A stretch of 64,000 nt of DNA from the IMG/VR virus record IMGVR_UViG_3300031949_000001, positions 64,001 through 128,000 of that record. The stretch is one strand, 5' to 3'. Within the stretch, counting starts at the first letter, position 1. Each line of letters opens with the position of its first letter. Of this stretch, positions 1 to 64,000 are shown one piece after another. This DNA comes from a virus. Its lineage: Duplodnaviria; Heunggongvirae; Uroviricota; Caudoviricetes. The notes below the pieces were generated by a model that saw only the letters and a program-made list of their open reading frames with translations, ran no database searches and was not told the origin of the DNA. The position numbers and the translations under genes are program-made.

Positions 1-65
1 ATACACGAAGCGGGGTCGTAGAATACTTAATAGATTAATTATTAAAGACGAGAAAGAGGGTTAAT

Positions 66-413
66 ATGGAACTATTGTATGATGGAACGCTGAATAGACT
101 TACGATTGAAAGCGTAAAAACCAGTATGGCAACTAACTCTTGTCCAGTAGAAGTTGATGTTGAAACTAATAAGTTTTGGGAAGCGTTTCAACCGTTTAGC
201 AAGACAATCATGCGTCAGATTCGAGAAGTTTTGGAATACGGTGATGGTAGTCCTCGTATCTATAATGGTCCGAGTTATATAACATCACACAAGAATGATG
301 AAGAAACAGTTTATTTTATTTTCTTTCGATTTGAAAGTGATAGGGATGCTTTTAAGGAACATTTCAAGCATCTGAAAATGAATTGTTCGCCGTTCAAAAC
401 GGTGATTAAATAA
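66..413 (+). CDS. hypothetical protein
   Basis: 115-aa ORF, GAGGG RBS upstream. Confidence 0.7.
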   Translation: MELLYDGTLNRLTIESVKTSMATNSCPVEVDVETNKFWEAFQPFSKTIMRQIREVLEYGDGSPRIYNGPSYITSHKNDEETVYFIFFRFESDRDAFKEHFKHLKMNCSPFKTVIK

Positions 414-421
414 GAGACAAT

Positions 422-687
422 TCTGTTGTAGTTTAGAGGAAAGGAATTAGTAGTTAGTTGTCAAGATCAGGATATACATTGTTGAGCGAAATATTGGTAA
501 CATCGCATTGGGCTTCCCAAAAAAACGTTGAGCCAGGGGTGGCGCCTGGACAGACCAGTATAGTACCAATAGACTTTTGAGACCTGTGAGCGACTAGCGA
601 AGAACCGAGTACGTGGAAGAACACTGGCACCCAGCACAATGCGATTAGAGCCAGCGACGGTGTGTTCGAAGCCACCCAACAGAGCCA
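422..687 (+). ncRNA. tRNA-framed structured RNA (tRNA acceptor, D, anticodon and T stems, with a ~175-nt D-loop insertion and a 21-nt anticodon loop)
   Basis: TCTGTTG(422-428)/CAACAGA(677-683) then G-CCA; GTTT(431-434)/GAAC(619-622); CTGGC(624-628)/GCCAG(650-654); GGTG(T)G-TTCGAAG-CCACC T arm; intergenic, followed by a GGAGG RBS as the other tRNAs are. Confidence 0.7.
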
Positions 688-700
688 ATTTGGAGGTAGT

Positions 701-1210
701 ATGGAAAATAATAAAAAATATCATTTGTTTTGGAACGGACCATTTAGTAACTGGTACCCATCCAATATCATAGTTGAAGGGGTTGCGTACAACTGCACCG
801 AGCAACATATGATGGCTGAAAAAGCAAAGATGTTCGGTGATAAGGAAATGTATCAACGAATAATGATGTCCAACAGTCCAGCCGATCAAAAGGCGTATGG
901 AAAGAAGGTTAAGGACTTTAATAAGATCGTATGGGAGACTTCTGCTAGAGATATTGTCTACAAAGGCAATCTATGTAAGTTTACCCAACATGCTGACCTC
1001 AAGGAATATATCCTCGGAACTGGTGACGACGTGATTGTAGAAGCCAGCCCATATGACGTGATTTGGGGAATTGGTCTTTATGAAACTGATAAACGTTGTT
1101 TAGATCCGAAGCAATGGAAGGGATTGAACTGGTTGGGTGAAGTGCTCATGCGCGTGCGTGATTGGATTAAAAAAGAACAAAATGGAGAAATAATAAATGT
1201 TAACAGTTGA
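701..1210 (+). CDS. NADAR (YbiA-like) family protein
   Basis: FSNWY, EQHMMAEKAKMFGD, KFTQH, EASPYDVIWGIG, GLNWLGEVLMRVR motifs; start moved to ATG 701 after GGAGG. Confidence 0.92.
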   Translation: MENNKKYHLFWNGPFSNWYPSNIIVEGVAYNCTEQHMMAEKAKMFGDKEMYQRIMMSNSPADQKAYGKKVKDFNKIVWETSARDIVYKGNLCKFTQHADLKEYILGTGDDVIVEASPYDVIWGIGLYETDKRCLDPKQWKGLNWLGEVLMRVRDWIKKEQNGEIINVNS

Positions 1211-1403
1211 ATACTATCTTCCTGATGGAAGTTTCTTTTACGTAGATAAGATTACGGGACACGTCCCACAGAAGGGTGACAAGGTTGTTCATCCGTTTTC
1301 TCAACAAGCATTTTTTGTGAGAGAAGTTCCTGAGTTTTGGGTTGCAAGGCAGATGGTTAAGATTCAAATGAGCCAGCAAGCCAATGACCCAATGAATATG
1401 TAA
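1197..1403 (+). CDS. hypothetical protein
   Basis: GGAG RBS, overlaps the NADAR stop. Confidence 0.6.
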   Translation: MLTVEYYLPDGSFFYVDKITGHVPQKGDKVVHPFSQQAFFVREVPEFWVARQMVKIQMSQQANDPMNM

Positions 1404-1407
1404 CAAT

Positions 1408-1481
1408 TGCCTCATGGTGTAATGGAAACATGTTTCGCTTTGAACGAAAAGTCCTCGGTTCGATTCCGAGTGGGGTTGCCA
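1408..1481 (+). tRNA. tRNA-Gln(TTG)
   Basis: TTTCG-CT TTG AA-CGAAA anticodon arm, GGTTCGATTCC, encoded CCA. Confidence 0.9.
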
Positions 1482-1483
1482 AT

Positions 1484-1867
1484 TTATAGGATTTGAAAAG
1501 ACAACACGTGTCTTGCTACATCCTTCGAAGTATGGTCCAGGACGAATTGATGTTTGGCGCATCGCAATTGAAGCGGTAGTGCGTCGAGCGATCCTCCGGT
1601 TTGACCATTCAACATATTTAGAGTAACATGAAGGTCATGACTTGCGACAGCGTCGATGATCTTTAGAAAGCCTTCTATCCCGGCGTGTTCAACGATTAGT
1701 AGGATAGACTTACCAGCAAGATCGAGAAGGACAGTAAGAACCTGCATGGTGAATTTTGAGGTTTGATCTTCGTCTAGGAAAGCGCTTTTAACATGAACGA
1801 AGAATTTATCCGCACTATGGGGCGGGAGAATGTTGAGATCGAAATTTGACGGCTTAGGCGTTTCCAT
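1484..1867 (-). CDS. hypothetical protein, possible shortened tail-tube (gp19-like) paralog
   Basis: GGAGG RBS and ATAAATA motif upstream; ILPP..KFFV, TMQV, LNMLNG, LDHTS..V..LSF resemble large-myophage tail-tube motifs (from memory, weak). Confidence 0.5.
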   Translation of the reverse strand: METPKPSNFDLNILPPHSADKFFVHVKSAFLDEDQTSKFTMQVLTVLLDLAGKSILLIVEHAGIEGFLKIIDAVASHDLHVTLNMLNGQTGGSLDALPLQLRCAKHQFVLDHTSKDVARHVLSFQIL

Positions 1868-1910
1868 GTATAATGTCCTCCAATATGTGATATTTATCTA
1901 GAGGAATTTT

Positions 1911-2183
1911 ATGTGGATTAAGGTTTGGCAACGGTGGGCGCACGGAGAATACAAGGAATCTTGTACCTATCATGAGGTTGAGGCTGATACTGACATCGAA
2001 AATGTTCTCGATTTTAAGAACCAAGCGAACGAATGGTCAGATAAGTATCGTGGATCATTTTACGAAGTCATTCAGTCACCACCAGAAAAATGGTTGAAAG
2101 TAGAGATTGAAAAACTCATTTTGATTGAAGAGAGTGCAATTAAGAAATCAAAGAGATACATAGAGTTGTTAGAGAAAATTTAA
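1911..2183 (+). CDS. hypothetical protein
   Basis: GAGGA RBS, 90 aa. Confidence 0.7.
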   Translation: MWIKVWQRWAHGEYKESCTYHEVEADTDIENVLDFKNQANEWSDKYRGSFYEVIQSPPEKWLKVEIEKLILIEESAIKKSKRYIELLEKI

Positions 2184-2187
2184 TTAT

Positions 2188-2262
2188 ACCGTCATAGTGT
2201 AGTGGTCTGCACGTGAGATTGTCAATCTTAAAGTCGGGGATCATTCCCCCGTGGCGGTGCCA
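2188..2262 (+). tRNA. tRNA-Asp(GTC), atypical T loop (ATCATTC)
   Basis: ACCGTCA/TGGCGGT acceptor, TGAGA-TT GTC AA-TCTTA, GCCA end. Confidence 0.85.
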
Positions 2263-2278
2263 AATTTAGGAGAAGAGA

Positions 2279-2404
2279 ATGGATGATTTATTGTTTGTTT
2301 TGTATCGCATGCGCGGAGTTATTTCCTACGAAGAATTGAAAAATATGCCTGATGATGAAAGGCGAACTTTGGTGAGTTTCGTGAGGGAATATGGAAGAAT
2401 TTAA
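2279..2404 (+). CDS. 41-aa protein, weak resemblance to small baseplate-assembly (gp51-like) proteins
   Basis: AGGAG RBS; MDDLLFVLYRMRGVISYEELKNMPDDERRTLVSFVREYGRI; below the ORF-track cutoff. Confidence 0.45.
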   Translation: MDDLLFVLYRMRGVISYEELKNMPDDERRTLVSFVREYGRI

Positions 2405-2712
2405 AATGTTTGCGCTTAAACTGGGCGAAGAAGTAACAATACGAATTTTGGATGTTCGGTACTTTGTACATAAGATTAAACCGATACTAACTCAACATTC
2501 AGCCGGAACACTTCCTGGGTGCCCGTTGTGCGAAGCTGGATATCCAGTAAGGATCAGATAAAAATGACGTTTAAGATAAAAACATACAAAGAAGCTTGTG
2601 ACGCTCTTGATACATCAAAGAGATCTTTTACTTTGCCAGTATATGATCATGTTAATGATGAGTGGTTAGTTGGTGAAGAAGATGTGAAACAAGAATGGAA
2701 AGATAAAAATTT

Positions 2713-2786
2713 GGGGCTGTAATTCAATGGTAGAATGCCCGTCTGTCCAACGGAGAACGAGGGTTCGATTCCCTTTAGTCCCGCCA
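2713..2786 (+). tRNA. tRNA-Asp(GTC)
   Basis: GGGGCTG/TAGTCCC acceptor, CCCGT-CT GTC CA-ACGGA, GGTTCGATTCC, GCCA. Confidence 0.88.
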
Positions 2787-2801
2787 GATTTAGGAGGAAA
2801 T

Positions 2802-3194
2802 ATGGAATTAAAAAATCAAATTTTAAAAATTGCCGATGTTGCACAACGCAACGGTCATGTCTACACACAAGATGCATTGGAGAAAGCTGTAGATAATGCT
2901 CAAGAACGGATCAAGAACCAAGATGGTATCTTGGGTGTACTTGGTGAACCTAGAAATGAAGGTTCAATCGACATAGCAGAAATCAGTCATGCCATTACCA
3001 ATATCAGAATGGACGGTGACAAAATGGTTGCTGACTTCAAAATTTTGAGTACTCCAAAGGGAAACATATTAAGGCAATTGTTGGAAGCTGGTATTACTCC
3101 GCAATTTAGCGTTTCAGGTTTTGGTACTGTTGCTGAAGATGGTACGGTAAGTGATTTTGAATTGGTCACGGTCTATGCTAAATACCATGCGTAA
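2802..3194 (+). CDS. prohead protease (T4 gp21-like) paralog, short and possibly inactive
   Basis: RNGHVY, SHAITNI, KILSTPKGNILRQLLEAG, FSVSGFG; GELxHP replaced by GVLGEP and SSRG by SVSG; AGGAGG RBS. Confidence 0.75.
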   Translation: MELKNQILKIADVAQRNGHVYTQDALEKAVDNAQERIKNQDGILGVLGEPRNEGSIDIAEISHAITNIRMDGDKMVADFKILSTPKGNILRQLLEAGITPQFSVSGFGTVAEDGTVSDFELVTVYAKYHA

Positions 3195-3198
3195 CAAT

Positions 3199-3273
3199 TC
3201 TCCTGTAGTTCAGTGGTAGAACGGCTGACTGTTAATCAGCGTGTCGGAGGTTCGATCCCTTCCTGGAGAGCCA
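3199..3273 (+). tRNA. tRNA-Asn(GTT)
   Basis: GCTGA-CT GTT AA-TCAGC, canonical D and T arms, GCCA. Confidence 0.93.
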
Positions 3274-3288
3274 ACTAAGGAGCTATGT

Positions 3289-3549
3289 ATGTCTATCAGA
3301 GTTAGAATAGTCGATGATGAAGTCCTGGAAAGTATTAGTCCAGAAAACCTCAGTGCTCATTTACATCGCACTGGTTGGATTCTTGGTGGCGTTAGTAGTT
3401 ACGGAACGTATTTTTATAAAGATGAATATGAAATAATGGTAGCAGAAAGATCGGCTCGTGATTTTAAAAATTTGATGTATATGATGTTTCAAGTTTTAGA
3501 AGAAGTTGAAGACCGATCACAATTAGATATTTGGGAAGATTTAAAATGA
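3289..3549 (+). CDS. hypothetical protein
   Basis: AAGGAG RBS after tRNA-Asn; start moved to MSIRVR. Confidence 0.65.
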   Translation: MSIRVRIVDDEVLESISPENLSAHLHRTGWILGGVSSYGTYFYKDEYEIMVAERSARDFKNLMYMMFQVLEEVEDRSQLDIWEDLK

Positions 3550-3884
3550 AAACAGCCAAAATGAGAATTACGGTAGAAGCTTTGTCGGATTTTCTCAAGA
3601 TTAGCGGTCTCAACATTTGGGTGACCGGTGGAAAAATGACAGAAGATCAAGATGATGTTATGGAATTGACGCTAGCTGGTTCCGGTTTACCGGAAGAGTG
3701 TGCTACCGATCCTAACAAGTTCATAATGATTTCAGTAACTGTGAATATCTTAGAATTCGACGGAACAGATGTTGGTGCAAAAATAACTCACGCAGATAAC
3801 ATTGATCTTTCGAAAGGATATTTGATTATCCCAGTAAAAAATGCTATATTGTATGGAGTAAGAGATAACGCATATTCGATGTAA
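3546..3884 (+). CDS. hypothetical protein
   Basis: start overlaps the upstream stop region. Confidence 0.65.
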   Translation: MKTAKMRITVEALSDFLKISGLNIWVTGGKMTEDQDDVMELTLAGSGLPEECATDPNKFIMISVTVNILEFDGTDVGAKITHADNIDLSKGYLIIPVKNAILYGVRDNAYSM

Positions 3885-3898
3885 TGTTGAGAGGTTAT

Positions 3899-4276
3899 AT
3901 GAACGCAAAAGAAGCAGCAGCAAAAGTCAGGAAATTAGAAGCAAAAGAAAGAGCAGAGGCTGCTGTGGTGGAGAAAGCTAGAGTAACGCGTGAAAAAAGT
4001 AGAGTATCCAATGCTTCGCGGTCTGCTAAAAAGTGGTTTGAAGGAAGCGTGACGGAAGCGATTACAAAAGCAGTTGAAGATAAATGCCGACAAACTGTAA
4101 TACCAGTTTATCCGAATTCAGAGGGCGGAAAAGCTGAAATACGAGCATTGCAAAAAATATTGCGTGCTAATGGATATACTGTTTCTGATGAAGCGTCTTA
4201 TAGCGAAGATATAGGACATGATCCTGATTGGGGTCATTACGATCATTCGTATCATTATTTAACAGCGTCGTGGTAA
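3899..4276 (+). CDS. hypothetical protein
   Basis: GAGG RBS before MNAKEAA. Confidence 0.7.
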   Translation: MNAKEAAAKVRKLEAKERAEAAVVEKARVTREKSRVSNASRSAKKWFEGSVTEAITKAVEDKCRQTVIPVYPNSEGGKAEIRALQKILRANGYTVSDEASYSEDIGHDPDWGHYDHSYHYLTASW

Positions 4277-4279
4277 AAT

Positions 4280-4353
4280 AGGGGTGTGGTGTAATGGTAG
4301 CAAGGCTGGCTCTGAACCAGTAGGCGAGGGTTCGATTCCTTCCACCCCTGCCA
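4280..4353 (+). tRNA. tRNA-Gln(CTG)
   Basis: AGGGGTG/CACCCCT acceptor, GCTGG-CT CTG AA-CCAGT, GCCA. Confidence 0.92.
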
Positions 4354-4360
4354 AAAGTAG

Positions 4361-4389
4361 TTGATTTTTCCTAAGACAAGGTGTATAGT
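4361..4389 (+). promoter_or_regulatory. sigma70-like promoter
   Basis: TTGATT-17 nt-TATAGT upstream of the beta-barrel gene. Confidence 0.6.
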
Positions 4390-4423
4390 ACGAAACGCTT
4401 TGTTCAAAACTTAGGAGAGAAAC

Positions 4424-5326
4424 TTGAAAAATTTATTGCTTGTAGTTGGATTGCTTTTCCCGATGTTCGTAAATGCGGCTGACGGCGATGTCTATATCAT
4501 GTTCGGTGGACTCACCGGATTGGGTGAAAAGACATATGCTTATCAGGCTGGTTTCGACAGGAATGTTTCAGAAAATTTCTCGATTGGTGCTACGTATTAC
4601 AACGAAGGACACCTACCGAACGACCATCGAGATGGTCTCTCAGTTCAAGGTTGGTATGGTCTCAAGTTGTCTCATGATCTTGCTTTAAAGCTTGGTATTG
4701 GTCCGTACCTAAGCATGGACGGTAACTACAGCGGCACAGAAGTCAATCAAAAGGGTTACGGTATTCTGTCTTCGGTAGCTTTAAAGTGGTATCCGACTAG
4801 TTCTTCCTGGTATCTCAGAGCACAATACAACAACGTGCTTCTGGTTAATGGATACGGTTCAAATGCCGTGCTGTTGGGTATCGGAACCGATTACGAGAAG
4901 CGTAAAGCCAGTCTAGTACCAGATACTGAATTTGGTGTTTGGGGTGGTATCTCTAGAACAACGAACGCGAATACGAATAACGGTCTGGCTTTTCAGATCG
5001 AAGGTAAGCGCCCGATCAATGACTACTTGTCATACTCGGTTGCGTATCTTGACGAAGGTAATAATGGCAGCACAAACAGACAAGGTATTATGGGTCAGCT
5101 TTGGTTGGAAGGACATTCCGAGAAGTGGAATTATGGTGCCGGTTTTGGACCGTATCTAGCTTACGATAAGATGCAATCCGGTCCGAATCTTTTGGCTGCT
5201 GGTAGCTTCAGATTAACAAGAAATGTAACAAAGAGCACTCAACTTGGATTTACATATAACCGGGTAGTCTCGACATATAACCGAGACGCGGATGTATATT
5301 TGTTTGGTGGCTCAGTAAAATTTTAA
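4424..5326 (+). CDS. outer-membrane beta-barrel protein with two repeated barrel-like halves
   Basis: Sec signal ending VNA, alternating aromatic strands, internal repeat YYNEGH..HRDG..QGW / YLDEGN..NRQG..QLW, C-terminal Phe. Confidence 0.8.
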   Translation: MKNLLLVVGLLFPMFVNAADGDVYIMFGGLTGLGEKTYAYQAGFDRNVSENFSIGATYYNEGHLPNDHRDGLSVQGWYGLKLSHDLALKLGIGPYLSMDGNYSGTEVNQKGYGILSSVALKWYPTSSSWYLRAQYNNVLLVNGYGSNAVLLGIGTDYEKRKASLVPDTEFGVWGGISRTTNANTNNGLAFQIEGKRPINDYLSYSVAYLDEGNNGSTNRQGIMGQLWLEGHSEKWNYGAGFGPYLAYDKMQSGPNLLAAGSFRLTRNVTKSTQLGFTYNRVVSTYNRDADVYLFGGSVKF

Positions 5327-5332
5327 CAATAT

Positions 5333-5406
5333 TGCCTCATAGTTTAACGGAAGAACAACACCCTTTGAAGGTGTCTGTCTTGGTTCGATTCCAGGTGGGG
5401 TAGCCA
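5333..5406 (+). tRNA. tRNA-Gln(TTG)
   Basis: ACACC-CT TTG AA-GGTGT, GGTTCGATTCC, GCCA. Confidence 0.92.
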
Positions 5407-5417
5407 AAGGAAAATTT

Positions 5418-6203
5418 ATGTTTTGGGTATTACAGAAAAATCTTTACAATGAAGATGCTTTTGAGGAGCTTCTTCGTCAATTGGAGTTGCAAAACACTTC
5501 CTATCAAGTCGTCAGCATAATTCCATTCGCTCATGAAATGGAGCCAGATGTTAATCCCGAAGGTCATGTTATGACTCTTGGTGCTACATCAATGGCTAAA
5601 ATTTCGAAAAAGAAAGGATGGTTTCCAGGATACTTTGATGAAAATCTTCAGTATTCCTACCTTCTATATGCTTACCAAAAGCATATGCTAAACGCAGAAA
5701 GCGTTATTTACCCATTGCGTGAGCTTCCGAAGCTTTGGGATGAATTCTTCATCCGCCCGAACAATGATAATAAACAGTTTGCTGGATCGACCATGACTTG
5801 GGAGTATTTTGAAACATGGCGTCAAAATCTTATTGCCTTGGATGGTGAAAGTTCATTGACAACTATGACGGCTGATGATTTAGTTGTGATGGCACCGCTT
5901 CAGGACATTTACGCTGAATATCGTTTCTATGTAGTCGATGGAAAAGTTATCACCGGGTCTATATACAAGCGTTCTAATAGGGTGTACTATGTAAATATAA
6001 CGGAATATTCGGACCCTGAGTTGTGGCAGTTCGCTCAAAAGATGGTTAATTTGTGGAGTCCGAATCGTGCGTTTGCGCTGGATGTTGCGTTGACTGAGAA
6101 CGGCTATCATGTCCTTGAGATCAATGCTATCAACTCCGCTGGGTTTTACGCTTGTGACATGGGGAAGTTCATAAATGCGATCAATGGGATGGAATTCAAC
6201 TAA
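5418..6203 (+). CDS. ATP-grasp domain protein (R2K/DUF4343-like)
   Basis: FFIRP..DNKQFAG, EYRFYVVDGKV, FALDV, VLEIN..NSAGFY. Confidence 0.8.
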   Translation: MFWVLQKNLYNEDAFEELLRQLELQNTSYQVVSIIPFAHEMEPDVNPEGHVMTLGATSMAKISKKKGWFPGYFDENLQYSYLLYAYQKHMLNAESVIYPLRELPKLWDEFFIRPNNDNKQFAGSTMTWEYFETWRQNLIALDGESSLTTMTADDLVVMAPLQDIYAEYRFYVVDGKVITGSIYKRSNRVYYVNITEYSDPELWQFAQKMVNLWSPNRAFALDVALTENGYHVLEINAINSAGFYACDMGKFINAINGMEFN

Positions 6204-6230
6204 ATATTCCTTATCCTCAAGGAGATTAGT

Positions 6231-6653
6231 ATGAAACTAGATGAAATTTGGAATTCTCACCCAAGACGCGGTTTCTCAGAAACATTTGATGTTGATCACA
6301 TAGCATTGGATTATGAATCTTTGGAGGATGATCCTCCTAACAGTCACAATATTAAAGCCTGGATGCCTGACATGCGTAACCGTCCAGACTATGCTGCCAA
6401 GTTTGAATACGAATATACACCCGCAGAGCGCGGATCACGTGAACGCGGTGGACTGCAATTGGAACCTGATTATGCGGCTGGTGTAGATATCACCGGAGCA
6501 CAGATTTACGATCCGCGTGTTAAACAGTGGATCGCGGTTGATCCGGAACTTTATTTTAGCAAGCATGCGCTTGAAAAAATAAGTCATGATGTCATGGATA
6601 GTTTGGAATACGCTCCTCCAGAGCGCGAGGATCGATACGAAGACGATTATTAA
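6231..6653 (+). CDS. hypothetical protein (late-motif preceded)
   Basis: CTAAATA and AAGGAG upstream; MKLDEI N-terminus. Confidence 0.7.
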   Translation: MKLDEIWNSHPRRGFSETFDVDHIALDYESLEDDPPNSHNIKAWMPDMRNRPDYAAKFEYEYTPAERGSRERGGLQLEPDYAAGVDITGAQIYDPRVKQWIAVDPELYFSKHALEKISHDVMDSLEYAPPEREDRYEDDY

Positions 6654-6664
6654 TAGGGGGTTTT

Positions 6665-7003
6665 ATGTCTCGACTGCTGCTTGCTTTGATTTTGTTGGCT
6701 TCGACTACGTGTTTTAGCGCTTCTTCGGCTAATCTTTTGATTGACAAAAATTGTAAAATTTGGGGTGAGATTGCAAAGACGGTGATGCAGGGGAAGCGCG
6801 GAGGGCTTACAAAGGATCAGATTTTAGGCGATCTTTCAAACGGTTTAACTGGGCAAAAAATTAAGAAGGAAATCGTTGATTCTGTCCTATTGAATATGGG
6901 ATTGTTGTACGATCAACAGCCGAAATGGAGAGAACCACAAGAAATGTATGACGCGACATATCTAGCCTGCTGGGCGCAAGCATATACAAAGCAAGGTCGA
7001 TAA
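6665..7003 (+). CDS. small exported two-Cys protein
   Basis: signal peptide; paralog of 7006, 12851 and 29817. Confidence 0.7.
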   Translation: MSRLLLALILLASTTCFSASSANLLIDKNCKIWGEIAKTVMQGKRGGLTKDQILGDLSNGLTGQKIKKEIVDSVLLNMGLLYDQQPKWREPQEMYDATYLACWAQAYTKQGR

Positions 7004-7005
7004 TC

Positions 7006-7338
7006 ATGAAAAATGTCTTGCTAACTTTGTTTCTTTTGGGTATAGTATCGGTCTGCTTCGCTGATGGGGGCGAAGTAAACGAAAGAGAATTTCAATGTTC
7101 CAAGATGGGACATTTAGCCAAGCAGATCGTAATCGACCGAGATGCTGGAACCCCAAAAGAAGAAATGATTGCTGAATTCACTGCACTTTATGATCAGATG
7201 TATGGTGAAAGTGATTTAAAAACAAAGTTATTGGAATATGTCGGTATCGTGTATGATGACAAGGAGGATAAGACTCCGAGCGCTGCCTATGCAACGCAAT
7301 ATACACGCTGTTTGACAAAAGGTTATTTTGAATATTAA
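7006..7338 (+). CDS. small exported two-Cys protein
   Basis: signal peptide ending CFA; same Cys pattern as the 6665 ORF. Confidence 0.7.
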   Translation: MKNVLLTLFLLGIVSVCFADGGEVNEREFQCSKMGHLAKQIVIDRDAGTPKEEMIAEFTALYDQMYGESDLKTKLLEYVGIVYDDKEDKTPSAAYATQYTRCLTKGYFEY

Positions 7339-7341
7339 GGA

Positions 7342-7638
7342 TTTGGTTAGCCAGATGATCGCTGTGAGAGTAATCTCATAGAAGAAAGTCGGGACTGCAC
7401 TGGCACAGCTTAGGAGTTAATGGCTCCCCACGGTAACGTGAGTGACGGCAACAGAGACGAGTCCGCATAAATAACATTTATGTGGGGTGAAACGGGCGAC
7501 AGCGTAGGTGCAGCAACTATAGACAGGGGGTGTTGATAGTGCCAGGGAGCCTCCGGGTAATAGGCAAAGATTTTAATGGCGACATTGAAACGAGACGAAT
7601 GATCATCCTCGATAGAATCCCGCTTACGTCTAACCAAA
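7342..7638 (+). ncRNA. rnpB: RNase P RNA (bacterial type)
   Basis: P1 TTTGGTTAG/CTAACCAAA; GAAGAAAGTCGGGA and ATAGAATCCCGCTTA form P4 with bulged U; CAACAGA and TGAAAC motifs; GGTAA L15-like loop. Confidence 0.9.
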
Positions 7639-7648
7639 AGGATTTTAA

Positions 7649-7870
7649 ATGAAACTAAGAGAATTAGAAGAAGCAAAAGACCAAATGGCTTTGATTGTCG
7701 ATTGGATAGCTCAGCGTATCGTTCGAGAAGCTCAACAAGAAGCAGCCGTTGCTCAAGAAGTTAAAGGTATCGCTGCTGATAGTGCTATGCTTCATAAAGA
7801 AGCAAAAATGAAGTTGAAAGATTTGATGGATCGGGTTGATACTGAGATATATCACCTTATCTTCAAATGA
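7649..7870 (+). CDS. hypothetical protein
   Basis: AAGGA RBS directly after rnpB; MKLRELEE N-terminus. Confidence 0.7.
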   Translation: MKLRELEEAKDQMALIVDWIAQRIVREAQQEAAVAQEVKGIAADSAMLHKEAKMKLKDLMDRVDTEIYHLIFK

Positions 7871-8064
7871 GAGAATGTTGGGTCTGCTCCGAGCCCATTT
7901 TTGAATGTATGGGATTTGTAGCAGCCGGTGATTTGAATGATTTTTTGGAAGGTAAACGAACGTCGGTTCGTGAAACTTGTGGTGGTTGTATTTTACGTTG
8001 TATGTATGCGGAAGAGATGGGTTTACCCCGACCATTTCCGTATCCAAATGAAATGCCTTCTTAG
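7867..8064 (+). CDS. small Cys-rich (CxxC..CxxC) protein
   Basis: ATGA overlap; CWVC and CGGC. Confidence 0.55.
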   Translation: MRECWVCSEPIFECMGFVAAGDLNDFLEGKRTSVRETCGGCILRCMYAEEMGLPRPFPYPNEMPS

Positions 8065-8129
8065 TTAAATGGATATAACACAAAACTACGAATTTTGAAT
8101 TACGGGTTCGATTCCTGTAGAGGGTGCCA
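8055..8129 (+). tRNA. tRNA-Arg(ACG)
   Basis: CAAAA-CT ACG AA-TTTTG, GGTTCGATTCC, GCCA. Confidence 0.9.
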
Positions 8130-8136
8130 CTTTTAG

Positions 8137-8165
8137 TTGCTTTTCCGTCCTTTTTATGCTAGGCT
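8137..8165 (+). promoter_or_regulatory. sigma70-like promoter
   Basis: TTGCTT-17-TAGGCT with TG extension. Confidence 0.5.
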
Positions 8166-8186
8166 AACTCCAAACAGGAGAAGTCT

Positions 8187-9230
8187 ATGCTTTTCAATAT
8201 CTGTCTTTTCGGCTACGGTCTAATTGGTCGCACAATCAACGCATATCTACGCGATCTTCATATCTACAATGTCGATGTCTTCGATAAAAATAAAGTCAAT
8301 TTAAACAAGAAAGGTAAGCCGATAAATCTTGATAATGCGGACGATGTAACCAAGCTACTTAGGGATTACGATGCGGTAATTGCTGCAACACCATATCAAG
8401 TAAACGAATTTATTGCTCATTGTGCTGGTGTTGCTGGTATACCATACTTCGATTTAACTGAAGATGTTGCCACCACAAAAGCCATCACAGCTATGCGAAT
8501 CGATTACGGTTCTACTTTCATTCCTCAATGTGGTCTAGCTCCAGGAGCTATTGGTATTATCACTCGTGACCTTATAAGAGGTTTCGAGGAAATCGATGAA
8601 ATCAAGATGCGGGTAGGAGCGCTTCCAATCACAACCAGCAACCAAATGAAGTATTATCTCTCATGGTCGTCTGAGGGTTTAGTGAATGAATATTATGAGC
8701 CGTGCCCAGCCATCATAAACGGGCGCTACGAGCTTTTAGACCCGCTGGAAGGTTACGAGACATTGTTGCTCGATGGCTGCGAATACGAGGCATTTAACAC
8801 GTCCGGAGGCATTGGTGAATGGGCTAATGATATTCGAATCGCTGGTCCAATTAAGAAGTTGACATACAAAACTATCCGTTACAAAGGACACCGCGATCAA
8901 ATTCTATTCCTGAAAGAAGACTTGGGTCTTTCTAAAGAGAGAATGACTGACATTTTCAATGCTCAGGTTCCGCACAATGAAAATGATGTAGTTCTGATCT
9001 TTTCCGAGGTTATCGGTAGAAACGATGGGACACGCATCCGCAAGAGCTATTTCAAAAAGATTTACGGTGATAAAGGTATTTCTGCTATTCAGAAGACAAC
9101 TGCTGCCGGCATCGTATCGGTGGTTCAGAATTTCTTTAGCTTAAGGAACTCAAAACGAGCCTTTGAATCCAATGAGGGATTGGATTACACGGATTTCATT
9201 ACAAACAAATACGGAGCAATCTTCGCCTAA
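8187..9230 (+). CDS. saccharopine dehydrogenase / lysine 6-dehydrogenase family oxidoreductase
   Basis: GYGLIG Rossmann motif, YFDLTEDV, PQCGLAPG, RVGALP, GLVNEY, EAFNTSGG, YKTIRYKGH. Confidence 0.88.
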   Translation: MLFNICLFGYGLIGRTINAYLRDLHIYNVDVFDKNKVNLNKKGKPINLDNADDVTKLLRDYDAVIAATPYQVNEFIAHCAGVAGIPYFDLTEDVATTKAITAMRIDYGSTFIPQCGLAPGAIGIITRDLIRGFEEIDEIKMRVGALPITTSNQMKYYLSWSSEGLVNEYYEPCPAIINGRYELLDPLEGYETLLLDGCEYEAFNTSGGIGEWANDIRIAGPIKKLTYKTIRYKGHRDQILFLKEDLGLSKERMTDIFNAQVPHNENDVVLIFSEVIGRNDGTRIRKSYFKKIYGDKGISAIQKTTAAGIVSVVQNFFSLRNSKRAFESNEGLDYTDFITNKYGAIFA

Positions 9231-9262
9231 TAAATAGCAATTGACAATTAAAGGAATCATAT

Positions 9263-9559
9263 ATGATAAATGTAGAGATTAAAAATAACAAAGTATTTTT
9301 GAATGGTGAAGCAACTATAATCGAGTGGACAGACAATATAAAAGAACTCGAAGTATTTCATGATATACAATTAAATGATGAAGTTGTTGAAATGTTTAAA
9401 TATGTGTTAACTGATTGTTCTTACACACCAGAAGAAAATGAAGCGATTTTAACGGCTATATCAGAATATTTTAAATCTAATAAATTATCGGATTTAGAAA
9501 AAGATAAAATCCGAGAAGCCATACAAAAAGAATTTGATAATTTAGTCATTCGAGATTGA
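9263..9559 (+). CDS. hypothetical protein
   Basis: AAGGA RBS, ATAAATA upstream. Confidence 0.65.
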   Translation: MINVEIKNNKVFLNGEATIIEWTDNIKELEVFHDIQLNDEVVEMFKYVLTDCSYTPEENEAILTAISEYFKSNKLSDLEKDKIREAIQKEFDNLVIRD

Positions 9560-9584
9560 CAACAAACGAAACCCGTGATATATA

Positions 9585-9896
9585 ATGAGATACCATTACA
9601 AAAATAGAACTGCTGCGCACGTCATGGAACAAATCATTGACGAAGCATGGACGCAATGGTCGCTTTATCCATCATTTACTCAACAAAGAGGTATGCCGAG
9701 TGATTGGAAAAAGCCGGGTATGTTGGTTACAAGACTATCTGAAGAAGATAGAAAGTTGTTGGTAGAATTAACAACTAAAAATATTGATCATCGAATTGAT
9801 TTTGCAAGACCGTATCAAGGCATTCCTAAGAAATTGGGATATAGAAGCCGATACACAAAGGGGTTGGAAGAGTTGGTTCCAATCGAGCATCGATGA
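9585..9896 (+). CDS. hypothetical protein
   Basis: 103-aa ORF; start uncertain. Confidence 0.55.
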   Translation: MRYHYKNRTAAHVMEQIIDEAWTQWSLYPSFTQQRGMPSDWKKPGMLVTRLSEEDRKLLVELTTKNIDHRIDFARPYQGIPKKLGYRSRYTKGLEELVPIEHR

Positions 9897-9994
9897 TCTA
9901 AGAGCTTTGAAGGTTGGACATAGGGTTGAACCTTCACTAAACTGACTTTAATTTATTAGGTATCCAGTCAGTATACCGTATAATAGGAGCAACA

Positions 9995-10882
9995 ATGATG
10001 TACGCAGATAAGTTTGCCGCCGCTATTAAGTGTGGTCGCGCCTTCCTTCGCGAGTTCAAGGATATCACCTATGTGCCATTCGGTTCCGAATACAGCATAT
10101 ACCTCAAAAACCTAAACAATGTTCGTGCCTTGGTTAGTATTACCATAGATGGCAAATCTGCCACTGATGGCGTTAACCTCATGCTACAGCCTAATAGTGA
10201 AGCTGTTCTTGAACGCTTTATTAAGAATGGCAACTTTAAAGAGGGAAATCGTTTCAAATTCATTGAACGCACGGCAGGGGTTGAAGCTCATCGCGGCATT
10301 GGTGCCGAAGATGGTTTGATTCGTATCGAATATTGGTTCGAAAAAGAGCAACCGAAGTATGATCCAAACTGGTACAAACCTAAGCCTTGGGTTCGTCGTA
10401 AACAAGACTGGTGGCTGGATAATAACGTTGAATATAGAGATGATGATGGTGGAGAAGTCTCTTGTTCTGGCGCTTCTGGTGCTATGGGCGATGATACTCT
10501 ACGATCTGTAGACCGTGGTATTTCTTCGACCGCCACATATTCAGCAAACAACATCCAGACCAAGAGTTTTGTTGCACAGAACCGGCTGATGAAAAGCGCT
10601 TCAATAAAGAAGTTCGTGGATACTGGTGAACAAAATGAAGTTGGTGTCACTGCTCCTGGTTCAGTTTCGAATCAGTCATTCCATGAAGCTTCTTGGTTCC
10701 CAACCGAAACACAAAGCCATGTTATTGTTCTTCGCCTGTTGGGTGAAACTGAAGAAGGTAGACGTGTTAGTAAGCCCGTTACAACAAGAATGAAATCGAA
10801 GTGCGTTTCTTGTGGTCATGTTAATAAAACAAGCAACAAGTGTTGTTCAGAATGTGGAACCTCTTTAATTATCATTATATAA
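9995..10882 (+). CDS. conserved phage protein with C-terminal double zinc ribbon
   Basis: AAGGAG RBS; CVSCG..CCSECG C-terminus. Confidence 0.8.
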   Translation: MMYADKFAAAIKCGRAFLREFKDITYVPFGSEYSIYLKNLNNVRALVSITIDGKSATDGVNLMLQPNSEAVLERFIKNGNFKEGNRFKFIERTAGVEAHRGIGAEDGLIRIEYWFEKEQPKYDPNWYKPKPWVRRKQDWWLDNNVEYRDDDGGEVSCSGASGAMGDDTLRSVDRGISSTATYSANNIQTKSFVAQNRLMKSASIKKFVDTGEQNEVGVTAPGSVSNQSFHEASWFPTETQSHVIVLRLLGETEEGRRVSKPVTTRMKSKCVSCGHVNKTSNKCCSECGTSLIIII

Positions 10883-10895
10883 CTTACATTTGAGG

Positions 10896-10934
10896 TTGAC
10901 AAAAAGCATAAGGTGGGTTATAATCCACCTTATG
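10896..10934 (+). promoter_or_regulatory. consensus sigma70 promoter with its -10 box in the loop of an inverted repeat
   Basis: TTGACA(10896)-17-TATAAT(10919); CATAAGGTGG/CCACCTTATG flank the -10. Confidence 0.75.
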
Positions 10935-10963
10935 TCATTTAAAGTGGATTAAAGTGTGTTATA

Positions 10964-11371
10964 ATGGATGTTAAGCAAGTGATTTGCATGAGGAAAGACT
11001 TGAATATGAGAAAGGGCAAACAAGTTGCTCAGGGTGCTCACGCGTCCATGCTCGTTCTTTTGAATATGATGAATCAACATCATTCTGAAGACTTGGATAT
11101 GACAACCTTGACACTTAAAATCGATGATGGTAGTTCTTTAGCACGATGGTTGTTAACCGGGACGTTCAAAAAGATCGTGGTTTCGGTAGACAGTGAAGAG
11201 GAATTGCTTGACATTTATCAAAAAGCGTTGGATAATCTATTTCCCGCCGCATTAATTACAGATTCCGGATTAACAGAATTTGATGGTGTTCCGACGAAAA
11301 CATGCATAGCGATTGGACCGGCAATTTCCGAACGATTAGATAAGATTACGGGACATTTAAAGCTTTTATAA
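10964..11371 (+). CDS. peptidyl-tRNA hydrolase, Pth2 family
   Basis: KQVI.MRKDLNMRKGKQVAQGAHAS, KKIVV, ITDSGLTEF.G.PTKTCIAIGP, DKITGHLKLL. Confidence 0.93.
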   Translation: MDVKQVICMRKDLNMRKGKQVAQGAHASMLVLLNMMNQHHSEDLDMTTLTLKIDDGSSLARWLLTGTFKKIVVSVDSEEELLDIYQKALDNLFPAALITDSGLTEFDGVPTKTCIAIGPAISERLDKITGHLKLL

Positions 11372-11382
11372 ATAGTATTCTT

Positions 11383-11475
11383 GGAAGGTAAACCAGTCAG
11401 GGATTGGACTTGTTTGCTAAACAATGGGAGCCGCTATAAACGCGGCTTGAGTTTCAAGTACTCTGCCTTCCGCCA
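11383..11475 (+). tRNA. tRNA-Ser(GCT)
   Basis: GGAAGGT/GCCTTCC acceptor, TT GCT AA loop, long variable arm, GCCA. Confidence 0.88.
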
Positions 11476-11506
11476 GCACATAAAACATAATATATAGGAG
11501 ATCATC

Positions 11507-12184
11507 ATGTTTTTCAAGAAACTTATTCTTGCGATTAGTATTTTCGTATTCACTGCTTCCACATTCGCTGGTATTCCAGGTTACGTAACCGATTCAAATG
11601 GTAAGCTCGTCCGTGATACAATCAATCATCATTGCGTCAAGACTGGCACTTGGGAACTCAAGAACCTGATTCCTGAGTGTGATACAACCCGGCGTGCCGA
11701 AGTTATACTGGGTATCATTGCACCACAACCAAAGGCTCAAGAAGAAGTAGTCGTTGTTACGAAGCCTCTCGCGCAACCAGTAGTAATTGTGTCTGAGCCA
11801 CTTGTTCTAGAAAAATCTGTTGCTCTTGTTCTTAACGCAGCCGTTTTGTTCGATTTCGATAAGTCAACACTCACCGTTGTAGGAAAAGATGCATTGAATT
11901 CCGTTGTCGAGGCTCTAAAGACCGCTGAATACAAGACTATCAATCTTGATGGCTACACAGACCGAATTGGTACCGTACAGTATAATTTGAAGCTATCACA
12001 AAAGCGTTCTAATGCGGTTAAGGCGTATTTGGTCGCCAACGGTATTGATGCTGCCAAGATCAAGTCAAATGGTCATGGAAAGACAAAGTTTCGCACAACA
12101 AGCACCGATTGTAAGAATTTGAAGGGTGCTAAGTTGAAGGCTTGTTATAGTAACGACCGTAGAGTAGAGTTGACTTTGGAGTAA
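11507..12184 (+). CDS. OmpA-family peptidoglycan-binding protein
   Basis: signal peptide; LFDFDKS, GYTDRIG..YNLKLSQKRS..V, DRRVE; GYVTDSNG..VR..C..TG.W N-terminus of betaproteobacterial type. Confidence 0.9.
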   Translation: MFFKKLILAISIFVFTASTFAGIPGYVTDSNGKLVRDTINHHCVKTGTWELKNLIPECDTTRRAEVILGIIAPQPKAQEEVVVVTKPLAQPVVIVSEPLVLEKSVALVLNAAVLFDFDKSTLTVVGKDALNSVVEALKTAEYKTINLDGYTDRIGTVQYNLKLSQKRSNAVKAYLVANGIDAAKIKSNGHGKTKFRTTSTDCKNLKGAKLKACYSNDRRVELTLE

Positions 12185-12224
12185 ATTTACGCTACAATGC
12201 GTCTCTACATATTGGAGAGAGAAA

Positions 12225-12446
12225 ATGGCAGTCGCAAAGCATGGATCGGGAAAGAAAGTCCCACAAAAAGTGCGTAAGCTTGGAGAAAAGCTTGTCAAGA
12301 TGGTTCTTTACAATGGTAAAGCTATCGGACATGGCAAATACTTTACTGGTGAAGTTGATGGACAACTCGTGTCAGATGCTAATGGTAAGCCTGTGCCGCT
12401 CCGTTCAATTGGAGAACTTGTTTGGGATATTCCTGTTAAGAAGTAA
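12225..12446 (+). CDS. hypothetical basic protein
   Basis: GGAGAG RBS. Confidence 0.7.
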   Translation: MAVAKHGSGKKVPQKVRKLGEKLVKMVLYNGKAIGHGKYFTGEVDGQLVSDANGKPVPLRSIGELVWDIPVKK

Positions 12447-12472
12447 ATAAATACTCCATATTTGGAGTGTTT

Positions 12473-12748
12473 ATGAAGATTACGGATTTGTTCGAACGAG
12501 AGAAAGACATAAGTAAGCTTGGTTGTGGTCCTCGTCGCAAACAGTTGATAGGAGCGATTGCTCAATCAACTCACGAACCGTCGTTGCTAAAAAATCCGAA
12601 TTATATCATGACAATTGCTAAATCGTTTCTATCCAATCCTCCGTATTCTGATTGGTCAGAAAGAGAGCAGCGTAGAATGCTCGCTGATATAATGGATGCG
12701 TTCGGTATGATGCCACCAGATCAAAACACGGCAGTTTTCAAACGTTAA
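12473..12748 (+). CDS. hypothetical protein (late-motif preceded)
   Basis: ATAAATA at 12447, GGAG RBS, MKITDLFE N-terminus. Confidence 0.7.
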   Translation: MKITDLFEREKDISKLGCGPRRKQLIGAIAQSTHEPSLLKNPNYIMTIAKSFLSNPPYSDWSEREQRRMLADIMDAFGMMPPDQNTAVFKR

Positions 12749-12757
12749 TAATTTAAT

Positions 12758-12834
12758 ACCCTTGTAGCTCAAATGGATAGAGCACTGCGATCCTAACGCA
12801 GCGGCTGGAGGTTCAAGTCCTCTCAAGGGTGCCA
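12758..12834 (+). tRNA. tRNA-Arg(CCT)
   Basis: ACCCTTG/CAAGGGT acceptor, CTGCG-AT CCT AA-CGCAG, GCCA. Confidence 0.92.
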
Positions 12835-12850
12835 ACCTTTGGAGGTATCT

Positions 12851-13204
12851 ATGCTTAAAACTATATTATTCTCCTTGTTATTTGCCGCTAGTATCGCTAT
12901 TGCAGCAGACAAAAACGAAGACTTTTACGTCAACGATTGTGATTCATACGGTCAGTTGGCATATTCGACAACGTACCTTCGTCACCATCCTGTGATGTTT
13001 GAAGATGGTGTTAAGCGTATAATGACAAGAAACGAATTTGTTATTCGTTTCAAAGCATATATGGAAAAGAGCAAGATAGATGAAAAAGAAACAAATCGTC
13101 TATTGACAGATATGTTGGAAATATGGGATAATGAAGCAAGTGATGACCCGGTTGATTTATACATCGAGAACAAAGCAAAGTGTGAGAAATCAGGAAGGCA
13201 ATAA
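12851..13204 (+). CDS. small exported two-Cys protein
   Basis: GGAGG RBS, signal peptide ending AIA. Confidence 0.7.
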   Translation: MLKTILFSLLFAASIAIAADKNEDFYVNDCDSYGQLAYSTTYLRHHPVMFEDGVKRIMTRNEFVIRFKAYMEKSKIDEKETNRLLTDMLEIWDNEASDDPVDLYIENKAKCEKSGRQ

Positions 13205-13234
13205 ATTAAACACTTAATGTGAGAAGATAAAGAA

Positions 13235-13648
13235 ATGAGCGCATTAGAGCAAGCAAGGGCTGTGAAGAAGGAAAAAGAAGACAAAGCCGCTGAGAGAAAG
13301 AGAAAGGACGAAGAAGCATCAACCCGAGCAGCGAAAGTTAAGAAAGATATTGAAAAAGTTATTAGAACTACTTTTAAAGAATTTGATGGGGTTTCTGGAA
13401 TAGTTCTAAAAACCAAGGATCTGTATCCTTTCAATATCGTTGAATTGGAAAAGAATGGGCATTTTATTGCTGGTGCTCATGCGGGTTATGGTGAATGGGA
13501 CAACCCAAACTACGATTATAGAGTAACTGAAGGTTGTACTGGAGTTTATTGGGTAGTAGGAGAAATCAAAAATCGCGGTGAACAATTTTCTTCGGATGTT
13601 GATTGGTTCGTAAAGGAATTTGGAAACGCGATGGCGAAACATATATAA
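13235..13648 (+). CDS. hypothetical protein
   Basis: 137-aa ORF with charged N-terminal helix. Confidence 0.65.
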   Translation: MSALEQARAVKKEKEDKAAERKRKDEEASTRAAKVKKDIEKVIRTTFKEFDGVSGIVLKTKDLYPFNIVELEKNGHFIAGAHAGYGEWDNPNYDYRVTEGCTGVYWVVGEIKNRGEQFSSDVDWFVKEFGNAMAKHI

Positions 13649-13656
13649 GTAACGTT

Positions 13657-13731
13657 GGTGATTTGGTGAACTGGCTATCACGCGACGCTCATAACGTTGA
13701 GTAAACGGATCGTAACCGTTAATCACTACCA
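13657..13731 (+). tRNA. tRNA-Met or Ile2 (CAT), atypical T loop (ATCGTAA)
   Basis: GGTGATT/AATCACT acceptor, CGACG-CT CAT AA-CGTTG, ACCA. Confidence 0.85.
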
Positions 13732-13745
13732 ATAAGGAGGAGAAT

Positions 13746-14000
13746 ATGTTTAGTTTAAGTGATGAACAATGGAAGAAGTTACATGAATGGCATTCACAAA
13801 TTTTGGAAGAAGTGGCTACTGGACAATGGGAAAATTTAGATATTAGGCAGCATATGATAGACTCAAAAACGCCATATGGCGGTGCAGTCGGTGGTACATT
13901 AACTTACATGTTTACACCTACAAACCTTGGAACAGTCGTGAAAGTTGAAGACGGTTTTACTGGCGAAAAAATCGATTTGACAGACTACGAAGATTGGTAA
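13746..14000 (+). CDS. conserved phage hypothetical protein
   Basis: AAGGAGG RBS; GGAVGG..TY.FTPT.LG, DLTDYEDW. Confidence 0.75.
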   Translation: MFSLSDEQWKKLHEWHSQILEEVATGQWENLDIRQHMIDSKTPYGGAVGGTLTYMFTPTNLGTVVKVEDGFTGEKIDLTDYEDW

Positions 14001-14006
14001 TATAAT

Positions 14007-14082
14007 GCTTCCGTAATTTAATTGGCTAAAATGATCGCCCGATTAGCGATTTTTGTTGGTTCGAATCCAGCCGGAAGTACCA
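14007..14082 (+). tRNA. tRNA-Ile(GAT) with atypical anticodon loop (C33, U37)
   Basis: GCTTCCG/CGGAAGT acceptor, ATCGC-CC GAT TA-GCGAT, GGTTCGAATCC, ACCA. Confidence 0.82.
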
Positions 14083-14097
14083 ATAGGAGATTTTGAA

Positions 14098-14541
14098 GTG
14101 AAGTGGGTTAAGGTAAATGGACGTATAATGTACGATCCAAAGCGTGAGGACTTGCGCAAAGAAGAGCGCAATACTCCGTGGTGGGTTATCGCGCAGCTTA
14201 CTGGACGCGACCTAGAGGATTTCAGCGATTATTATCGCTGGATTTTGCGTATGCGTGGTATTGGTATGATTCAGATGCCAGCGTGGAAACCACACGTTAC
14301 GATTCTTGACGGACGTTATCCTGTAGCAGATTCGTACCTACCAGCGTGGAAGAAGCACGACGGAGAACTCATTCAGTTCGAATACTGTGTTGAAGAGTTG
14401 TACAAACAATGGAAGTTTTGGGTACTACCGGTTCGATGTGTGTACTTTGATGAAATTCGTAAAGAGTTGGGTTTCTATAAGACGTACCCGTATCACATTA
14501 CTGTTGGGCGAGAATATGAACTCCCGAAAAAAGAGGAGTGA
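14098..14541 (+). CDS. 2H phosphoesterase (2',3'-cyclic phosphodiesterase-like)
   Basis: two HxT motifs, PHVTI and YHITVG; GTG start after AGGAG. Confidence 0.7.
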   Translation: MKWVKVNGRIMYDPKREDLRKEERNTPWWVIAQLTGRDLEDFSDYYRWILRMRGIGMIQMPAWKPHVTILDGRYPVADSYLPAWKKHDGELIQFEYCVEELYKQWKFWVLPVRCVYFDEIRKELGFYKTYPYHITVGREYELPKKEE

Positions 14542-14564
14542 GAGAAATCTCACTCCTCTTTTTT
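14527..14564 (+). terminator. intrinsic terminator (bidirectional-type)
   Basis: AAAAAAGAGGAGTGAGA-GAAA-TCTCACTCCTCTTTTTT. Confidence 0.85.
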
Positions 14565-14581
14565 AATTTAAAGGACAAATT

Positions 14582-15028
14582 ATGAAAGAAGATGAAATGG
14601 AAATTATAGTCGCCGTTGTTAAATGGATCAAAACCGCTCGCGAAGCTCGTGAGAATATCGCTTGGCTTCCTATGGCTACGGATGTTGTTCACAGCGCTTT
14701 ACTAAAGCGAATTATGGATGGGGGTGAACCTCTCCCCTATGCACCACCCATAGCGTTTTCGTATCCTTGGTATGATCTATATGACAAGCCGACCGAAGAC
14801 CATTTAGCTGTTGAGGTTCATATACGAAATCAATTTGAAATTGTTATCAATCACGTTGTTTGGAAGGCGCATGAAGAGGAGAAGGATATGCATTACACTG
14901 TGATGTACGGCAATAATCCTGATATTTTCGATCTTAAATTGAAACCATATATAAAGCAGGTATTTCTAAGGAGTACCAAAACAATGGTTGACGTTCCTGG
15001 AGAGGGTTGGTTTATAAAGAAACGATGA
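14582..15028 (+). CDS. hypothetical protein
   Basis: AAGGA RBS, 148 aa. Confidence 0.7.
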   Translation: MKEDEMEIIVAVVKWIKTAREARENIAWLPMATDVVHSALLKRIMDGGEPLPYAPPIAFSYPWYDLYDKPTEDHLAVEVHIRNQFEIVINHVVWKAHEEEKDMHYTVMYGNNPDIFDLKLKPYIKQVFLRSTKTMVDVPGEGWFIKKR

Positions 15029-15046
15029 ACTAAAACAAGAACATTT

Positions 15047-15089
15047 AAAAGGGATGGTTCTTGCTATCCCTTTTTTATTGGTGTATAAT
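15047..15089 (+). terminator. intrinsic terminator overlapping a sigma70-like promoter
   Basis: AAAAGGGATGG..CTATCCCTTTTTT; TTGCTA(15061)-17-TATAAT(15084). Confidence 0.7.
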
Positions 15090-15114
15090 AAACGAGATTT
15101 AACAAATAGGAAGT

Positions 15115-15351
15115 ATGATGGAATCAGTAAAACATACCGGACGTATGGTTTATACGGATGGACACGTCGAGTTTGACGCGAAGACGCTTGATGAATTCAT
15201 GGATTTGCTCTTGGAGCATTATCCAAAGCGCGTTGGAATGCAGTACGCAACGTTCAAATCTGGTTTGGATGGGAAGGAACTTTTTCATATCACACATGAA
15301 GAATTGTTCGGAATGCGACGTGAACAAATGAAGGAAATAAGAGATGACTAA
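15115..15351 (+). CDS. hypothetical protein
   Basis: AGGA RBS. Confidence 0.65.
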   Translation: MMESVKHTGRMVYTDGHVEFDAKTLDEFMDLLLEHYPKRVGMQYATFKSGLDGKELFHITHEELFGMRREQMKEIRDD

Positions 15352-16174
15352 CGACCAGTTCGGCGATAGAATGAAAGAGTATGAAAACGTTGAGTCTAGC
15401 CGCAAGGCTATGCCAGGATTGCCCGTATTGGCTCGTCTAGATGGTCGAGCATTTCATACCTTCACAAAAGGAATGAATCGTCCATACGATATCGATATGT
15501 CAGAAGCGATGATCGAAACCACCAAGTTTTTGGTGGAAAAAACACATGCCGATCTTGGATATACACAAAGCGACGAAATCACTTTGTTCTGGTATGGAGC
15601 AACCGATGAATCAGAATTTTTGTTTGATGGACGCTTTCAAAAACTGACTTCGGTTTTAGCTGGTATGGCATCGGCACAATTCATGAAATTTATGATCACG
15701 ACCTCGCGCTACGCTGACCGCGCAATTAAGCTGACGCCCTCGTTTGATTGTCGTGTTTGGCAAGTTTCAAACCTGGATGTTGCTGCCGATGTTTTTGCAT
15801 GGCGGGTTGGCGATGCTATCAAAAATAGTATCTCGATGGCGGCGCAGGCGCATTTCAGTCATAAAGAACTACAGAACAAAAACAGCGTGACCAAAAAACA
15901 AATGCTTTTGGTAAAAGGTGTTGTTTGGGAACACTATCCACCATTTTTTACACAAGGAACTTTGGTAGCTCGAACTACAAGAGAAGTGATACTTACCCCG
16001 ATGGAATTGGATAAAATTCCAATGAAACATCGTCCAACTGGTCCTGTGATTCGTACTATTGTGTCAGAGCTTCCAGAATTCGCACCATTGGGTCGTGTAA
16101 CGAACCGTGCTGGTTATTTGTTCGGAGGAGAAGAAGCTGTTGTGAAACCGCTTCTAGATGGATTTGATGAATAG
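15344..16174 (+). CDS. tRNA(His) guanylyltransferase Thg1-like 3'-5' polymerase
   Basis: GDRMKEYE, RLDGRAFHTFT, GYTQSDEITL, FDGRFQKL.S, FDCR, KNSISMAA. Confidence 0.93.
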   Translation: MTNDQFGDRMKEYENVESSRKAMPGLPVLARLDGRAFHTFTKGMNRPYDIDMSEAMIETTKFLVEKTHADLGYTQSDEITLFWYGATDESEFLFDGRFQKLTSVLAGMASAQFMKFMITTSRYADRAIKLTPSFDCRVWQVSNLDVAADVFAWRVGDAIKNSISMAAQAHFSHKELQNKNSVTKKQMLLVKGVVWEHYPPFFTQGTLVARTTREVILTPMELDKIPMKHRPTGPVIRTIVSELPEFAPLGRVTNRAGYLFGGEEAVVKPLLDGFDE

Positions 16175-16182
16175 AGGTTATC

Positions 16183-18318
16183 ATGAATGTAGCAAAACTA
16201 CTGACGAGAGAGGAATTTCGAACTAAAGTTTTCGAAAGGGACCACTATCGCTGTGTATTTTGTAAGGCTGACGCTGTTGATGCCCATCATATTATGGAAC
16301 GGCGCCTGTGGGATGATGGAGGATACTATCTTGAGAATGGCGCCTCGGTCTGTACACCATGTCACATTCTTTGTGAAAAGACCTATTATTCGACTGCTGA
16401 TGTAAGGAAGGCTACTGGGATCACTCGTATCCTGCTTCCGGATCATTTCTATGATGACCAGGAGTTCGATAAGTGGGGTAATCCGGTTATGCCGAATGGT
16501 CAGCGTCTTCGTGGAGAGCTTTTTTATGACGGAAGCGTTCAGAAAATCATGGCTGATTACCTACATTTGTTTACGAAGTATATCAAATATCCACGCACAT
16601 TTCACTTACCATGGTCAGATGGAATGCACGATGATGATAGAATGATGCCAGATGTTAAGATTTTTGAAGGTAAGCGAGTTATTGTAATGGAGAAGATGGA
16701 TGGGGAATGTTTGTTAGCGTCCACAAAAATAACTATGAGTGATTTTAGTAAAATTAACATACGTGATATTTATAAAAATAAAATTATAGGACAGCATGTA
16801 TTGGGAGTAAATCAACGAGGTGAAATAGTTCCATCCAAAATATTGAATGTATTTTTTAATGGAGTCACTGAGGAATGGTTAAGTGTGAATGTTAAGGGGC
16901 AACATGGACCATATGTTAAAATAATTTGCACTCCAAATCATAAATTCAATGTTAATGACAATTATATTGAAGCCAAAAATATGAAGGGTGGTGATATGGT
17001 AAAAATAATTGATTATTCTCCTGATTTAACTTCAATACAAGAACAAATTTTATTAGGAATGTTGTTGGGAGACGCATCTATTCATAATGTAAAAGATCAT
17101 GGTTGTAAAAATGTCAATAAAATGGTAATTCAATTTAGCCACAAAAAAGAACATTTAGAATATATTGAATGGATTAATAAGAGACTTGGTGATATCGCTC
17201 GCCAGTATTGTTTTTGTACCTCAGGTTTTGGTTCTACAATGATTAAATGTTGGACGGCTTCTTCAAATTCTATCTTTAATTCTTTTAATTCGATGATAGT
17301 GAATGGTAAGAAAATCGTCCCGAATTGGGTTATTGAAAAAATAACACCATTATCATTAGCATTTTGGTATATGGATGATGGAAATTTACTACATAATTTC
17401 AAACAACGCGATAGAGCACAGTTCTCAGTCTGTGGATTTGACCGAGAAAGTTGTCTTGTTTTACAACAATGTCTTGAAAAGTTTGGTATTAATTCAGTAT
17501 TGGAAGAATATAAAAATTATTTATATTTACGTTTATTTACAAACGATTCAGAAAGATTTTTTGAATTAATTTCACCACATATTCCACCGTGTATGCAGTA
17601 TAAATTACCAGAGAAACTTAGAGGCAAAGAACTGACTATACCAAAAGTTGAACATAATATTTCTGTTCCTAGATTACGTGAAGTGGAGGTTAAATCGGTT
17701 GAAAAATATTTACATAACACTAATCGTGGAAAATATGATATAGAAACTGAAACACATAATTATTTTGCTAATGGAGTATTAGTTCATAATTGCACCACCA
17801 TGTACAATGATTACATCCATGCGCGTAGTATTGATTCTGGTTCTCATGGTTCAAGAAATTGGATCAAGGCATTCCATGGACAAATGTGTAATAATATTCC
17901 AGATGATTGGCGGATCAACGTCGAAAACGTTTATGCCAAGCATTCGATTTTTTACAAAAACTTACCGACTTATGCTTATGGTTTTGCTCTCTGGAATGAA
18001 AAGAACTATCTTCTGGATTGGATGACCTCACTGGAATGGTTTGAACTCCTTGGAATAACTCCATGTCCGTGGTTCTATTGGGACACATATGACAGAAAAA
18101 AGATTCATTCTTTATATGAGGAACTTTCCAAGGATCACGAAACCGAAGGTTATGTAATCAGAGTTGACGAACCGTTTCATTATGGTCAATTCCGAACACA
18201 CGTTGGAAAATTCGTGAGAAAGGGTCATATTCAAACTACAAAACATTGGGCGTATGGTCAGAAAATTGAACCAAACATATTAAAAGAAGGAGTTACGGGA
18301 TTTGAGGCTCTATTGTAA
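16183..18318 (+). CDS. HNH-domain / ATP-dependent RNA ligase (Rnl2-like) fusion containing an intein
   Basis: N-terminal RDHYRCVFC..DAHHI..CTPCH; KYPRTFHLPWS, EKMDGE|C (motif I), EGYVIR, KFVRKGH. Confidence 0.88.
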   Translation: MNVAKLLTREEFRTKVFERDHYRCVFCKADAVDAHHIMERRLWDDGGYYLENGASVCTPCHILCEKTYYSTADVRKATGITRILLPDHFYDDQEFDKWGNPVMPNGQRLRGELFYDGSVQKIMADYLHLFTKYIKYPRTFHLPWSDGMHDDDRMMPDVKIFEGKRVIVMEKMDGECLLASTKITMSDFSKINIRDIYKNKIIGQHVLGVNQRGEIVPSKILNVFFNGVTEEWLSVNVKGQHGPYVKIICTPNHKFNVNDNYIEAKNMKGGDMVKIIDYSPDLTSIQEQILLGMLLGDASIHNVKDHGCKNVNKMVIQFSHKKEHLEYIEWINKRLGDIARQYCFCTSGFGSTMIKCWTASSNSIFNSFNSMIVNGKKIVPNWVIEKITPLSLAFWYMDDGNLLHNFKQRDRAQFSVCGFDRESCLVLQQCLEKFGINSVLEEYKNYLYLRLFTNDSERFFELISPHIPPCMQYKLPEKLRGKELTIPKVEHNISVPRLREVEVKSVEKYLHNTNRGKYDIETETHNYFANGVLVHNCTTMYNDYIHARSIDSGSHGSRNWIKAFHGQMCNNIPDDWRINVENVYAKHSIFYKNLPTYAYGFALWNEKNYLLDWMTSLEWFELLGITPCPWFYWDTYDRKKIHSLYEELSKDHETEGYVIRVDEPFHYGQFRTHVGKFVRKGHIQTTKHWAYGQKIEPNILKEGVTGFEALL
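16708..17790 (+). mobile_element. intein with LAGLIDADG homing endonuclease (361 aa)
   Basis: begins CLLASTKI, CTPNHKF block B, GMLLGDAS and WYMDDG LAGLIDADG motifs, ends YDIETETHNYFANGVLVHN, +1 Cys; visibly more AT-rich. Confidence 0.93.
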
Positions 18319-18377
18319 TAGGGCTTCGAATCTGTTATACTGTCGTAGTCCTATTACGAATTTAAGGAGTTTCCTAA

Positions 18378-18926
18378 ATGAGAATCTATTGCTTTGGTAA
18401 CTTTTATCTGTCTTCGATCCAGCAAGGCATTCAAGCCCTTCATGTCCTTGGTGAGATGGTCGCTAAGTATGGAATCAAGCGGGTTGCCCAGGATGCTGGC
18501 TACAATGAAAGTGTCTTTTCGGGATCAACGCCTCAATCAACGATACTTGCTGATTACATAGCTAATCACAAGACTGCTATTCTTCTCAATGGTGGAGCGC
18601 AGAAAGAACTCGAAAATCTTTATGGGTTTTTTAGTTCTGGTTTTATATCTGAAAAGAACGAATTTCCATACACTTTCTTTGGGGAAGAGAAAGCTGCTCT
18701 CAACAACGCTCTCACTTGTGTTGGTATCGTTCTTCCATTCCGAATTTATGAACTGGCAGACCGGCTCAAGAAAGATACTGACAAACTCATTCAATTTCGA
18801 ATTGAAGAACAGCTTAACCGAAAAGGTTTTGCACACTATGACTATGAAAACCCGGAATGCGTAATCAACAATCGTTGGGAGTATGATCTTGCACAACTTA
18901 TCACGACTTACCGATTAGCGTCGTAA
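18378..18926 (+). CDS. conserved phage protein, possible divergent Pth2-fold
   Basis: LSSIQQGIQALH, HKTAILLNGG, LNNALTCVGIV. Confidence 0.55.
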   Translation: MRIYCFGNFYLSSIQQGIQALHVLGEMVAKYGIKRVAQDAGYNESVFSGSTPQSTILADYIANHKTAILLNGGAQKELENLYGFFSSGFISEKNEFPYTFFGEEKAALNNALTCVGIVLPFRIYELADRLKKDTDKLIQFRIEEQLNRKGFAHYDYENPECVINNRWEYDLAQLITTYRLAS

Positions 18927-18980
18927 TAAGGTTGAAACTGACTCTTCTAAATACCGCCAGTTAGTTTAGGAGATAAAGAA

Positions 18981-19214
18981 ATGGAAAAATTGGTTGAAAC
19001 CTGGGATGAGATGTTACCAACTCTCAATTCATACGATATGACCGATGCGGATAAGATTTCTCTAGCGGAAATTCTTATCCAGATGTTGGAAAATAGTGGT
19101 GCCGATGATTGGGAAAGTCTAGTTGATGATCCTATTCTTTACGAAGCAGCCCGCAACTTACACCCTGATTTCGATTGGGATAATGACGAGGAAGATGTAG
19201 ATGACGAGGATTAA
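18981..19214 (+). CDS. small acidic hypothetical protein
   Basis: AGGAG RBS; D/E-rich tail. Confidence 0.7.
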   Translation: MEKLVETWDEMLPTLNSYDMTDADKISLAEILIQMLENSGADDWESLVDDPILYEAARNLHPDFDWDNDEEDVDDED

Positions 19215-19216
19215 TA

Positions 19217-19399
19217 ATGTACTACTGTTATTGTATAAAATGGATTGAATACCAAAAAATCGAACAACGCGAACGTTCTTATCTTTTTGTACATGGATTT
19301 CTTTACACCGGACCTACCTTCAAGTTCTGCCCGTTTTGTGGTAGTGAATTAGAAAACGATGACCCATCAGCAGGAGGATTCGAAAATGAGAATTCTTGA
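19217..19399 (+). CDS. small zinc-ribbon protein
   Basis: GAGG RBS; FKFCPFCG. Confidence 0.55.
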   Translation: MYYCYCIKWIEYQKIEQRERSYLFVHGFLYTGPTFKFCPFCGSELENDDPSAGGFENENS

Positions 19400-20624
19400 C
19401 GATATAAAACTAGACTATCAAGATGTATTGTTCGTTCCGCAACGCGCAGACTTTGATTTAGATAGTCGATCCAAGATCAAACTTACCCGTCCTTTCAAGT
19501 TCAAATACGGTACTCCCCAATACGAAGGAACTCCGATTATCGCCGCCAACATGGATTCGGTTGGGACAATGGCAATGGCAAATGCTTTCAAGCCATATAA
19601 CATGGCTGTAGCTCTTCATAAATTTTATTCTGCTGATGATCTTATTAAATATTTCAAAAGAGAAGACAAAAATCCCCACACTTTCTACTCAATGGGAATC
19701 TCGGATGATGACCGAGCAAAGTTCGACAAGGTCATGTCCTACGCACCCCTCGAATACGTCTGCATTGACGTAGCCAATGGTTACTCACCGAAGCTTTCAG
19801 TATTCGTTCAAAAACTTCGCGAGGAATACCCTCAGTTGGTCATTATGGCTGGCAACGTTGTAACTGGTGATATGGTACATGAACTGCTCTTGAAGGGCGC
19901 AGATATCGTTAAAATAGGTCTTGGGAGCGGCTCTGTTTGTACCACAAGGCTCCTGACAGGTGTGGGATATGCACAATTCAGTGCAGTGATTGAATGCGCA
20001 AATGCAGCCCATGGATTAGAAAATGGATTGATTTGTGCCGATGGTGGAATAGTTGATCCAGGTGATGTTTCAAAAGCTTTTGGCGCTGGAGCAGATTTCA
20101 TTATGTGTGGCGGTATTTTCGCTGGTTATGCTGAGTGTGAAGGTGAATTGGTTGGTGAAGAATTACCACCAGAGGCTTTCGATTTCGACACGGGCATTTC
20201 GGTAGATCCAAAAACGTTTGAAGAATATTTTTATTTAAAACGAGCCTTAAGAGAATTTAAGACAAAAGGAACTCTCGGGTTTCAAACAGTAACCTTCTCT
20301 AAAGATAGGCAAACAATCATCAAGAAAACACCAACGCCGCTTAGTTTTTTCAAAGACCCGACAAATCTAAAAATGAAATTTCATGGAATGTCTTCCAAAG
20401 AAGCTATGGAGCAGCATTATGGTGAGAAGGCAGACTATCGCGCAGCGGAAGGGAAAGAAGTTGAAATTCCGTTTAAGGGTCCGGTTAAGAATATGATTGA
20501 ACAGATTCTTGGTGGTATTCGAAGCACTTGCACCTATATTGGCGCTCGTCAACTCAAACACATGTCTAAGTGTGCTTTATTTGCTAGGGTCAGCCGTCAA
20601 TACAATACTGTGTTTGGTTCTTAA
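19386..20624 (+). CDS. guaC: GMP reductase with ~65-aa insertion
   Basis: PIIAANMD, CIDVANGYS, GSGSVCTTR, ADGG, KAFGAGADF, GMSS..AM, YRAAEGK, ILGGIRSTCTY. Confidence 0.93.
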   Translation: MRILDDIKLDYQDVLFVPQRADFDLDSRSKIKLTRPFKFKYGTPQYEGTPIIAANMDSVGTMAMANAFKPYNMAVALHKFYSADDLIKYFKREDKNPHTFYSMGISDDDRAKFDKVMSYAPLEYVCIDVANGYSPKLSVFVQKLREEYPQLVIMAGNVVTGDMVHELLLKGADIVKIGLGSGSVCTTRLLTGVGYAQFSAVIECANAAHGLENGLICADGGIVDPGDVSKAFGAGADFIMCGGIFAGYAECEGELVGEELPPEAFDFDTGISVDPKTFEEYFYLKRALREFKTKGTLGFQTVTFSKDRQTIIKKTPTPLSFFKDPTNLKMKFHGMSSKEAMEQHYGEKADYRAAEGKEVEIPFKGPVKNMIEQILGGIRSTCTYIGARQLKHMSKCALFARVSRQYNTVFGS

Positions 20625-21277
20625 AACGAACCTTCGAACATCGATTCGAAGTCTAATACACCGCACATCTTTCTGATTCGACGCGCCGCTTCCAAGGATA
20701 ACAAAGCATCTTCCAATGAATTATGTTTGTCTCTTTTAATTCCAATGGCTTCAAAAAGCTTATCTGATGTAAACATCCCCATTGTAGCCCAACCAATGGT
20801 GTTTGTATCGATTACTTGATTAGATACTGGAAAGAAGGGAACATCATAACGGTCGAATAAGTTTCGTAGGAAGAAAATATCGAAAGAAGCTACGTTTGTA
20901 CCTAGACAATGAACGATTCGATCCTTACTATATTCAGCATTGATATCCCAATATGTCGAGATGAATCCAACTATTTCTGCTAATGCTTCAACGTCAGTTT
21001 TACCGTTTCTTGCGAGATATTCCTTTGAAAGTCCGTGTTTCTTTTCGGCACCAGCATTCCAAAGACTTTTTCCATCCCACTTGATTTCGATGTAGAGTGT
21101 GTCTACTGGCTTGAGGGTCTCGGTATCGGCAATAGCCATTCCAACTGAAACCATTTGATAGTATTCCCCGTTTTTGAGGTTTACACATGGGTTACCTGAT
21201 GAACGAACAATACCACTTGTTTCTACGTCCACGGCTAAGACTTTGTCAAAATATCCAATATCGCTAGCGTTATCCAT
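20621..21277 (-). CDS. DEDDh 3'-5' exonuclease (DnaQ-like)
   Basis: DVETSG, N.ASFD, IDT, HNSLEDA. Confidence 0.85.
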   Translation of the reverse strand: MDNASDIGYFDKVLAVDVETSGIVRSSGNPCVNLKNGEYYQMVSVGMAIADTETLKPVDTLYIEIKWDGKSLWNAGAEKKHGLSKEYLARNGKTDVEALAEIVGFISTYWDINAEYSKDRIVHCLGTNVASFDIFFLRNLFDRYDVPFFPVSNQVIDTNTIGWATMGMFTSDKLFEAIGIKRDKHNSLEDALLSLEAARRIRKMCGVLDFESMFEGSF

Positions 21278-21344
21278 ATTATTTTCCTTCTTGATTTCTG
21301 ATTGTATTTAGGCTATAATCCAAGCATACTTGAAAGGAGAGTTT

Positions 21345-21848
21345 ATGTCAATATCAGAGGATAAAATTAAAAAGTTATTTTTAACAGGTATTGTGTGTTT
21401 ATTTCTGGTAAGTTGCAATAATAAAGAAAAAACCCAAAAATCGATTAACGAAGCCGTTGATTCAACGGTAGTTAAGGATAAAATTGACCCGGTCGAAGAA
21501 ATTAATAAACATCTTGAAGCTGTTTTACAATATTACCACAGTATAAATAAACCACAGACAACACCGACTAGAGCATGTTATGATGCGACCAGTAAAATTT
21601 ATTTTTTAAAATTTCCGGTTGATGATAGGTATTCATACAAAGACGATGATGGTAATTCTCAAGAGACGGTTTATCACTATGCTGGCTGGAACGCAATCTA
21701 TGAAGAAAATCTTACGTTCGTGACTATTGGAAACGGTTCAATGACTTTAACAAATGCTCCAGATACATCACAAAATATATCTGTAAACTTGGATGGATTG
21801 CCATGTATGAACTTTTCTCAACTAATGAAAGTATGGGATAATCAATAG
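21345..21848 (+). CDS. putative lipoprotein
   Basis: lipobox LVSC after a hydrophobic stretch; AAGGAG RBS. Confidence 0.7.
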   Translation: MSISEDKIKKLFLTGIVCLFLVSCNNKEKTQKSINEAVDSTVVKDKIDPVEEINKHLEAVLQYYHSINKPQTTPTRACYDATSKIYFLKFPVDDRYSYKDDDGNSQETVYHYAGWNAIYEENLTFVTIGNGSMTLTNAPDTSQNISVNLDGLPCMNFSQLMKVWDNQ

Positions 21849-21855
21849 TTTATAA

Positions 21856-21889
21856 TTGACATTCCATGAAATTGCTGCTACGATAAATA
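21856..21889 (+). promoter_or_regulatory. sigma70-like promoter overlapping a late-type ATAAATA motif
   Basis: TTGACA-17-TACGAT, ATAAATA at 21883. Confidence 0.6.
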
Positions 21890-22032
21890 CTTGTGAGCGT
21901 GGTGCTCAAAAGGCGCAGGGTAGTCTCTTAAATGTAGACTATTGCTGGCGTCGCTCTAATTTTAAAGGAATGAAAAACATGTACTATGATCCGATTGATC
22001 CACCATCGCCACCACCGCGCCCCAGGAATAGA

Positions 22033-22125
22033 GGAAGGTAACCCTGTCAGGGATGGGCAACGCCTGGAAAGCGTTTGGAACTGGCTAAAACCCGGTTTGA
22101 GTTTCGAGTACTCTGCCTTCCGCCA
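22033..22125 (+). tRNA. tRNA-Ser(GGA)
   Basis: AACGC-CT GGA AA-GCGTT, long variable arm, GCCA; near copy of the Ser(GCT) body. Confidence 0.88.
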
Positions 22126-22166
22126 AATTTTAGGAGACTAGCATGCCAATTACAAGAGGCTAGATC

Positions 22167-22406
22167 ATGTTGTTAACACTTGAAGAAGCACAAAAAATAT
22201 CGACTGAACTGAAAAAAAGTCATGTTCAAGCATCGGTAGGCGTAGGGCTTGACAAGCTCTATTTTTATGTGTATAGTATTGATCCTGCAATGACTTGTTG
22301 TGCTAGGAAAAGTTTTGATGCACGAGCAAAGAAAAAAGTCGAAGAGGCGGTCTTTAAGTATGAAAATGTGGTTGTAACAATTACTGGTCCTGGTATAGCT
22401 GGATAA
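22167..22406 (+). CDS. hypothetical protein
   Basis: GAGG RBS. Confidence 0.6.
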   Translation: MLLTLEEAQKISTELKKSHVQASVGVGLDKLYFYVYSIDPAMTCCARKSFDARAKKKVEEAVFKYENVVVTITGPGIAG

Positions 22407-22410
22407 TAAT

Positions 22411-23172
22411 ATGTTTTGGATTTTACAGAAGAATCGATACGACGAAATCCAATTCCAAGAAATTTTAAAGGTGTTAGAAGAACAGAGCACGTCGTATGAA
22501 CTTGTTGACCTAACACCAAAAATGGAACCAGATGTTGACCCGGTTGGTTCTGTGTTCGTAATCGGTGAATCAGCATTGTTTAATATTTCAAAAGAGAAAG
22601 GTTGGCTTCCTGGATGCTTCGGCGAAGGATTAGAATATAGTAACATGCTTGATAAGTACAAGAATTGGGCGCTTAATGAAGATAGCGTGATTGTACCGCT
22701 TAAGGATGTTGAAGAGAAATGGGATAGATTTTTTGTACGTACTAACGCGGCAATGAAGCAATTTTCCGGGCGGGTAATGACTTGGAAAAAGTTTGAAACA
22801 GTGTGGAAACCACGGATTCTGAAGATGACGACCGTGACAGAAAATGACCTCATTGTTATGGCTTCATTTAAAAAAATCTACGATGAATATAGGTTTTACA
22901 TAGTTGATGGAAAAGTTGTTACTGGCTCCTCGATTTACAATCAAGAGCGTAAAGTGTTCTACTTCAATGTGACTGATGCCAGCAATCCCGAACTTTGGGC
23001 GTTTGCGCAACTGATGGCTGATTTATGGAGTCCAAATAGAGCGTTTTGTTTGGGAATTTGTAGTACAGTAGATGGTTATCGTGTCACAAAAGTGAGCGCA
23101 ATTAATTCAACTTGTTTTTGTGCCTGTGACATGAAGCAGTTTGTAGAAGCAATAAATGCGATGAATTTTTAG
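22411..23172 (+). CDS. ATP-grasp (R2K-like) paralog, probably inactive
   Basis: end-to-end similar to 5418-6203, but FALDV becomes FCLGI and LEIN becomes TKVS. Confidence 0.8.
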   Translation: MFWILQKNRYDEIQFQEILKVLEEQSTSYELVDLTPKMEPDVDPVGSVFVIGESALFNISKEKGWLPGCFGEGLEYSNMLDKYKNWALNEDSVIVPLKDVEEKWDRFFVRTNAAMKQFSGRVMTWKKFETVWKPRILKMTTVTENDLIVMASFKKIYDEYRFYIVDGKVVTGSSIYNQERKVFYFNVTDASNPELWAFAQLMADLWSPNRAFCLGICSTVDGYRVTKVSAINSTCFCACDMKQFVEAINAMNF

Positions 23173-23263
23173 GAGATTAAAGCAAACAGGGTTTTGCCGC
23201 CGCCTCGAAAACGGCTGGAGCCACGAAAAGTGGCTTGGGGATCGATACCTCTAATCTCCGCCA
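23172..23263 (+). tRNA. tRNA-Ser(CGA), atypical T loop (ATCGATA)
   Basis: GGAGATT/AATCTCC acceptor, CT CGA AA loop, long variable arm, GCCA. Confidence 0.85.
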
Positions 23264-23285
23264 TTTTAAAATATAGGAGTTTGAT

Positions 23286-23867
23286 ATGAGCACACCAAGA
23301 ATTTTGGCTTTGGACCGAGGCGGCAACCCATGGGGTTGGATCACCTGGGAAGATGCTGTAACTTACCACGCTAAGGGTCTTGTGGCGTGGGAAGCGGGTG
23401 AGAGCGATTTCGAGTTTCATGGTGGTCACTCACGCATGACTGGTGAACGTTCCACAATTACTACACAGTCCATCATCGCCGTCAAGGGTATGGATTTGGG
23501 TAAGCTCGGCGCTAAGATTTTTAAGGAGCCGACTGTTGATAACGAACTGTTGTTCCGTAGGGATCGTCAGCTATGTGCTTACTGCGGTAACATCTATGGT
23601 GACGACAAGCTTACCCGTGATCACATTTTCCCTGTGTCAATGGGCGGCAAGGACAAGTGGATGAACTTGGTGACTGCATGCAGACCATGTAACCATAGAA
23701 AGGCTGACAGAACATTGGCTAATGCTCGTATGGAATTGCTATACGTACCATACGTGCCGAACAGATACGAATATTTGATTCTCCAGAACCGCAAGATTTT
23801 GGCTGATCAGATGGAGTTCTTGATGTCTGGTGTTCCAGAACATAGCCGTATTAGAAAAGAACATTAG
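23286..23867 (+). CDS. HNH endonuclease (McrA-like)
   Basis: LFRRDRQLCAYCG, LTRDHIFP.S.GG...W.NLVTAC..CN..K. Confidence 0.9.
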   Translation: MSTPRILALDRGGNPWGWITWEDAVTYHAKGLVAWEAGESDFEFHGGHSRMTGERSTITTQSIIAVKGMDLGKLGAKIFKEPTVDNELLFRRDRQLCAYCGNIYGDDKLTRDHIFPVSMGGKDKWMNLVTACRPCNHRKADRTLANARMELLYVPYVPNRYEYLILQNRKILADQMEFLMSGVPEHSRIRKEH

Positions 23868-23916
23868 GGGTTGCTCCCGTTATCGGGGGTAACCACTTTT
23901 GTAAAGGATAAAATAG

Positions 23917-24147
23917 ATGGTATTGCTTCCAAATTGGGTTAAACGTTTAAACAGATGGTATGACGGTCTCCAGGAGCCTTGGCGAATGTTGATCTATGTT
24001 GTTCCAATAACTTTGTCAATATTTGCTATTAATAAAAGTGTTGAAAAAATTCTTAACGCTCCGTGGTTGTTTATACCGGGTGTTGTGCTTTTCTCTATTA
24101 TGATAGCTTGGGGAATATCTCGATACTTAATGTATTATAGTGATTAA
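23917..24147 (+). CDS. small membrane protein
   Basis: two hydrophobic segments, AAGGA RBS. Confidence 0.65.
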   Translation: MVLLPNWVKRLNRWYDGLQEPWRMLIYVVPITLSIFAINKSVEKILNAPWLFIPGVVLFSIMIAWGISRYLMYYSD

Positions 24148-24248
24148 ATGCTCGGTAAGGACAAGAGGAAGAATTTGGTAGCACGTTGCTCATGTAACTA
24201 CAGAAACGCTGATATAACATTAGAGATTCATCTTATAAGGAGAGAATA

Positions 24249-24452
24249 ATGAAATTTATTAGGAAAGAGATTCGTGAAGATGGGAAAACCGTTCTTTATG
24301 TCGAAGATAAAGGATGGTTTAGAAAAAAGATTAGATCATTTGTTGCTAATCGTTTATATGTAGCAGATTATTGGGAATGGTTAGAACTTCCTGATAACAC
24401 TCTCGTTGAAGATATATTGTCGTTTCAACTTGATGTTTGGAAAAATAATTAA
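24249..24452 (+). CDS. hypothetical protein
   Basis: AAGGAG RBS. Confidence 0.65.
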   Translation: MKFIRKEIREDGKTVLYVEDKGWFRKKIRSFVANRLYVADYWEWLELPDNTLVEDILSFQLDVWKNN

Positions 24453-24456
24453 AGAT

Positions 24457-24530
24457 GCCCCGTAAGGTGTATTGAATGCACGTTGCGCTTCGAACGCAAA
24501 AGAACGGTTTGATTCCGGTACGGGGTGCCA
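24457..24530 (+). tRNA. tRNA-Arg(TCG), atypical (no D-loop GG, TTTGATT T loop)
   Basis: GCCCCGT/ACGGGGT acceptor, TTGCG-CT TCG AA-CGCAA, GCCA. Confidence 0.8.
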
Positions 24531-24542
24531 ATTGGAGAGAAC

Positions 24543-24884
24543 ATGGATTACGGATATCATAAAGAAATATCAGAAAAAGATCCACGCCAAGCGCGTTGGA
24601 CTGAACAACGCGAGGCGCGTGGCTTCGATGATACAGAATTGTGGAATCTTGACTTCACTATTGCAAGATTCGTTTTACCTCGCCTAAAGGCGTTCAAAAC
24701 AATGGGTCATGGCTATCCTGGTAATTTGACTTTTGATGAATGGAATACGATACTCGATAAGATGATATTTTCATTTGAATACGCCGCAAACGGCGACAAA
24801 TTATTCGGTGATTCGGAATTTCATGAGACGGTTAACGAAGGTATGCAATATTTCGCTGATTATTTCTTTCATTTATGGGACTGA
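24543..24884 (+). CDS. conserved phage hypothetical protein
   Basis: [31 protein letters not shown]. Confidence 0.75.
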
Positions 24885-24885
24885 C

Positions 24886-25215
24886 ATGGACAACATTCTA
24901 AACATTACCGACAATTGTCTCATAAAAGTAAAGGAGCTTCTAGCTGAAGAAGGTGCTGATTTGAAGCTTAGGGTGTTTGTCCAAGGTGGAGGTTGCTCAG
25001 GTTTTACCTACGGATTTACTTTTGAAGAAATGGAAACAGATGAAGATACTGTAGTTTCTAAAGATGGTGTTGATTTTTTAGTTGATATGATGAGTTATCA
25101 ATACCTCGCAGGCGCCGAAATTGATTATGTCGAGGATACTGCTGGGGCGCAATTCGTGATTAAAAATCCAAATTCGACTGGAAATTGCGGATGTGGTTCA
25201 TCTTTTAGCGTGTAA
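24886..25215 (+). CDS. erpA: A-type Fe-S cluster carrier, ErpA-like
   Basis: [35 protein letters not shown]....CGCGSSF. Confidence 0.92.
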
Positions 25216-25216
25216 T

Positions 25217-25543
25217 ATGTTTATCGAGTTTACCTCGGCTCTTAAAGAGCATCTAAAAAAAGTTTATCCAGAAGTAAATGAGTTTCTGCTTACTATCAAA
25301 AAAGTCGGATGTAATGGCTTTGCATACGATCTAAAGCCGTTGGAACCAGTTGAAGGTAAGTGTGATTTCGTTTGGATTAGTGAATGTGATAATATGTGGG
25401 CGATGATTCCCGAGGAACACACACCAATTTTCGACGGAGCGAAATTTGATTTCGTACGTGAAGGCTTAAACTACAAAATGAAAGTCTCGAATCCAAACGA
25501 AAAAGGGCGCTGCGGTTGCGGTGAATCTTTTAATTTAGTCTAA
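25217..25543 (+). CDS. A-type Fe-S cluster carrier, IscA/SufA-like
   Basis: GCNGFAY, DFVREGLN, NPNEKGRCGCGESF. Confidence 0.9.
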   Translation: MFIEFTSALKEHLKKVYPEVNEFLLTIKKVGCNGFAYDLKPLEPVEGKCDFVWISECDNMWAMIPEEHTPIFDGAKFDFVREGLNYKMKVSNPNEKGRCGCGESFNLV

Positions 25544-26239
25544 ACACCAATCAATTGGATCAAGTCCATTAGCAGTAAGATACTCGTTAGTTTTAGAAAA
25601 CGGCTTGCTTCCAAAGAATCCACCATGCGCAGACAATGGAGATGGATGAGAAGACATTAGAATTAGATGCTTTGAATCGTCAACGAATCGTGCCTTTAAT
25701 GAAGCCGATTTGCCCCATAAAATGAATACGACGTTTTTTCGAAATTCACTGATTGTTGTGATTATTTCATTGGTTAGTATTTCCCAACCTTTTCCCGCGT
25801 GTGCCCCTCTATTTTTTGCTTCGACCGTCAGAACTGTGTTCAGTAATAACACACCTTGATCAGCCCAATGTTCGAGGTTACCTGTTTTTGGGTAGGAAAC
25901 ACCCGTATCGGATACAAGCTCCTTGAAGATGTTTACCAAGGTTGCTGGAAGCTCTGTAACATCCTCAGGAACACTAAAAGCAAGTCCGTGAGCGTGTTTT
26001 GGATTTGGGTATGGGTCTTGACCTAAGATTACCACCTTAACGCATTCTAGAGGCGTTAAAGCGAGCGCCCGAAGAACACTCGTGAATTCAGGTATAATGA
26101 TCTTGCCCTGTTGTTTCTCTTGTTTGAGAAACGTTACAATGTTTGAAAATTGGGGACTTCTGAAAAATTCAAGATAGTCCCAAGAACTAACATCATTATC
26201 CATATACTTTTGGATCGTTTTGCGCCATGTATTTGACAA
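25535..26239 (-). CDS. ung: uracil-DNA glycosylase (family 1)
   Basis: VVILGQDPYP, AHGLAFSV, QGVLLLNTVLTV, HPSPLSA. Confidence 0.96.
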   Translation of the reverse strand: MSNTWRKTIQKYMDNDVSSWDYLEFFRSPQFSNIVTFLKQEKQQGKIIIPEFTSVLRALALTPLECVKVVILGQDPYPNPKHAHGLAFSVPEDVTELPATLVNIFKELVSDTGVSYPKTGNLEHWADQGVLLLNTVLTVEAKNRGAHAGKGWEILTNEIITTISEFRKNVVFILWGKSASLKARFVDDSKHLILMSSHPSPLSAHGGFFGSKPFSKTNEYLTANGLDPIDWCLD

Positions 26240-26792
26240 AGTTTCCTATGTCTTGCACACGGTCGTCTAGATCCATCTTGTTAACATAGTGAAGACGGTT
26301 TTTAGGTGTCATTTCTTTAACGTAGTGATCCATTACTAAATCAACCATCTTACCATAGTGTTGATTGATTCCTCGAACTCCATCATCGCGGATTGGAAAG
26401 AAGCCGCCAGGAATATAGATCACGGCTGTATAATATCGCTGGTACTCTCTGCATCGGTCGTAGTACTTATTGAGCCATTCATCGTATTCGTTGTTCTTGC
26501 CGAAGTTTACGAGAGTGTATGCGAACACATCTGTATAGCTTCGTTCGATGAACCAAACTCGATCTTTGTCGGTGATAGCTTCCATCTCATCTTCGTGTTT
26601 ACGTTTGATGACTGCTTCTTGGAACTTGAGAGACAAGTTGAAATCGTTATTCACATCATGAAGTGTGAGACCCCATTCACCTAAAATGGAACGGGCAGTC
26701 TTACGTGTTATGATTGGGAAACCTAGATTTTGGTAGTACTCGACAAGCGTGCTCTTGCCGCCGCCCTGGGGACCAGTGAGTGATACTAGCAT
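26196..26792 (-). CDS. P-loop nucleotide kinase (AAA_28 / dNMP kinase-like)
   Basis: GPQGGGKST, ERS..D, DDGVR; start moved to MLVSLTG after AAGGAG. Confidence 0.75.
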   Translation of the reverse strand: MLVSLTGPQGGGKSTLVEYYQNLGFPIITRKTARSILGEWGLTLHDVNNDFNLSLKFQEAVIKRKHEDEMEAITDKDRVWFIERSYTDVFAYTLVNFGKNNEYDEWLNKYYDRCREYQRYYTAVIYIPGGFFPIRDDGVRGINQHYGKMVDLVMDHYVKEMTPKNRLHYVNKMDLDDRVQDIGNFVKYMAQNDPKVYG

Positions 26793-26823
26793 GAGGATTT
26801 TCTCCTTCTTATTGTGTCTTATG

Positions 26824-26852
26824 AGTATAGCGAGAAAACGACTAAGAGTCAA
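26824..26852 (-). promoter_or_regulatory. sigma70-like promoter
   Basis: TTGACT-17-TATACT on the minus strand. Confidence 0.7.
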
Positions 26853-26854
26853 TA

Positions 26855-27106
26855 TTAAACTGTGGCTTCTGCTAGTTCTTCTACTTTAGGTTTCTGTGCA
26901 TCTCTTTCTTTTTGTTCCAACTGTTCGGCGAACCCGAGGAGCAATTCGATTCTCTTGTTGTTTCGAACCATTTTCTTGTAGAAATAATCAACCTTTGTTC
27001 TTGTTTTGGCTGTTTTAATATTTTCGTGAAAAGCTAATGTCTTATTTGTTAGAACTCCGATTTCGTGGAACACAATTTCGGATGGCTTCTTTTTAGGATT
27101 TTCCAT
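26855..27106 (-). CDS. hypothetical protein
   Basis: GGAG RBS, overlaps upstream gene. Confidence 0.65.
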   Translation of the reverse strand: MENPKKKPSEIVFHEIGVLTNKTLAFHENIKTAKTRTKVDYFYKKMVRNNKRIELLLGFAEQLEQKERDAQKPKVEELAEATV

Positions 27107-27449
27107 CGGTTTCTCCAGATTGTCTCTTTCTTATATCTATCTCTGATTCTTCTTTGATTTTTCTTCTAATCATTTTGCGTAATAGAGTCATACCAGCAGC
27201 CATTTGCTCTGCTATGTCCGGTCGCGCCATGCCTAAAATTGTATAATATCGACTTTCCAGAATTGTATATTGGTCATGTAGATCAGCAGAAGACATGTCC
27301 TTCCAAGCTAATTTATTGACTTGGGGAATTGGTTGACGAGAAATTGGGGTAACAGCATCTACAGATAGGTCTATAGGAGCCATTTCTGGTATCTCAGATT
27401 CATCATAGATTTTTTCGGTGAATCTAGGTAAAAACTCAGGATTTTTCAT
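27093..27449 (-). CDS. hypothetical protein
   Basis: 118-aa ORF. Confidence 0.65.
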   Translation of the reverse strand: MKNPEFLPRFTEKIYDESEIPEMAPIDLSVDAVTPISRQPIPQVNKLAWKDMSSADLHDQYTILESRYYTILGMARPDIAEQMAAGMTLLRKMIRRKIKEESEIDIRKRQSGETDGKS

Positions 27450-27480
27450 TGCTACTCTCTATTTGAGAGGTATATATGGA

Positions 27481-28185
27481 TTAATTAGGTAACCCTACGA
27501 TGTGCATCATTTGTACATCTCCAATTGTCCAAAGGTCGTATTGTTGTGACCCATCTTGAGATTGCATTCTCTCAATCGGAATGTCCGTAGCGGCTAGAAT
27601 TTGTTGGCGAACTTTAGAATCATCACGAATGTCTTTTTGAATTTTGTATACCCAAAGTTCATTGTACGTGCCGTCTTCTTCCTTGCGTTTGAACACAAGA
27701 TGCGCTCCTGAAACCTTTCTGATTAGACCTTGACGATTTGGATCTTCTCCGGGTTGTTCTGGATCATCTTCACCATCTCCAAGTCTAACTGGGGTATCAC
27801 TCATGGTAGGCTTAGGATTATCGGCTTGCTTCTCACGCTCCGGGTCTTGTTCAGCATGATTGTTTGATGCTGCGGAGTCACCACGGTCTTCCTGGTAGCT
27901 CCTATCACGAGGATTAGAGTCACCTGGAACGGCATTTTGCATGTTTGGTTCTTCGTTTTTTGGATTTGGACGAAAACGGTTGACCCCTTTCTTACGAGGA
28001 GTTTCTTCACCTTCTCCACCCATACCTAAGCCCAAACTAGCACTCATGTTGTCAGCGTCGGCATTTGGAGTTGGTCCATTCTTGGGACCATATTCACTAT
28101 CTGGATATGGAGTTTGGAATTGACGAAGTTTCGTCAGCGTAGCACGCTGCTTGTTACCCCTTAGATAGTCCTTTAATGAAATCAT
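27481..28185 (-). CDS. hypothetical, likely virion protein
   Basis: late motif upstream; disordered middle, ordered C-terminus DPNRQGLIR.V.GAHLVFKR. Confidence 0.7.
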   Translation of the reverse strand: MISLKDYLRGNKQRATLTKLRQFQTPYPDSEYGPKNGPTPNADADNMSASLGLGMGGEGEETPRKKGVNRFRPNPKNEEPNMQNAVPGDSNPRDRSYQEDRGDSAASNNHAEQDPEREKQADNPKPTMSDTPVRLGDGEDDPEQPGEDPNRQGLIRKVSGAHLVFKRKEEDGTYNELWVYKIQKDIRDDSKVRQQILAATDIPIERMQSQDGSQQYDLWTIGDVQMMHIVGLPN

Positions 28186-28204
28186 ACATAATCCCTTGTT
28201 TAAT

Positions 28205-28231
28205 ATTATTTATCGGCGCGGGATAAATAAT
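28205..28231. promoter_or_regulatory. back-to-back late-type promoter motifs forming an inverted repeat
   Basis: ATTATTTATC-GGCGCGG-GATAAATAAT between divergent genes. Confidence 0.65.
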
Positions 28232-28254
28232 TACACCAAATCTAGGATGAACCC

Positions 28255-28710
28255 ATGGAGATAACAACAGAACAAGTCGTTAAAAGGTCTTTTCCTTTTA
28301 TAATACAGAATCACCCGATAGAATATACCGGATATCCTTTTCTTTCAGTAATTCAATACAAGAACCAACATATCATATCTATCATTGACAACATCAACAA
28401 GAAGACTGTCAAAGCCTTTGTGTTAGATTTGTGTGCGCCTGAGGGTGTGGATGAAGAGCTTGTAATCAATATCGCTGGTTATTGGTATGAATTCGAAAGG
28501 AATCGTTATCCTCTTTCAATTGAATTTTCTAAGCGTGGTATGGCTGGTATTACTGCCAAGATTTTGAAAACCTATACCATCGATTCTATTTCTAGGATCA
28601 TGGGACCATTATACGTTTACCCAACAGAAAATAACATAAAAATCAAAAGACGCAAGCGACGTGAGATATCTCCAACTGTGGAAATTAAACGGTTAATAGC
28701 AATTAAATAA
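28255..28710 (+). CDS. conserved phage hypothetical protein
   Basis: 151 aa; YPFLS, basic C-terminus KIKRRKRR. Confidence 0.75.
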   Translation: MEITTEQVVKRSFPFIIQNHPIEYTGYPFLSVIQYKNQHIISIIDNINKKTVKAFVLDLCAPEGVDEELVINIAGYWYEFERNRYPLSIEFSKRGMAGITAKILKTYTIDSISRIMGPLYVYPTENNIKIKRRKRREISPTVEIKRLIAIK

Positions 28711-29191
28711 TTTTGAGATAGTCTTTGAAAGAGAACTTGGCACTTTCGTTTTGGAATGGAATGTTAAGACCGCTTGGAGAAGGTGCCGGTGAAGCAGCAG
28801 AACCTTGTCCACCGTTTCCTTGGGAAAGAGCCGCTGGTGGTGTAGTAACCACAGAAGGAGCTACTGTCGATTGAGCGCCAGTCTCGCTTGTGCCATACGC
28901 TAAGTCTTTACCAAACTCAGTAAGCTGATTGTTCTCGTCTGTAACACCATCTTCTTGCATAGCGCCAGCGCCAGCGTCTGTAACACGCACTCGATCTGTT
29001 TGTGGATCACGTTCCACGTATTGAATTCGTTCAAGGGTGTCCAAAGCATCAACCAACTTTTCATCATTCAAAGCCAATTTTTTAAACCCATCCATATTTG
29101 GATCGGGTGAGGCGGTAATCTTCGCCAGGATGCGCTTTTGGTTGGTTGTAAGATTGATATCTTGACCAATTTGAATTTCAAACAATCTCAT
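28703..29191 (-). CDS. hypothetical, likely virion protein
   Basis: exact TATAAATA at 29213-29220, GAGG RBS. Confidence 0.7.
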   Translation of the reverse strand: MRLFEIQIGQDINLTTNQKRILAKITASPDPNMDGFKKLALNDEKLVDALDTLERIQYVERDPQTDRVRVTDAGAGAMQEDGVTDENNQLTEFGKDLAYGTSETGAQSTVAPSVVTTPPAALSQGNGGQGSAASPAPSPSGLNIPFQNESAKFSFKDYLKII

Positions 29192-29215
29192 AAAAGTTCC
29201 TCTAGAGACAAGTAT

Positions 29216-29785
29216 TTATAATAATCCAGCCTTCACGAGATGAAGTTGAAGAACTATAGTTGCGGAATAAGCGACTGCGTGAGGCTTTTTGAAAAAATAT
29301 TTATCGGTTTTTCTATATATTTCTTTTCTGATTGTGTCTTTATCTTTGATATAAGCATTGAGTAAATAGCGCTTACCCGGTCGAATTAAAGCAATACAAT
29401 CTGCCAATTCTATAATTGACCTCGGACGAATGGCATCAACTACATCAAAATGGTTCTTGATTTGGTCTAATTTCTTGACGACCCCAGGACTTTGGAGAAG
29501 ATTCCAGTCTGGTTCAATCCGGAGTAACGCGCGCATCTCTTCCTTGGATTCAAAAGAATCCAATGCGCTTAGATGTAAAAAATCAACCTTGAAGAATCCT
29601 TCTTTTTCTGCTTCTTTGAACGGAATAGCCGCCAATCCAGTTTCTTGGTCTTTGGCTATGTTCTGAAAGTACACACCAACTGGGTGTTTTATTAGTTCAC
29701 CATTTTCGACCTTTGAGGCTAAAATGATAGTCGGAAAAATATCTTTTGGGTTAAAGTTTATTTTTGTATCGAGGTCAATATCCAT
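29216..29785 (-). CDS. DNA polymerase III alpha (DnaE)-like fragment, catalytic palm part
   Basis: MDIDLD, KHPVGVY, FFKVDFL, P.SI.ELADCIALIRPG, YFFKKPHAVAYS. Confidence 0.85.
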   Translation of the reverse strand: MDIDLDTKINFNPKDIFPTIILASKVENGELIKHPVGVYFQNIAKDQETGLAAIPFKEAEKEGFFKVDFLHLSALDSFESKEEMRALLRIEPDWNLLQSPGVVKKLDQIKNHFDVVDAIRPRSIIELADCIALIRPGKRYLLNAYIKDKDTIRKEIYRKTDKYFFKKPHAVAYSATIVLQLHLVKAGLL

Positions 29786-29791
29786 CTATGT

Positions 29792-29820
29792 AATATAGCC
29801 GATAGACTGAAAAAAGTCAA
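29792..29820 (-). promoter_or_regulatory. sigma70-like promoter, predicts a leaderless mRNA for the DnaE fragment
   Basis: TTGACT-17-TATATT, then 6 nt to ATG, no RBS. Confidence 0.55.
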
Positions 29821-30161
29821 TTTGGGGTGATGCGTGATACGCAATCGGTTAGGTAATCTGTTTGCTCTTCATCGATAGAGCGTTTTGAATGGTATACTTT
29901 CTCTAACAAAGAAAAGAATGCTTCATCATCTGCTGGATCTAACACGAAAGCCTTTTCTGGTTTAACTATACGAATAGCATCCATGTGGTTTCTAATTGCT
30001 TCTTCGATTTGTTCATAAGGTATATTTTGATCTCTTGCTCCAATCGTGGTGGTAATCCACTCAGTTACATCGAGACATTGATTAAATGTAAACGTGTGTG
30101 ATAAAACAGAATTAGAATAAAAGATTCCTATTAGCGCAGCAATTTTAACAAAATTACGCAT
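29817..30161 (-). CDS. small exported two-Cys protein
   Basis: signal peptide; NQC..ARD..VY..C pattern like 6665/7006. Confidence 0.65.
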   Translation of the reverse strand: MRNFVKIAALIGIFYSNSVLSHTFTFNQCLDVTEWITTTIGARDQNIPYEQIEEAIRNHMDAIRIVKPEKAFVLDPADDEAFFSLLEKVYHSKRSIDEEQTDYLTDCVSRITPN

Positions 30162-30568
30162 TACTCGCTGTTCTCAAACAATTCTACGTATACGATCCAT
30201 GTTACGGTATCGCCTGTATTGCCTTTAACTTCAATCTTCAATGAACCGTTTGTGGTATCTGCTGTTATTTGAATATCCCAAGCAGCATCGTCTTCTTTTG
30301 TTAAAATAGTGAGAGTTGTTGTATCAACGATAGCTGTTGAACCGTTTGTTGTTACGCGTTTGATGCCTCCGACGACAATGTACGTAGCGGCATCTACGAG
30401 AGGAGTTGTACGACCGACGAATGTGGCTTTGAATCCCCATACAACATTATCACCTAGAGTTAAACGAGAATCCATTACACCTTCTAGAAACAGTTCATGA
30501 AATGCATTGTCTGTCGTTGTTCCTGTAAAACGATTCGTAAGTTGATCGGCGCCAATTTTATTTCTCAT
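30161..30568 (-). CDS. stand-alone copy of a tail-fibre C-terminal domain
   Basis: aligns by eye with the C-terminus of 35336-37582 (TT.N...ELF.DG, ADTTNG.L...V.G..G.T..W); exact TATAAATA upstream. Confidence 0.75.
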   Translation of the reverse strand: MRNKIGADQLTNRFTGTTTDNAFHELFLEGVMDSRLTLGDNVVWGFKATFVGRTTPLVDAATYIVVGGIKRVTTNGSTAIVDTTTLTILTKEDDAAWDIQITADTTNGSLKIEVKGNTGDTVTWIVYVELFENSE

Positions 30569-30592
30569 GGTATGTCCTCAATGATCTGATAT

Positions 30593-31162
30593 TTATATTT
30601 TTGGTTTATTTACTCGGAGAACAAATCGTATCTCCTGACAGACCCCAGGAATGGATTTCATTTTGATTTCTGCTGTCTTATCGCTCCAACCTTCGATCAC
30701 TGATATTTGTGCCCAATAAGGGTCTGGAATATAATTCAACTCTTCCATTTTGAAGTCTACGTCAATCATCAGTCCAAGTTTGCTTTCTGAACCTTTGTTT
30801 TTGAGATCATTGAGGTTTCTATCTTTGTCGAACATAGCGAGACCTACTGGTGTGACTATTCGGCAATGTGTTGGGTCGTGTGCAAAGTTTTCATGCATCC
30901 AGTGAGGGACATTGATAAAAAGTTTGGCATCGTGTTTACAAATTCGGTATAGTTCTTTTATGATTTGAAGATAGGTCTTGCTATCGTTTCCGAGATGTTC
31001 CAAGACATGATCCATATAGATCTCGCTGATAGAGTTATTTTCCCACGGATAAGGAAATTTTTCTAGATCATGGAGCACGTCTGGATTACACATGGGAAAA
31101 TTGTCCACATTAGTGCAATTGTGCTTGTGGTTGAAGCCACACCCAAGGTTAAGTTTTTCCAT
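30593..31162 (-). CDS. class I SAM-dependent methyltransferase
   Basis: KLNLGCG, NVD, HVLEHL, ELYRICK, DPTH. Confidence 0.85.
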   Translation of the reverse strand: MEKLNLGCGFNHKHNCTNVDNFPMCNPDVLHDLEKFPYPWENNSISEIYMDHVLEHLGNDSKTYLQIIKELYRICKHDAKLFINVPHWMHENFAHDPTHCRIVTPVGLAMFDKDRNLNDLKNKGSESKLGLMIDVDFKMEELNYIPDPYWAQISVIEGWSDKTAEIKMKSIPGVCQEIRFVLRVNKPKI

Positions 31163-32522
31163 TTTTGATGTCCTGTTCGATCCAGTTATAGCAATTTTGA
31201 ATTGCCTCGTCCCAATTATCGAAGCTGGTTTGTCTGAATATTCTTATGGTGGGATACCAGATCGATGTATCTTTTAGTTCTGCCCAAGGAAAGTATGGCA
31301 CGAACGGGGCTATTAGGCAAACCTTCTTACCCATTGCAGCAGCGGCATGTGTTATAGATGTACAACTTGTGACGATGTAATCCATGTTTGCCATATATCC
31401 AAGAGTGTCTTCCCATGTCTGTAAGTCGTCTCTTAAATCAACTAATGGATCACCGATGCGAAGATCATCGAAATCACCATCGCGTTGTAGAGAATAGAGC
31501 TTACCGAGAGTTGCGAATTTCAATAGTTTACGTGCTGGGATGGTTCTAAATTGTTCATGTTCAAACATTGGATTACCCGACCAACGAATACCAATCTTGA
31601 GAATTGGCTCATCTATGTTCCGTCTTTTTTCCAATATCTTTTCAGGTAATGGCTCGATATACGTCATATTCGAGACAATGGGATCATTCAGTTTTAAAAG
31701 ATTGACACTGTTCATGCTTGGGAGGTAATAGTCGTAATCCCATTTTTTGACTTCTTCGATGGTACCGACGCGATCAACAAATGGAAGTCGTGAAAAGACC
31801 GACACTAGATGAGGGCTACATCCTACGTTAACAATAGCACCCCTTTCTTTTAACATCTGTGCAAAACGAACGAAAATGATTTCATCACCCTGACCACCTT
31901 CGCACGCAAAAAAGATGGTTTTTCCCTTTATGACCGTGGTGGTTTTCATTCTTTTGTATCGTGGTAAATCAAATAAATGTTCAGATCCCCAAGCACGTTC
32001 TTTATTCCCATGTGCGAGATATTCAAATCCCTTTAAAAATTCACCACATCGTAATGTATGCCATCCTAAATTGAAGAGAGTTATATTACTATCCTGATCG
32101 AGTGTTTTTAACAACTCATGGGCTTCATCCATTCTACCAGCGTGATCTAAAAGAACAACCAATGTTAGACCTAAATCAGTTTCAGCTACTGGGTCTTCTA
32201 TGTCCTTCCAAAGATTTTCGGCAATCTCAAGTGCCTCAGGTATTCGACGCAAATAGTACAAGACCAATGCGTAATTTTTTTGAAGTTCTGGAGGGAAAAA
32301 ACCGAGTTTATCTCGTATATTTTCGACAAAGAGTGCTGATTGTTTATATTCATGGAGATGATAATACGAACCTGCTACCATATTAGCGAGTTCAACATTT
32401 GTTGGTTGAGATAGAAGAGCCAAAATGCCGAGTTCTTTCGCTGCTCGAAATTGTCCGTTATCGAATAGGTATTTTACTGGTTCAACAGGAATGACGACTG
32501 ATTTTTGGTCTGGTGTTGGCAT
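31149..32522 (-). CDS. TPR-containing GT-B glycosyltransferase (GT9-like)
   Basis: TPR-like helices, EGGQGDEIIFVRF, IGIRWSGNP, DYIVTSCTSITHAAAAMGK, WYPTIRIFRQ. Confidence 0.85.
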   Translation of the reverse strand: MPTPDQKSVVIPVEPVKYLFDNGQFRAAKELGILALLSQPTNVELANMVAGSYYHLHEYKQSALFVENIRDKLGFFPPELQKNYALVLYYLRRIPEALEIAENLWKDIEDPVAETDLGLTLVVLLDHAGRMDEAHELLKTLDQDSNITLFNLGWHTLRCGEFLKGFEYLAHGNKERAWGSEHLFDLPRYKRMKTTTVIKGKTIFFACEGGQGDEIIFVRFAQMLKERGAIVNVGCSPHLVSVFSRLPFVDRVGTIEEVKKWDYDYYLPSMNSVNLLKLNDPIVSNMTYIEPLPEKILEKRRNIDEPILKIGIRWSGNPMFEHEQFRTIPARKLLKFATLGKLYSLQRDGDFDDLRIGDPLVDLRDDLQTWEDTLGYMANMDYIVTSCTSITHAAAAMGKKVCLIAPFVPYFPWAELKDTSIWYPTIRIFRQTSFDNWDEAIQNCYNWIEQDIKNGKT

Positions 32523-32573
32523 ATGGTGTTATGATTAGATTATCACAACGTATTTATGCCGTTTTTAGCAACG

Positions 32574-33713
32574 TTATTTCTTACCAAGAACAACGACATT
32601 ACTACTCGAAATTGCTTGCCATGTCCCTGTAGGTATCAATATTGGCGAAGAAACCGCAGAAGCTGTTGTGCCTTGAGATAATTGAGCACCGGTATTATCA
32701 CCCCATCCCCAAAGGGTGTTATCGGATTTAATACCAAAGGTAGAAGTTACCCCACATGATACAAAAATCCATATTCCAGCAACTTGAGTTGGTGATGAAC
32801 GATTGACTATGTCACCAAGTCCAAGTTGTCCACTAGTGTTAGTTCCCCACATCCAAAGACTACCATCTAGTTTAATTGCTGCGCCGTGTCCACCAAATGA
32901 AATTTGTGCCCACGTTCCTGTAAGTTGAACCGGCACACTGAGCACCGCCGCCGTGCTGGTTCCATCACCCCTTGATCCGTTCTCACCACGTCCAAATGCC
33001 CACATCGTATTGTCATTTTTAAGAAGAATGAACGTGCCGACGTTGTTCGTGCCAGCCGGTTCACCACCTTCAATTCGTTTCCAACCAGTAGCGCTTAGAA
33101 ATAATATAGGCGATGAGACTAGTCCAAAAGGAGTATTTCCAACTCCCCATACCTGACCATCTGCTCTGATCATCATTGCTTGTAAGTTACCAGAACCTGT
33201 GACAACAAATTCTTTTGTCCATGCTCCTGATATTTGAACAGGAGATGATCTTGGAGTTGTGCTACCTTGTCCCAAAACTCCACTACCACCAGCACCCCAT
33301 GCCCAAAGTGTGTTATTTGACTTTAAAGCATAGGTTACGCCTGTTGTAGAATTTTCAGTCAGGGTTCTAACGCGCAACCATGATCCAGTCACTTGTACAG
33401 GAGATGACCTAATAACAACGTCACCAACTCCAAGTTGTCCAACGATATTGTTACCCCACATCCATAATGTATTATCTGATTTGATCCCCCCACCAAAGCC
33501 AGAGCCTGCGGATACTTGGTTCCACTCACCAGCAATTAAGTTTGGTGATGAAAAAAGTGTTCCTGATGAACTTCCAATACCAAGAGCACCGGAAGTATTA
33601 TTTCCCCATGAATATAATCCTGTGTTTATGAACAACGGATCATATATAGGAGCCGTACCGTCAAGTAGTGCGTTTTCTATATCTTCGATGAATATTGGCC
33701 TTTGTAGAGACAT
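32574..33713 (-). CDS. RCC1-repeat beta-propeller, likely virion/tail associated
   Basis: repeated IKSDNTLWxWGxNxxGQLG..RSSPVQV.G.W. Confidence 0.9.
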   Translation of the reverse strand: MSLQRPIFIEDIENALLDGTAPIYDPLFINTGLYSWGNNTSGALGIGSSSGTLFSSPNLIAGEWNQVSAGSGFGGGIKSDNTLWMWGNNIVGQLGVGDVVIRSSPVQVTGSWLRVRTLTENSTTGVTYALKSNNTLWAWGAGGSGVLGQGSTTPRSSPVQISGAWTKEFVVTGSGNLQAMMIRADGQVWGVGNTPFGLVSSPILFLSATGWKRIEGGEPAGTNNVGTFILLKNDNTMWAFGRGENGSRGDGTSTAAVLSVPVQLTGTWAQISFGGHGAAIKLDGSLWMWGTNTSGQLGLGDIVNRSSPTQVAGIWIFVSCGVTSTFGIKSDNTLWGWGDNTGAQLSQGTTASAVSSPILIPTGTWQAISSSNVVVLGKK

Positions 33714-33728
33714 TTTAGTTACCTTTCT

Positions 33729-35336
33729 TTAAACGTTTTTACCTGATACATGAACAGCAACAGTGCTTGCAATTCCTGCGGTGGCACGAACCTTATATCC
33801 GGTTGGAATTCGAACAGGATTTTCTAACAATTCCACAGTTCCACCATATGAAATCATTAAATTGTAGCAGTAATATCCTTGGATGACGTTTGATGCATCA
33901 GTCCAAACAACCTGTACTGGAACATCTTGAACGGCTGTTGAAGTGTTAACAACAAGGATGCTTTCCAGAACAGTTCCATTGGTACCAGTAGAAGTGAATA
34001 CATCAGTTATGTTGATTGTTGTTAAATTCAAGTTTGCTACCGTACCTTGAACGTAATCTGTTGTTGTATTATCTTCCCAAACAAGTGTGACATGAAGTGT
34101 CGATACTGCATTTGCTTGGAATCTTACTAGATCACCAGGAAGCAAAACCTTAGAACGTAAATCAAGATCAACCGTGCCGTATCCTGGGATTGGCATGTTG
34201 CTTGTGAACAATACTGGAGTAGTGCCACCATAGTTTATATCAGCATTAACCGTTGCCCAAGCTGCTGTAATGTTGGTAACAATAGCCGTTCGAAGAATCG
34301 CTCTATGACTTGCTGCAACAGTTAATCCGCTTGATGCTAATGATGCCGTAATTGCGTATCCGAGTTGGTTGTTCAAGTTGAAGTCAGGATTACCACTACC
34401 GGTAGCAGCACTCCATGTTGGTGGCGCACCAACGCCTCCTGATGCTAAAAAGAAACCTGCTGTACCTGCTGATGTTGCAAGTAACCATGCACCTGTACCA
34501 TCAATACGGAATCTTTCTGTTCCAGCACCGAATGTTGCGCCACCTGTTGTGAAGATGAGGCTACCTGGGGTGCCAAGAGGAGAGAATCCACCAACGAGTG
34601 ATACATTTGCTCCGTTCCCGGAAGTTGAACCACCACCACCAGCAGTTAAAGTAATACCACCGGCTATACCGGAAGTGAATACATCACCACCAAGTAGAGA
34701 GATACTACCACCCGAACCAATGTTGCTGATACCAGCAGAAAGGTTGATGCTACCAGCAAGACCCGAATTGGTGGAGTATGGAGTTATAAATGTTGCACAT
34801 TGAATATTAATGTCACCACCATCACCAATACCCCCTGGAACACCACCAGCAAGAATATTAAGTTGTCCACCACTACCAATACCATCACCATTTGCGGTTT
34901 GAATGGTAATACCACCACCGGTTCCATCTGTTACTGATCCTTGACCACCTAAGATTTCTACTAGACCTCCTGCGCCTCCCATTGCATTAATATCATCACC
35001 CCCTTGAATTGAGGTAACGCCAGCCGCCGCTGGCGCGTGAGTACCTTGATAGTTACCACCTTTTATGAGAATATTACCACCATGGGTTACACCAATATGG
35101 GAAGTATCATCGAATGCACCACCCGCTACAATGCTGATATCAGCGCCATGTGATCTACCACTACTTGATCCTGCGGTAAAAGTTATTGTGCCGCCCGTTT
35201 TTGCGTTCAAACTTCCAAGACCGTCAATAGGAAAACCATTAGAAGCATTGATAAAAAAATCTTCGCCAGCGCTTGGATCTACTGTTCCTTCTTTGGTTTT
35301 TATTAAATTTAATACATTATCAATAGTTAATGACAT
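33729..35336 (-). CDS. Gly-rich tail fibre / virion protein
   Basis: GG.I.I.AG repeats; duplicated C-terminal beta domain. Confidence 0.8.
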   Translation of the reverse strand: MSLTIDNVLNLIKTKEGTVDPSAGEDFFINASNGFPIDGLGSLNAKTGGTITFTAGSSSGRSHGADISIVAGGAFDDTSHIGVTHGGNILIKGGNYQGTHAPAAAGVTSIQGGDDINAMGGAGGLVEILGGQGSVTDGTGGGITIQTANGDGIGSGGQLNILAGGVPGGIGDGGDINIQCATFITPYSTNSGLAGSINLSAGISNIGSGGSISLLGGDVFTSGIAGGITLTAGGGGSTSGNGANVSLVGGFSPLGTPGSLIFTTGGATFGAGTERFRIDGTGAWLLATSAGTAGFFLASGGVGAPPTWSAATGSGNPDFNLNNQLGYAITASLASSGLTVAASHRAILRTAIVTNITAAWATVNADINYGGTTPVLFTSNMPIPGYGTVDLDLRSKVLLPGDLVRFQANAVSTLHVTLVWEDNTTTDYVQGTVANLNLTTINITDVFTSTGTNGTVLESILVVNTSTAVQDVPVQVVWTDASNVIQGYYCYNLMISYGGTVELLENPVRIPTGYKVRATAGIASTVAVHVSGKNV

Positions 35337-37582
35337 TAGTTGGTTACCTCCACCGTCCTAACGAATGCTGTCCATCTGATTGTTTTACCTATTTCACCAG
35401 TAACTTGAACCCGTAGCGCTCCGTTTGTTGTGTCCGCATCGACTAGAACAGTCCATACCCCGCCGCTATCATCAGCTAGTGGGATAGAAAGAATACCACC
35501 AACCAATGCTGTTGTTGCAACGCCCACTTGTCTGTCAATAGAACCTTCAAAGTTGGTTGCGAAACTTTCATCAGTTGCGTCTGTACGTCGAGCGACAACT
35601 TTAATTTCAAAGTTCCATGTACTATTATCAGCAAGTTTCATACGACGAGAAAAGCCGTTTGTTCCGTCGATGAATAATTCTGTAATCGTGTTATTGGTCG
35701 TTAGATTTTGTATTAGATACTGACAAGTACGTGAATCATCATCCATAGCAAAGTTATAGCCTTGATGTTGAATGTAACCACCAAACGCTGCGACTTTAAG
35801 AGTACCATCTTGACCAGTTGCGGATGACACACCAATTCTAACTTGAATAGTCGAGCCATTACCAGTACCTGTACCAGAACCACCAGTGACCGTGATTGGT
35901 CCACCGTTTGCATTTACACCAAGACCATTTCCCGAAGTAAGTGTTAGTTGACCCCCAGTATTTCCGTTAATGCTATTACCTGAAGTAATATCAATGTTAC
36001 CACCATTACCACTGATTGTAGCACTACCACCATTAAATGAGAGATTACCACCAATAGTACCACCATTACCAGCGTTCAAAAATATAGTACCACCTTGAGA
36101 CGGTGCAGCGGCTCCCGTAATAATGACTCCACCAGCGTTTCCTAGAGCAGAAGTACCTGATGTAATGAATACAAACCCACCGTTGTTGAAGACGCCTGCG
36201 TCACCGGCTATAATGTTGATATCACCGCCATTGTTAGAACCACCAGTTGAACCACCGAATATGTTGAGTATTCCAGGAGTTCCAGTCACAGAATCACCAG
36301 CGTTGATGTCTATGTTACCACCTGTACCAGCAACAGTATCGTCACCGGCTGAAATGGTTAGATTAGCGCCTATTCCTGCGCCATCTGGTGCCTTGATAGT
36401 TGCTGGTGTTGCGGTTGAACCCAATGTCATCACATTGGTTAATGGTACCCACATGAAATCTGGATCGGATGAAATACTACCACCGGTTCCGTAGACGACT
36501 TGATTTAATGGTTGCGCAGGCACACCCCCGCCCCCCGTTACGTCAACAAATGTTGCGCTATTGTCGTAAACTTTAAGAGTGTTTGAAAAACTATCGAACC
36601 ACAATTGACCCATAGTAGGATTTGATGGTGCTACGTTGAAATAGAAATTCTCCAACATATGAACTAAATCTTCAATGATGTTGAAACCGTAGTTGACCGC
36701 GCCCCGTCCTGGTAATGTTAAGGACGTATTTCCAGCCAGAGTGTATGTGATATCACCATCTGGAAACGCTGCTGTAGTTGGCACCGCTACTGTTGGAAGT
36801 ATTACAGTCAAATTCGTTACAATAGAACCAGTAACAAGAGTGAATGTGATGTTTCCAATTGCACCTTGATTCGCAGGAACTGGTGTCGTTACTGTGATTA
36901 TGGTTTGATTCTGAATTAGGTTATACGTCGAAGATGAAACAATATATCCACCATTGTTGGATGGTGTGCCGGTAACGTTAAAGGCGAAGGCAGGAGTGAA
37001 ATACGCTGTCTGGTTGCCGGTAACAGTAAATGTGTCGGTTGGGTTTGCAACTGCCGAAACAATTGGGGTTGAAGCCAAACCGGAGTCATCTGGATCGGCT
37101 GGAAGACCACCACGATATCCGGAAGGAACGGTAGTTGAAATCGTAATCTCTGTGTTACCAGCAACGAACGCCGAAGATGCTACAATCCAATAGCCATTAT
37201 TCGAAATTGGCGTTTGTGAGTTAACTACCTTAAAAATTCGTCCTGGTGTGAAAATGGCTGTGTAGTCAACACCGTTTAGAACAAACTTTTTTTGAATATT
37301 GCTGATTGTGTTGATTGCTGTCGTACCTTGGAACACAGATGTCGATACGATATACGCGCCGTCGTTTGGTGGAGCTACCAGCGAATTAATTACACTGAAG
37401 GCAAAGCCAGGAATAAATCTAGGCGTAAAATCACCACTGACCGCAAAATTGCCACCCACACCGCTATTTGCGGTGACGATAGGAACAGTGTTAAGACTGC
37501 CTGGACCTTCAGTCTCAAGAGAATTGATGACGAAGGTGCCTTTGGCTGGGTCGGTAAATGAAATTGTATATTGTCCTGACAT
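35336..37582 (-). CDS. tail fibre protein
   Basis: YTISFTDP N-terminus, TSLTLPGRG..NYG..LVHMLENF..P..GQLWFD, Gly-rich repeats. Confidence 0.85.
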   Translation of the reverse strand: MSGQYTISFTDPAKGTFVINSLETEGPGSLNTVPIVTANSGVGGNFAVSGDFTPRFIPGFAFSVINSLVAPPNDGAYIVSTSVFQGTTAINTISNIQKKFVLNGVDYTAIFTPGRIFKVVNSQTPISNNGYWIVASSAFVAGNTEITISTTVPSGYRGGLPADPDDSGLASTPIVSAVANPTDTFTVTGNQTAYFTPAFAFNVTGTPSNNGGYIVSSSTYNLIQNQTIITVTTPVPANQGAIGNITFTLVTGSIVTNLTVILPTVAVPTTAAFPDGDITYTLAGNTSLTLPGRGAVNYGFNIIEDLVHMLENFYFNVAPSNPTMGQLWFDSFSNTLKVYDNSATFVDVTGGGGVPAQPLNQVVYGTGGSISSDPDFMWVPLTNVMTLGSTATPATIKAPDGAGIGANLTISAGDDTVAGTGGNIDINAGDSVTGTPGILNIFGGSTGGSNNGGDINIIAGDAGVFNNGGFVFITSGTSALGNAGGVIITGAAAPSQGGTIFLNAGNGGTIGGNLSFNGGSATISGNGGNIDITSGNSINGNTGGQLTLTSGNGLGVNANGGPITVTGGSGTGTGNGSTIQVRIGVSSATGQDGTLKVAAFGGYIQHQGYNFAMDDDSRTCQYLIQNLTTNNTITELFIDGTNGFSRRMKLADNSTWNFEIKVVARRTDATDESFATNFEGSIDRQVGVATTALVGGILSIPLADDSGGVWTVLVDADTTNGALRVQVTGEIGKTIRWTAFVRTVEVTN

Positions 37583-37591
37583 GTTATATCC

Positions 37592-40500
37592 TTAGGTTTT
37601 AAACACTAAAAATTCGATTCGTGCGCTGAGCGCAGGCGTATAAGTAAACGTGATTGAACTTTGAATCGAACCATATGTGCCATCTTCCGTAAAGTCGTCG
37701 TCCAAAAATTGCTTGATACCGTTAACGAATATCCATACTCTATTTAGACCCTTGGTGTATTCCAATCCTGGTTGTGATAAAGTAAATCTGAAGTCATCAA
37801 ATACAACGTTGTTTAATGAAGCGAATAATGGGTTGGCTCCGCTATCGGCAATCACGATTGTCGAATTCGAACCACCTCCAGCAAACGTGCTTGAAATTCT
37901 AATTCTACCGTTTACAAGTTCTGCTTCCGCAGGCGAAATATCGGCGTTAAGTTGGGTAACCAAGGTCGTGAATGTTTGTGCTGTTGAACCTATAATGGAA
38001 ACTGGTGTTGTCACGCCATCAACGAACACTGTTGCTGTGTAAACTGTCGCATCATTGGCGAGTCCTGTTGTGTCCGCGCCAGCAATATCAATTTCGTCGC
38101 CTAGTAACGAAAAGGAAACTTCTTGGAAACCAAAACCAGCATCAAATCCAGCAATGGTAAGACTGTGTCCAAGCACGTATTGCACGGTAACACCATCTGC
38201 GGAAATTACATCACGAGCAATAAGCGTATCCGTCCAGAATTTTGTTACGATATCGAAGTCATTGACTGGTTGAAATTCGTATGAAATGCTACCATCAGGT
38301 ATACCCGGAGTCGTAGAAAAAGGAATTGTTTCAACGACCGTAATGGTTGTTACCTTGGAACTATCATTGAATGAAGAAGACAAGATAGTATACGTTCCAT
38401 TGTTGCCAATAAAGGAATCATTTATGTCAAAAGTTACACCAGGAGTTAGGCTAGTCGTGAAATCACCACCACCAATTGTAAATTCACTCGTTCCTGAATC
38501 TGCGGTAATGATAGGAACGTTGACCAATAATTGTGCTGACCCGGATACTGTAGGTCCAGATAGGTTGCTGACTGGTGTTACTGGTGTTGAACGTGGATTG
38601 ACCGTAAATGAAGCCAGAACTTCTGTTGGACGATTTGTGACATTGATCGTATCAAATCCAGTTAAAGCAGTTGTTAAACTTATAGTTGGATAGCCACTAG
38701 GGAGTGTCCCACCAAAGCCTGGAACTGCGGCTGAGATGGTTGTGAAGTTCGTTAGCTGATTAAAAATGTTTCGTATGGTTGTCGTGCTGGTAAAACCAAC
38801 GAAACCCGTCAACGAAGAGAATAACGGATTTACGCCTGTGTCAACAATCAAGAGAGAAGACGTAAGACCAGTAGTTGCGCTCGTGATTGTGATGTTTCCA
38901 CTTATGAGTGCGGCTGTACCGTTTACAGTAATGGCTGCGTTGATCGTTCCGAGAAGATCATTGTATGTTTGATTCAAGCTACCAGTTGCGGAAATTGGAT
39001 ATCCAACACCATCAATTGTTACGGTAGCTGTATAGACGGTTGCATCGTTGGTTAGACCGGTAAGATCGGTTCCTATATGAGTACCGCCCGTATTAACCAC
39101 ATCAAATGCTGCGTCCAGGATCGCTATTGTCGATGAAGAACCTGTTGACTTACTTTGAATTGTCAACCAAGTGTCGTTATCTACCAATTGCGCCACCGCA
39201 AAACCACCAAGTTGACCATTTAGGTCAGTGATTAATCCCAATCCTAATATGCTGAAATATTGATAGGTGAGTGTTGGGAAAACAGTGATGTATATTGGAG
39301 TACCACCATCAACTGTTATGATCGTTGTGTATGCGTCCGGGTTAGTCAAGCCCGTCAAGTTTGTGTTCAATTGAGAAAGTGAGAAGTTGACTCGCTGATA
39401 ACCTCCTGTTCCGAACAACCTATAGTACAAGTCTAGGTCGCTATTAGGTAGAATGAGGTATTGATCATCATCTGTTGAATGTAAATGTCCCATGTTTAAA
39501 ATGAACGGAACACCAGCGTTTGGACCAGTTTGTGTCAGATCTAAAGTTGATGTTGACGCCAAACCACCAGAAAATGTAAAGCTAGAAACATATGTGTCAG
39601 CACCAGGACCAGATACGGAATCTACATAAAACTTTGTCGCCGCATCTTGAGCAAGGGTAGGATCAGCCATATTTTTAATTTGGTTGAGACCCATGTTGAT
39701 CGTAGCACCAACAAAGTTTACAATACCAGTTATTGTACCACCTGTTAGTTGCAAGTAACGACTATCACCTGTAGCCATGTTTAGCGCATCGGTTGCTACC
39801 GTTGCATTACCAAGGTTTGTAATCTTGTTACCAGTCATGTTCAGGATACCTGACATCGTATCACCAGCCTTCAGAACATGGAGAGCATCTTGACTATCAA
39901 CATAAGTTTTTGTTGTGGCATCTGTGTTAAGTGTTGGAGTTCCAAGATTGATAATCTTGTTGAGACCCATATCAATTTGTCCAGTGCCGGTGAATTGAAT
40001 GCCAGCGGTGCCACTGAAGACCAACAAGCCTGACATCGTGTCTCCAGCCTTCAGAACATGGAGAGCGTCTTGTGCATCGACATAGTTCTTGTTGGTGGCA
40101 TCTGTACCAAGAGTTGGTGAGCCGAGATTGATAATCTTGAAGCCACCCATGTCTAGATCGCCAACTGGGGCACCGCTGAGTGAAATGGTATTCCAAATGG
40201 AGGCTTGAATATTTCCACCAGCCCCCTGGACCGCAGGTACGGATAGAACTGTGATGGTTGTGAATGCGGTGAATACTGCGGAGATAACGTTGTATATTCC
40301 ATCGTTCGCTACGGTACCAGTGACAACGAACGTGTTTCCTATCGGGAACGAAGCCACTTGGTTACCAGCAACAACGAATGTGTTGGTTGAATTACTTGCT
40401 GATAGAATGGGGAAATCTCTCGGAGAAAAAACGTACAAACCAGCTATTGTCGGATCAGTCGGATTTGATGGATCGAGAAAGCTTGCATTTTTGAACCAAA

Positions 40501-40762
40501 TTTGACCTTGAATCGGAAAAGCTGGACGAACATTGTTGGCAAAATGTTCGATCATGTTGACAAGGTTTTGATCTGTACGAGAGCCGTAATTTGGGTGTCC
40601 GCGTCCATAAAGCAATAAACTGGTATGACTTGCAGAGGCATCAATGTCCAAAGTAGGCGTAGAAGGCGCTACTGGTCCGTCCGTCCTAAAAGCCGGTAAA
40701 ATAAAAGCTAGTTTAGTCGGGTCAGTAAAATTAATTGTGTAGTTTGGATTTGGCAACGGCAT
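37592..40762 (-). CDS. long tail fibre protein
   Basis: YTINFTDP, TSLLLYGRG.PNYG, repeats of KIINLG.PT..TDAT.K.YVD.QDALHVLKAGDTMSG. Confidence 0.85.
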   Translation of the reverse strand: MPLPNPNYTINFTDPTKLAFILPAFRTDGPVAPSTPTLDIDASASHTSLLLYGRGHPNYGSRTDQNLVNMIEHFANNVRPAFPIQGQIWFKNASFLDPSNPTDPTIAGLYVFSPRDFPILSASNSTNTFVVAGNQVASFPIGNTFVVTGTVANDGIYNVISAVFTAFTTITVLSVPAVQGAGGNIQASIWNTISLSGAPVGDLDMGGFKIINLGSPTLGTDATNKNYVDAQDALHVLKAGDTMSGLLVFSGTAGIQFTGTGQIDMGLNKIINLGTPTLNTDATTKTYVDSQDALHVLKAGDTMSGILNMTGNKITNLGNATVATDALNMATGDSRYLQLTGGTITGIVNFVGATINMGLNQIKNMADPTLAQDAATKFYVDSVSGPGADTYVSSFTFSGGLASTSTLDLTQTGPNAGVPFILNMGHLHSTDDDQYLILPNSDLDLYYRLFGTGGYQRVNFSLSQLNTNLTGLTNPDAYTTIITVDGGTPIYITVFPTLTYQYFSILGLGLITDLNGQLGGFAVAQLVDNDTWLTIQSKSTGSSSTIAILDAAFDVVNTGGTHIGTDLTGLTNDATVYTATVTIDGVGYPISATGSLNQTYNDLLGTINAAITVNGTAALISGNITITSATTGLTSSLLIVDTGVNPLFSSLTGFVGFTSTTTIRNIFNQLTNFTTISAAVPGFGGTLPSGYPTISLTTALTGFDTINVTNRPTEVLASFTVNPRSTPVTPVSNLSGPTVSGSAQLLVNVPIITADSGTSEFTIGGGDFTTSLTPGVTFDINDSFIGNNGTYTILSSSFNDSSKVTTITVVETIPFSTTPGIPDGSISYEFQPVNDFDIVTKFWTDTLIARDVISADGVTVQYVLGHSLTIAGFDAGFGFQEVSFSLLGDEIDIAGADTTGLANDATVYTATVFVDGVTTPVSIIGSTAQTFTTLVTQLNADISPAEAELVNGRIRISSTFAGGGSNSTIVIADSGANPLFASLNNVVFDDFRFTLSQPGLEYTKGLNRVWIFVNGIKQFLDDDFTEDGTYGSIQSSITFTYTPALSARIEFLVFKT
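39849..40140 (-). repeat. tandem coding repeat in the fibre shaft
   Basis: CCAGCCTTCAGAACATGGAGAGC occurs twice about 180 nt apart (LHVLKAG units). Confidence 0.75.
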
Positions 40763-40801
40763 TTAATCGTTCCTGCATGAAAATAACTCTGTGGATAGAG
40801 T

Positions 40802-40808
40802 TATTTAT
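40802..40808 (-). promoter_or_regulatory. late-type promoter motif ATAAATA
   Basis: intergenic, about 40 nt upstream of the 1056-aa fibre gene. Confidence 0.6.
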
Positions 40809-40825
40809 CATTTACCGAGATTTAC

Positions 40826-42211
40826 TCAGGCAGCAACAATAGGGATGAAACGGCTTTTTTTCTTCGGAATTACCAGATCCAATTCAGGAAATTTTGGGTA
40901 GGTTGGCTCGTGTGGACTCTTGATGCCACGTTCTAGCATCTCAATTTCGCTATTAAATAGTAGTTTAAAGGCTGTCTGTTGAATCTGCGAATAATGAACA
41001 TACTCAACCGCATGGTTGGTATAGAAGACAGCCGATCCTAGATCTAGAGGACAGCTACTCTTGCACAATCTATAGACCGGACAGGTGCCGCAAAAGTCTT
41101 CTCTATCCAGATTGATACCAACCAATTTGACGTTTTTGAGATCATTTATATGTCCACTAACATAATGATCGTCGGTATTTTGGCATGTACGAATATTTCC
41201 ATTGATGTCCATGGAAATCAAATCACTATCATCAACACCACAACTGGTCTTCAAAAGCGGAATTCTCTGTTGTTTTAACAGCTTTGTGTATGGTATAACG
41301 CCCATTCCGGTATGGAAAAGACTGTTTGCCAGCAACTCACCATGCTTTACCGCTCCGATTTGCTTGAATTGAGCCAGATGGGCATCCAAATACGCCTTGA
41401 GAATTACTTTATATTTCTCCAAATGTTCACCGCTAATGACGTGATGAGTTGAATTCTTAGCCATAGTTTCGTCGTAAACACGCCCAACTTCGTAGCTGAT
41501 GGTAGTTTGCTTCAAACCATTCTTTTGAAAAAACTCATGGAAGAAATCATTTATTTTAAATAAATCATAATTTGTCTTGCTGATGACCGGATTGAAACTG
41601 AACTGTAGTTTAGGAAAACATTCATCCTGGATGCGTCTGAATACGTCAATCTTCTTGTGGATGAATTCCTTGCCTCGGGTTGATTCATGCGCGGGACCAT
41701 CGTGGCTGATACCAAAGGCTGTTTTACCCTTCAACTGCATCAGGAAATCGATATGCTTTTGCATCAGTGGAGTGCCGTTGGTGGGTATGTACCACGTTAA
41801 ACCCTCTCTATCAAATGCTTCCATGATTGGCATCATGTCTTTCCAATAGAGAAGCGTTTCACCACCCCAAAGTTCGATACGTTCTATCTTAGATAAATCG
41901 AAATTTCCCCTCATATTTTTGATTAGAGCGGGCGTTAAACCGTTTGGTGGGCGCTCATTGGGGTTTCCAATGTCTTTTTGCATACAATAGCCGCAGCTAT
42001 AGTTACATCCATGACCAAGGGTGATCTTAATTAGATGAGGATGATTGCTTTTTACGTTGGTGCGGAACTGACTATAGAGGTCTTCATAGTCGTCAGGAAC
42101 CACAATAGGAGAACTCAATGCTCGAAAGTCAGGATCGAGCAAGCCATTTGTCTCGTTATCATAGTAAAAATGTTCGCCCGTTCGGACGATTCTATACTTT
42201 GATAGGCTCAT
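40826..42211 (-). CDS. radical SAM / SPASM-domain protein
   Basis: CNYSCGYC, WGGE, TNG, SHDG; SPASM C..GNIRTC and CGTCPVYRLCKSSCP. Confidence 0.92.
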   Translation of the reverse strand: MSLSKYRIVRTGEHFYYDNETNGLLDPDFRALSSPIVVPDDYEDLYSQFRTNVKSNHPHLIKITLGHGCNYSCGYCMQKDIGNPNERPPNGLTPALIKNMRGNFDLSKIERIELWGGETLLYWKDMMPIMEAFDREGLTWYIPTNGTPLMQKHIDFLMQLKGKTAFGISHDGPAHESTRGKEFIHKKIDVFRRIQDECFPKLQFSFNPVISKTNYDLFKINDFFHEFFQKNGLKQTTISYEVGRVYDETMAKNSTHHVISGEHLEKYKVILKAYLDAHLAQFKQIGAVKHGELLANSLFHTGMGVIPYTKLLKQQRIPLLKTSCGVDDSDLISMDINGNIRTCQNTDDHYVSGHINDLKNVKLVGINLDREDFCGTCPVYRLCKSSCPLDLGSAVFYTNHAVEYVHYSQIQQTAFKLLFNSEIEMLERGIKSPHEPTYPKFPELDLVIPKKKSRFIPIVAA

Positions 42212-43394
42212 TGGTTCCTTTGAAGTTCTTGATTGGTATGTGTTTTAGTTTAATTTTCGGCTTTGTTGTGACTGAAACGATGGGAATCACAGTCCCGTTA
42301 AATTTTTGAGGTACTAGAAGTCCCAATTTATTCTCTACCGCATGTTTTTGGGCTAGCTTTTGGAACATTCGACTATATGGTTTGAGCATGAATTTCGGAA
42401 TGAAATTGTAATCGGGATGAATATTCACACTCGTGGTAATATAATTGTAATAATCCAGGTATTTATTTCCGCATGATCCAGCCATTCTCTCTACATTTTC
42501 ACCATACCAGTTGAGCTTTGCTTGGAGCATGAGTGGAATGAAGGTGATTGGATCAAACGGTTGATCTTCGATTGAAGCAAATGGTCTACCAGATTCTTCG
42601 ATTGACTCAACCAAAGTCAAGAAAAAATGGTCATATTGCATGTGCATGGCTTCACAGAGGATCAAAAACAAGAAACCACCTTGGCTGTACATCGTGGTGA
42701 TTTGATGATCTGCATTTTTAAGATCGTAGCGAATGTTCTTACTTTGAAGAATATCGTCATGTATGTCGGTATAAATGTCATTCTCTTTAGCCCAATCGAT
42801 AGCTTTCGCTGTGTTAGGCTCAGCATCTCCTTGTCGTTGGCTGATGATGAACTTGATTTTTTGTATCGGTTGTTTAACGTGTACATCAGTCAATCGCGCT
42901 ATAATATCATCTACGAACCGTCCGTCCTTTCTGTTCAAGAATATATCACTGAGAGTGACTTCATACGTCTTAGAAAAGCTCATCTCTTTCATCAAAATTT
43001 CGTGTTGCTGGATCAATGCTGTATCCGTCATTGAAGAACTGTACATTCGGTGGCTGTTTCTCTTATAGAAATCGAAGATATGTGGATAGTTCTTTTTTAT
43101 AAAAAATAAATCATCGAGAGATGCAGCTATATCAAAGTGATCCCATGTTTCGACTATTTTTTCTTCCATGATGGTTGGAATGTTAAGCGGAACGTATGCT
43201 CCAAAACTTTCATCCGGCATCCAATTTTTTTGAACATAACATAGTTTACATCCTGCCTTGCACATATATCGTTTGAAGATTGAGAACGACACTTGTGTAT
43301 CGAGGTTGCACAGCGCATCGTTCTTCAAGAAGAACTCCTTGAAATTGCCTGTATCTTCGAAATTAGGGGCTGCCGCCCATGTAGGTTGCATCAT
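42192..43394 (-). CDS. divergent radical SAM-like protein
   Basis: CKAGCKLC (CxxxCxxC), but no GGE motif or SPASM cysteines. Confidence 0.65.
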   Translation of the reverse strand: MMQPTWAAAPNFEDTGNFKEFFLKNDALCNLDTQVSFSIFKRYMCKAGCKLCYVQKNWMPDESFGAYVPLNIPTIMEEKIVETWDHFDIAASLDDLFFIKKNYPHIFDFYKRNSHRMYSSSMTDTALIQQHEILMKEMSFSKTYEVTLSDIFLNRKDGRFVDDIIARLTDVHVKQPIQKIKFIISQRQGDAEPNTAKAIDWAKENDIYTDIHDDILQSKNIRYDLKNADHQITTMYSQGGFLFLILCEAMHMQYDHFFLTLVESIEESGRPFASIEDQPFDPITFIPLMLQAKLNWYGENVERMAGSCGNKYLDYYNYITTSVNIHPDYNFIPKFMLKPYSRMFQKLAQKHAVENKLGLLVPQKFNGTVIPIVSVTTKPKIKLKHIPIKNFKGTNEPIKV

Positions 43395-44500
43395 ATGCCG
43401 ATCCAGTGTAATAAGGTTGGCTTTTCCTTGAGTTTTTGAGCGTGAAGAATGAGAATGTCAACCATTTTATAGAACTCAACGCATGAGTCTCCAGGTACTT
43501 GATCCCACATGTGGTATAGAAATTTGATACCACAGCTATTTCTCGAAGGACAAATCTTACATTTGTCGTGAATGAGTTGTTCTTCGCGCGCCGCCTCGTC
43601 TCTATATACTTTTATCACAGGAGCACCACCCTCGTCAAATTCTCTTCGCCATTCACCGATAACAGTCTCGTGCTGTTGATACTCTAAAAAGTCATACTCT
43701 GGATAGATGAATCCATCGGGAGACAGCACGAGTTGCTTATGATTGTCGTAGTAGTGCTTGTCTATACCATCACCGTGACCATCGACATTGACATCAATGC
43801 CTTGGATGTAGAGCATTTGGATGAATTTTAGGAAAGCGTGAAAGAACTGTTTCAAATCAGGAATCTCGTCAATCATTGATTTGAACTTTGTTTTACCACG
43901 TAAATGACGCAGAGGAATTAAATCGACCTTACGAACGTTATGCTTGTTGCAAATATCTGTTATTGCTTTTAGATTTCGAAGGCTAAACGCCTCTTTGTGT
44001 TGAACTGGAAGAACGTATTGAAGCTGGGTATTGCTTGTTTTGTGCTTTGTCAGGACCGCAAGGGCATCATGGATGTTGAAGTCTGTACGATTGATTGGTT
44101 GAAAGATAAAATCGTAGCTGATACTGATGTTCAAACGACTATTCCACTTCTCAAAGAACCATTCGTTTTTAGCTATACGGCTACCGTTGGTCTGAATGAA
44201 TATTGGAAAGGTCTGTCCTGGAAATTCCAGTGTGATGGCGTCCATGATTTTATCGATCAATTTGATCCAAATCAATGGTTCTCCTCCATGAAAACTCAGC
44301 ATCGGCACTGGAAATTGCCCATCCGTGCTCATTTGTTTCAGGAAATAGATGATGTGCGGAATGTCCGTTTCTTCTAGTTGCTGATTACCGATATCATTTT
44401 TGATGAAATCTCGATCACAATATGTGCAATTGAAATTACAGGCATTGCCTAGATATATGCTAACATCGTTGCATCCTGGCAGCTTTGATATGTGTTCCAT
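43391..44500 (-). CDS. radical SAM protein with partial SPASM domain
   Basis: CNFNCTYC, FHGGEP, QTNG, SYD; first SPASM Cys pair missing, CKICP..SCG..C retained. Confidence 0.9.
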   Translation of the reverse strand: MEHISKLPGCNDVSIYLGNACNFNCTYCDRDFIKNDIGNQQLEETDIPHIIYFLKQMSTDGQFPVPMLSFHGGEPLIWIKLIDKIMDAITLEFPGQTFPIFIQTNGSRIAKNEWFFEKWNSRLNISISYDFIFQPINRTDFNIHDALAVLTKHKTSNTQLQYVLPVQHKEAFSLRNLKAITDICNKHNVRKVDLIPLRHLRGKTKFKSMIDEIPDLKQFFHAFLKFIQMLYIQGIDVNVDGHGDGIDKHYYDNHKQLVLSPDGFIYPEYDFLEYQQHETVIGEWRREFDEGGAPVIKVYRDEAAREEQLIHDKCKICPSRNSCGIKFLYHMWDQVPGDSCVEFYKMVDILILHAQKLKEKPTLLHWIGI

Positions 44501-44503
44501 GTG

Positions 44504-46252
44504 TTATAGTTTGACGATCTTCTTCCCGTGCAACTTGTCGTCAAGTTTCTCTCCTTTGTTGTTCAAGACAAGCATGTGTAGAAGAGCTAAGTAGAATACT
44601 TTTTTGTCAAGGGATAGCTCTGTAATTTGTTGGCTTGTTCTAACAGGAGTACCGTGAAGTTCACATAATTTTTCGTAGAATTCTTTGATGGTGAGTGGCG
44701 TCGCGTTACTCTCATTAATTTCACTTAGATAGTCACAAGCGCATGTAAGAGCCTTCTGATAACGATAGGTTTTGCCGCGCTCTTTTGCGAGTTCGTAAAA
44801 TCGTCCCAAGATCAATTTGTAATCCGGGAGTTTATCGATGAATATGTCAACTTCACCGACTGGAATATGGAAACCTGTAATGTGTTTGTACATCAGATGG
44901 GAAATAGCTTTGGCAAAGATAGGTTGTTCGCCCTTTTCGGCGACCGCTTCTACAAGATCTCTATGCTTCTTTTGGAATCCTTTTTTGACTAGATCGTTTT
45001 GAAGATCCAAGAACAATTGTACAACCTTTTGACACATGTCATCTGGTCTAAACATACGACCAGAAGCGTCCATATTACCGGCTGGACACTGATAACAGAA
45101 GTTCTGAAGGTCACAAGTTTTGCATTGTTCTTCTACGATGAACATTTCTTTATATGCTTTTTGAAAGTGATCATAACGATCAATGTAAAGTTTGTCTTCG
45201 AAAATGTTCCCAAGGATGGTATCTGCTGCTTTTTCCTTTTGATTAGTGAAGAAATAGCAACCAGAAAAGTCACCGGAGCCGTCAATTGCGATCATATCCG
45301 ATCCAACCATACAGTTGTTCTCTTCCTTTACACCCACACCTTCTGCGAATTGAATCTCAAAGTCGTAGAAATTGTCAAGAATGTAAAGAATGTCGTGATG
45401 AAGTTTCTTCCATTCAGCTTCTGACCAATGAATGTAACCGTCACGCGAACTCATGGTCAATGGATGGACGACCATCGTACGGAGTCCTTTATCGAAAAGC
45501 TTGGATACAAATTCGATTAGATATGGTGCATTCTCACGGGATAGCGTGCATCGAACACCAACCATATGATTATCTTTGAACGATTGCGGAATCAAGCCGA
45601 TCATGTCAATAATGTGGTCGATTCTATCTTGACCAATTTCGCGATGATCGACCTCTTCACGCATCGTATCTAGACTGATTGTCATGTTTACGAATTCGTA
45701 GTTGAAAAACTCTTCGATGAAATCTGGAGTCAATAAAAGACCGTTGGTAATCATACCGACGTGCTGACGATTCATGTTACCAATCAAGTAGTCTTTATAC
45801 TTCTTCAAGAATCCGATTATGAGGTCTTTATGGATCAGAGGTTCACCACCGAAGAACTGGAATTTCTTTCCAGAATTTTCATTGATGTTCAATAGAAAAT
45901 CGTAGGCTTTCAGAATAGATTCTTCTGTGAATCGACCATAGTCTTTTTTATGTTGTTCATAGCAATACGAGCATGATAGGTTGCAAGCGTTCGTTAAAAT
46001 AGCGTTCATGTGTTGCAAGTCGGCAAACATGGTTGCGCGCATCTCTGTGATTGTGATGATCTTTTCGGTTGGCTTTGGAACTACGGAAATGAGACTGTTT
46101 TTCTTTTGAAAACCTTTTGGGGTTGTGATCATTTCGACAGAAATTTTTAACTGACCGTCACCCGTAGCAGATGCTGCGTGATCTTGAATACGTTCAAGCT
46201 GGGCGCTGTTAAGCTTTCGATATATCGATATCGGTTGTGCAACGGCATTCAT
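44504..46252 (-). CDS. radical SAM / SPASM-domain protein with C-terminal extension
   Basis: CNLSCSYC, FFGGEP, ITNG, SLD; CMVG..GDFSGC, CKTC..FCYQCPAG..MC. Confidence 0.93.
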   Translation of the reverse strand: MNAVAQPISIYRKLNSAQLERIQDHAASATGDGQLKISVEMITTPKGFQKKNSLISVVPKPTEKIITITEMRATMFADLQHMNAILTNACNLSCSYCYEQHKKDYGRFTEESILKAYDFLLNINENSGKKFQFFGGEPLIHKDLIIGFLKKYKDYLIGNMNRQHVGMITNGLLLTPDFIEEFFNYEFVNMTISLDTMREEVDHREIGQDRIDHIIDMIGLIPQSFKDNHMVGVRCTLSRENAPYLIEFVSKLFDKGLRTMVVHPLTMSSRDGYIHWSEAEWKKLHHDILYILDNFYDFEIQFAEGVGVKEENNCMVGSDMIAIDGSGDFSGCYFFTNQKEKAADTILGNIFEDKLYIDRYDHFQKAYKEMFIVEEQCKTCDLQNFCYQCPAGNMDASGRMFRPDDMCQKVVQLFLDLQNDLVKKGFQKKHRDLVEAVAEKGEQPIFAKAISHLMYKHITGFHIPVGEVDIFIDKLPDYKLILGRFYELAKERGKTYRYQKALTCACDYLSEINESNATPLTIKEFYEKLCELHGTPVRTSQQITELSLDKKVFYLALLHMLVLNNKGEKLDDKLHGKKIVKL

Positions 46253-46262
46253 GTGTTGCCCT

Positions 46263-47186
46263 TTATGATTTTACGACTACGAATTCAAACTCCAGCTTTT
46301 CAGCCGGATCTACCATGTTGAAAAACTTGCCTGCGTCAATTGAATACTTGATGTATCCTATAGGTTTAGTGACTTGAACGCTAAGCTTATTTCCGTCCTG
46401 TGGAATAACGGTTAGATCGCTTGAAATGGTAACTTCCAAGTTAGGAATTGTTCCTTCAGTAGCATGGTGTTTGAAAATAGTTCTACCGAACAAATCGATA
46501 GTGAACTGATCGGTCGTGGCGATTAAAACGTTTGACCCGATTTTGATGACAGTGTCTCCAAATTCCGGTGCGAAGAAGTTCTCTTTTATGTGAGTTTTAC
46601 TATCGAGGCGATATGTTATGTCATTTTTTTCATCTGTGTAATCGAGTCCATCAGAGAGTTTGACAAGGTTCGAATCGAGAATCATGTAATAAACCGAAAG
46701 AGGCTTCATTTTAACCATACCGAAAAGAGTCGTGATGAAGGTGACCTTTTGATTTTGGTTTGTGTTAATTGGTTCTTTGGTATCGTAGTCGATAAGAACA
46801 TCATTCTCATCACGAATTACATACTTTGCATTTTGGATGAGCGAGTAATCAACAACTAGATGACTGTCAGAGTAGAATCCGAATAATACGAAATCGTAAC
46901 CCGAATCAAGGATGCTCATCATCTTCTTGGTATCAATTGGTCTGAATGTGTCTTCGTTTTGAGTTGCTTGTGTAGGATCAACAGTAAAGTGAAATAAAGC
47001 AAGAGGTAATTCTGGTTTTGTTTCGGTCCGATTCCGACCAATACGAAGATTGAAATCCATGTGAGTATAGAACCCGACCTGTTGATCATAGTCTATCTTG
47101 TCAGCACGCATGTTTACGGTTTCCATTAAATCACGGAAAATGCTAGGTTTTGCGTCGCCTTCCTTTACAAAAATAAACGTCTTCAT
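46263..47186 (-). CDS. hypothetical protein coupled to the Cys-rich gene
   Basis: 307 aa, TAATG overlap with 47186-47467. Confidence 0.8.
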   Translation of the reverse strand: MKTFIFVKEGDAKPSIFRDLMETVNMRADKIDYDQQVGFYTHMDFNLRIGRNRTETKPELPLALFHFTVDPTQATQNEDTFRPIDTKKMMSILDSGYDFVLFGFYSDSHLVVDYSLIQNAKYVIRDENDVLIDYDTKEPINTNQNQKVTFITTLFGMVKMKPLSVYYMILDSNLVKLSDGLDYTDEKNDITYRLDSKTHIKENFFAPEFGDTVIKIGSNVLIATTDQFTIDLFGRTIFKHHATEGTIPNLEVTISSDLTVIPQDGNKLSVQVTKPIGYIKYSIDAGKFFNMVDPAEKLEFEFVVVKS

Positions 47187-47467
47187 TAAAGGGTTCCTCT
47201 AGTGCATGCGCAGTTACAGTTGCAGTTGCATGCTGTACTGTAATCGTCATAAAAGATGTGGGTATGGTCGATCAACTCATTCAACACGTCGAGCATTTGA
47301 TTAAAGCTACTAGCGGTAGCATCATTTCCATCCACTCTATCTGCTGCGGGCGTTTGTTGCGGAGTGTATGTATTAACCGGAAAACCGGTTGTTGGATCAG
47401 CACCAGGAGGACTATCGGGTACTTTTGCGTTTGCCCCGGTTCTTGCCGGTCCTAATGTGTTCGACAT
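47186..47467 (-). CDS. 93-aa protein with C-terminal (Cys-X)5 tract; candidate radical SAM substrate
   Basis: ends HTHIFYDDYSTACNCNCNCACTRGTL; AAGGA RBS. Confidence 0.85.
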   Translation of the reverse strand: MSNTLGPARTGANAKVPDSPPGADPTTGFPVNTYTPQQTPAADRVDGNDATASSFNQMLDVLNELIDHTHIFYDDYSTACNCNCNCACTRGTL

Positions 47468-47476
47468 TTTTTATCC

Positions 47477-47950
47477 TTATGACGTTTGATCACTAATTTG
47501 ATGCGAATGGGTTCGCACGAAATTGATCCCCTGATTTATTACATTGAAATCTGTGTTACTTAATTCACTACCCGGTGGACTTGTTGGAAGAACACCACCT
47601 GATAGTGGTGTAACGACAGTGACTGGACCAGGGGCACCTGTTATCGCAGTTGTAGACTTTGGGTTTGGTGTTCCGAAGGTACCACCACCATAAACTGGGA
47701 AGTTACCAAAAGTGTCCACACCTCGCAAGTCTGGATAAGCGTGCGTGTGTAATCTATACGCATTGTAGATGCCTGCCAAAATTCGAAAGTGTACAGCCTC
47801 AATTACATGACCAGCCACCACAACAGCTTTTAAAGTCAAAATCGCAGCCTTAAACCCAGCAATAGTCGCAGCCGCTGATCCACTTGGATATTGTGGTGGT
47901 GCTGCTGGAAATGTTATTGTTCCTGGAAGTGTTCTTTGTACTGTTGGCAT
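47477..47950 (-). CDS. hypothetical virion-like protein with two HxH motifs
   Basis: RLHTHAYPD and RTHSHQISD, similar to the HTH..D motif of the 93-aa neighbour. Confidence 0.75.
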   Translation of the reverse strand: MPTVQRTLPGTITFPAAPPQYPSGSAAATIAGFKAAILTLKAVVVAGHVIEAVHFRILAGIYNAYRLHTHAYPDLRGVDTFGNFPVYGGGTFGTPNPKSTTAITGAPGPVTVVTPLSGGVLPTSPPGSELSNTDFNVINQGINFVRTHSHQISDQTS

Positions 47951-47992
47951 ACTTCAATTATCCACTTATTTCAACGGTTGTCAACATCTATC

Positions 47993-49555
47993 TTATGTGT
48001 AGATTGCTGGATATACTTGTATCCAATCGGAACTGGTTGCGGCACCGCCGCCGATATGCGCTACAATCCAAATTTTACCAGTGACTGTGCCAATGTAAAT
48101 GTTACCTTGACCAAACGGTGTAATGTTGTCGCCTGTTGGACCTGGACCATTAGCATGGGTTCCCGTAAATGTATATGCTGCTGTCTGACCACCAGGAACC
48201 TGGAAGGTTGGAGTCACGAGAGGAGAAACTGCCTTTGAAATTTCAAGCAAAACGTAATTTCTCGTAGCCGCATCTTGTGCGAGAAGCGGATCGGTGACGC
48301 TTCGAATTAAGTTAGTTCCCATATCCATTGGGGCTGTGCCAGCACCAACGAAATTGAGTGAACCAGTCATTGTGTCGCCGATTATGTTTACGTATCTACC
48401 ATCTGCGAATGATAATGTCATCGCATCTTGTGCCGCAAGCGGATCGGTGACATTAGTAATTCTGTGGCTTCCCATATCAAGGATGCCCGTCATTGGTGAA
48501 TTTGCACCATCAATCTTGAGATATATGAGGTTTGCGGATGCGACGTTTAATCCACCAGTGCCATTAGCGAGATTACCATTAGCACCCGAACCAACTGGAA
48601 TGGTGCTTGCTGTAACGGTAATGTTTGTGTCTGGACCACTGTTTGCAGAAGCAACAACCGTATATGCGATATTGGCGGCATTCAAAGAATTGTTATCAAC
48701 GTAAACTGTATCACCCACCGTAAACAAAGATTGATGATTTCCGGAAATCGTCCAAGCATTAGCAAGACCAATCGTAACTGCGACGATATTAAATGCAGTG
48801 TTCGCGAGATTTATGATGTTGTTTCCATTCATATTCAACGTTGTGTTCGCAACTGTCGTTTGAATAGGAACAAATGTGACACCATCCCAAACAGTTAGTA
48901 TTGGTGGGACCGTAGAGTAATCAAAATAAACTTGACCGATAATTGGTGATGGTGGTTGCTGTGAGACTTCTACCTGTCCTGACGGAACTCCTTGAGCGAC
49001 AGGGACTGTAGGTGAATACACAGTTGATGTGATTTCGGTCTGATCTGTACCACTGTTCCAAAATGACGAAATTACTTGATATACACCATTATTTGCTGGA
49101 AAAGATGAATCATTTCCAACAGCAAAATTCACGCCAGCGCTAAATGCCGTCGTTTGGTCTCCTGCAATATAGAGTTTGAGTGGTGCTAATGTAACTGCTA
49201 ACAAATTAAAGTTGAAAGAAATGACGTTACCTGGAGCTAGAGTCCAACCCGACGCCGTGAAAACCTTAAGTGTGCTTACTGCATAATCGAACCAAGTCTG
49301 ACCAATTGTTGGGAGCGTCGGTTCTATACCGTCACTTGCGAAATTTTCTAAGAGATGAACAAAGTTATCATCGATCATTTGCCCGTATCTAAGGGCACCT
49401 TGACCAAAAAGGGTGAGGGATGTGTGGGCTTTTTCTGGATGAGGAGGTAGAACTAATAATTGATCCGGACCGTCGTGTTGCGCTGGCGCGATTGTGAAGG
49501 TCGTTTTTCCAGGCAACGTAGAGTCTGTGAATTGTATGGCGTATACTGAGGACAT
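47993..49555 (-). CDS. tail fibre / baseplate-associated protein
   Basis: YAIQFTD, TSLTLFGQG..YG..NFVHLLENF..GQTWFD, ITNVTDP..AQDA repeats. Confidence 0.85.
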   Translation of the reverse strand: MSSVYAIQFTDSTLPGKTTFTIAPAQHDGPDQLLVLPPHPEKAHTSLTLFGQGALRYGQMIDDNFVHLLENFASDGIEPTLPTIGQTWFDYAVSTLKVFTASGWTLAPGNVISFNFNLLAVTLAPLKLYIAGDQTTAFSAGVNFAVGNDSSFPANNGVYQVISSFWNSGTDQTEITSTVYSPTVPVAQGVPSGQVEVSQQPPSPIIGQVYFDYSTVPPILTVWDGVTFVPIQTTVANTTLNMNGNNIINLANTAFNIVAVTIGLANAWTISGNHQSLFTVGDTVYVDNNSLNAANIAYTVVASANSGPDTNITVTASTIPVGSGANGNLANGTGGLNVASANLIYLKIDGANSPMTGILDMGSHRITNVTDPLAAQDAMTLSFADGRYVNIIGDTMTGSLNFVGAGTAPMDMGTNLIRSVTDPLLAQDAATRNYVLLEISKAVSPLVTPTFQVPGGQTAAYTFTGTHANGPGPTGDNITPFGQGNIYIGTVTGKIWIVAHIGGGAATSSDWIQVYPAIYT

Positions 49556-49586
49556 AACGGTTATTCTCCGAGAACTTATTTCTCAG

Positions 49587-49593
49587 TATTTAT
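49587..49593 (-). promoter_or_regulatory. late-type promoter motif ATAAATA
   Basis: intergenic, upstream of the fibre gene that heads the radical SAM run. Confidence 0.6.
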
Positions 49594-49603
49594 CTTCAGT
49601 CTA

Positions 49604-50338
49604 TCAAATATTTAACTCCTTGGCTTTAGTGTCCATCCATTTGACGATTTCGGGATTATTTTCAAATTTATATTCCCAAAACGGTTTCTTGATTAAATTG
49701 GTAAACAATTCTTTCTCTTCAGTATCTAAACTTTGAAGATACCTTCCGAAGCGCCGACTCCGTAACAAAAGCCAAGGGGTGAATTTTCGCTCTCGAATGA
49801 ACTGCATTACATCACCCGGTTGAAGCTGATCGAACACATCCTCTACCTTACAATCGAACGCCTCGGCGATTTGACTCAAGAATTTGACAGTCTTTTCTCC
49901 AAGTTCAATCGGAGAAGCCGTATGGTCAAGATATTCCATGAACAAAGCGTATATCTGATCGTTTGTCCAAAGCTGGGGTGGAATGTTTTTTTCTCGCATC
50001 ATCTGAATAAAAATATCGATCTCGGTAATATGAACTCGTTGCGCGAAATCGGCGAAACGCATGAAGGAACGATAATAACGTTTCGAATTAACGAAATTGT
50101 GGATGTCTACCGTCTTCTTGTAGGTTTTGAGCCATTTTTGGTAATACGTCCATGCGACCTGTCCCAGCGGAGTTTTGATTTCATCCTCCCGACGCATTAA
50201 TTCGCACTTGTGTAGCAAAAATGGATCTTCTCGTAAAAACACCTTAAGGCAATAGGTGCATTGATATGTCGGGGTATCGTCAATTACTTGAGTTTTTTGA
50301 ACTCTGCTTTTATTTTTGTAAGTTCGTCTTTCTCGCAT
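49604..50338 (-). CDS. conserved phage protein with N-terminal zinc finger
   Basis: YQCTYC..F......HKC; start uncertain. Confidence 0.7.
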   Translation of the reverse strand: MRERRTYKNKSRVQKTQVIDDTPTYQCTYCLKVFLREDPFLLHKCELMRREDEIKTPLGQVAWTYYQKWLKTYKKTVDIHNFVNSKRYYRSFMRFADFAQRVHITEIDIFIQMMREKNIPPQLWTNDQIYALFMEYLDHTASPIELGEKTVKFLSQIAEAFDCKVEDVFDQLQPGDVMQFIRERKFTPWLLLRSRRFGRYLQSLDTEEKELFTNLIKKPFWEYKFENNPEIVKWMDTKAKELNI

Positions 50339-50757
50339 CCGAGGTCTCCCGCCATTTCAAGGATATCTGATTCCTTGAAAATTTTCAGTAGATCCACCGC
50401 TTGCCGGTGGCTTAGATAAGGATCGTTTCTCTTGATTACGTCAAGAGAGGTTGGCATCGTTGGCATCGACTTACCTTTTGCTTTTTGCCATGTGTACTTT
50501 TTGAATGAACCGTTCGTACACACGGTCATCAGCATAAAGAGTAGCTCTTTATGCTTGGATAATTCAAATACAAATGGATTAACAACTTCATTTAGAAATG
50601 TGATTTGACCAGGATTGGTTGTGCCTGATAACCAACGCATGATTATCAACGGCACGAATTCTTTTTTTTCCTGATCAGAAAGTTCTCGATAATAAGTTCT
50701 TTTCTTTTTGTTGATATTACCTAACAATTCAAATAAGTCCAGTGTTCGTTCCGTCAT
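50284..50757 (-). CDS. clamp loader small subunit (gp62-like)
   Basis: LDLFELL..I.KK, L...EKKEF.P..IMRWLS, NE.VN; replication context. Confidence 0.65.
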   Translation of the reverse strand: MTERTLDLFELLGNINKKKRTYYRELSDQEKKEFVPLIIMRWLSGTTNPGQITFLNEVVNPFVFELSKHKELLFMLMTVCTNGSFKKYTWQKAKGKSMPTMPTSLDVIKRNDPYLSHRQAVDLLKIFKESDILEMAGDLGCEKDELTKIKAEFKKLK

Positions 50758-51715
50758 TTCCAAGTATCCAGGTTGCGTCGTGACTTACCTTAGTGTCGTA
50801 TATAGAGAATTCCGTGATGACTTTACCGTCAATCTTAACCGAAGTAGATTCAACACGAAGTAGCAAATATTCAAGTAAAGTTTCTGTATCATGCTGGAAT
50901 TTTTGCGCCCAACCCTTATACTCTCTGAATGTTACTATAAGTGTGATGGTTCCGTCATCATGTCTTTTGGAGGTATTTTGAGACAAATGAAGACTTCCAG
51001 CATAGAAAATTTTGACGAACTTTTCAAGCGCAGGCTTATCAGCTTCTGATAGTCTAACGGGAATATGTGCCTCAAAATAACAATCCTTGGGCATTTTTTC
51101 ATAATCACCGCTGGTTTGAGGAGCAGCAGGATGCCAAGGTACAGTTTCGATTTTAATTCTCGTTATCTCCCATCCACTACGTTGTATTTCTTGAGAGATT
51201 CGTTGCGCTTCTAAATAGGCACTTTTATTGTCTCCAAAATGCTTTGAAGAAGTCATAACGTCGGTCAGAACAACCATCGAATCGCGTTGTAAATCTAGAA
51301 TGATTGGCTTAACTCCAATATCCTTGCAAAGTGCCTCAAAAAAATCATAAGTCAACCAAGGACTGGCTTTAATAGTAACATGAATTTCGTAAGGTAATGG
51401 AAATTGAGCTTTGTCTTCGTTCGCCTGAAGTTTCGCCCATTTCTCTGCCTTCCGTACAGTCATTGCTTCGATATCTTCATGAGTATATCCCAAATGATAT
51501 GCAATGGACAGCGCGCAGAGTATAGAATCGGAACACTCTTCTAGAATGTCTTCAGGCTCAGCAAAACGATGATTGGTGCCATAGGCGCTATCATATGGTA
51601 GGATGACCTTAGCTAGCTCTCCAACCTCTTCAGTGAGCTTTAAACCCTTTTGGGCAAGAGTCTTCTTATCTCGAACCGAAAGGGTTTGAATATAATCAAG
51701 AAATTCTTTTTTCAT
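50729..51715 (-). CDS. MazG-like NTP pyrophosphohydrolase fused to a duplicated uncharacterised domain
   Basis: KLTEEVGELA..EECSD; then YEIHVT..RIKIE and YFEAH..; start moved to MKKEFLD. Confidence 0.75.
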   Translation of the reverse strand: MKKEFLDYIQTLSVRDKKTLAQKGLKLTEEVGELAKVILPYDSAYGTNHRFAEPEDILEECSDSILCALSIAYHLGYTHEDIEAMTVRKAEKWAKLQANEDKAQFPLPYEIHVTIKASPWLTYDFFEALCKDIGVKPIILDLQRDSMVVLTDVMTSSKHFGDNKSAYLEAQRISQEIQRSGWEITRIKIETVPWHPAAPQTSGDYEKMPKDCYFEAHIPVRLSEADKPALEKFVKIFYAGSLHLSQNTSKRHDDGTITLIVTFREYKGWAQKFQHDTETLLEYLLLRVESTSVKIDGKVITEFSIYDTKVSHDATWILGNDGTNTGLI

Positions 51716-52085
51716 CGGTCTCTTCTCCATCCTCTTCAATAAAGCTGGCTGGTCGCATTTTAGCTTCGCAAAATTTACAATCGACGTAATCGTGACCTTC
51801 ATCATCGATTTTAAATTTAAGTAAATCGAACGGATGAATACAATCTTTAACCATTTCTTGGCGCAATATCTCGATATCATCTTTGATTGGTATCATGGAT
51901 GCGTAAATTTCGAGAATTTTATCTTCCAGAGGACGAAGCTGTCTGACCATTGCTTCCATATTATCGCGCTTACGCCCCCAGGATGTTTTCTCCGGGCGTG
52001 AGGCATGATTGGCAACTAGCTCTAGGATGCGACGAATTTTAGCCTGATCGTCGCTTTCGTTCTCAGGTTTTTTCATTCTTGCCAT
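51696..52085 (-). CDS. hypothetical coiled-coil / Zn-binding protein
   Basis: CIHP..CKFC. Confidence 0.7.
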   Translation of the reverse strand: MARMKKPENESDDQAKIRRILELVANHASRPEKTSWGRKRDNMEAMVRQLRPLEDKILEIYASMIPIKDDIEILRQEMVKDCIHPFDLLKFKIDDEGHDYVDCKFCEAKMRPASFIEEDGEETDEKRIS

Positions 52086-52237
52086 TTATTTTCCCACAAA
52101 TAATAATGCAATTGCTGCAACGCCATAAGCGCCCCATGTTATACAGAGCGCGTATTCATGCCGCCATAGATAAGTTATGCAGGCGCCAGCATCAAGGATG
52201 CCAACACCCACAACCCACCAATTTATAGCTGCCCAAT

Positions 52238-52471
52238 TCATTTCACTCGAACTTCGTTGGTCGTTTCAATCCAGAGTACAGCACCGCATTGGAGAGGCTT
52301 CTCTGGACGATAAACGATCTCACACACAATCTCATCATTAACGATGATTTGAGCGTTGTGTCCGCGTATGTTGCCCTTGCTAGTCTTAACGGAAATGACT
52401 GGTTCTTTCGTCCCATGCTTCCGATTCTTAGCTATGGCGTGTCTATTGACGTGTATTCTGGACAGTGGCAT
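52238..52471 (-). CDS. conserved phage hypothetical protein
   Basis: IHVNRH.I..N.K.G..EPVISVK, Y.P.KPL.CGA..WIET. Confidence 0.7.
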   Translation of the reverse strand: MPLSRIHVNRHAIAKNRKHGTKEPVISVKTSKGNIRGHNAQIIVNDEIVCEIVYRPEKPLQCGAVLWIETTNEVRVK

Positions 52472-54464
52472 TGAATTCTTTCCAAAGGTTGCTATAAGGT
52501 GAGATCATCGCTTCGATGGATGGTTTTAGATTAGGTAGATATGGTTTAGAAAGGATCATAAAGTCGGTTGCTTTGATTGCTCTATGTTGGAGCAGTTCAT
52601 TAACGATGATCTTAAACAATTCTGAATTCCGTAGGATTGTATCTCTAGCCAATTGTTTTTGTTTTTCCACCAATCGATGGATTTTTTTATCAAATTCTTT
52701 GTAGTTTGATGGTGCCCATTCATCATTTTGAGGGTGTCTAACCTGTGCAGTAACACTACTAAATGCCATCTGTTTGTAATATCTTGAAGCGAATTCGGTT
52801 GCTGCTTTAATATCACGCCATGCTCCGGTTGTAGAGTTTATCTGTCCGAACACGAGTTCTTCGGCGACTCGCCCTCCCAATGCAATAGCTATACGATTCA
52901 GGAAAGCCTGTTTGTTAGTCGCTTCTTCTTCATCGTAAGAAGTGTATCCGCCTTTAAATGTCGCTAAATTAATCTTGATTTCTGCTGGTGGGCAGTTATT
53001 CAATACAGCAAACACCATCCCATGTCCAGCTTCGTGAACCGCAACCAATGTATTGAAGTCAATAGTATTACGCAGCCGCTGCGCTCGAATGTCTAATTGG
53101 ATCGGTAAATTATGAAATACCTCAATTCCTTCGAACACGTAACTGCCGGTGAGAATACTCTTATCATCATCAATAGTCACAGAAATGCCATATTGATTAT
53201 TTTCAACAGCCCAAATAGCTAAATCAACTAACGGAGAACTCAAAATCTGATGGATAGATGAAAAGACCGGTCGAGTACCTTGTGCTGGAAAGACTGAATT
53301 ATTGTAAATTTCTTGATAGACTGATGGCTTTAAATCAAATTCGACGCCTATATTTTGAAGAAGCTTAGCCGTATACTTTTTTGCTGTTGATTCGATAATC
53401 AATTCATAACTTCTTTTGGCTAGAGAAGGATAGATTATGTGATTGTTTCCAAGCCGCGCGATCTGTTCTTTACGAAAACGCTCCAATAAAGCCGCTTTGA
53501 TATCGATCACCGAAATCTTTTTGGTTAGATCATGAAAAACATCAGCATCGGTATCACAGTCTTCAATACCACCGACCATTCGATAAGCTTCATCCAGATT
53601 TCCGCAAACAAAAATCAGCAACTTGGAAAAGTCGATTTCATTAGAAATACGACTCTTAAGTGCTTCATGACATAAGAAATTAATTTTTTGAAGATCCCAT
53701 GTCATGATTTCGGGGACTGGCTCCTTGAGCTTGAGGAGTTTCTTGTAGTCTACGGCTTCCCAAGGCGAAAGTTTGAACTTACGAATTATGATTTTCTTTT
53801 TCTTTTTGCGTCTTTTTGGAGCTTTACCTTCCTCTTTTGCACTGGAAGAGGTTTCTGCTCCACTGCTCTCACCAAGCTCATCGTCATCGGAGGCAGCTTC
53901 GTCTGACGCTTGTTTCCAATCCTCGTCATACATGCTCTGTGTAAGTTCTCGCTCAATCTTTGAGTACAACGAATAGTCAGTGGAGAACTTACCATCACTT
54001 AGTAACATCCAAACATCTTGAAAACGCTTCACATCCAATTCTTTTGAGTCACCCTTACTGTCTAGTTCGATGGTACGGAAGCGTTGAAATTCATCCAACA
54101 AAAGAATTCCAGGCTCACCTTCGTTGATAGCGGATGCTTGGAGAATAGAACAGATGGAATCTTGATAGAAGCCAGAACCGATGCTAAAACCATCCATTTG
54201 AATTTCGACAAACTTGTCTTGAAACTGAAGCTTTTTTACAAGGCTACGTACAAGGGCGGTTTTGCCGACGCCCGTTAGCCCCCAAAGATTGATGATAACT
54301 GGATAACTCAATGCTTGTGGAAGGAGATACCATGTAGAAACCGAATCGATGACACGGTCAATAATCGCATCTAAACCGAAGAATTCAGTTTTTAGTTCAT
54401 CTCTAATTACATAAAGCGCTTCTCGTCTTTGCTTGATAACATCTATGATTGTCGTATCAGTCAT
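52443..54464 (-). CDS. soluble AAA+ ATPase fused to an M41 (FtsH-type) metallopeptidase
   Basis: GLTGVGKT, LLLDEFQ, VAVHEAGH, LGGRVAEELVFG, TGA..DI..AT; no TM segment. Confidence 0.85.
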   Translation of the reverse strand: MTDTTIIDVIKQRREALYVIRDELKTEFFGLDAIIDRVIDSVSTWYLLPQALSYPVIINLWGLTGVGKTALVRSLVKKLQFQDKFVEIQMDGFSIGSGFYQDSICSILQASAINEGEPGILLLDEFQRFRTIELDSKGDSKELDVKRFQDVWMLLSDGKFSTDYSLYSKIERELTQSMYDEDWKQASDEAASDDDELGESSGAETSSSAKEEGKAPKRRKKKKKIIIRKFKLSPWEAVDYKKLLKLKEPVPEIMTWDLQKINFLCHEALKSRISNEIDFSKLLIFVCGNLDEAYRMVGGIEDCDTDADVFHDLTKKISVIDIKAALLERFRKEQIARLGNNHIIYPSLAKRSYELIIESTAKKYTAKLLQNIGVEFDLKPSVYQEIYNNSVFPAQGTRPVFSSIHQILSSPLVDLAIWAVENNQYGISVTIDDDKSILTGSYVFEGIEVFHNLPIQLDIRAQRLRNTIDFNTLVAVHEAGHGMVFAVLNNCPPAEIKINLATFKGGYTSYDEEEATNKQAFLNRIAIALGGRVAEELVFGQINSTTGAWRDIKAATEFASRYYKQMAFSSVTAQVRHPQNDEWAPSNYKEFDKKIHRLVEKQKQLARDTILRNSELFKIIVNELLQHRAIKATDFMILSKPYLPNLKPSIEAMISPYSNLWKEFNATVQNTRQ

Positions 54465-55405
54465 TTTTCTTCAATTATTTGTTGTAATCTTATTATGCAA
54501 GCAGCGGCGTTAATTTCCGAATCCGCGCAAATTGCGTGCTTATACAAATAGTCTGCGATGGCGACGATACCTTCTTCCCATTTATTTTGATTCTTTCCAA
54601 ATTTTGGTGCTTTATCCAAATTCTCATACAAGAATCTATAAACATCTACCCATTCTTCCTGAGCTATCGTTTCGCAAAGATGCTTACGTAAAGCTACCCA
54701 TTGCCCTTTTTCGATATGATCTAAGATGGATAGTTTTGCGCCAGCGTCGATATCGATCATCGGCTCGAATAGTCTACCTTCGTGGCTGAATTGTTGCGTT
54801 AGATTGATGATCTTTCGAACATCAGGATATGCCAAATCGATGTATCTGTCCAGTAGTGTTAGATCGAATTTGACCTTTTCAGCCAACAAAATCCTTGCAA
54901 CCATTTCAGCAATGTCTGTTTTATCGTGTGCTTTGAAGTCATAATGGTTACAGCGTGATTTCAATTCTGGCATTACTTTATGGGAGTAGTTACAAGTCAG
55001 AATGAATCTTGAGACCGCTTTATATTCATCCATGACATTTCGTAGAGCACCTTGAGCACTAAGCGAGAAGAAATCTACTTCATCAAGGAGAATGATTTTA
55101 AAATCACCAACTGGATATGTGCTAAGTGTATCTACAATTTTACCACGCACAGTATCCACTGAGTTTTCATTGGATGCCGCGATAATCAATAGATCAACGG
55201 GGTCAACATTCAGCGCATTAATAAGGATTTTTGCCAAGCTCGTCTTGCCAGTCCCATGCACCCCAGTGAATAGTAGATGGTTGGGGATGCTGCCAGTTTC
55301 AACCATCTCCTCGAATTCTGCTTTTTCTTGGGGTGTTTGAAAGATGTAACCATCTAACGTAGGTGGGGCGTACTTGTCTGCCCATGATTCTTGTAGTTTT
55401 GACAT
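54461..55405 (-). CDS. clamp loader large subunit (gp44/RFC-like)
   Basis: W.DKY.P, GVHGTGKT, LLDEVD, AQGALR, RFILTCNY, SRC. Confidence 0.93.
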   Translation of the reverse strand: MSKLQESWADKYAPPTLDGYIFQTPQEKAEFEEMVETGSIPNHLLFTGVHGTGKTSLAKILINALNVDPVDLLIIAASNENSVDTVRGKIVDTLSTYPVGDFKIILLDEVDFFSLSAQGALRNVMDEYKAVSRFILTCNYSHKVMPELKSRCNHYDFKAHDKTDIAEMVARILLAEKVKFDLTLLDRYIDLAYPDVRKIINLTQQFSHEGRLFEPMIDIDAGAKLSILDHIEKGQWVALRKHLCETIAQEEWVDVYRFLYENLDKAPKFGKNQNKWEEGIVAIADYLYKHAICADSEINAAACIIRLQQIIEEK

Positions 55406-55429
55406 ATTACCCTCATTGAATATCTAGGA

Positions 55430-55458
55430 ATGATATCAAGGTTTTCCGTCAAAGTCAA
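55430..55458 (-). promoter_or_regulatory. sigma70-like promoter
   Basis: TTGACT-17-TATCAT upstream of the clamp loader. Confidence 0.65.
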
Positions 55459-55462
55459 CAGT

Positions 55463-56527
55463 TTATCTGTCTAGTGCTGAGCCTCGGGAGAAAACAAAGT
55501 TTTGTGCTTCGTACTGACGTAGTTGTTCCTCGATTTTGGTTTTCGTAAACTGTTCTACTTTGGTTAGAGATTCTTGAGCATTTAGAGAGGCAAGTTGCTT
55601 ACGTAGTTCTGCAATTAATAGTGGATGCGGACGGATACCTTTATCTGGTGGTTCAAGCTTTGGAAGGAATTCTTGAATAGGTTCTTCAACAATCGACTCC
55701 GTTTGTTCAGGAGGAGGCGATTCTATTGCTGGCTCATCCTCTATTATGGGCTCTTCGGAAATGGTTGGTTCAACGAAAGTGTAATTCGGAAATGGTTCTG
55801 ATACCCCTATTGCAGCCGGCTGCACCTTTAGATCTAATTCGCGTTGACGAATCGCGACATTTGTAGCGATTGTTAAGAGAAGAGCCAATGGATCGAAGAC
55901 ACAGATAATCATTAACACGAGATAGTTCGTGGCTTTATCTGTATCAATATTGAGTGCTTTAGCAAGGTATATGATTGGACCGACGTGTGTCTCGGTCTTC
56001 AAGGATTCTGTTTTGAGGGTCAAAATTTTAGCATCAAGATCGTCAATGCGCTTTGTAACTTCTTGTTGTTCCGCTTGGAACTGTTTTATTAGTTTAACCC
56101 GACCTCTGACGAAATCATGTGGAAGTTGAGCGATCTGTTTATCTATTTCTATCTTACGATCAATTTTTCGTACCTTCTCGCCTTCAAGAGTTTTGATTTG
56201 TTCGGAAATTTGTTTTAAAGGAAGAATATCGGCTTGATATCCGGACGACAAATAACCATAGTGTCCAGCGGCTGTAATAGCCATTACAAGGAGGGTTATA
56301 CCAACTAGTGGTGGAAACATACCCCGTTTGAGCACAGCACTAACTTGGCTCCAATATCGATACATGAAAGAAATACCGATCAGCTTACCATATTCAATGA
56401 CGATGCCCATTGCTATAACACCCCAAAATACGGCTGGGAATGTATGAGCGAGACCCCAAATACTGAAATATGCGGAAACGGAAGCCAACGATAAGGCTCC
56501 CAACCCCAAGAGTAGGATGAAAAACAT
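55463..56527 (-). CDS. membrane protein with coiled coil
   Basis: three N-terminal TM segments, coiled coil, VGPI.Y.A, VFDPLA TM. Confidence 0.75.
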   Translation of the reverse strand: MFFILLLGLGALSLASVSAYFSIWGLAHTFPAVFWGVIAMGIVIEYGKLIGISFMYRYWSQVSAVLKRGMFPPLVGITLLVMAITAAGHYGYLSSGYQADILPLKQISEQIKTLEGEKVRKIDRKIEIDKQIAQLPHDFVRGRVKLIKQFQAEQQEVTKRIDDLDAKILTLKTESLKTETHVGPIIYLAKALNIDTDKATNYLVLMIICVFDPLALLLTIATNVAIRQRELDLKVQPAAIGVSEPFPNYTFVEPTISEEPIIEDEPAIESPPPEQTESIVEEPIQEFLPKLEPPDKGIRPHPLLIAELRKQLASLNAQESLTKVEQFTKTKIEEQLRQYEAQNFVFSRGSALDR

Positions 56528-56541
56528 TCATTTCTCCTTGA

Positions 56542-56847
56542 TTAAGCTGGGATAGAATCTGTGTCTATTGCAACAACGCATTCTTCGACGGTTCTCCAAA
56601 CCTTGATACCGTCGTGTTCCATGCCAACTGTCCATTTCATTGGCTCAATAAGGATGTTCATTTTTGGCTTGATGGTCTCACTGACCTTCTTTCCAACAGC
56701 AACGACCTTTGCCCAACGACATTGAGTCGCGTTGTTTTCAACACTTTTGGGAATGTATAAACCCATTGCGGATTTATCGTAAAACCACCCCCCGGCTACT
56801 TCGTCAAAGAACACAAATAGGATACTTTTTCCGACTGGTTTAAGCAT
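56542..56847 (-). CDS. GroES-like co-chaperonin
   Basis: MLKPV...I, GLYIP, RWAKVVAVG; late motif upstream. Confidence 0.75.
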   Translation of the reverse strand: MLKPVGKSILFVFFDEVAGGWFYDKSAMGLYIPKSVENNATQCRWAKVVAVGKKVSETIKPKMNILIEPMKWTVGMEHDGIKVWRTVEECVVAIDTDSIPA

Positions 56848-57130
56848 TTTTTACTGCCTCTTTCTTTATTATTTTTCTGACAGGTTCTTGTGAGATTACT
56901 GGTTCAATTGATTCGGTTGTGGATGCTGTTAATGCCATCGCTGCAACCAAAGCTTTCTTGCTTTCAGCAGCAGCAATTCTTGCACTCATAAAGTTTTCGT
57001 TATGAACCAAAACTGTCGAGATTTTCCTTCTTGGATTTTGAGCAGCTTGTTCGGCTTCGTACATCATTTTCAATTTGTCGAAGTCAACCATCTCCCCTCT
57101 TGCTGAGCGAACTATTCTAGACATTTTCAT
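56840..57130 (-). CDS. hypothetical protein
   Basis: RSARGEMVDFD; GGAGG RBS and ATAAATA at 57154. Confidence 0.7.
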   Translation of the reverse strand: MKMSRIVRSARGEMVDFDKLKMMYEAEQAAQNPRRKISTVLVHNENFMSARIAAAESKKALVAAMALTASTTESIEPVISQEPVRKIIKKEAVKNA

Positions 57131-57704
57131 CCTCCGTTGGGTAGGTCTGTTTATATTTATCCGGTTTAAGAAAGTCTTCAATGTCCAGATCAAATTTCAC
57201 ACTATCGATATCATGGACTTCCAGGACATAGAGAACATAGGATGACACACTACTACCGCGCCCCACTCCCCAAACAATATTGTTTTCCTTGAAAGTATCT
57301 ATAATGTAAACCATCAACAATAATACGTCAATTAAATCATAATCAATAAAAAGTGTTAATTCTTCTTCTATTCGACTCAGGCGAGTTGGAAGTTCGTCTG
57401 TTTGTAGTTTTTCTTTTTTCGCCAAGGCATAAAATTTTTGAAGAACATATTCAACGACATTCATTTCTTTATACTTTTCTGGTATGTTCCACCTGAAATC
57501 ATGAACAACAATATGATTTTCTTCTACTTTGATGCGATCTTGCTTTCGTACTAAACGGTTAAATTTATCAATTTCTGGTGTAATTCTGTCAACTAATATG
57601 CCTCGGACTGACAAGCCGAGTTCAAGTCTTTTCATCAGGTTTTCTGGTGCGACTGTTATTGAACCATCGTACCAAAGTTTCCTTCCATTTAACTGCGTAA
57701 ACAT
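57117..57704 (-). CDS. DNA polymerase III alpha (DnaE)-like fragment, N-terminal palm part
   Basis: RIEEEL, YIID.F....IVWGVGRGSSVSSYVLY.L..HDIDSVKFDLDIEDFL. Confidence 0.85.
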   Translation of the reverse strand: MFTQLNGRKLWYDGSITVAPENLMKRLELGLSVRGILVDRITPEIDKFNRLVRKQDRIKVEENHIVVHDFRWNIPEKYKEMNVVEYVLQKFYALAKKEKLQTDELPTRLSRIEEELTLFIDYDLIDVLLLMVYIIDTFKENNIVWGVGRGSSVSSYVLYVLEVHDIDSVKFDLDIEDFLKPDKYKQTYPTEDENV

Positions 57705-58213
57705 TAAAGAAATTCAGATTTGTAGCTTCCGCCCGACGTATCAACGTCGCGAGTTTTAATTGCTTCAATTTTAACCGCGTTGCTGGGATCTAGGTTACCA
57801 ATCCTTGCTCCTGGTGGTAGAGTCAACGGCGCAGTGGCTGCACTTGCGCCAGTTAATGATGAACCGCCTTGTGGAATCATTGGTGGACCGCCTTGTGGTA
57901 ATACTGGTTGTCCTGGATTTGGTGGACCTTGGGGTGGAATGTTCGCCTGGGTGTTGTTAGGTCTCCAGTCAAAGTTCTCTTGTTGTTGTGGCGGCACAAA
58001 GTTTTGCCATCTAATTTTACCTAGTGCTCTTTCTACGAGCATCGTAATTTGCCGTTCAACCGGAAGGTCGAAACCTTCTATAGAGAATAACTTGGTTTTT
58101 ATCTTAAGCCATTGCTTAGGATCAGGAGACCAATCATCGCCTTGGAGATCAGTAATACCTTCCAGCCAAGCTTTGAATTCTGATATGGTTATTTTATTTG
58201 TATTTTCAGCCAT
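57704..58213 (-). CDS. hypothetical protein
   Basis: EFKAWLEG.....DWSP..KQW; Pro/Gln-rich middle. Confidence 0.7.
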   Translation of the reverse strand: MAENTNKITISEFKAWLEGITDLQGDDWSPDPKQWLKIKTKLFSIEGFDLPVERQITMLVERALGKIRWQNFVPPQQQENFDWRPNNTQANIPPQGPPNPGQPVLPQGGPPMIPQGGSSLTGASAATAPLTLPPGARIGNLDPSNAVKIEAIKTRDVDTSGGSYKSEFL

Positions 58214-58351
58214 TTTGCTTATCCTTTTTTAAAGCCTCTTCTGTCTGCTTCTTTACTTGTTCTGCTATATCAAGTGTTTGTTTGTGCTTACGCAGCGTCA
58301 AAAAATTAGCATCACCAGGGATTATAATTTTTGGTTTGCGTGGATCGTCGG

Positions 58352-58837
58352 TCATATGATGTCTCCTACAATTTTTTCTTTTAGATATTTATTATAGACA
58401 TCAGTAGGTGATACATTCACCCACGCCTCTTGAGAAATCGGATGACAGAGCATTTGGTGTTTGTTTAACAAAGGTCCGACGTTCTTGTAACGACTATCAT
58501 AATCAATAACAATAATCGTTCCTGGTACAGCTTTTTGGATGTTCGGACCCGCCACCAAAGCACAAAATTCTTTACCCGGCAAATCCTCTACACAAACAGA
58601 GTCTAATTGCATTGTTTCAGTATCGAATACGAGCATGTACCATGTCGTTGGAAGCATGAATTGAAAACCATGAATCTGGATCATCATAGAAGGAGCCGTG
58701 ATTTCTTCGAGAATAGTAATGGAGTTTAACGTGAAATCCATCATATTCAAATCAAGAATCCACATGTGCTGTGTTACAAGCGGCGTGTAGATAGAATCTA
58801 GAATGATAGGTCTGGAATTATCATCGAAAATAAGCAT
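58352..58837 (-). CDS. conserved phage hypothetical protein next to UvsW
   Basis: 161 aa in the replication operon. Confidence 0.75.
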   Translation of the reverse strand: MLIFDDNSRPIILDSIYTPLVTQHMWILDLNMMDFTLNSITILEEITAPSMMIQIHGFQFMLPTTWYMLVFDTETMQLDSVCVEDLPGKEFCALVAGPNIQKAVPGTIIVIDYDSRYKNVGPLLNKHQMLCHPISQEAWVNVSPTDVYNKYLKEKIVGDII

Positions 58838-58850
58838 TTTATTTTTCTTA

Positions 58851-60308
58851 TTAGTATTGTACCGAGTACTTTTTACAAGGATATTGAGCTTCCTTATAGT
58901 ACTTCAGTCTTTTTCGAAGGTGTTTCTTAGAATACTCTAGATTTCCGCAGATGTCAATAACATCTACGAAATCTTTATCACACCCCTTTCTCAAACCTCT
59001 ACCAATAGACTGAATTGTACGGATAAATGATTTGCCACCATCAATGTAAATCAAGTTGAAAATACGATCAATGTCAATACCAACACCAGCAACCTGAACC
59101 GTAGCAATAACCAAGAGGTTGTCTTCTGTCTCGAACAGTCTATAGACCTCCTCTCTTTCTTCGGTTTCGTTTTTACCGTAGACAAAAATTGAGCCAGGAA
59201 TCCGTTTCGACAACTTTTTTCCGATGGCAATGTTGTTAACTAAACACAGAACGTTGCCTTTCTTATTCTCCGCTTTTTCTTTCAAGAATTCAGTAATCCA
59301 ATTTACCCGCCGTTCAAGCTTATTGAGATAATCCATTTCCTGGGAGTATTCTGTTTTGAGTCCTTCCACAATCAAAGGTTCAATAATCGAAGCATCATCA
59401 AGCTGCATAACACTGATGTTGAGTTTCGCTAACCAACCTTGTTCAATTAATTCGTGTGCCGGAACGACATATAGAACTTGTCCAAGTGTCAGAGAAATAG
59501 CCATTCGATCTGCTTTACCAGTCGGTAGCGTGGCTGTTAGTCCAAAACGATATACGACATTATTTCCGTGGTTCGTGAGTAAGTCTTTCAGAACGTTTGC
59601 TTTAGCGCCATGGCATTCATCAACCACCAAAACTTGGAAATCTTTGAGAATATGGGGAGCATTTTGTAATGCTTGCCAAGTTGATATGACGTGTGTGTGG
59701 GTTAAGTCTTTAACCTTACCACTATATTCACCAACATCTAATTTGAACAAATCAAAGTCTCGTTTGGTGCGTAAGATCAAAGAGCCACTTGGAACGATAG
59801 TTATTGTACGCAATCCTTGCTTAGCGTATGCATCGCATAAGCAAGCGCAAACTGAAGTTTTGCCCGCGCCCGTACCAGCAATGACGATACCCATACCTTC
59901 ACTAATAAGCGCGTTGATCGCCTCTGTTTGATACGGTCGAAATTCCCATGGTTCATTGGTCTTAGGATTTATGATATATGAGAAATAATCTTTGTCTATG
60001 GGTTCGATTTGGGCTAGTTGACCATTGCGTTTGTCATCAACTTCCAGTTTATATCCTAATGCCTCTATCTTAGGGAGAATTTCATCTAAGAGAAAGTTAT
60101 ACGTTTTTCCTGTGTCAGAAAAAAAGCGCATCTTTCCATCCCATTTTCCCACTTTGTAGGCTAGGGTGAAGAAGTAATGTTCGGTCTTGATGCCGTATTC
60201 TTCCCAAAAGTATTTCAAATGCTCGGGGTGTAAACCGGCGATTACACAGTTGACCTCGTCCAAAATAACAATTTTAGCTCTTTGGGCAAAGGTTCTTTCT
60301 GTCGTCAT
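58851..60308 (-). CDS. uvsW: UvsW-like SF2 DNA helicase
   Basis: WDGK, RPYQ, GTGAGKT, TWQ, VDECH, GLTAT, QSIGRGLR. Confidence 0.92.
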   Translation of the reverse strand: MTTERTFAQRAKIVILDEVNCVIAGLHPEHLKYFWEEYGIKTEHYFFTLAYKVGKWDGKMRFFSDTGKTYNFLLDEILPKIEALGYKLEVDDKRNGQLAQIEPIDKDYFSYIINPKTNEPWEFRPYQTEAINALISEGMGIVIAGTGAGKTSVCACLCDAYAKQGLRTITIVPSGSLILRTKRDFDLFKLDVGEYSGKVKDLTHTHVISTWQALQNAPHILKDFQVLVVDECHGAKANVLKDLLTNHGNNVVYRFGLTATLPTGKADRMAISLTLGQVLYVVPAHELIEQGWLAKLNISVMQLDDASIIEPLIVEGLKTEYSQEMDYLNKLERRVNWITEFLKEKAENKKGNVLCLVNNIAIGKKLSKRIPGSIFVYGKNETEEREEVYRLFETEDNLLVIATVQVAGVGIDIDRIFNLIYIDGGKSFIRTIQSIGRGLRKGCDKDFVDVIDICGNLEYSKKHLRKRLKYYKEAQYPCKKYSVQY

Positions 60309-60760
60309 TATGAGTCTAGGTCTTTTATGATAAGCCGAGTTAGGTTATTCAACACATAGCCGCGTGATTTAAAAGCTTCAACACCAGCAGCGTACTTTGC
60401 TGTTAGTTCTTCAACCTCGTTATAAAGTTCCCTCATTGCGAGATATTCTGGATCGTGATTGATGTAGTGCTCTTTGTCTTTCTGTTGGAGCATTCGATTA
60501 CTGTCGTCTGTAAGCGCTTTCCACAGACGACCCTTTGTCGAATTCAACATATCTTCAACATAGTTAAGGATAGCTTTTAATTCTACATAACATTCGTTAT
60601 ACAGATACAACAACGATGCTTGTTCAATGTTGGCAGCATCTACTGGTTTACCTTTTACATTTAGATCGGCTTTGATTGGTTCGAGCTTCTTAGAGTAGTC
60701 TTCTAGTGCTATTGCGATGTTTTCAAAGTTCTCTTTAATTGCGTCTAATGCTTGACTCAT
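60308..60760 (-). CDS. uvsY: UvsY-like recombination mediator
   Basis: helical 150 aa next to uvsW; KEHYI..DPEY, RGY.LNN. Confidence 0.7.
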   Translation of the reverse strand: MSQALDAIKENFENIAIALEDYSKKLEPIKADLNVKGKPVDAANIEQASLLYLYNECYVELKAILNYVEDMLNSTKGRLWKALTDDSNRMLQQKDKEHYINHDPEYLAMRELYNEVEELTAKYAAGVEAFKSRGYVLNNLTRLIIKDLDS

Positions 60761-61254
60761 TAATGTAGCGTCCTTTTGTTTTTATCGATATGTCGCAGAA
60801 CGTCAGCACCAGTCCATTCGTCATCGTCACCGCCAGTTAGATTGTTGCTAGGAATCATAATAACCGACCCTTCCTCTTCTTCAATCATCTGTTTGACACG
60901 ATTGGTGAATTTTTTTCGTGCAGTTTCTTCTGCTGCTTCTTGTTCTTTTTTGGCTTCTCTTTGTGCGTTTACCAAGAATCCAACAATTTCTTCTTTATTT
61001 CCTTTGGTAATGACTTCTAATGGGATGTCAACACTAGATATACGAACCTCCTCGGTCATGTTGATTTGAAAGTTGAAAATGATAGTACTCTCTTCTTCGC
61101 TAAATGTTAACCCTGTCCACTTAATATCATCAGCGTTTTGATCCATAAATTCGCTGATCCCATGAAACACATGCTGTATTTCGCCTGCGATTTCATTTGT
61201 TTTATCGTGGTGTGTTTTATCCCTCTGAATGAAGAGTTCTCGTAAGTCTTTCAT
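60760..61254 (-). CDS. hypothetical protein
   Basis: GGAGG RBS before MKDLRE. Confidence 0.7.
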   Translation of the reverse strand: MKDLRELFIQRDKTHHDKTNEIAGEIQHVFHGISEFMDQNADDIKWTGLTFSEEESTIIFNFQINMTEEVRISSVDIPLEVITKGNKEEIVGFLVNAQREAKKEQEAAEETARKKFTNRVKQMIEEEEGSVIMIPSNNLTGGDDDEWTGADVLRHIDKNKRTLH

Positions 61255-61286
61255 GGTAGTTCCTCCATTCCACGTTACTACTATAT

Positions 61287-62363
61287 TTAGGGACGTTCCT
61301 TCCCCCACTCCATGTCTTGAAGTTGCATGAGTAGTTTGGCAGCAAACTTCGGGTCTACGGCACGAGGTAATGATGTAGTTTCGTAGAGTGCCTTAACTTC
61401 TGCATCAAGTTGTTCGGCATATTGAACAATTTCTTCATAAGTAAATTTACCGTGACGAATGTCAAGCAACTCTTGCGCATCTGGTCTTTTAACCAAAACG
61501 ATCTCGTCAGTAAGTGCTTCTTTACCCATTTTTAATAACCGGATCAAGTGCATAGCATGCTTGCAATCGAAACCGAATTGTTCTTCAAGTGCAGATCTAA
61601 CTTCATTGCGATTTTTCTTCCAAGTCCAATAATTTTTCCAGTTCTCGTGGGCAGATTGGAATTGATCTATGTTTAACTTAATAAGTAAGTCTGGCTTATC
61701 AAAACCACCAGCGTTTGCAGACCAAAATTCATTGGTTCGTGATAGAGGGACTCCATTACGATCACACCAGTTATATTCAACATCTATGGTGTATAAAATG
61801 TTTGAACAATACAAAGCGAACATATTACTGCCTAAATCACGAGCAATGAATCCATTCGTGGGAACAGTTTTATTCCATTTTTTATTCCCAGTCATATTAA
61901 AAACAACAGACATGAAATCCTTCTGTTGCGGTGCTTCAATACTTTGGGGATTGTTTATCCATTTATTATGTCCCTTGATTCTTAAAAGTTGAGAGTGTGC
62001 ATATCCTGAAAATGTATGAGCAAGTTTTGAAGATAAAAGATTGTATCTGTTGGCACGCAAATATTCATAAGTCGGGCTAGTGAAAAGAATATCTTCCGCT
62101 TCGCACCAAATTATTTCTAGAATATTTGGGTTCTGATCGACAAGAAGCTTCATGAAGTTTGTCAATTCGTAGAACTTCGTGTCCTCTTTTGTTTTATCCT
62201 CAACCTCTCGGACAATAAAGAAAGGCGTTCTGATGCAAATTTCTGGTGCAACAAAGATTCCCCGAGTATCACGATCACTAGTCGGGAGAGAGGTTCCGTA
62301 AGCCTGTGAGCCTGTCAAAACTTCACAGATCAAACCATCTTTTATCATTTGCTGCTTATCCAT
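61287..62363 (-). CDS. Pol-beta superfamily nucleotidyltransferase (RlaP/YcgL-like)
   Basis: GSQAYG....SD.D.RGIF, NPNILE, D.KHAMHLIRLL.MG, LLDIR.G. Confidence 0.85.
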   Translation of the reverse strand: MDKQQMIKDGLICEVLTGSQAYGTSLPTSDRDTRGIFVAPEICIRTPFFIVREVEDKTKEDTKFYELTNFMKLLVDQNPNILEIIWCEAEDILFTSPTYEYLRANRYNLLSSKLAHTFSGYAHSQLLRIKGHNKWINNPQSIEAPQQKDFMSVVFNMTGNKKWNKTVPTNGFIARDLGSNMFALYCSNILYTIDVEYNWCDRNGVPLSRTNEFWSANAGGFDKPDLLIKLNIDQFQSAHENWKNYWTWKKNRNEVRSALEEQFGFDCKHAMHLIRLLKMGKEALTDEIVLVKRPDAQELLDIRHGKFTYEEIVQYAEQLDAEVKALYETTSLPRAVDPKFAAKLLMQLQDMEWGKERP

Positions 62364-62534
62364 TATATGCTTTCCTTTATCACTTGAAGAACCAAAAACA
62401 AGGCGTCATACATTTTACATTTCCTGATTTGCTTCTAATTCTCATGGTACGCCAGCCGATTACTTTGTCAACGTATTCATCTTCATGAATCCAGCGCTTC
62501 CAGATTTTGCCCCACAGCCAACACGAGAAGCGTT

Positions 62535-62933
62535 TCATTCGCTTTCCAGTGTATCCTGTGTGTTAAAAAAGGTCATTTCAAAAATCGGTCGCACCCAACT
62601 TGGGCAACGATTCCGAGCAAAAATAACAATTCCTATGGCTGTCGGATCGCCAATTTTGGCTTTGGCTTCTTCCATAGAGCCACCCGTCGTAAGAATATCG
62701 TCTACAATTAGTGTCGGACCTTCGGTTGATACATACTTTTGTAGAGCAATTGCCAGTCTAATTCCGCCTCGTGGGACGCCAACCACCCGCTTGAATTTGC
62801 CTTTGTCGGCAATTATCCAAGCCAGTGTTTCGATATCTTCATCGGTGAGGGCATCGGCTTCTATCTTATAGTGAGCCGTGCCGCCACCGTGCATTACAAA
62901 ATCCTTTCGGACGAACAACGTATCTCTTTCCAT
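62535..62933 (-). CDS. type I phosphoribosyltransferase (OPRT-like, short)
   Basis: GVPRGG, LIVDDILTTGGSM PRPP loop. Confidence 0.85.
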   Translation of the reverse strand: MERDTLFVRKDFVMHGGGTAHYKIEADALTDEDIETLAWIIADKGKFKRVVGVPRGGIRLAIALQKYVSTEGPTLIVDDILTTGGSMEEAKAKIGDPTAIGIVIFARNRCPSWVRPIFEMTFFNTQDTLESE

Positions 62934-62935
62934 AG

Positions 62936-64000
62936 TTACTCCGTTACTGGAGCCTCTATTGTAGCAGCTAGTCGTTTTTCCTTCAAGTCTTTTGTTGATT
63001 CGAATTGCTCTGGATCGATAACTGCGTTTTCATCCATAGGAACGCGGAGGTACTTCTTCACCGTTAGTTCTTCGGCTGTTTTAAGCAGTTCATCAGCATA
63101 ATTGATGAATTTAGATTCTTGAAACTTAATATCCGTCTCCGGAATACTATACCATCCTTTATTTTTATTAAGAACGCCGAGAGCTACCATCGCCTTGCTT
63201 AGACCAGAGTAAGGGTCGATACCAGTTTCGTATGGGACTTCGATTTCAACCTTTTGAAACGGTCGGGTAAATCGGGTCTTGGGGGCTGTTGCGACCATAC
63301 GGATGCCGATCACTTCGTCTTCCTTTTCTTTTTCTTCCTTTAGCTTGAACTTCTTGAAGAGAACGATCTGCGACAAAGCGTACTGGATTGCTGAGTTGAT
63401 AATGACCCCATTTTCAGCTAAACCGGCGAGTACATCGGCTTGCTTGGCTTGATAAACGGAACCAGTAACAACGAAAGTTACATTGTAATGTTTGATAGCT
63501 TGGATGAACTGGCGAAGCATTGCCTTACCAGTTTTTGCACGTAGACCTTGATCGCTACTAATTTCACCTTTTTCGAAATCTTTAAGTTCTGAATCGGTTG
63601 AAAGCATGTCCAAACTATCTAGTGCGATGAATACTTTACGAGCGTCAGGATCAGAACTCTTGTATTCACCTGTATATCCATCCATAAAGCTTGAAAAGAC
63701 CTTGATGACGTTGCTGTATGTACGAACTTCTTTGTACAAATAGCTTCCTGCGTTGAACGGATCGGCGCCAACATTCGACATGTAGTCGTTATCCAAAGCA
63801 TGTTCCGAGTCAATGACAAGGCAGAATGCTCCCTGCTTTTGTGCTTCCTTGACCATATTGCCAATCATATAGCTCTTACCAGTGCCCGAACCACCGACAA
63901 AGCCTGTGGCTCTGCCTTGTGGTAGACCTTTGTAGAAGCTACCGGAAATAATTTTATTTAATGCGTAATTACCTGTGGAAAACCAATAGCGTGGAGGTTC
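62936..64000 (-). CDS. uvsX: UvsX/RecA-like recombinase (5' part beyond window)
   Basis: frame open to 64000: STGNYALNKIISG, GGSGTGKS, IDSEHALD, LDSL, KTRF..PF, IPY-like VPYETGIDPYSGL. Confidence 0.92.
   Translation of the reverse strand, partial: EPPRYWFSTGNYALNKIISGSFYKGLPQGRATGFVGGSGTGKSYMIGNMVKEAQKQGAFCLVIDSEHALDNDYMSNVGADPFNAGSYLYKEVRTYSNVIKVFSSFMDGYTGEYKSSDPDARKVFIALDSLDMLSTDSELKDFEKGEISSDQGLRAKTGKAMLRQFIQAIKHYNVTFVVTGSVYQAKQADVLAGLAENGVIINSAIQYALSQIVLFKKFKLKEEKEKEDEVIGIRMVATAPKTRFTRPFQKVEIEVPYETGIDPYSGLSKAMVALGVLNKNKGWYSIPETDIKFQESKFINYADELLKTAEELTVKKYLRVPMDENAVIDPEQFESTKDLKEKRLAATIEAPVTE

What the first reader, a model, noticed from the sequence alone, without database searches (positions are those of the whole stretch)
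40826..47950. Candidate new system: RiPP-like radical SAM cassette with a (Cys-X)5 substrate embedded in the tail-fibre operon
Seen, in transcription order: fibre (520 aa), 157-aa HxH protein, 93-aa protein ending ACNCNCNCACTRGTL, unknown 307 aa, rSAM/SPASM 582 aa, rSAM 369 aa, divergent rSAM 400 aa, rSAM/SPASM 461 aa, then three more fibres and an RCC1 propeller. From the 157-aa gene to the last rSAM, genes overlap or are at most about 10 nt apart. The run starts behind a late motif (49587), and a possible internal TTGACA-16-GATAAT lies at 47957-47984. No protease or exporter is present. Established: rSAM/SPASM enzymes install thioether (sacti/ranthipeptide) and other crosslinks on Cys-rich precursors encoded beside them. 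Inference: the phage crosslinks or metallates a small virion-attached protein, making a constrained CxCxC tip for receptor binding, stability or metal-uptake mimicry, rather than a secreted peptide. Four maturases for five Cys suggests site-specific or hetero-oligomeric action.
Basis: partly seen in the sequence, partly recalled or inferred. Interest (0 to 1): 0.9.

Follow-up and report, generated by a model that had tools for sequence, protein, structure and literature searches.

The report
Radical-SAM-matured cysteine-tailed phage fibre protein
A 379-kb phage carries, among its tail-fibre genes, four radical-SAM enzymes beside a tiny protein that ends in Cys-X-Cys-X-Cys; the same tail ends true tail fibres next to the same enzyme type in many other phages, so phages probably modify the tip of their host-recognition gear enzymatically, which no paper I searched describes.

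Summary
On the minus strand, 47950-40826, seven tightly packed genes follow a fibre gene:
- a 157-aa protein with two HxH modules;
- a 93-aa protein ending in CNCNCNCAC-TRGTL;
- a 307-aa protein with an Ig-like C-terminus;
- four proteins that all keep the CxxxCxxC radical-SAM triad.

The core order (small protein, then 582-, 369-, 400- and 461-aa enzymes) is the same in all 29 related loci examined. These include Ralstonia jumbo phages RP12/RP31, where the small gene is unannotated.

The small protein is one HxH module plus a (Cys-X)3-6 tail. Each cassette holds three HxH modules, split 2+1 or, in one locus, 1+2.

Beyond this family, CNCNCNC tails end PHROG-confirmed tail-fibre proteins. An rSAM of the 461-aa type follows downstream in 25 of 38 such cases, against 3 of 44 for chance-frame matches.

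Best reading (about 0.6): rSAM enzymes modify, probably cross-link, a cysteine tail on a fibre-associated protein. It is not a secreted peptide.

The chemistry and presence in virions are untested. "One enzyme per Cys" is not supported. This scan has noted related CXXX-type fibre systems on other DNA. I found no publication on either.

The parts
47993..49555 (-). 520-aa fibre-like protein at the head of the run. An ATAAATA late-type motif at 49587-49593 lies 32 nt upstream of its ATG.
   Evidence: (weak tail and tail-fibre PHROG hits, E 3e-8 to 6e-4).
47957..47984 (-). Sigma-70-like TTGACA-16-GATAAT (11 of 12) in the 42-nt gap, ending 6 nt before the ATG of the 157-aa gene. Function is unproven.
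   Evidence: Promoter-like sites are not enriched in the region as a whole (20 found against 24.4 expected).
47477..47950 (-). 157-aa protein with two helix-HxH-x3-D modules (H68/H70/D74 and H148/H150/D154) around a Gly/Pro-rich insert. In relatives the insert is a variable domain (beta-propeller, Gly-rich domain, fibre-like segment). Proposed adhesin-like partner of the Cys-tailed protein.
   Evidence: phrog_31780; His and the second Asp invariant in 140 sequences; D74 kept in at least 90%; AF2 pLDDT 76, three helices; no significant PDB fold match.
47186..47467 (-). 93-aa substrate candidate: variable N-terminus, one helix-HxH-x3-D module, then DY-x-T-x-(Cys-X)5-R-G-x-x at the C-terminus. 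An AAGGA ribosome-binding site lies upstream.
   Evidence: 451 clusters at 90% identity; the only such ORF in the 379-kb genome.
46263..47186 (-). 307-aa accessory protein: N-terminal alpha/beta domain with no match, and a C-terminal Ig-like beta-sandwich (residues 198-307). It evolves fast, has no conserved Cys, and lies on either side of the precursor or is absent in relatives.
   Evidence: no family; pLDDT 78.7; Z about 6, generic Ig-like.
44504..46252 (-). 582-aa rSAM/SPASM enzyme: C90/C94/C97, GGE, and seven conserved SPASM cysteines (C314, C332, C377, C380, C386, C389, C407). It has a conserved 85-aa N-terminal domain and a C-terminal extension. Closest to the ranthipeptide/SCIFF thioether synthases CteB and PapB.
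   Evidence: PapB 118 bits; CteB 5wgg, E 6e-19 and 4e-20.
43391..44500 (-). 369-aa rSAM enzyme: C21/C25/C28, GGE, and four conserved C-terminal cysteines (C314, C317, C323, C340), enough for one auxiliary cluster.
42192..43394 (-). 400-aa divergent rSAM-like protein (phrog_36229): invariant C45/C49/C52, no GGE motif and no SPASM cysteines.
   Evidence: no family; hhalign to the 582-aa core, E 1.8e-4.
40826..42211 (-). 461-aa rSAM/SPASM enzyme: C69/C73/C76, GGE, and six conserved SPASM cysteines including CX2CX5CX3C. This is the rSAM type found alone downstream of Cys-tailed tail fibres in other phages.
37592..40762 (-). 1056-aa tail-fibre protein directly downstream. An ATAAATA motif at 40802-40808 lies in the 63-nt gap before it.
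   Evidence: (tail-fibre PHROGs, E 2e-18).

Best explanation
This is a conserved jumbo-phage module that modifies, after translation, a small fibre-associated protein. It is not a pathway to a secreted peptide.

Shown:
- The 93-aa protein is one helix-HxH-x3-D module plus a C-terminal (Cys-X)n-R-G-x-x tail.
- The 157-aa protein holds two such modules around a variable, adhesin-like insert.
- Four enzymes with intact radical-SAM cluster triads always follow, in a fixed order.
- The whole set sits among tail-fibre genes.

Inferred:
- The three HxH modules pack into one pseudo-threefold bundle. Its six His could hold a metal ion, as HxH motifs do on the axis of T4 gp37 and gp12. One Cys tail projects from the bundle.
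- One or more of the rSAM/SPASM enzymes then convert the tail cysteines into covalent links. The 461-aa type is generally paired with Cys-tailed fibres, and the 582-aa enzyme is CteB/PapB-like. Cys-derived thioethers are the most likely product.
- The result is a rigid, protease-resistant and redox-inert tip or joint in the host-recognition apparatus.
- The 369-aa and 400-aa enzymes add further steps, or act on the conserved HxH-[IF]-[FY]-Y-D-D-Y stretch.
- The Ig-like 307-aa protein is an accessory or adaptor.
- The phage's own A-type Fe-S carriers may load the clusters.
For: 1. The cassette is real and under selection. The precursor, 582, 369, 400, 461 order is kept in 27/27 loci at 41-56% identity and in an Ewingella isolate scaffold and an Alteromonadales MAG. 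The precursor family has 451 clusters at 90% identity. The Cys, HxH, D and R-G positions are invariant or nearly so.
2. All four enzymes keep CxxxCxxC, and two keep SPASM cysteines. The 582-aa enzyme's best solved relative is the thioether synthase CteB, and its best NCBIfam hit is PapB.
3. The precursor is homologous to the HxH protein. Exactly one of each occurs in every locus. Modules are split 2+1, or 1+2 in L035, which is a Rosetta-stone-type argument for physical association.
4. The HxH family carries variable central domains: a beta-propeller, Gly_rich_2 and a fibre-like segment.
5. Fibre context holds in independent lineages.
6. (Cys-Asn)n tails end true tail-fibre proteins, with a 461-type rSAM downstream. 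Cultured examples are JWF gp028 and the RSP15 side fibre.
7. One precursor carries a mini-intein inside the Cys repeat, which shows the tail is translated.
8. This is the only (CX)n-tailed ORF in the whole 379-kb genome.
Against: - There is no experimental evidence for any modification or for virion presence.
- RP31 virion mass spectrometry found 32 proteins and none from this cassette. The small ORF was unannotated, so it was not in the search database, and the gel-band method had low depth.
- No rSAM here reaches the curated cut-off of any characterised maturase family, so the chemistry is open. Thioether, formylglycine, other cross-links, or only metal binding all remain possible.
- The X positions include Ala, so a side-chain-specific acceptor such as Asp or Asn cannot be general.
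- The HxH fold has no solved relative. The three-module bundle and the metal site rest on motif logic alone.
- The HxH module is mostly a stand-alone small protein and not the end of long fibres.
- Simple systems need one rSAM, so the roles of three of the four enzymes are unexplained.
Confidence: 0.6

Rival explanations
1. A classical RiPP. The helix-HxH region is only a leader recognised by the maturases. The modified Cys-rich core is cut off and released at lysis, or acts inside the cell, as a bioactive peptide such as an antimicrobial, a metallophore or a host-takeover factor.
For: A small precursor sits directly upstream of CteB/PapB-like rSAM/SPASM enzymes. A conserved region precedes a Cys-rich C-terminus. 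Relatives add tailoring-type enzymes: a DUF3050 haem-oxygenase-like protein and a rubrerythrin-like protein. The 582-aa enzyme has an N-terminal domain where RiPP maturases carry their recognition element.
Against: No protease, exporter or immunity gene is conserved with the cassette in 29 loci. The 'leader' is homologous to a two-module protein with variable display domains and is fused to it in L035. The same tail is the C-terminus of 200-600-aa tail-fibre proteins elsewhere. One relative has a 115-aa domain inserted ahead of the module.
Confidence: 0.12
2. The Cys tail is not covalently modified. It binds a metal or an Fe-S cluster, perhaps as a metal chaperone for the HxH sites. The rSAM enzymes act on something else: other residues of the HxH proteins or fibres (for example the His/Tyr-rich HxH-FYDDY stretch), or a non-protein substrate.
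For: Alternating Cys is a good thiolate ligand set. The invariant HxH-x3-D motifs suggest metal sites. The 369-aa enzyme's weak best hits include cyclophane-forming and His-Xaa-Ser maturases, which act on aromatic or His residues. The X positions are poorly conserved.
Against: The co-occurrence of (CN)n tails with the 461-type rSAM is strong where no HxH module is present. SPASM enzymes closest to CteB and PapB act on Cys. Free thiol ladders on an extracellular virion would oxidise.
Confidence: 0.13
3. An assembly-only factor. The small protein and the HxH protein are chaperones or scaffolds for fibre folding, as T4 gp38 and gp57A are, and are absent from the finished particle. The rSAM chemistry serves assembly.
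For: Fibre genes are commonly followed by small assembly factors. RP31 virion MS did not detect the HxH or 295-aa orthologues. The 307-aa gene is variable and dispensable in some loci.
Against: In other phages the Cys tail is part of the fibre polypeptide itself. Variable display domains in the HxH family fit a receptor-facing role better than a chaperone role.
Confidence: 0.1

Closest known systems
Ranthipeptide/SCIFF systems: CteB with CteA (PDB 5wgg) and PapB with PapA
   Same: An rSAM enzyme with a SPASM domain holding two auxiliary clusters is encoded next to a small Cys-rich substrate with repeated Cys. The 582-aa enzyme aligns with CteB over the rSAM core and SPASM domain (E 6e-19) and has PapB as its best NCBIfam hit (118 bits).
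   Different: Scores lie far below the family cut-offs (340 and 425 bits). The Cys spacing is every second residue, not CX3D or SCIFF-like. There are four rSAM-type enzymes, not one. The substrate carries a structural HxH module and sits in a virus tail-fibre module. No protease or exporter is present.
QhpD with QhpC (quinohaemoprotein amine dehydrogenase gamma subunit)
   Same: From established knowledge: an rSAM/SPASM enzyme installs several Cys-to-Asp/Glu thioethers in a small subunit. That subunit stays whole and is built into a larger protein complex, which is the logic proposed here. The NCBIfam QhpD model hits the 582-aa enzyme at 68.6 bits.
   Different: The hit is below the 453-bit cut-off. 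No QhpC-like sequence, no protease and no dehydrogenase context are present. The X residues include Ala, Asn and Gln.
CXXX-repeat rSAM target system (NCBIfam TIGR04115 maturase) and the CXXX-type phage fibre modules noted earlier in this scan
   Same: A Cys-repeat substrate lies next to rSAM/SPASM maturases. Earlier AI notes of this scan describe Cys-every-fourth proteins with rSAM enzymes inside tail-fibre modules of other giant phages, which is the same biological theme.
   Different: TIGR04115 scores only 75 bits against a 350-bit cut-off. The repeat period here is 2, not 4. This family adds the HxH modules, the four-enzyme order and the R-G-x-x end. The earlier notes are unpublished and were not re-tested here.
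HxH metal sites of phage fibres and spikes (T4 gp37 tip, T4 gp12, P2 gpV)
   Same: From established knowledge: HxH motifs from three chains coordinate Fe or Zn on the three-fold axis. Here three HxH modules per cassette have identical spacing and invariant His.
   Different: There is no sequence or fold similarity to those proteins. The modules here are helix-led and spread over two polypeptides. Metal binding is untested.
Anaerobic sulfatase-maturing enzyme (anSME)
   Same: It is an rSAM/SPASM enzyme that acts on a Cys of a folded protein substrate in a C-x-[PA]-x-R motif. The 461-aa enzyme aligns end to end, though weakly, with TIGR03942 (E 3e-5). The tail ends in C-x-C-x-R.
   Different: The score of 23 bits is far below the 349-bit cut-off. 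The motif has Cys where sulfatases have Pro or Ala. No sulfatase is present.

Membership tests
Radical SAM superfamily (Pfam PF04055) | CxxxCxxC cluster motif and a score above the Pfam gathering cut-off (29.5 bits) | tested here: met
   The 582-, 369- and 461-aa proteins score 66.7, 34.5 and 41.1 bits. The triads are invariant in 18-25 homologues, and GGE is present.
Radical SAM superfamily, the 400-aa protein | CxxxCxxC plus a detectable rSAM core | tested here: inconclusive
   C45/C49/C52 are invariant in 20 homologues. There is no Pfam or NCBIfam hit. hhalign to the 582-aa family gives E 1.8e-4 and probability 48% over 163 collinear columns. No GGE motif.
SPASM domain (PF13186 / TIGR04085) | Seven-Cys motif for two auxiliary [4Fe-4S] clusters and a score above the cut-off | tested here: inconclusive
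   582-aa: seven conserved Cys with CX2CX5CX2C, but PF13186 scores 19.5 bits against a 21.5 cut-off. The alignment to CteB runs through its SPASM region. 461-aa: six conserved Cys with CX2CX5CX3C, and TIGR04085 scores 23.7 against 27. 369-aa: only four C-terminal Cys.
PapB-family ranthipeptide maturase (NF047865) | Score at or above the curated cut-off of 340 bits | tested here: not met
   118.4 bits for the 582-aa protein. This is its best NCBIfam hit and covers 322 of 330 model positions.
SCIFF maturase (TIGR03974) | Score at or above 425 bits, with a SCIFF-type precursor | tested here: not met
   81.3 bits. The precursor has a (Cys-X)n tail and not the SCIFF pattern.
CXXX-repeat target maturase (TIGR04115) | Score at or above 350 bits, with Cys at every fourth residue in the target | tested here: not met
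   75.2 bits. The repeat period here is 2.
QhpD (TIGR03906) | Score at or above 453 bits | tested here: not met
   68.6 bits.
RiPP biosynthetic cluster (general definition) | A precursor peptide encoded beside its modifying enzymes | tested here: met
   The small ORF lies directly upstream of, or one gene away from, the rSAM genes in 29 of 29 loci.
RiPP biosynthetic cluster (general definition) | Leader removal and export: a protease and a transporter in the cluster | tested here: not met
   Pfam and PHROG scans of cassette and neighbouring genes in the window and in representative relatives (L002, L007, L009, L011, L018, L021, L035) found none. The FtsH-like gene at 52443-54464 is not linked to the cassette in the relatives examined.
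RiPP biosynthetic cluster (general definition) | A RiPP recognition element (PqqD-like) in a maturase or partner | tested here: inconclusive
   A conserved 85-aa N-terminal domain is present in the 582-aa enzyme. It gives no PqqD hit, and the CteB alignment starts only at the rSAM core. The domain was not folded.
HxH metal-binding fibre motif (T4 gp37/gp12 type) | HxH motifs from three chains or modules that coordinate one metal ion | not testable with these tools
   Both HxH pairs and the second Asp are invariant in 140 sequences, and the first Asp is kept in at least 90%. There are three modules per cassette. No complex prediction or metal analysis was possible, and there is no fold match.
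Hint/intein domain (in relatives: JWF gp028, P0257, P0122) | A Hint-family Pfam hit above the cut-off, starting at a Cys | tested here: met
   JWF gp028: Hom_end_hint 47.5 bits against 32.1, from residue 308, right after the Cys repeat. P0257: 36.5 bits. P0122 has no Pfam hit, but its insert is homologous to inteins in other phage proteins.

The most novel reading that the evidence does not exclude
Phages of several unrelated lineages use dedicated radical-SAM/SPASM enzymes to cross-link a (Cys-X)n tail at the distal end of their host-recognition fibres. That would be an enzymatic 'hardening' of a virion part by RiPP-type chemistry. In this jumbo-phage family the tail is carried on a separate 65-95-aa subunit. 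That subunit completes a three-module HxH metal-binding bundle with an adhesin-like partner and is processed by four rSAM enzymes.
Probability: 0.4. Interest if true: 0.9.

Novelty: new variant of a known kind. Interest (0 to 1): 0.8.

Why it matters
- It would be a new kind of virion maturation. Covalent cross-links in virus particles are known mainly from autocatalytic chemistry, such as the HK97 capsid chainmail. Fe-S radical enzymes acting on host-recognition proteins would be different.
- It would move rSAM/SPASM 'RiPP' chemistry from secreted peptides to structural proteins of viruses.
- It would explain why many large phages carry puzzling sets of radical-SAM genes and Fe-S carriers inside structural gene clusters. 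Such sets have been noted without explanation for phage 332-Vera (PMC12390700), RP12/RP31 (PMC5468394) and marine T4-like genomes (PMC5332604).
- It gives a simple genomic marker for fibre-tip proteins: a C-terminal (Cys-X)n tail plus an rSAM of the 461-aa type.
- It points to a new, sequence-defined enzyme-substrate family with hundreds of members for enzymology.
- It is directly testable in cultured systems: RP12/RP31 on Ralstonia, JWF on Achromobacter, and RSP15.

Tried and rejected
- 'One enzyme per Cys' is rejected. The Cys count is 3, 4, 5 or 6 with four enzymes throughout.
- 'The HxH module is the C-terminal tip of long fibres' is not supported. Of the 150 best of 258 representative clusters, nearly all are stand-alone proteins of 120-160 aa. 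The few longer ones carry inserted or appended domains.
- Is the 307-aa protein the 260-320-aa helper found between fibre and rSAM in simple systems? hhalign gives probability 0.1% and hmmsearch finds only same-family loci. No detectable relation.
- Fold of the 307-aa protein: only a generic Ig-like C-terminal domain (Z about 6). The N-terminal domain has no match. The Atlas lead to Big_5 scored 0.79, which is below any useful threshold.
- Fold of the HxH protein: Foldseek found nothing. The best VIA-align rows are TssK neck regions at Z 4.1-4.5, within noise.
- Profile searches of the PDB with the precursor and HxH families gave only chance hits.
- Near-identical DNA in cultured phages: none. 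The HxH protein by tblastn in cultured phages: none.
- Late-motif enrichment: ATAAATA is not above chance in the window.
- Literature: seven searches found no paper on rSAM maturation of fibre Cys tails. The library lacks most subscription journals, so this does not prove absence.

Full report
**What is there.** The window is bases 64001-128000 of a 378,912-bp IMG/VR virus record, 94% complete and 41.5% GC. It encodes T4-type replication genes, a clamp loader and a helicase. No near relative exists among cultured phages.

On the minus strand a 520-aa fibre-like gene (47993-49555) is followed by seven tightly packed genes:
- 157 aa, 47477-47950;
- 93 aa, 47186-47467;
- 307 aa, 46263-47186;
- 582 aa, 44504-46252;
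- 369 aa, 43391-44500;
- 400 aa, 42192-43394;
- 461 aa, 40826-42211.

Gaps and overlaps between them are +9, -1, +10, +3, -4 and -20 nt. Next come a 1056-aa tail-fibre protein, two large proteins without family hits, and an RCC1-propeller protein. A TTGACA-16-GATAAT site lies in the 42-nt gap before the 157-aa gene. ATAAATA motifs lie before the 520-aa gene and between the last rSAM and the 1056-aa gene, but the motif is not enriched overall.

**The enzymes.** Pfam Radical_SAM scores above its cut-off for the 582-, 369- and 461-aa proteins. I aligned 18-25 homologues of each:

| Protein | rSAM triad | GGE | Other conserved Cys |
|---|---|---|---|
| 582 aa | C90/C94/C97 | yes | seven SPASM-type Cys |
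| 369 aa | C21/C25/C28 | yes | four C-terminal Cys |
| 461 aa | C69/C73/C76 | yes | six SPASM-type Cys, including CX2CX5CX3C |
| 400 aa | C45/C49/C52 (invariant) | no | none |

The 400-aa protein has no family hit other than phrog_36229. It aligns weakly but collinearly with the rSAM core of the 582-aa family (hhalign E 1.8e-4).

The 582-aa enzyme's best solved relative is the SCIFF thioether synthase CteB, over core plus SPASM domain (5wgg; E 6e-19 singly, 4e-20 as a profile). Its best NCBIfam hit is PapB at 118 bits. No enzyme reaches any curated family cut-off. They work like peptide-modifying rSAM/SPASM enzymes but are members of no characterised family.

**The linkage is conserved.** A search of IMG/VR with the 582-aa protein gave 26 loci at 45-56% identity. 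tblastn of cultured phages found the Ralstonia jumbo phages RP12 and RP31 at 44%. In all 27 loci the order small ORF, 582, 369, 400, 461 is kept as far as the contig reaches.
- In RP12 the small gene, 65 aa and ending in CNCNCNCAC-TRGSL, is not annotated. The authors listed the rSAM genes without comment (PMC5468394).
- Two more copies lie in genome assemblies: a 253-kb scaffold of Ewingella americana E4 and an Alteromonadales MAG.
- RP12 is phiKZ-like and the window phage has T4-type genes, so the cassette is shared by unrelated jumbo-phage lineages.
- The 307-aa gene lies on either side of the small gene or is missing.
- Relatives often add a DUF3050 haem-oxygenase-like gene after the last rSAM, and a rubrerythrin-like gene. 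The window lacks both.

**The small protein.** Its consensus is a variable N-terminus, then a helix (F/Y-x-Q-M-L-x-V-L-x-x-L), H-x-H-[IT]-F-Y-D-D-Y-x-T-x, (Cys-X)n, and R-G-x-x at the end. The HxH pair, an Asp, the first and last Cys, and R-G are invariant.
- X is N, E, Q, D or A. The number of Cys is 3, 4, 5 or 6.
- The family has 451 clusters at 90% identity in public metagenomes, all unnamed.
- It is the only (CX)n-tailed ORF in the whole phage genome.
- Among longer relatives, one has a 115-aa domain inserted before the helix.
- Another has a mini-intein inserted inside the Cys repeat. That insert is homologous to inteins in other phage proteins.

**The partner.** The 157-aa protein (phrog_31780) has two copies of the same helix-HxH-x3-D module. 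Both HxH pairs and the second Asp are invariant in 140 sequences, and the first Asp is kept in at least 90%.
- Profile comparison shows the small protein is homologous to this module (probability 91.5%, E 8.6e-7).
- A local HMM search finds exactly one such protein and one small protein in every locus.
- In the Ewingella locus the modules are split differently: an 85-aa ORF with one module, and a 122-aa ORF with the second module fused to the Cys-tailed one.
- So each cassette always has three modules. This is the basis for my inference that they form one pseudo-threefold bundle with six His, as HxH motifs do in T4 gp37 and gp12 (established knowledge). I could not test this.
- An exhaustive profile search found 258 representative clusters. 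Most are 120-160 aa.
- The longer ones have a beta-propeller, a Gly-rich domain or a fibre-like segment inserted between the modules, or a Hint domain appended. A conserved stem that displays a variable domain is what an adhesin would look like.
- AF2 gives a three-helix model (pLDDT 76) with no significant PDB match.
- The 307-aa protein folds with pLDDT 78.7 into an unmatched N-terminal domain and a generic Ig-like C-terminal sandwich.

**Fibre context beyond this family.** The cassette is flanked by tail-fibre, RCC1-fibre and giant structural (phrog_358/DUF4815) genes in independent loci, even where strand and order differ.

Distant homologues of the 461-aa enzyme (25-27% identity over 90-97% of its length) lie directly behind fibre genes in two cultured phages:
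- In Achromobacter siphophage JWF, gp028 is a fibre that carries NCNCDCNCNCS immediately before a C-terminal Hint domain.
- In Ralstonia phage RSP15 (Ackermannviridae), the side fibre ends in NCQCGN.

A scan of IMG/VR for DNA encoding CNCNCNC gave at least 120 stretches, of which 80 were fetched:

| Reading frame of the match | Cases | 461-type rSAM on the same strand, downstream where the tail is C-terminal |
|---|---|---|
| ORF of at least 100 aa (motif almost always at the extreme C-terminus) | 38 | 25 |
| Short chance frame | 44 | 3 |

Fisher's exact test gives p = 1.5e-8. Two of the three short-frame positives are true members of the small-protein family, and several of the 13 negatives are cut by contig ends.

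Seven of ten tail-bearing proteins tested hit tail-fibre PHROGs, with E down to 2e-48, and one also has collagen repeats. These simple systems have a single rSAM and a conserved 260-320-aa helper. The helper is not detectably related to the 307-aa protein.

**Reading.**
- Shown: a conserved enzyme-substrate-like cassette, homology of the small protein to its partner, the fibre context, and the general pairing of (Cys-X)n fibre tails with one rSAM clade.
- Inferred: the tail cysteines are the rSAM substrate. The product stays on a fibre-associated protein. The chemistry is thioether-type cross-linking, from the CteB/PapB likeness and from QhpD/QhpC as a precedent for a cross-linked subunit that stays whole. 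The three HxH modules form a metal-binding bundle.
- Against: no experiment exists. RP31 virion MS (32 proteins) found none of the cassette products, though the small ORF was not in the database. The roles of three of the four enzymes are unknown.

**Novelty.** Seven literature searches found only passing mentions of unexplained rSAM genes in phage structural clusters (PMC12390700, PMC5468394, PMC8066314, PMC5332604). None mentions a Cys-tailed substrate.

Earlier AI notes of this scan describe a related theme on other DNA, CXXX-repeat proteins with rSAM enzymes in fibre modules. So the scan has seen this kind before. The present case differs in its period-2 repeat, the HxH modules and the four-enzyme set.

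I class it as a new variant of a known kind: rSAM/SPASM maturation of Cys-rich substrates, in a new biological role.

Noticed in passing
P0122 (metagenome protein, 206 aa; relative of window 47186-47467): A precursor homologue with a mini-intein of about 135 aa inserted inside the Cys repeat (...CNCNCN | CFEEETKV...TMN | CTCCVRG...). The insert is homologous to inteins in phage portal-like and other proteins (L028, L030-L034).
   Followed up: partly
P0121 (metagenome protein, 210 aa): A close relative of the window's 93-aa protein, about 90% identical over the C-terminal module and tail, with a beta-rich domain of about 115 aa inserted before the helix-HxH module. This is unusual for a mere leader peptide.
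   Followed up: no
L001:8889-9086 (Ralstonia phage RP12, record 82888-83085): The 65-aa Cys-tailed gene is not annotated in RP12 or RP31, between ORF074 and ORF075. It therefore could not have been found by the published virion proteomics.
   Followed up: yes
L035 (Ewingella americana E4 scaffold8.1, 253 kb), 4647-14200: A complete cassette lies in a cultured isolate's assembly, behind a 464-aa fibre. The HxH modules are split 1+2, the tail has six Cys, and the 582-type rSAM has a Cys/Gly/His-rich N-terminal extension of about 110 aa. The scaffold may be a jumbo phage carried by the strain.
   Followed up: partly
L002:15119-15874 and equivalents; L009:8075-8863: Relatives add a DUF3050 (haem-oxygenase-like) gene overlapping the end of the last rSAM (258 bits; RP12 ORF080, 'MgoB-like') and a rubrerythrin-like 262-aa gene. 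Both are absent from the window, so oxidative tailoring is optional.
   Followed up: partly
window 24775-25215 and 25193-25543 (+): Two adjacent A-type Fe-S carrier-like ORFs, with a GGGCSGF motif in the first and C-G-C-G-x-S-F ends in both. They were read from sequence only and are plausible cluster donors for the rSAM enzymes.
   Followed up: partly
window 52443-54464 (-): A 673-aa FtsH-like AAA+/protease-related protein lies about 4.5 kb upstream of the cassette, next to replication genes. It is not conserved with the cassette in the relatives.
   Followed up: partly
L039:5263-6078, L050, L051, L052, L057, L065, L071, L072, L087, L100-L102: In single-rSAM systems a conserved helper ORF family of 260-320 aa (12 members by BLAST clustering, including RSP15 ORF047) lies between the Cys-tailed fibre and the rSAM. 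It has no Pfam family and no detectable relation to the window's 307-aa protein.
   Followed up: partly
L038:4802-6253 (Achromobacter phage JWF gp028); P0229, P0257: Hint domains without a C-extein follow either the Cys repeat of a fibre or the second HxH module. This suggests autoproteolytic release, or thioester chemistry, at exactly the position where the Cys tail or module ends.
   Followed up: partly
G000:C1:283287-283703 (-), outside the window: A fifth radical-SAM gene (292-aa frame, 31 bits) lies elsewhere in the phage genome. It was not examined.
   Followed up: no
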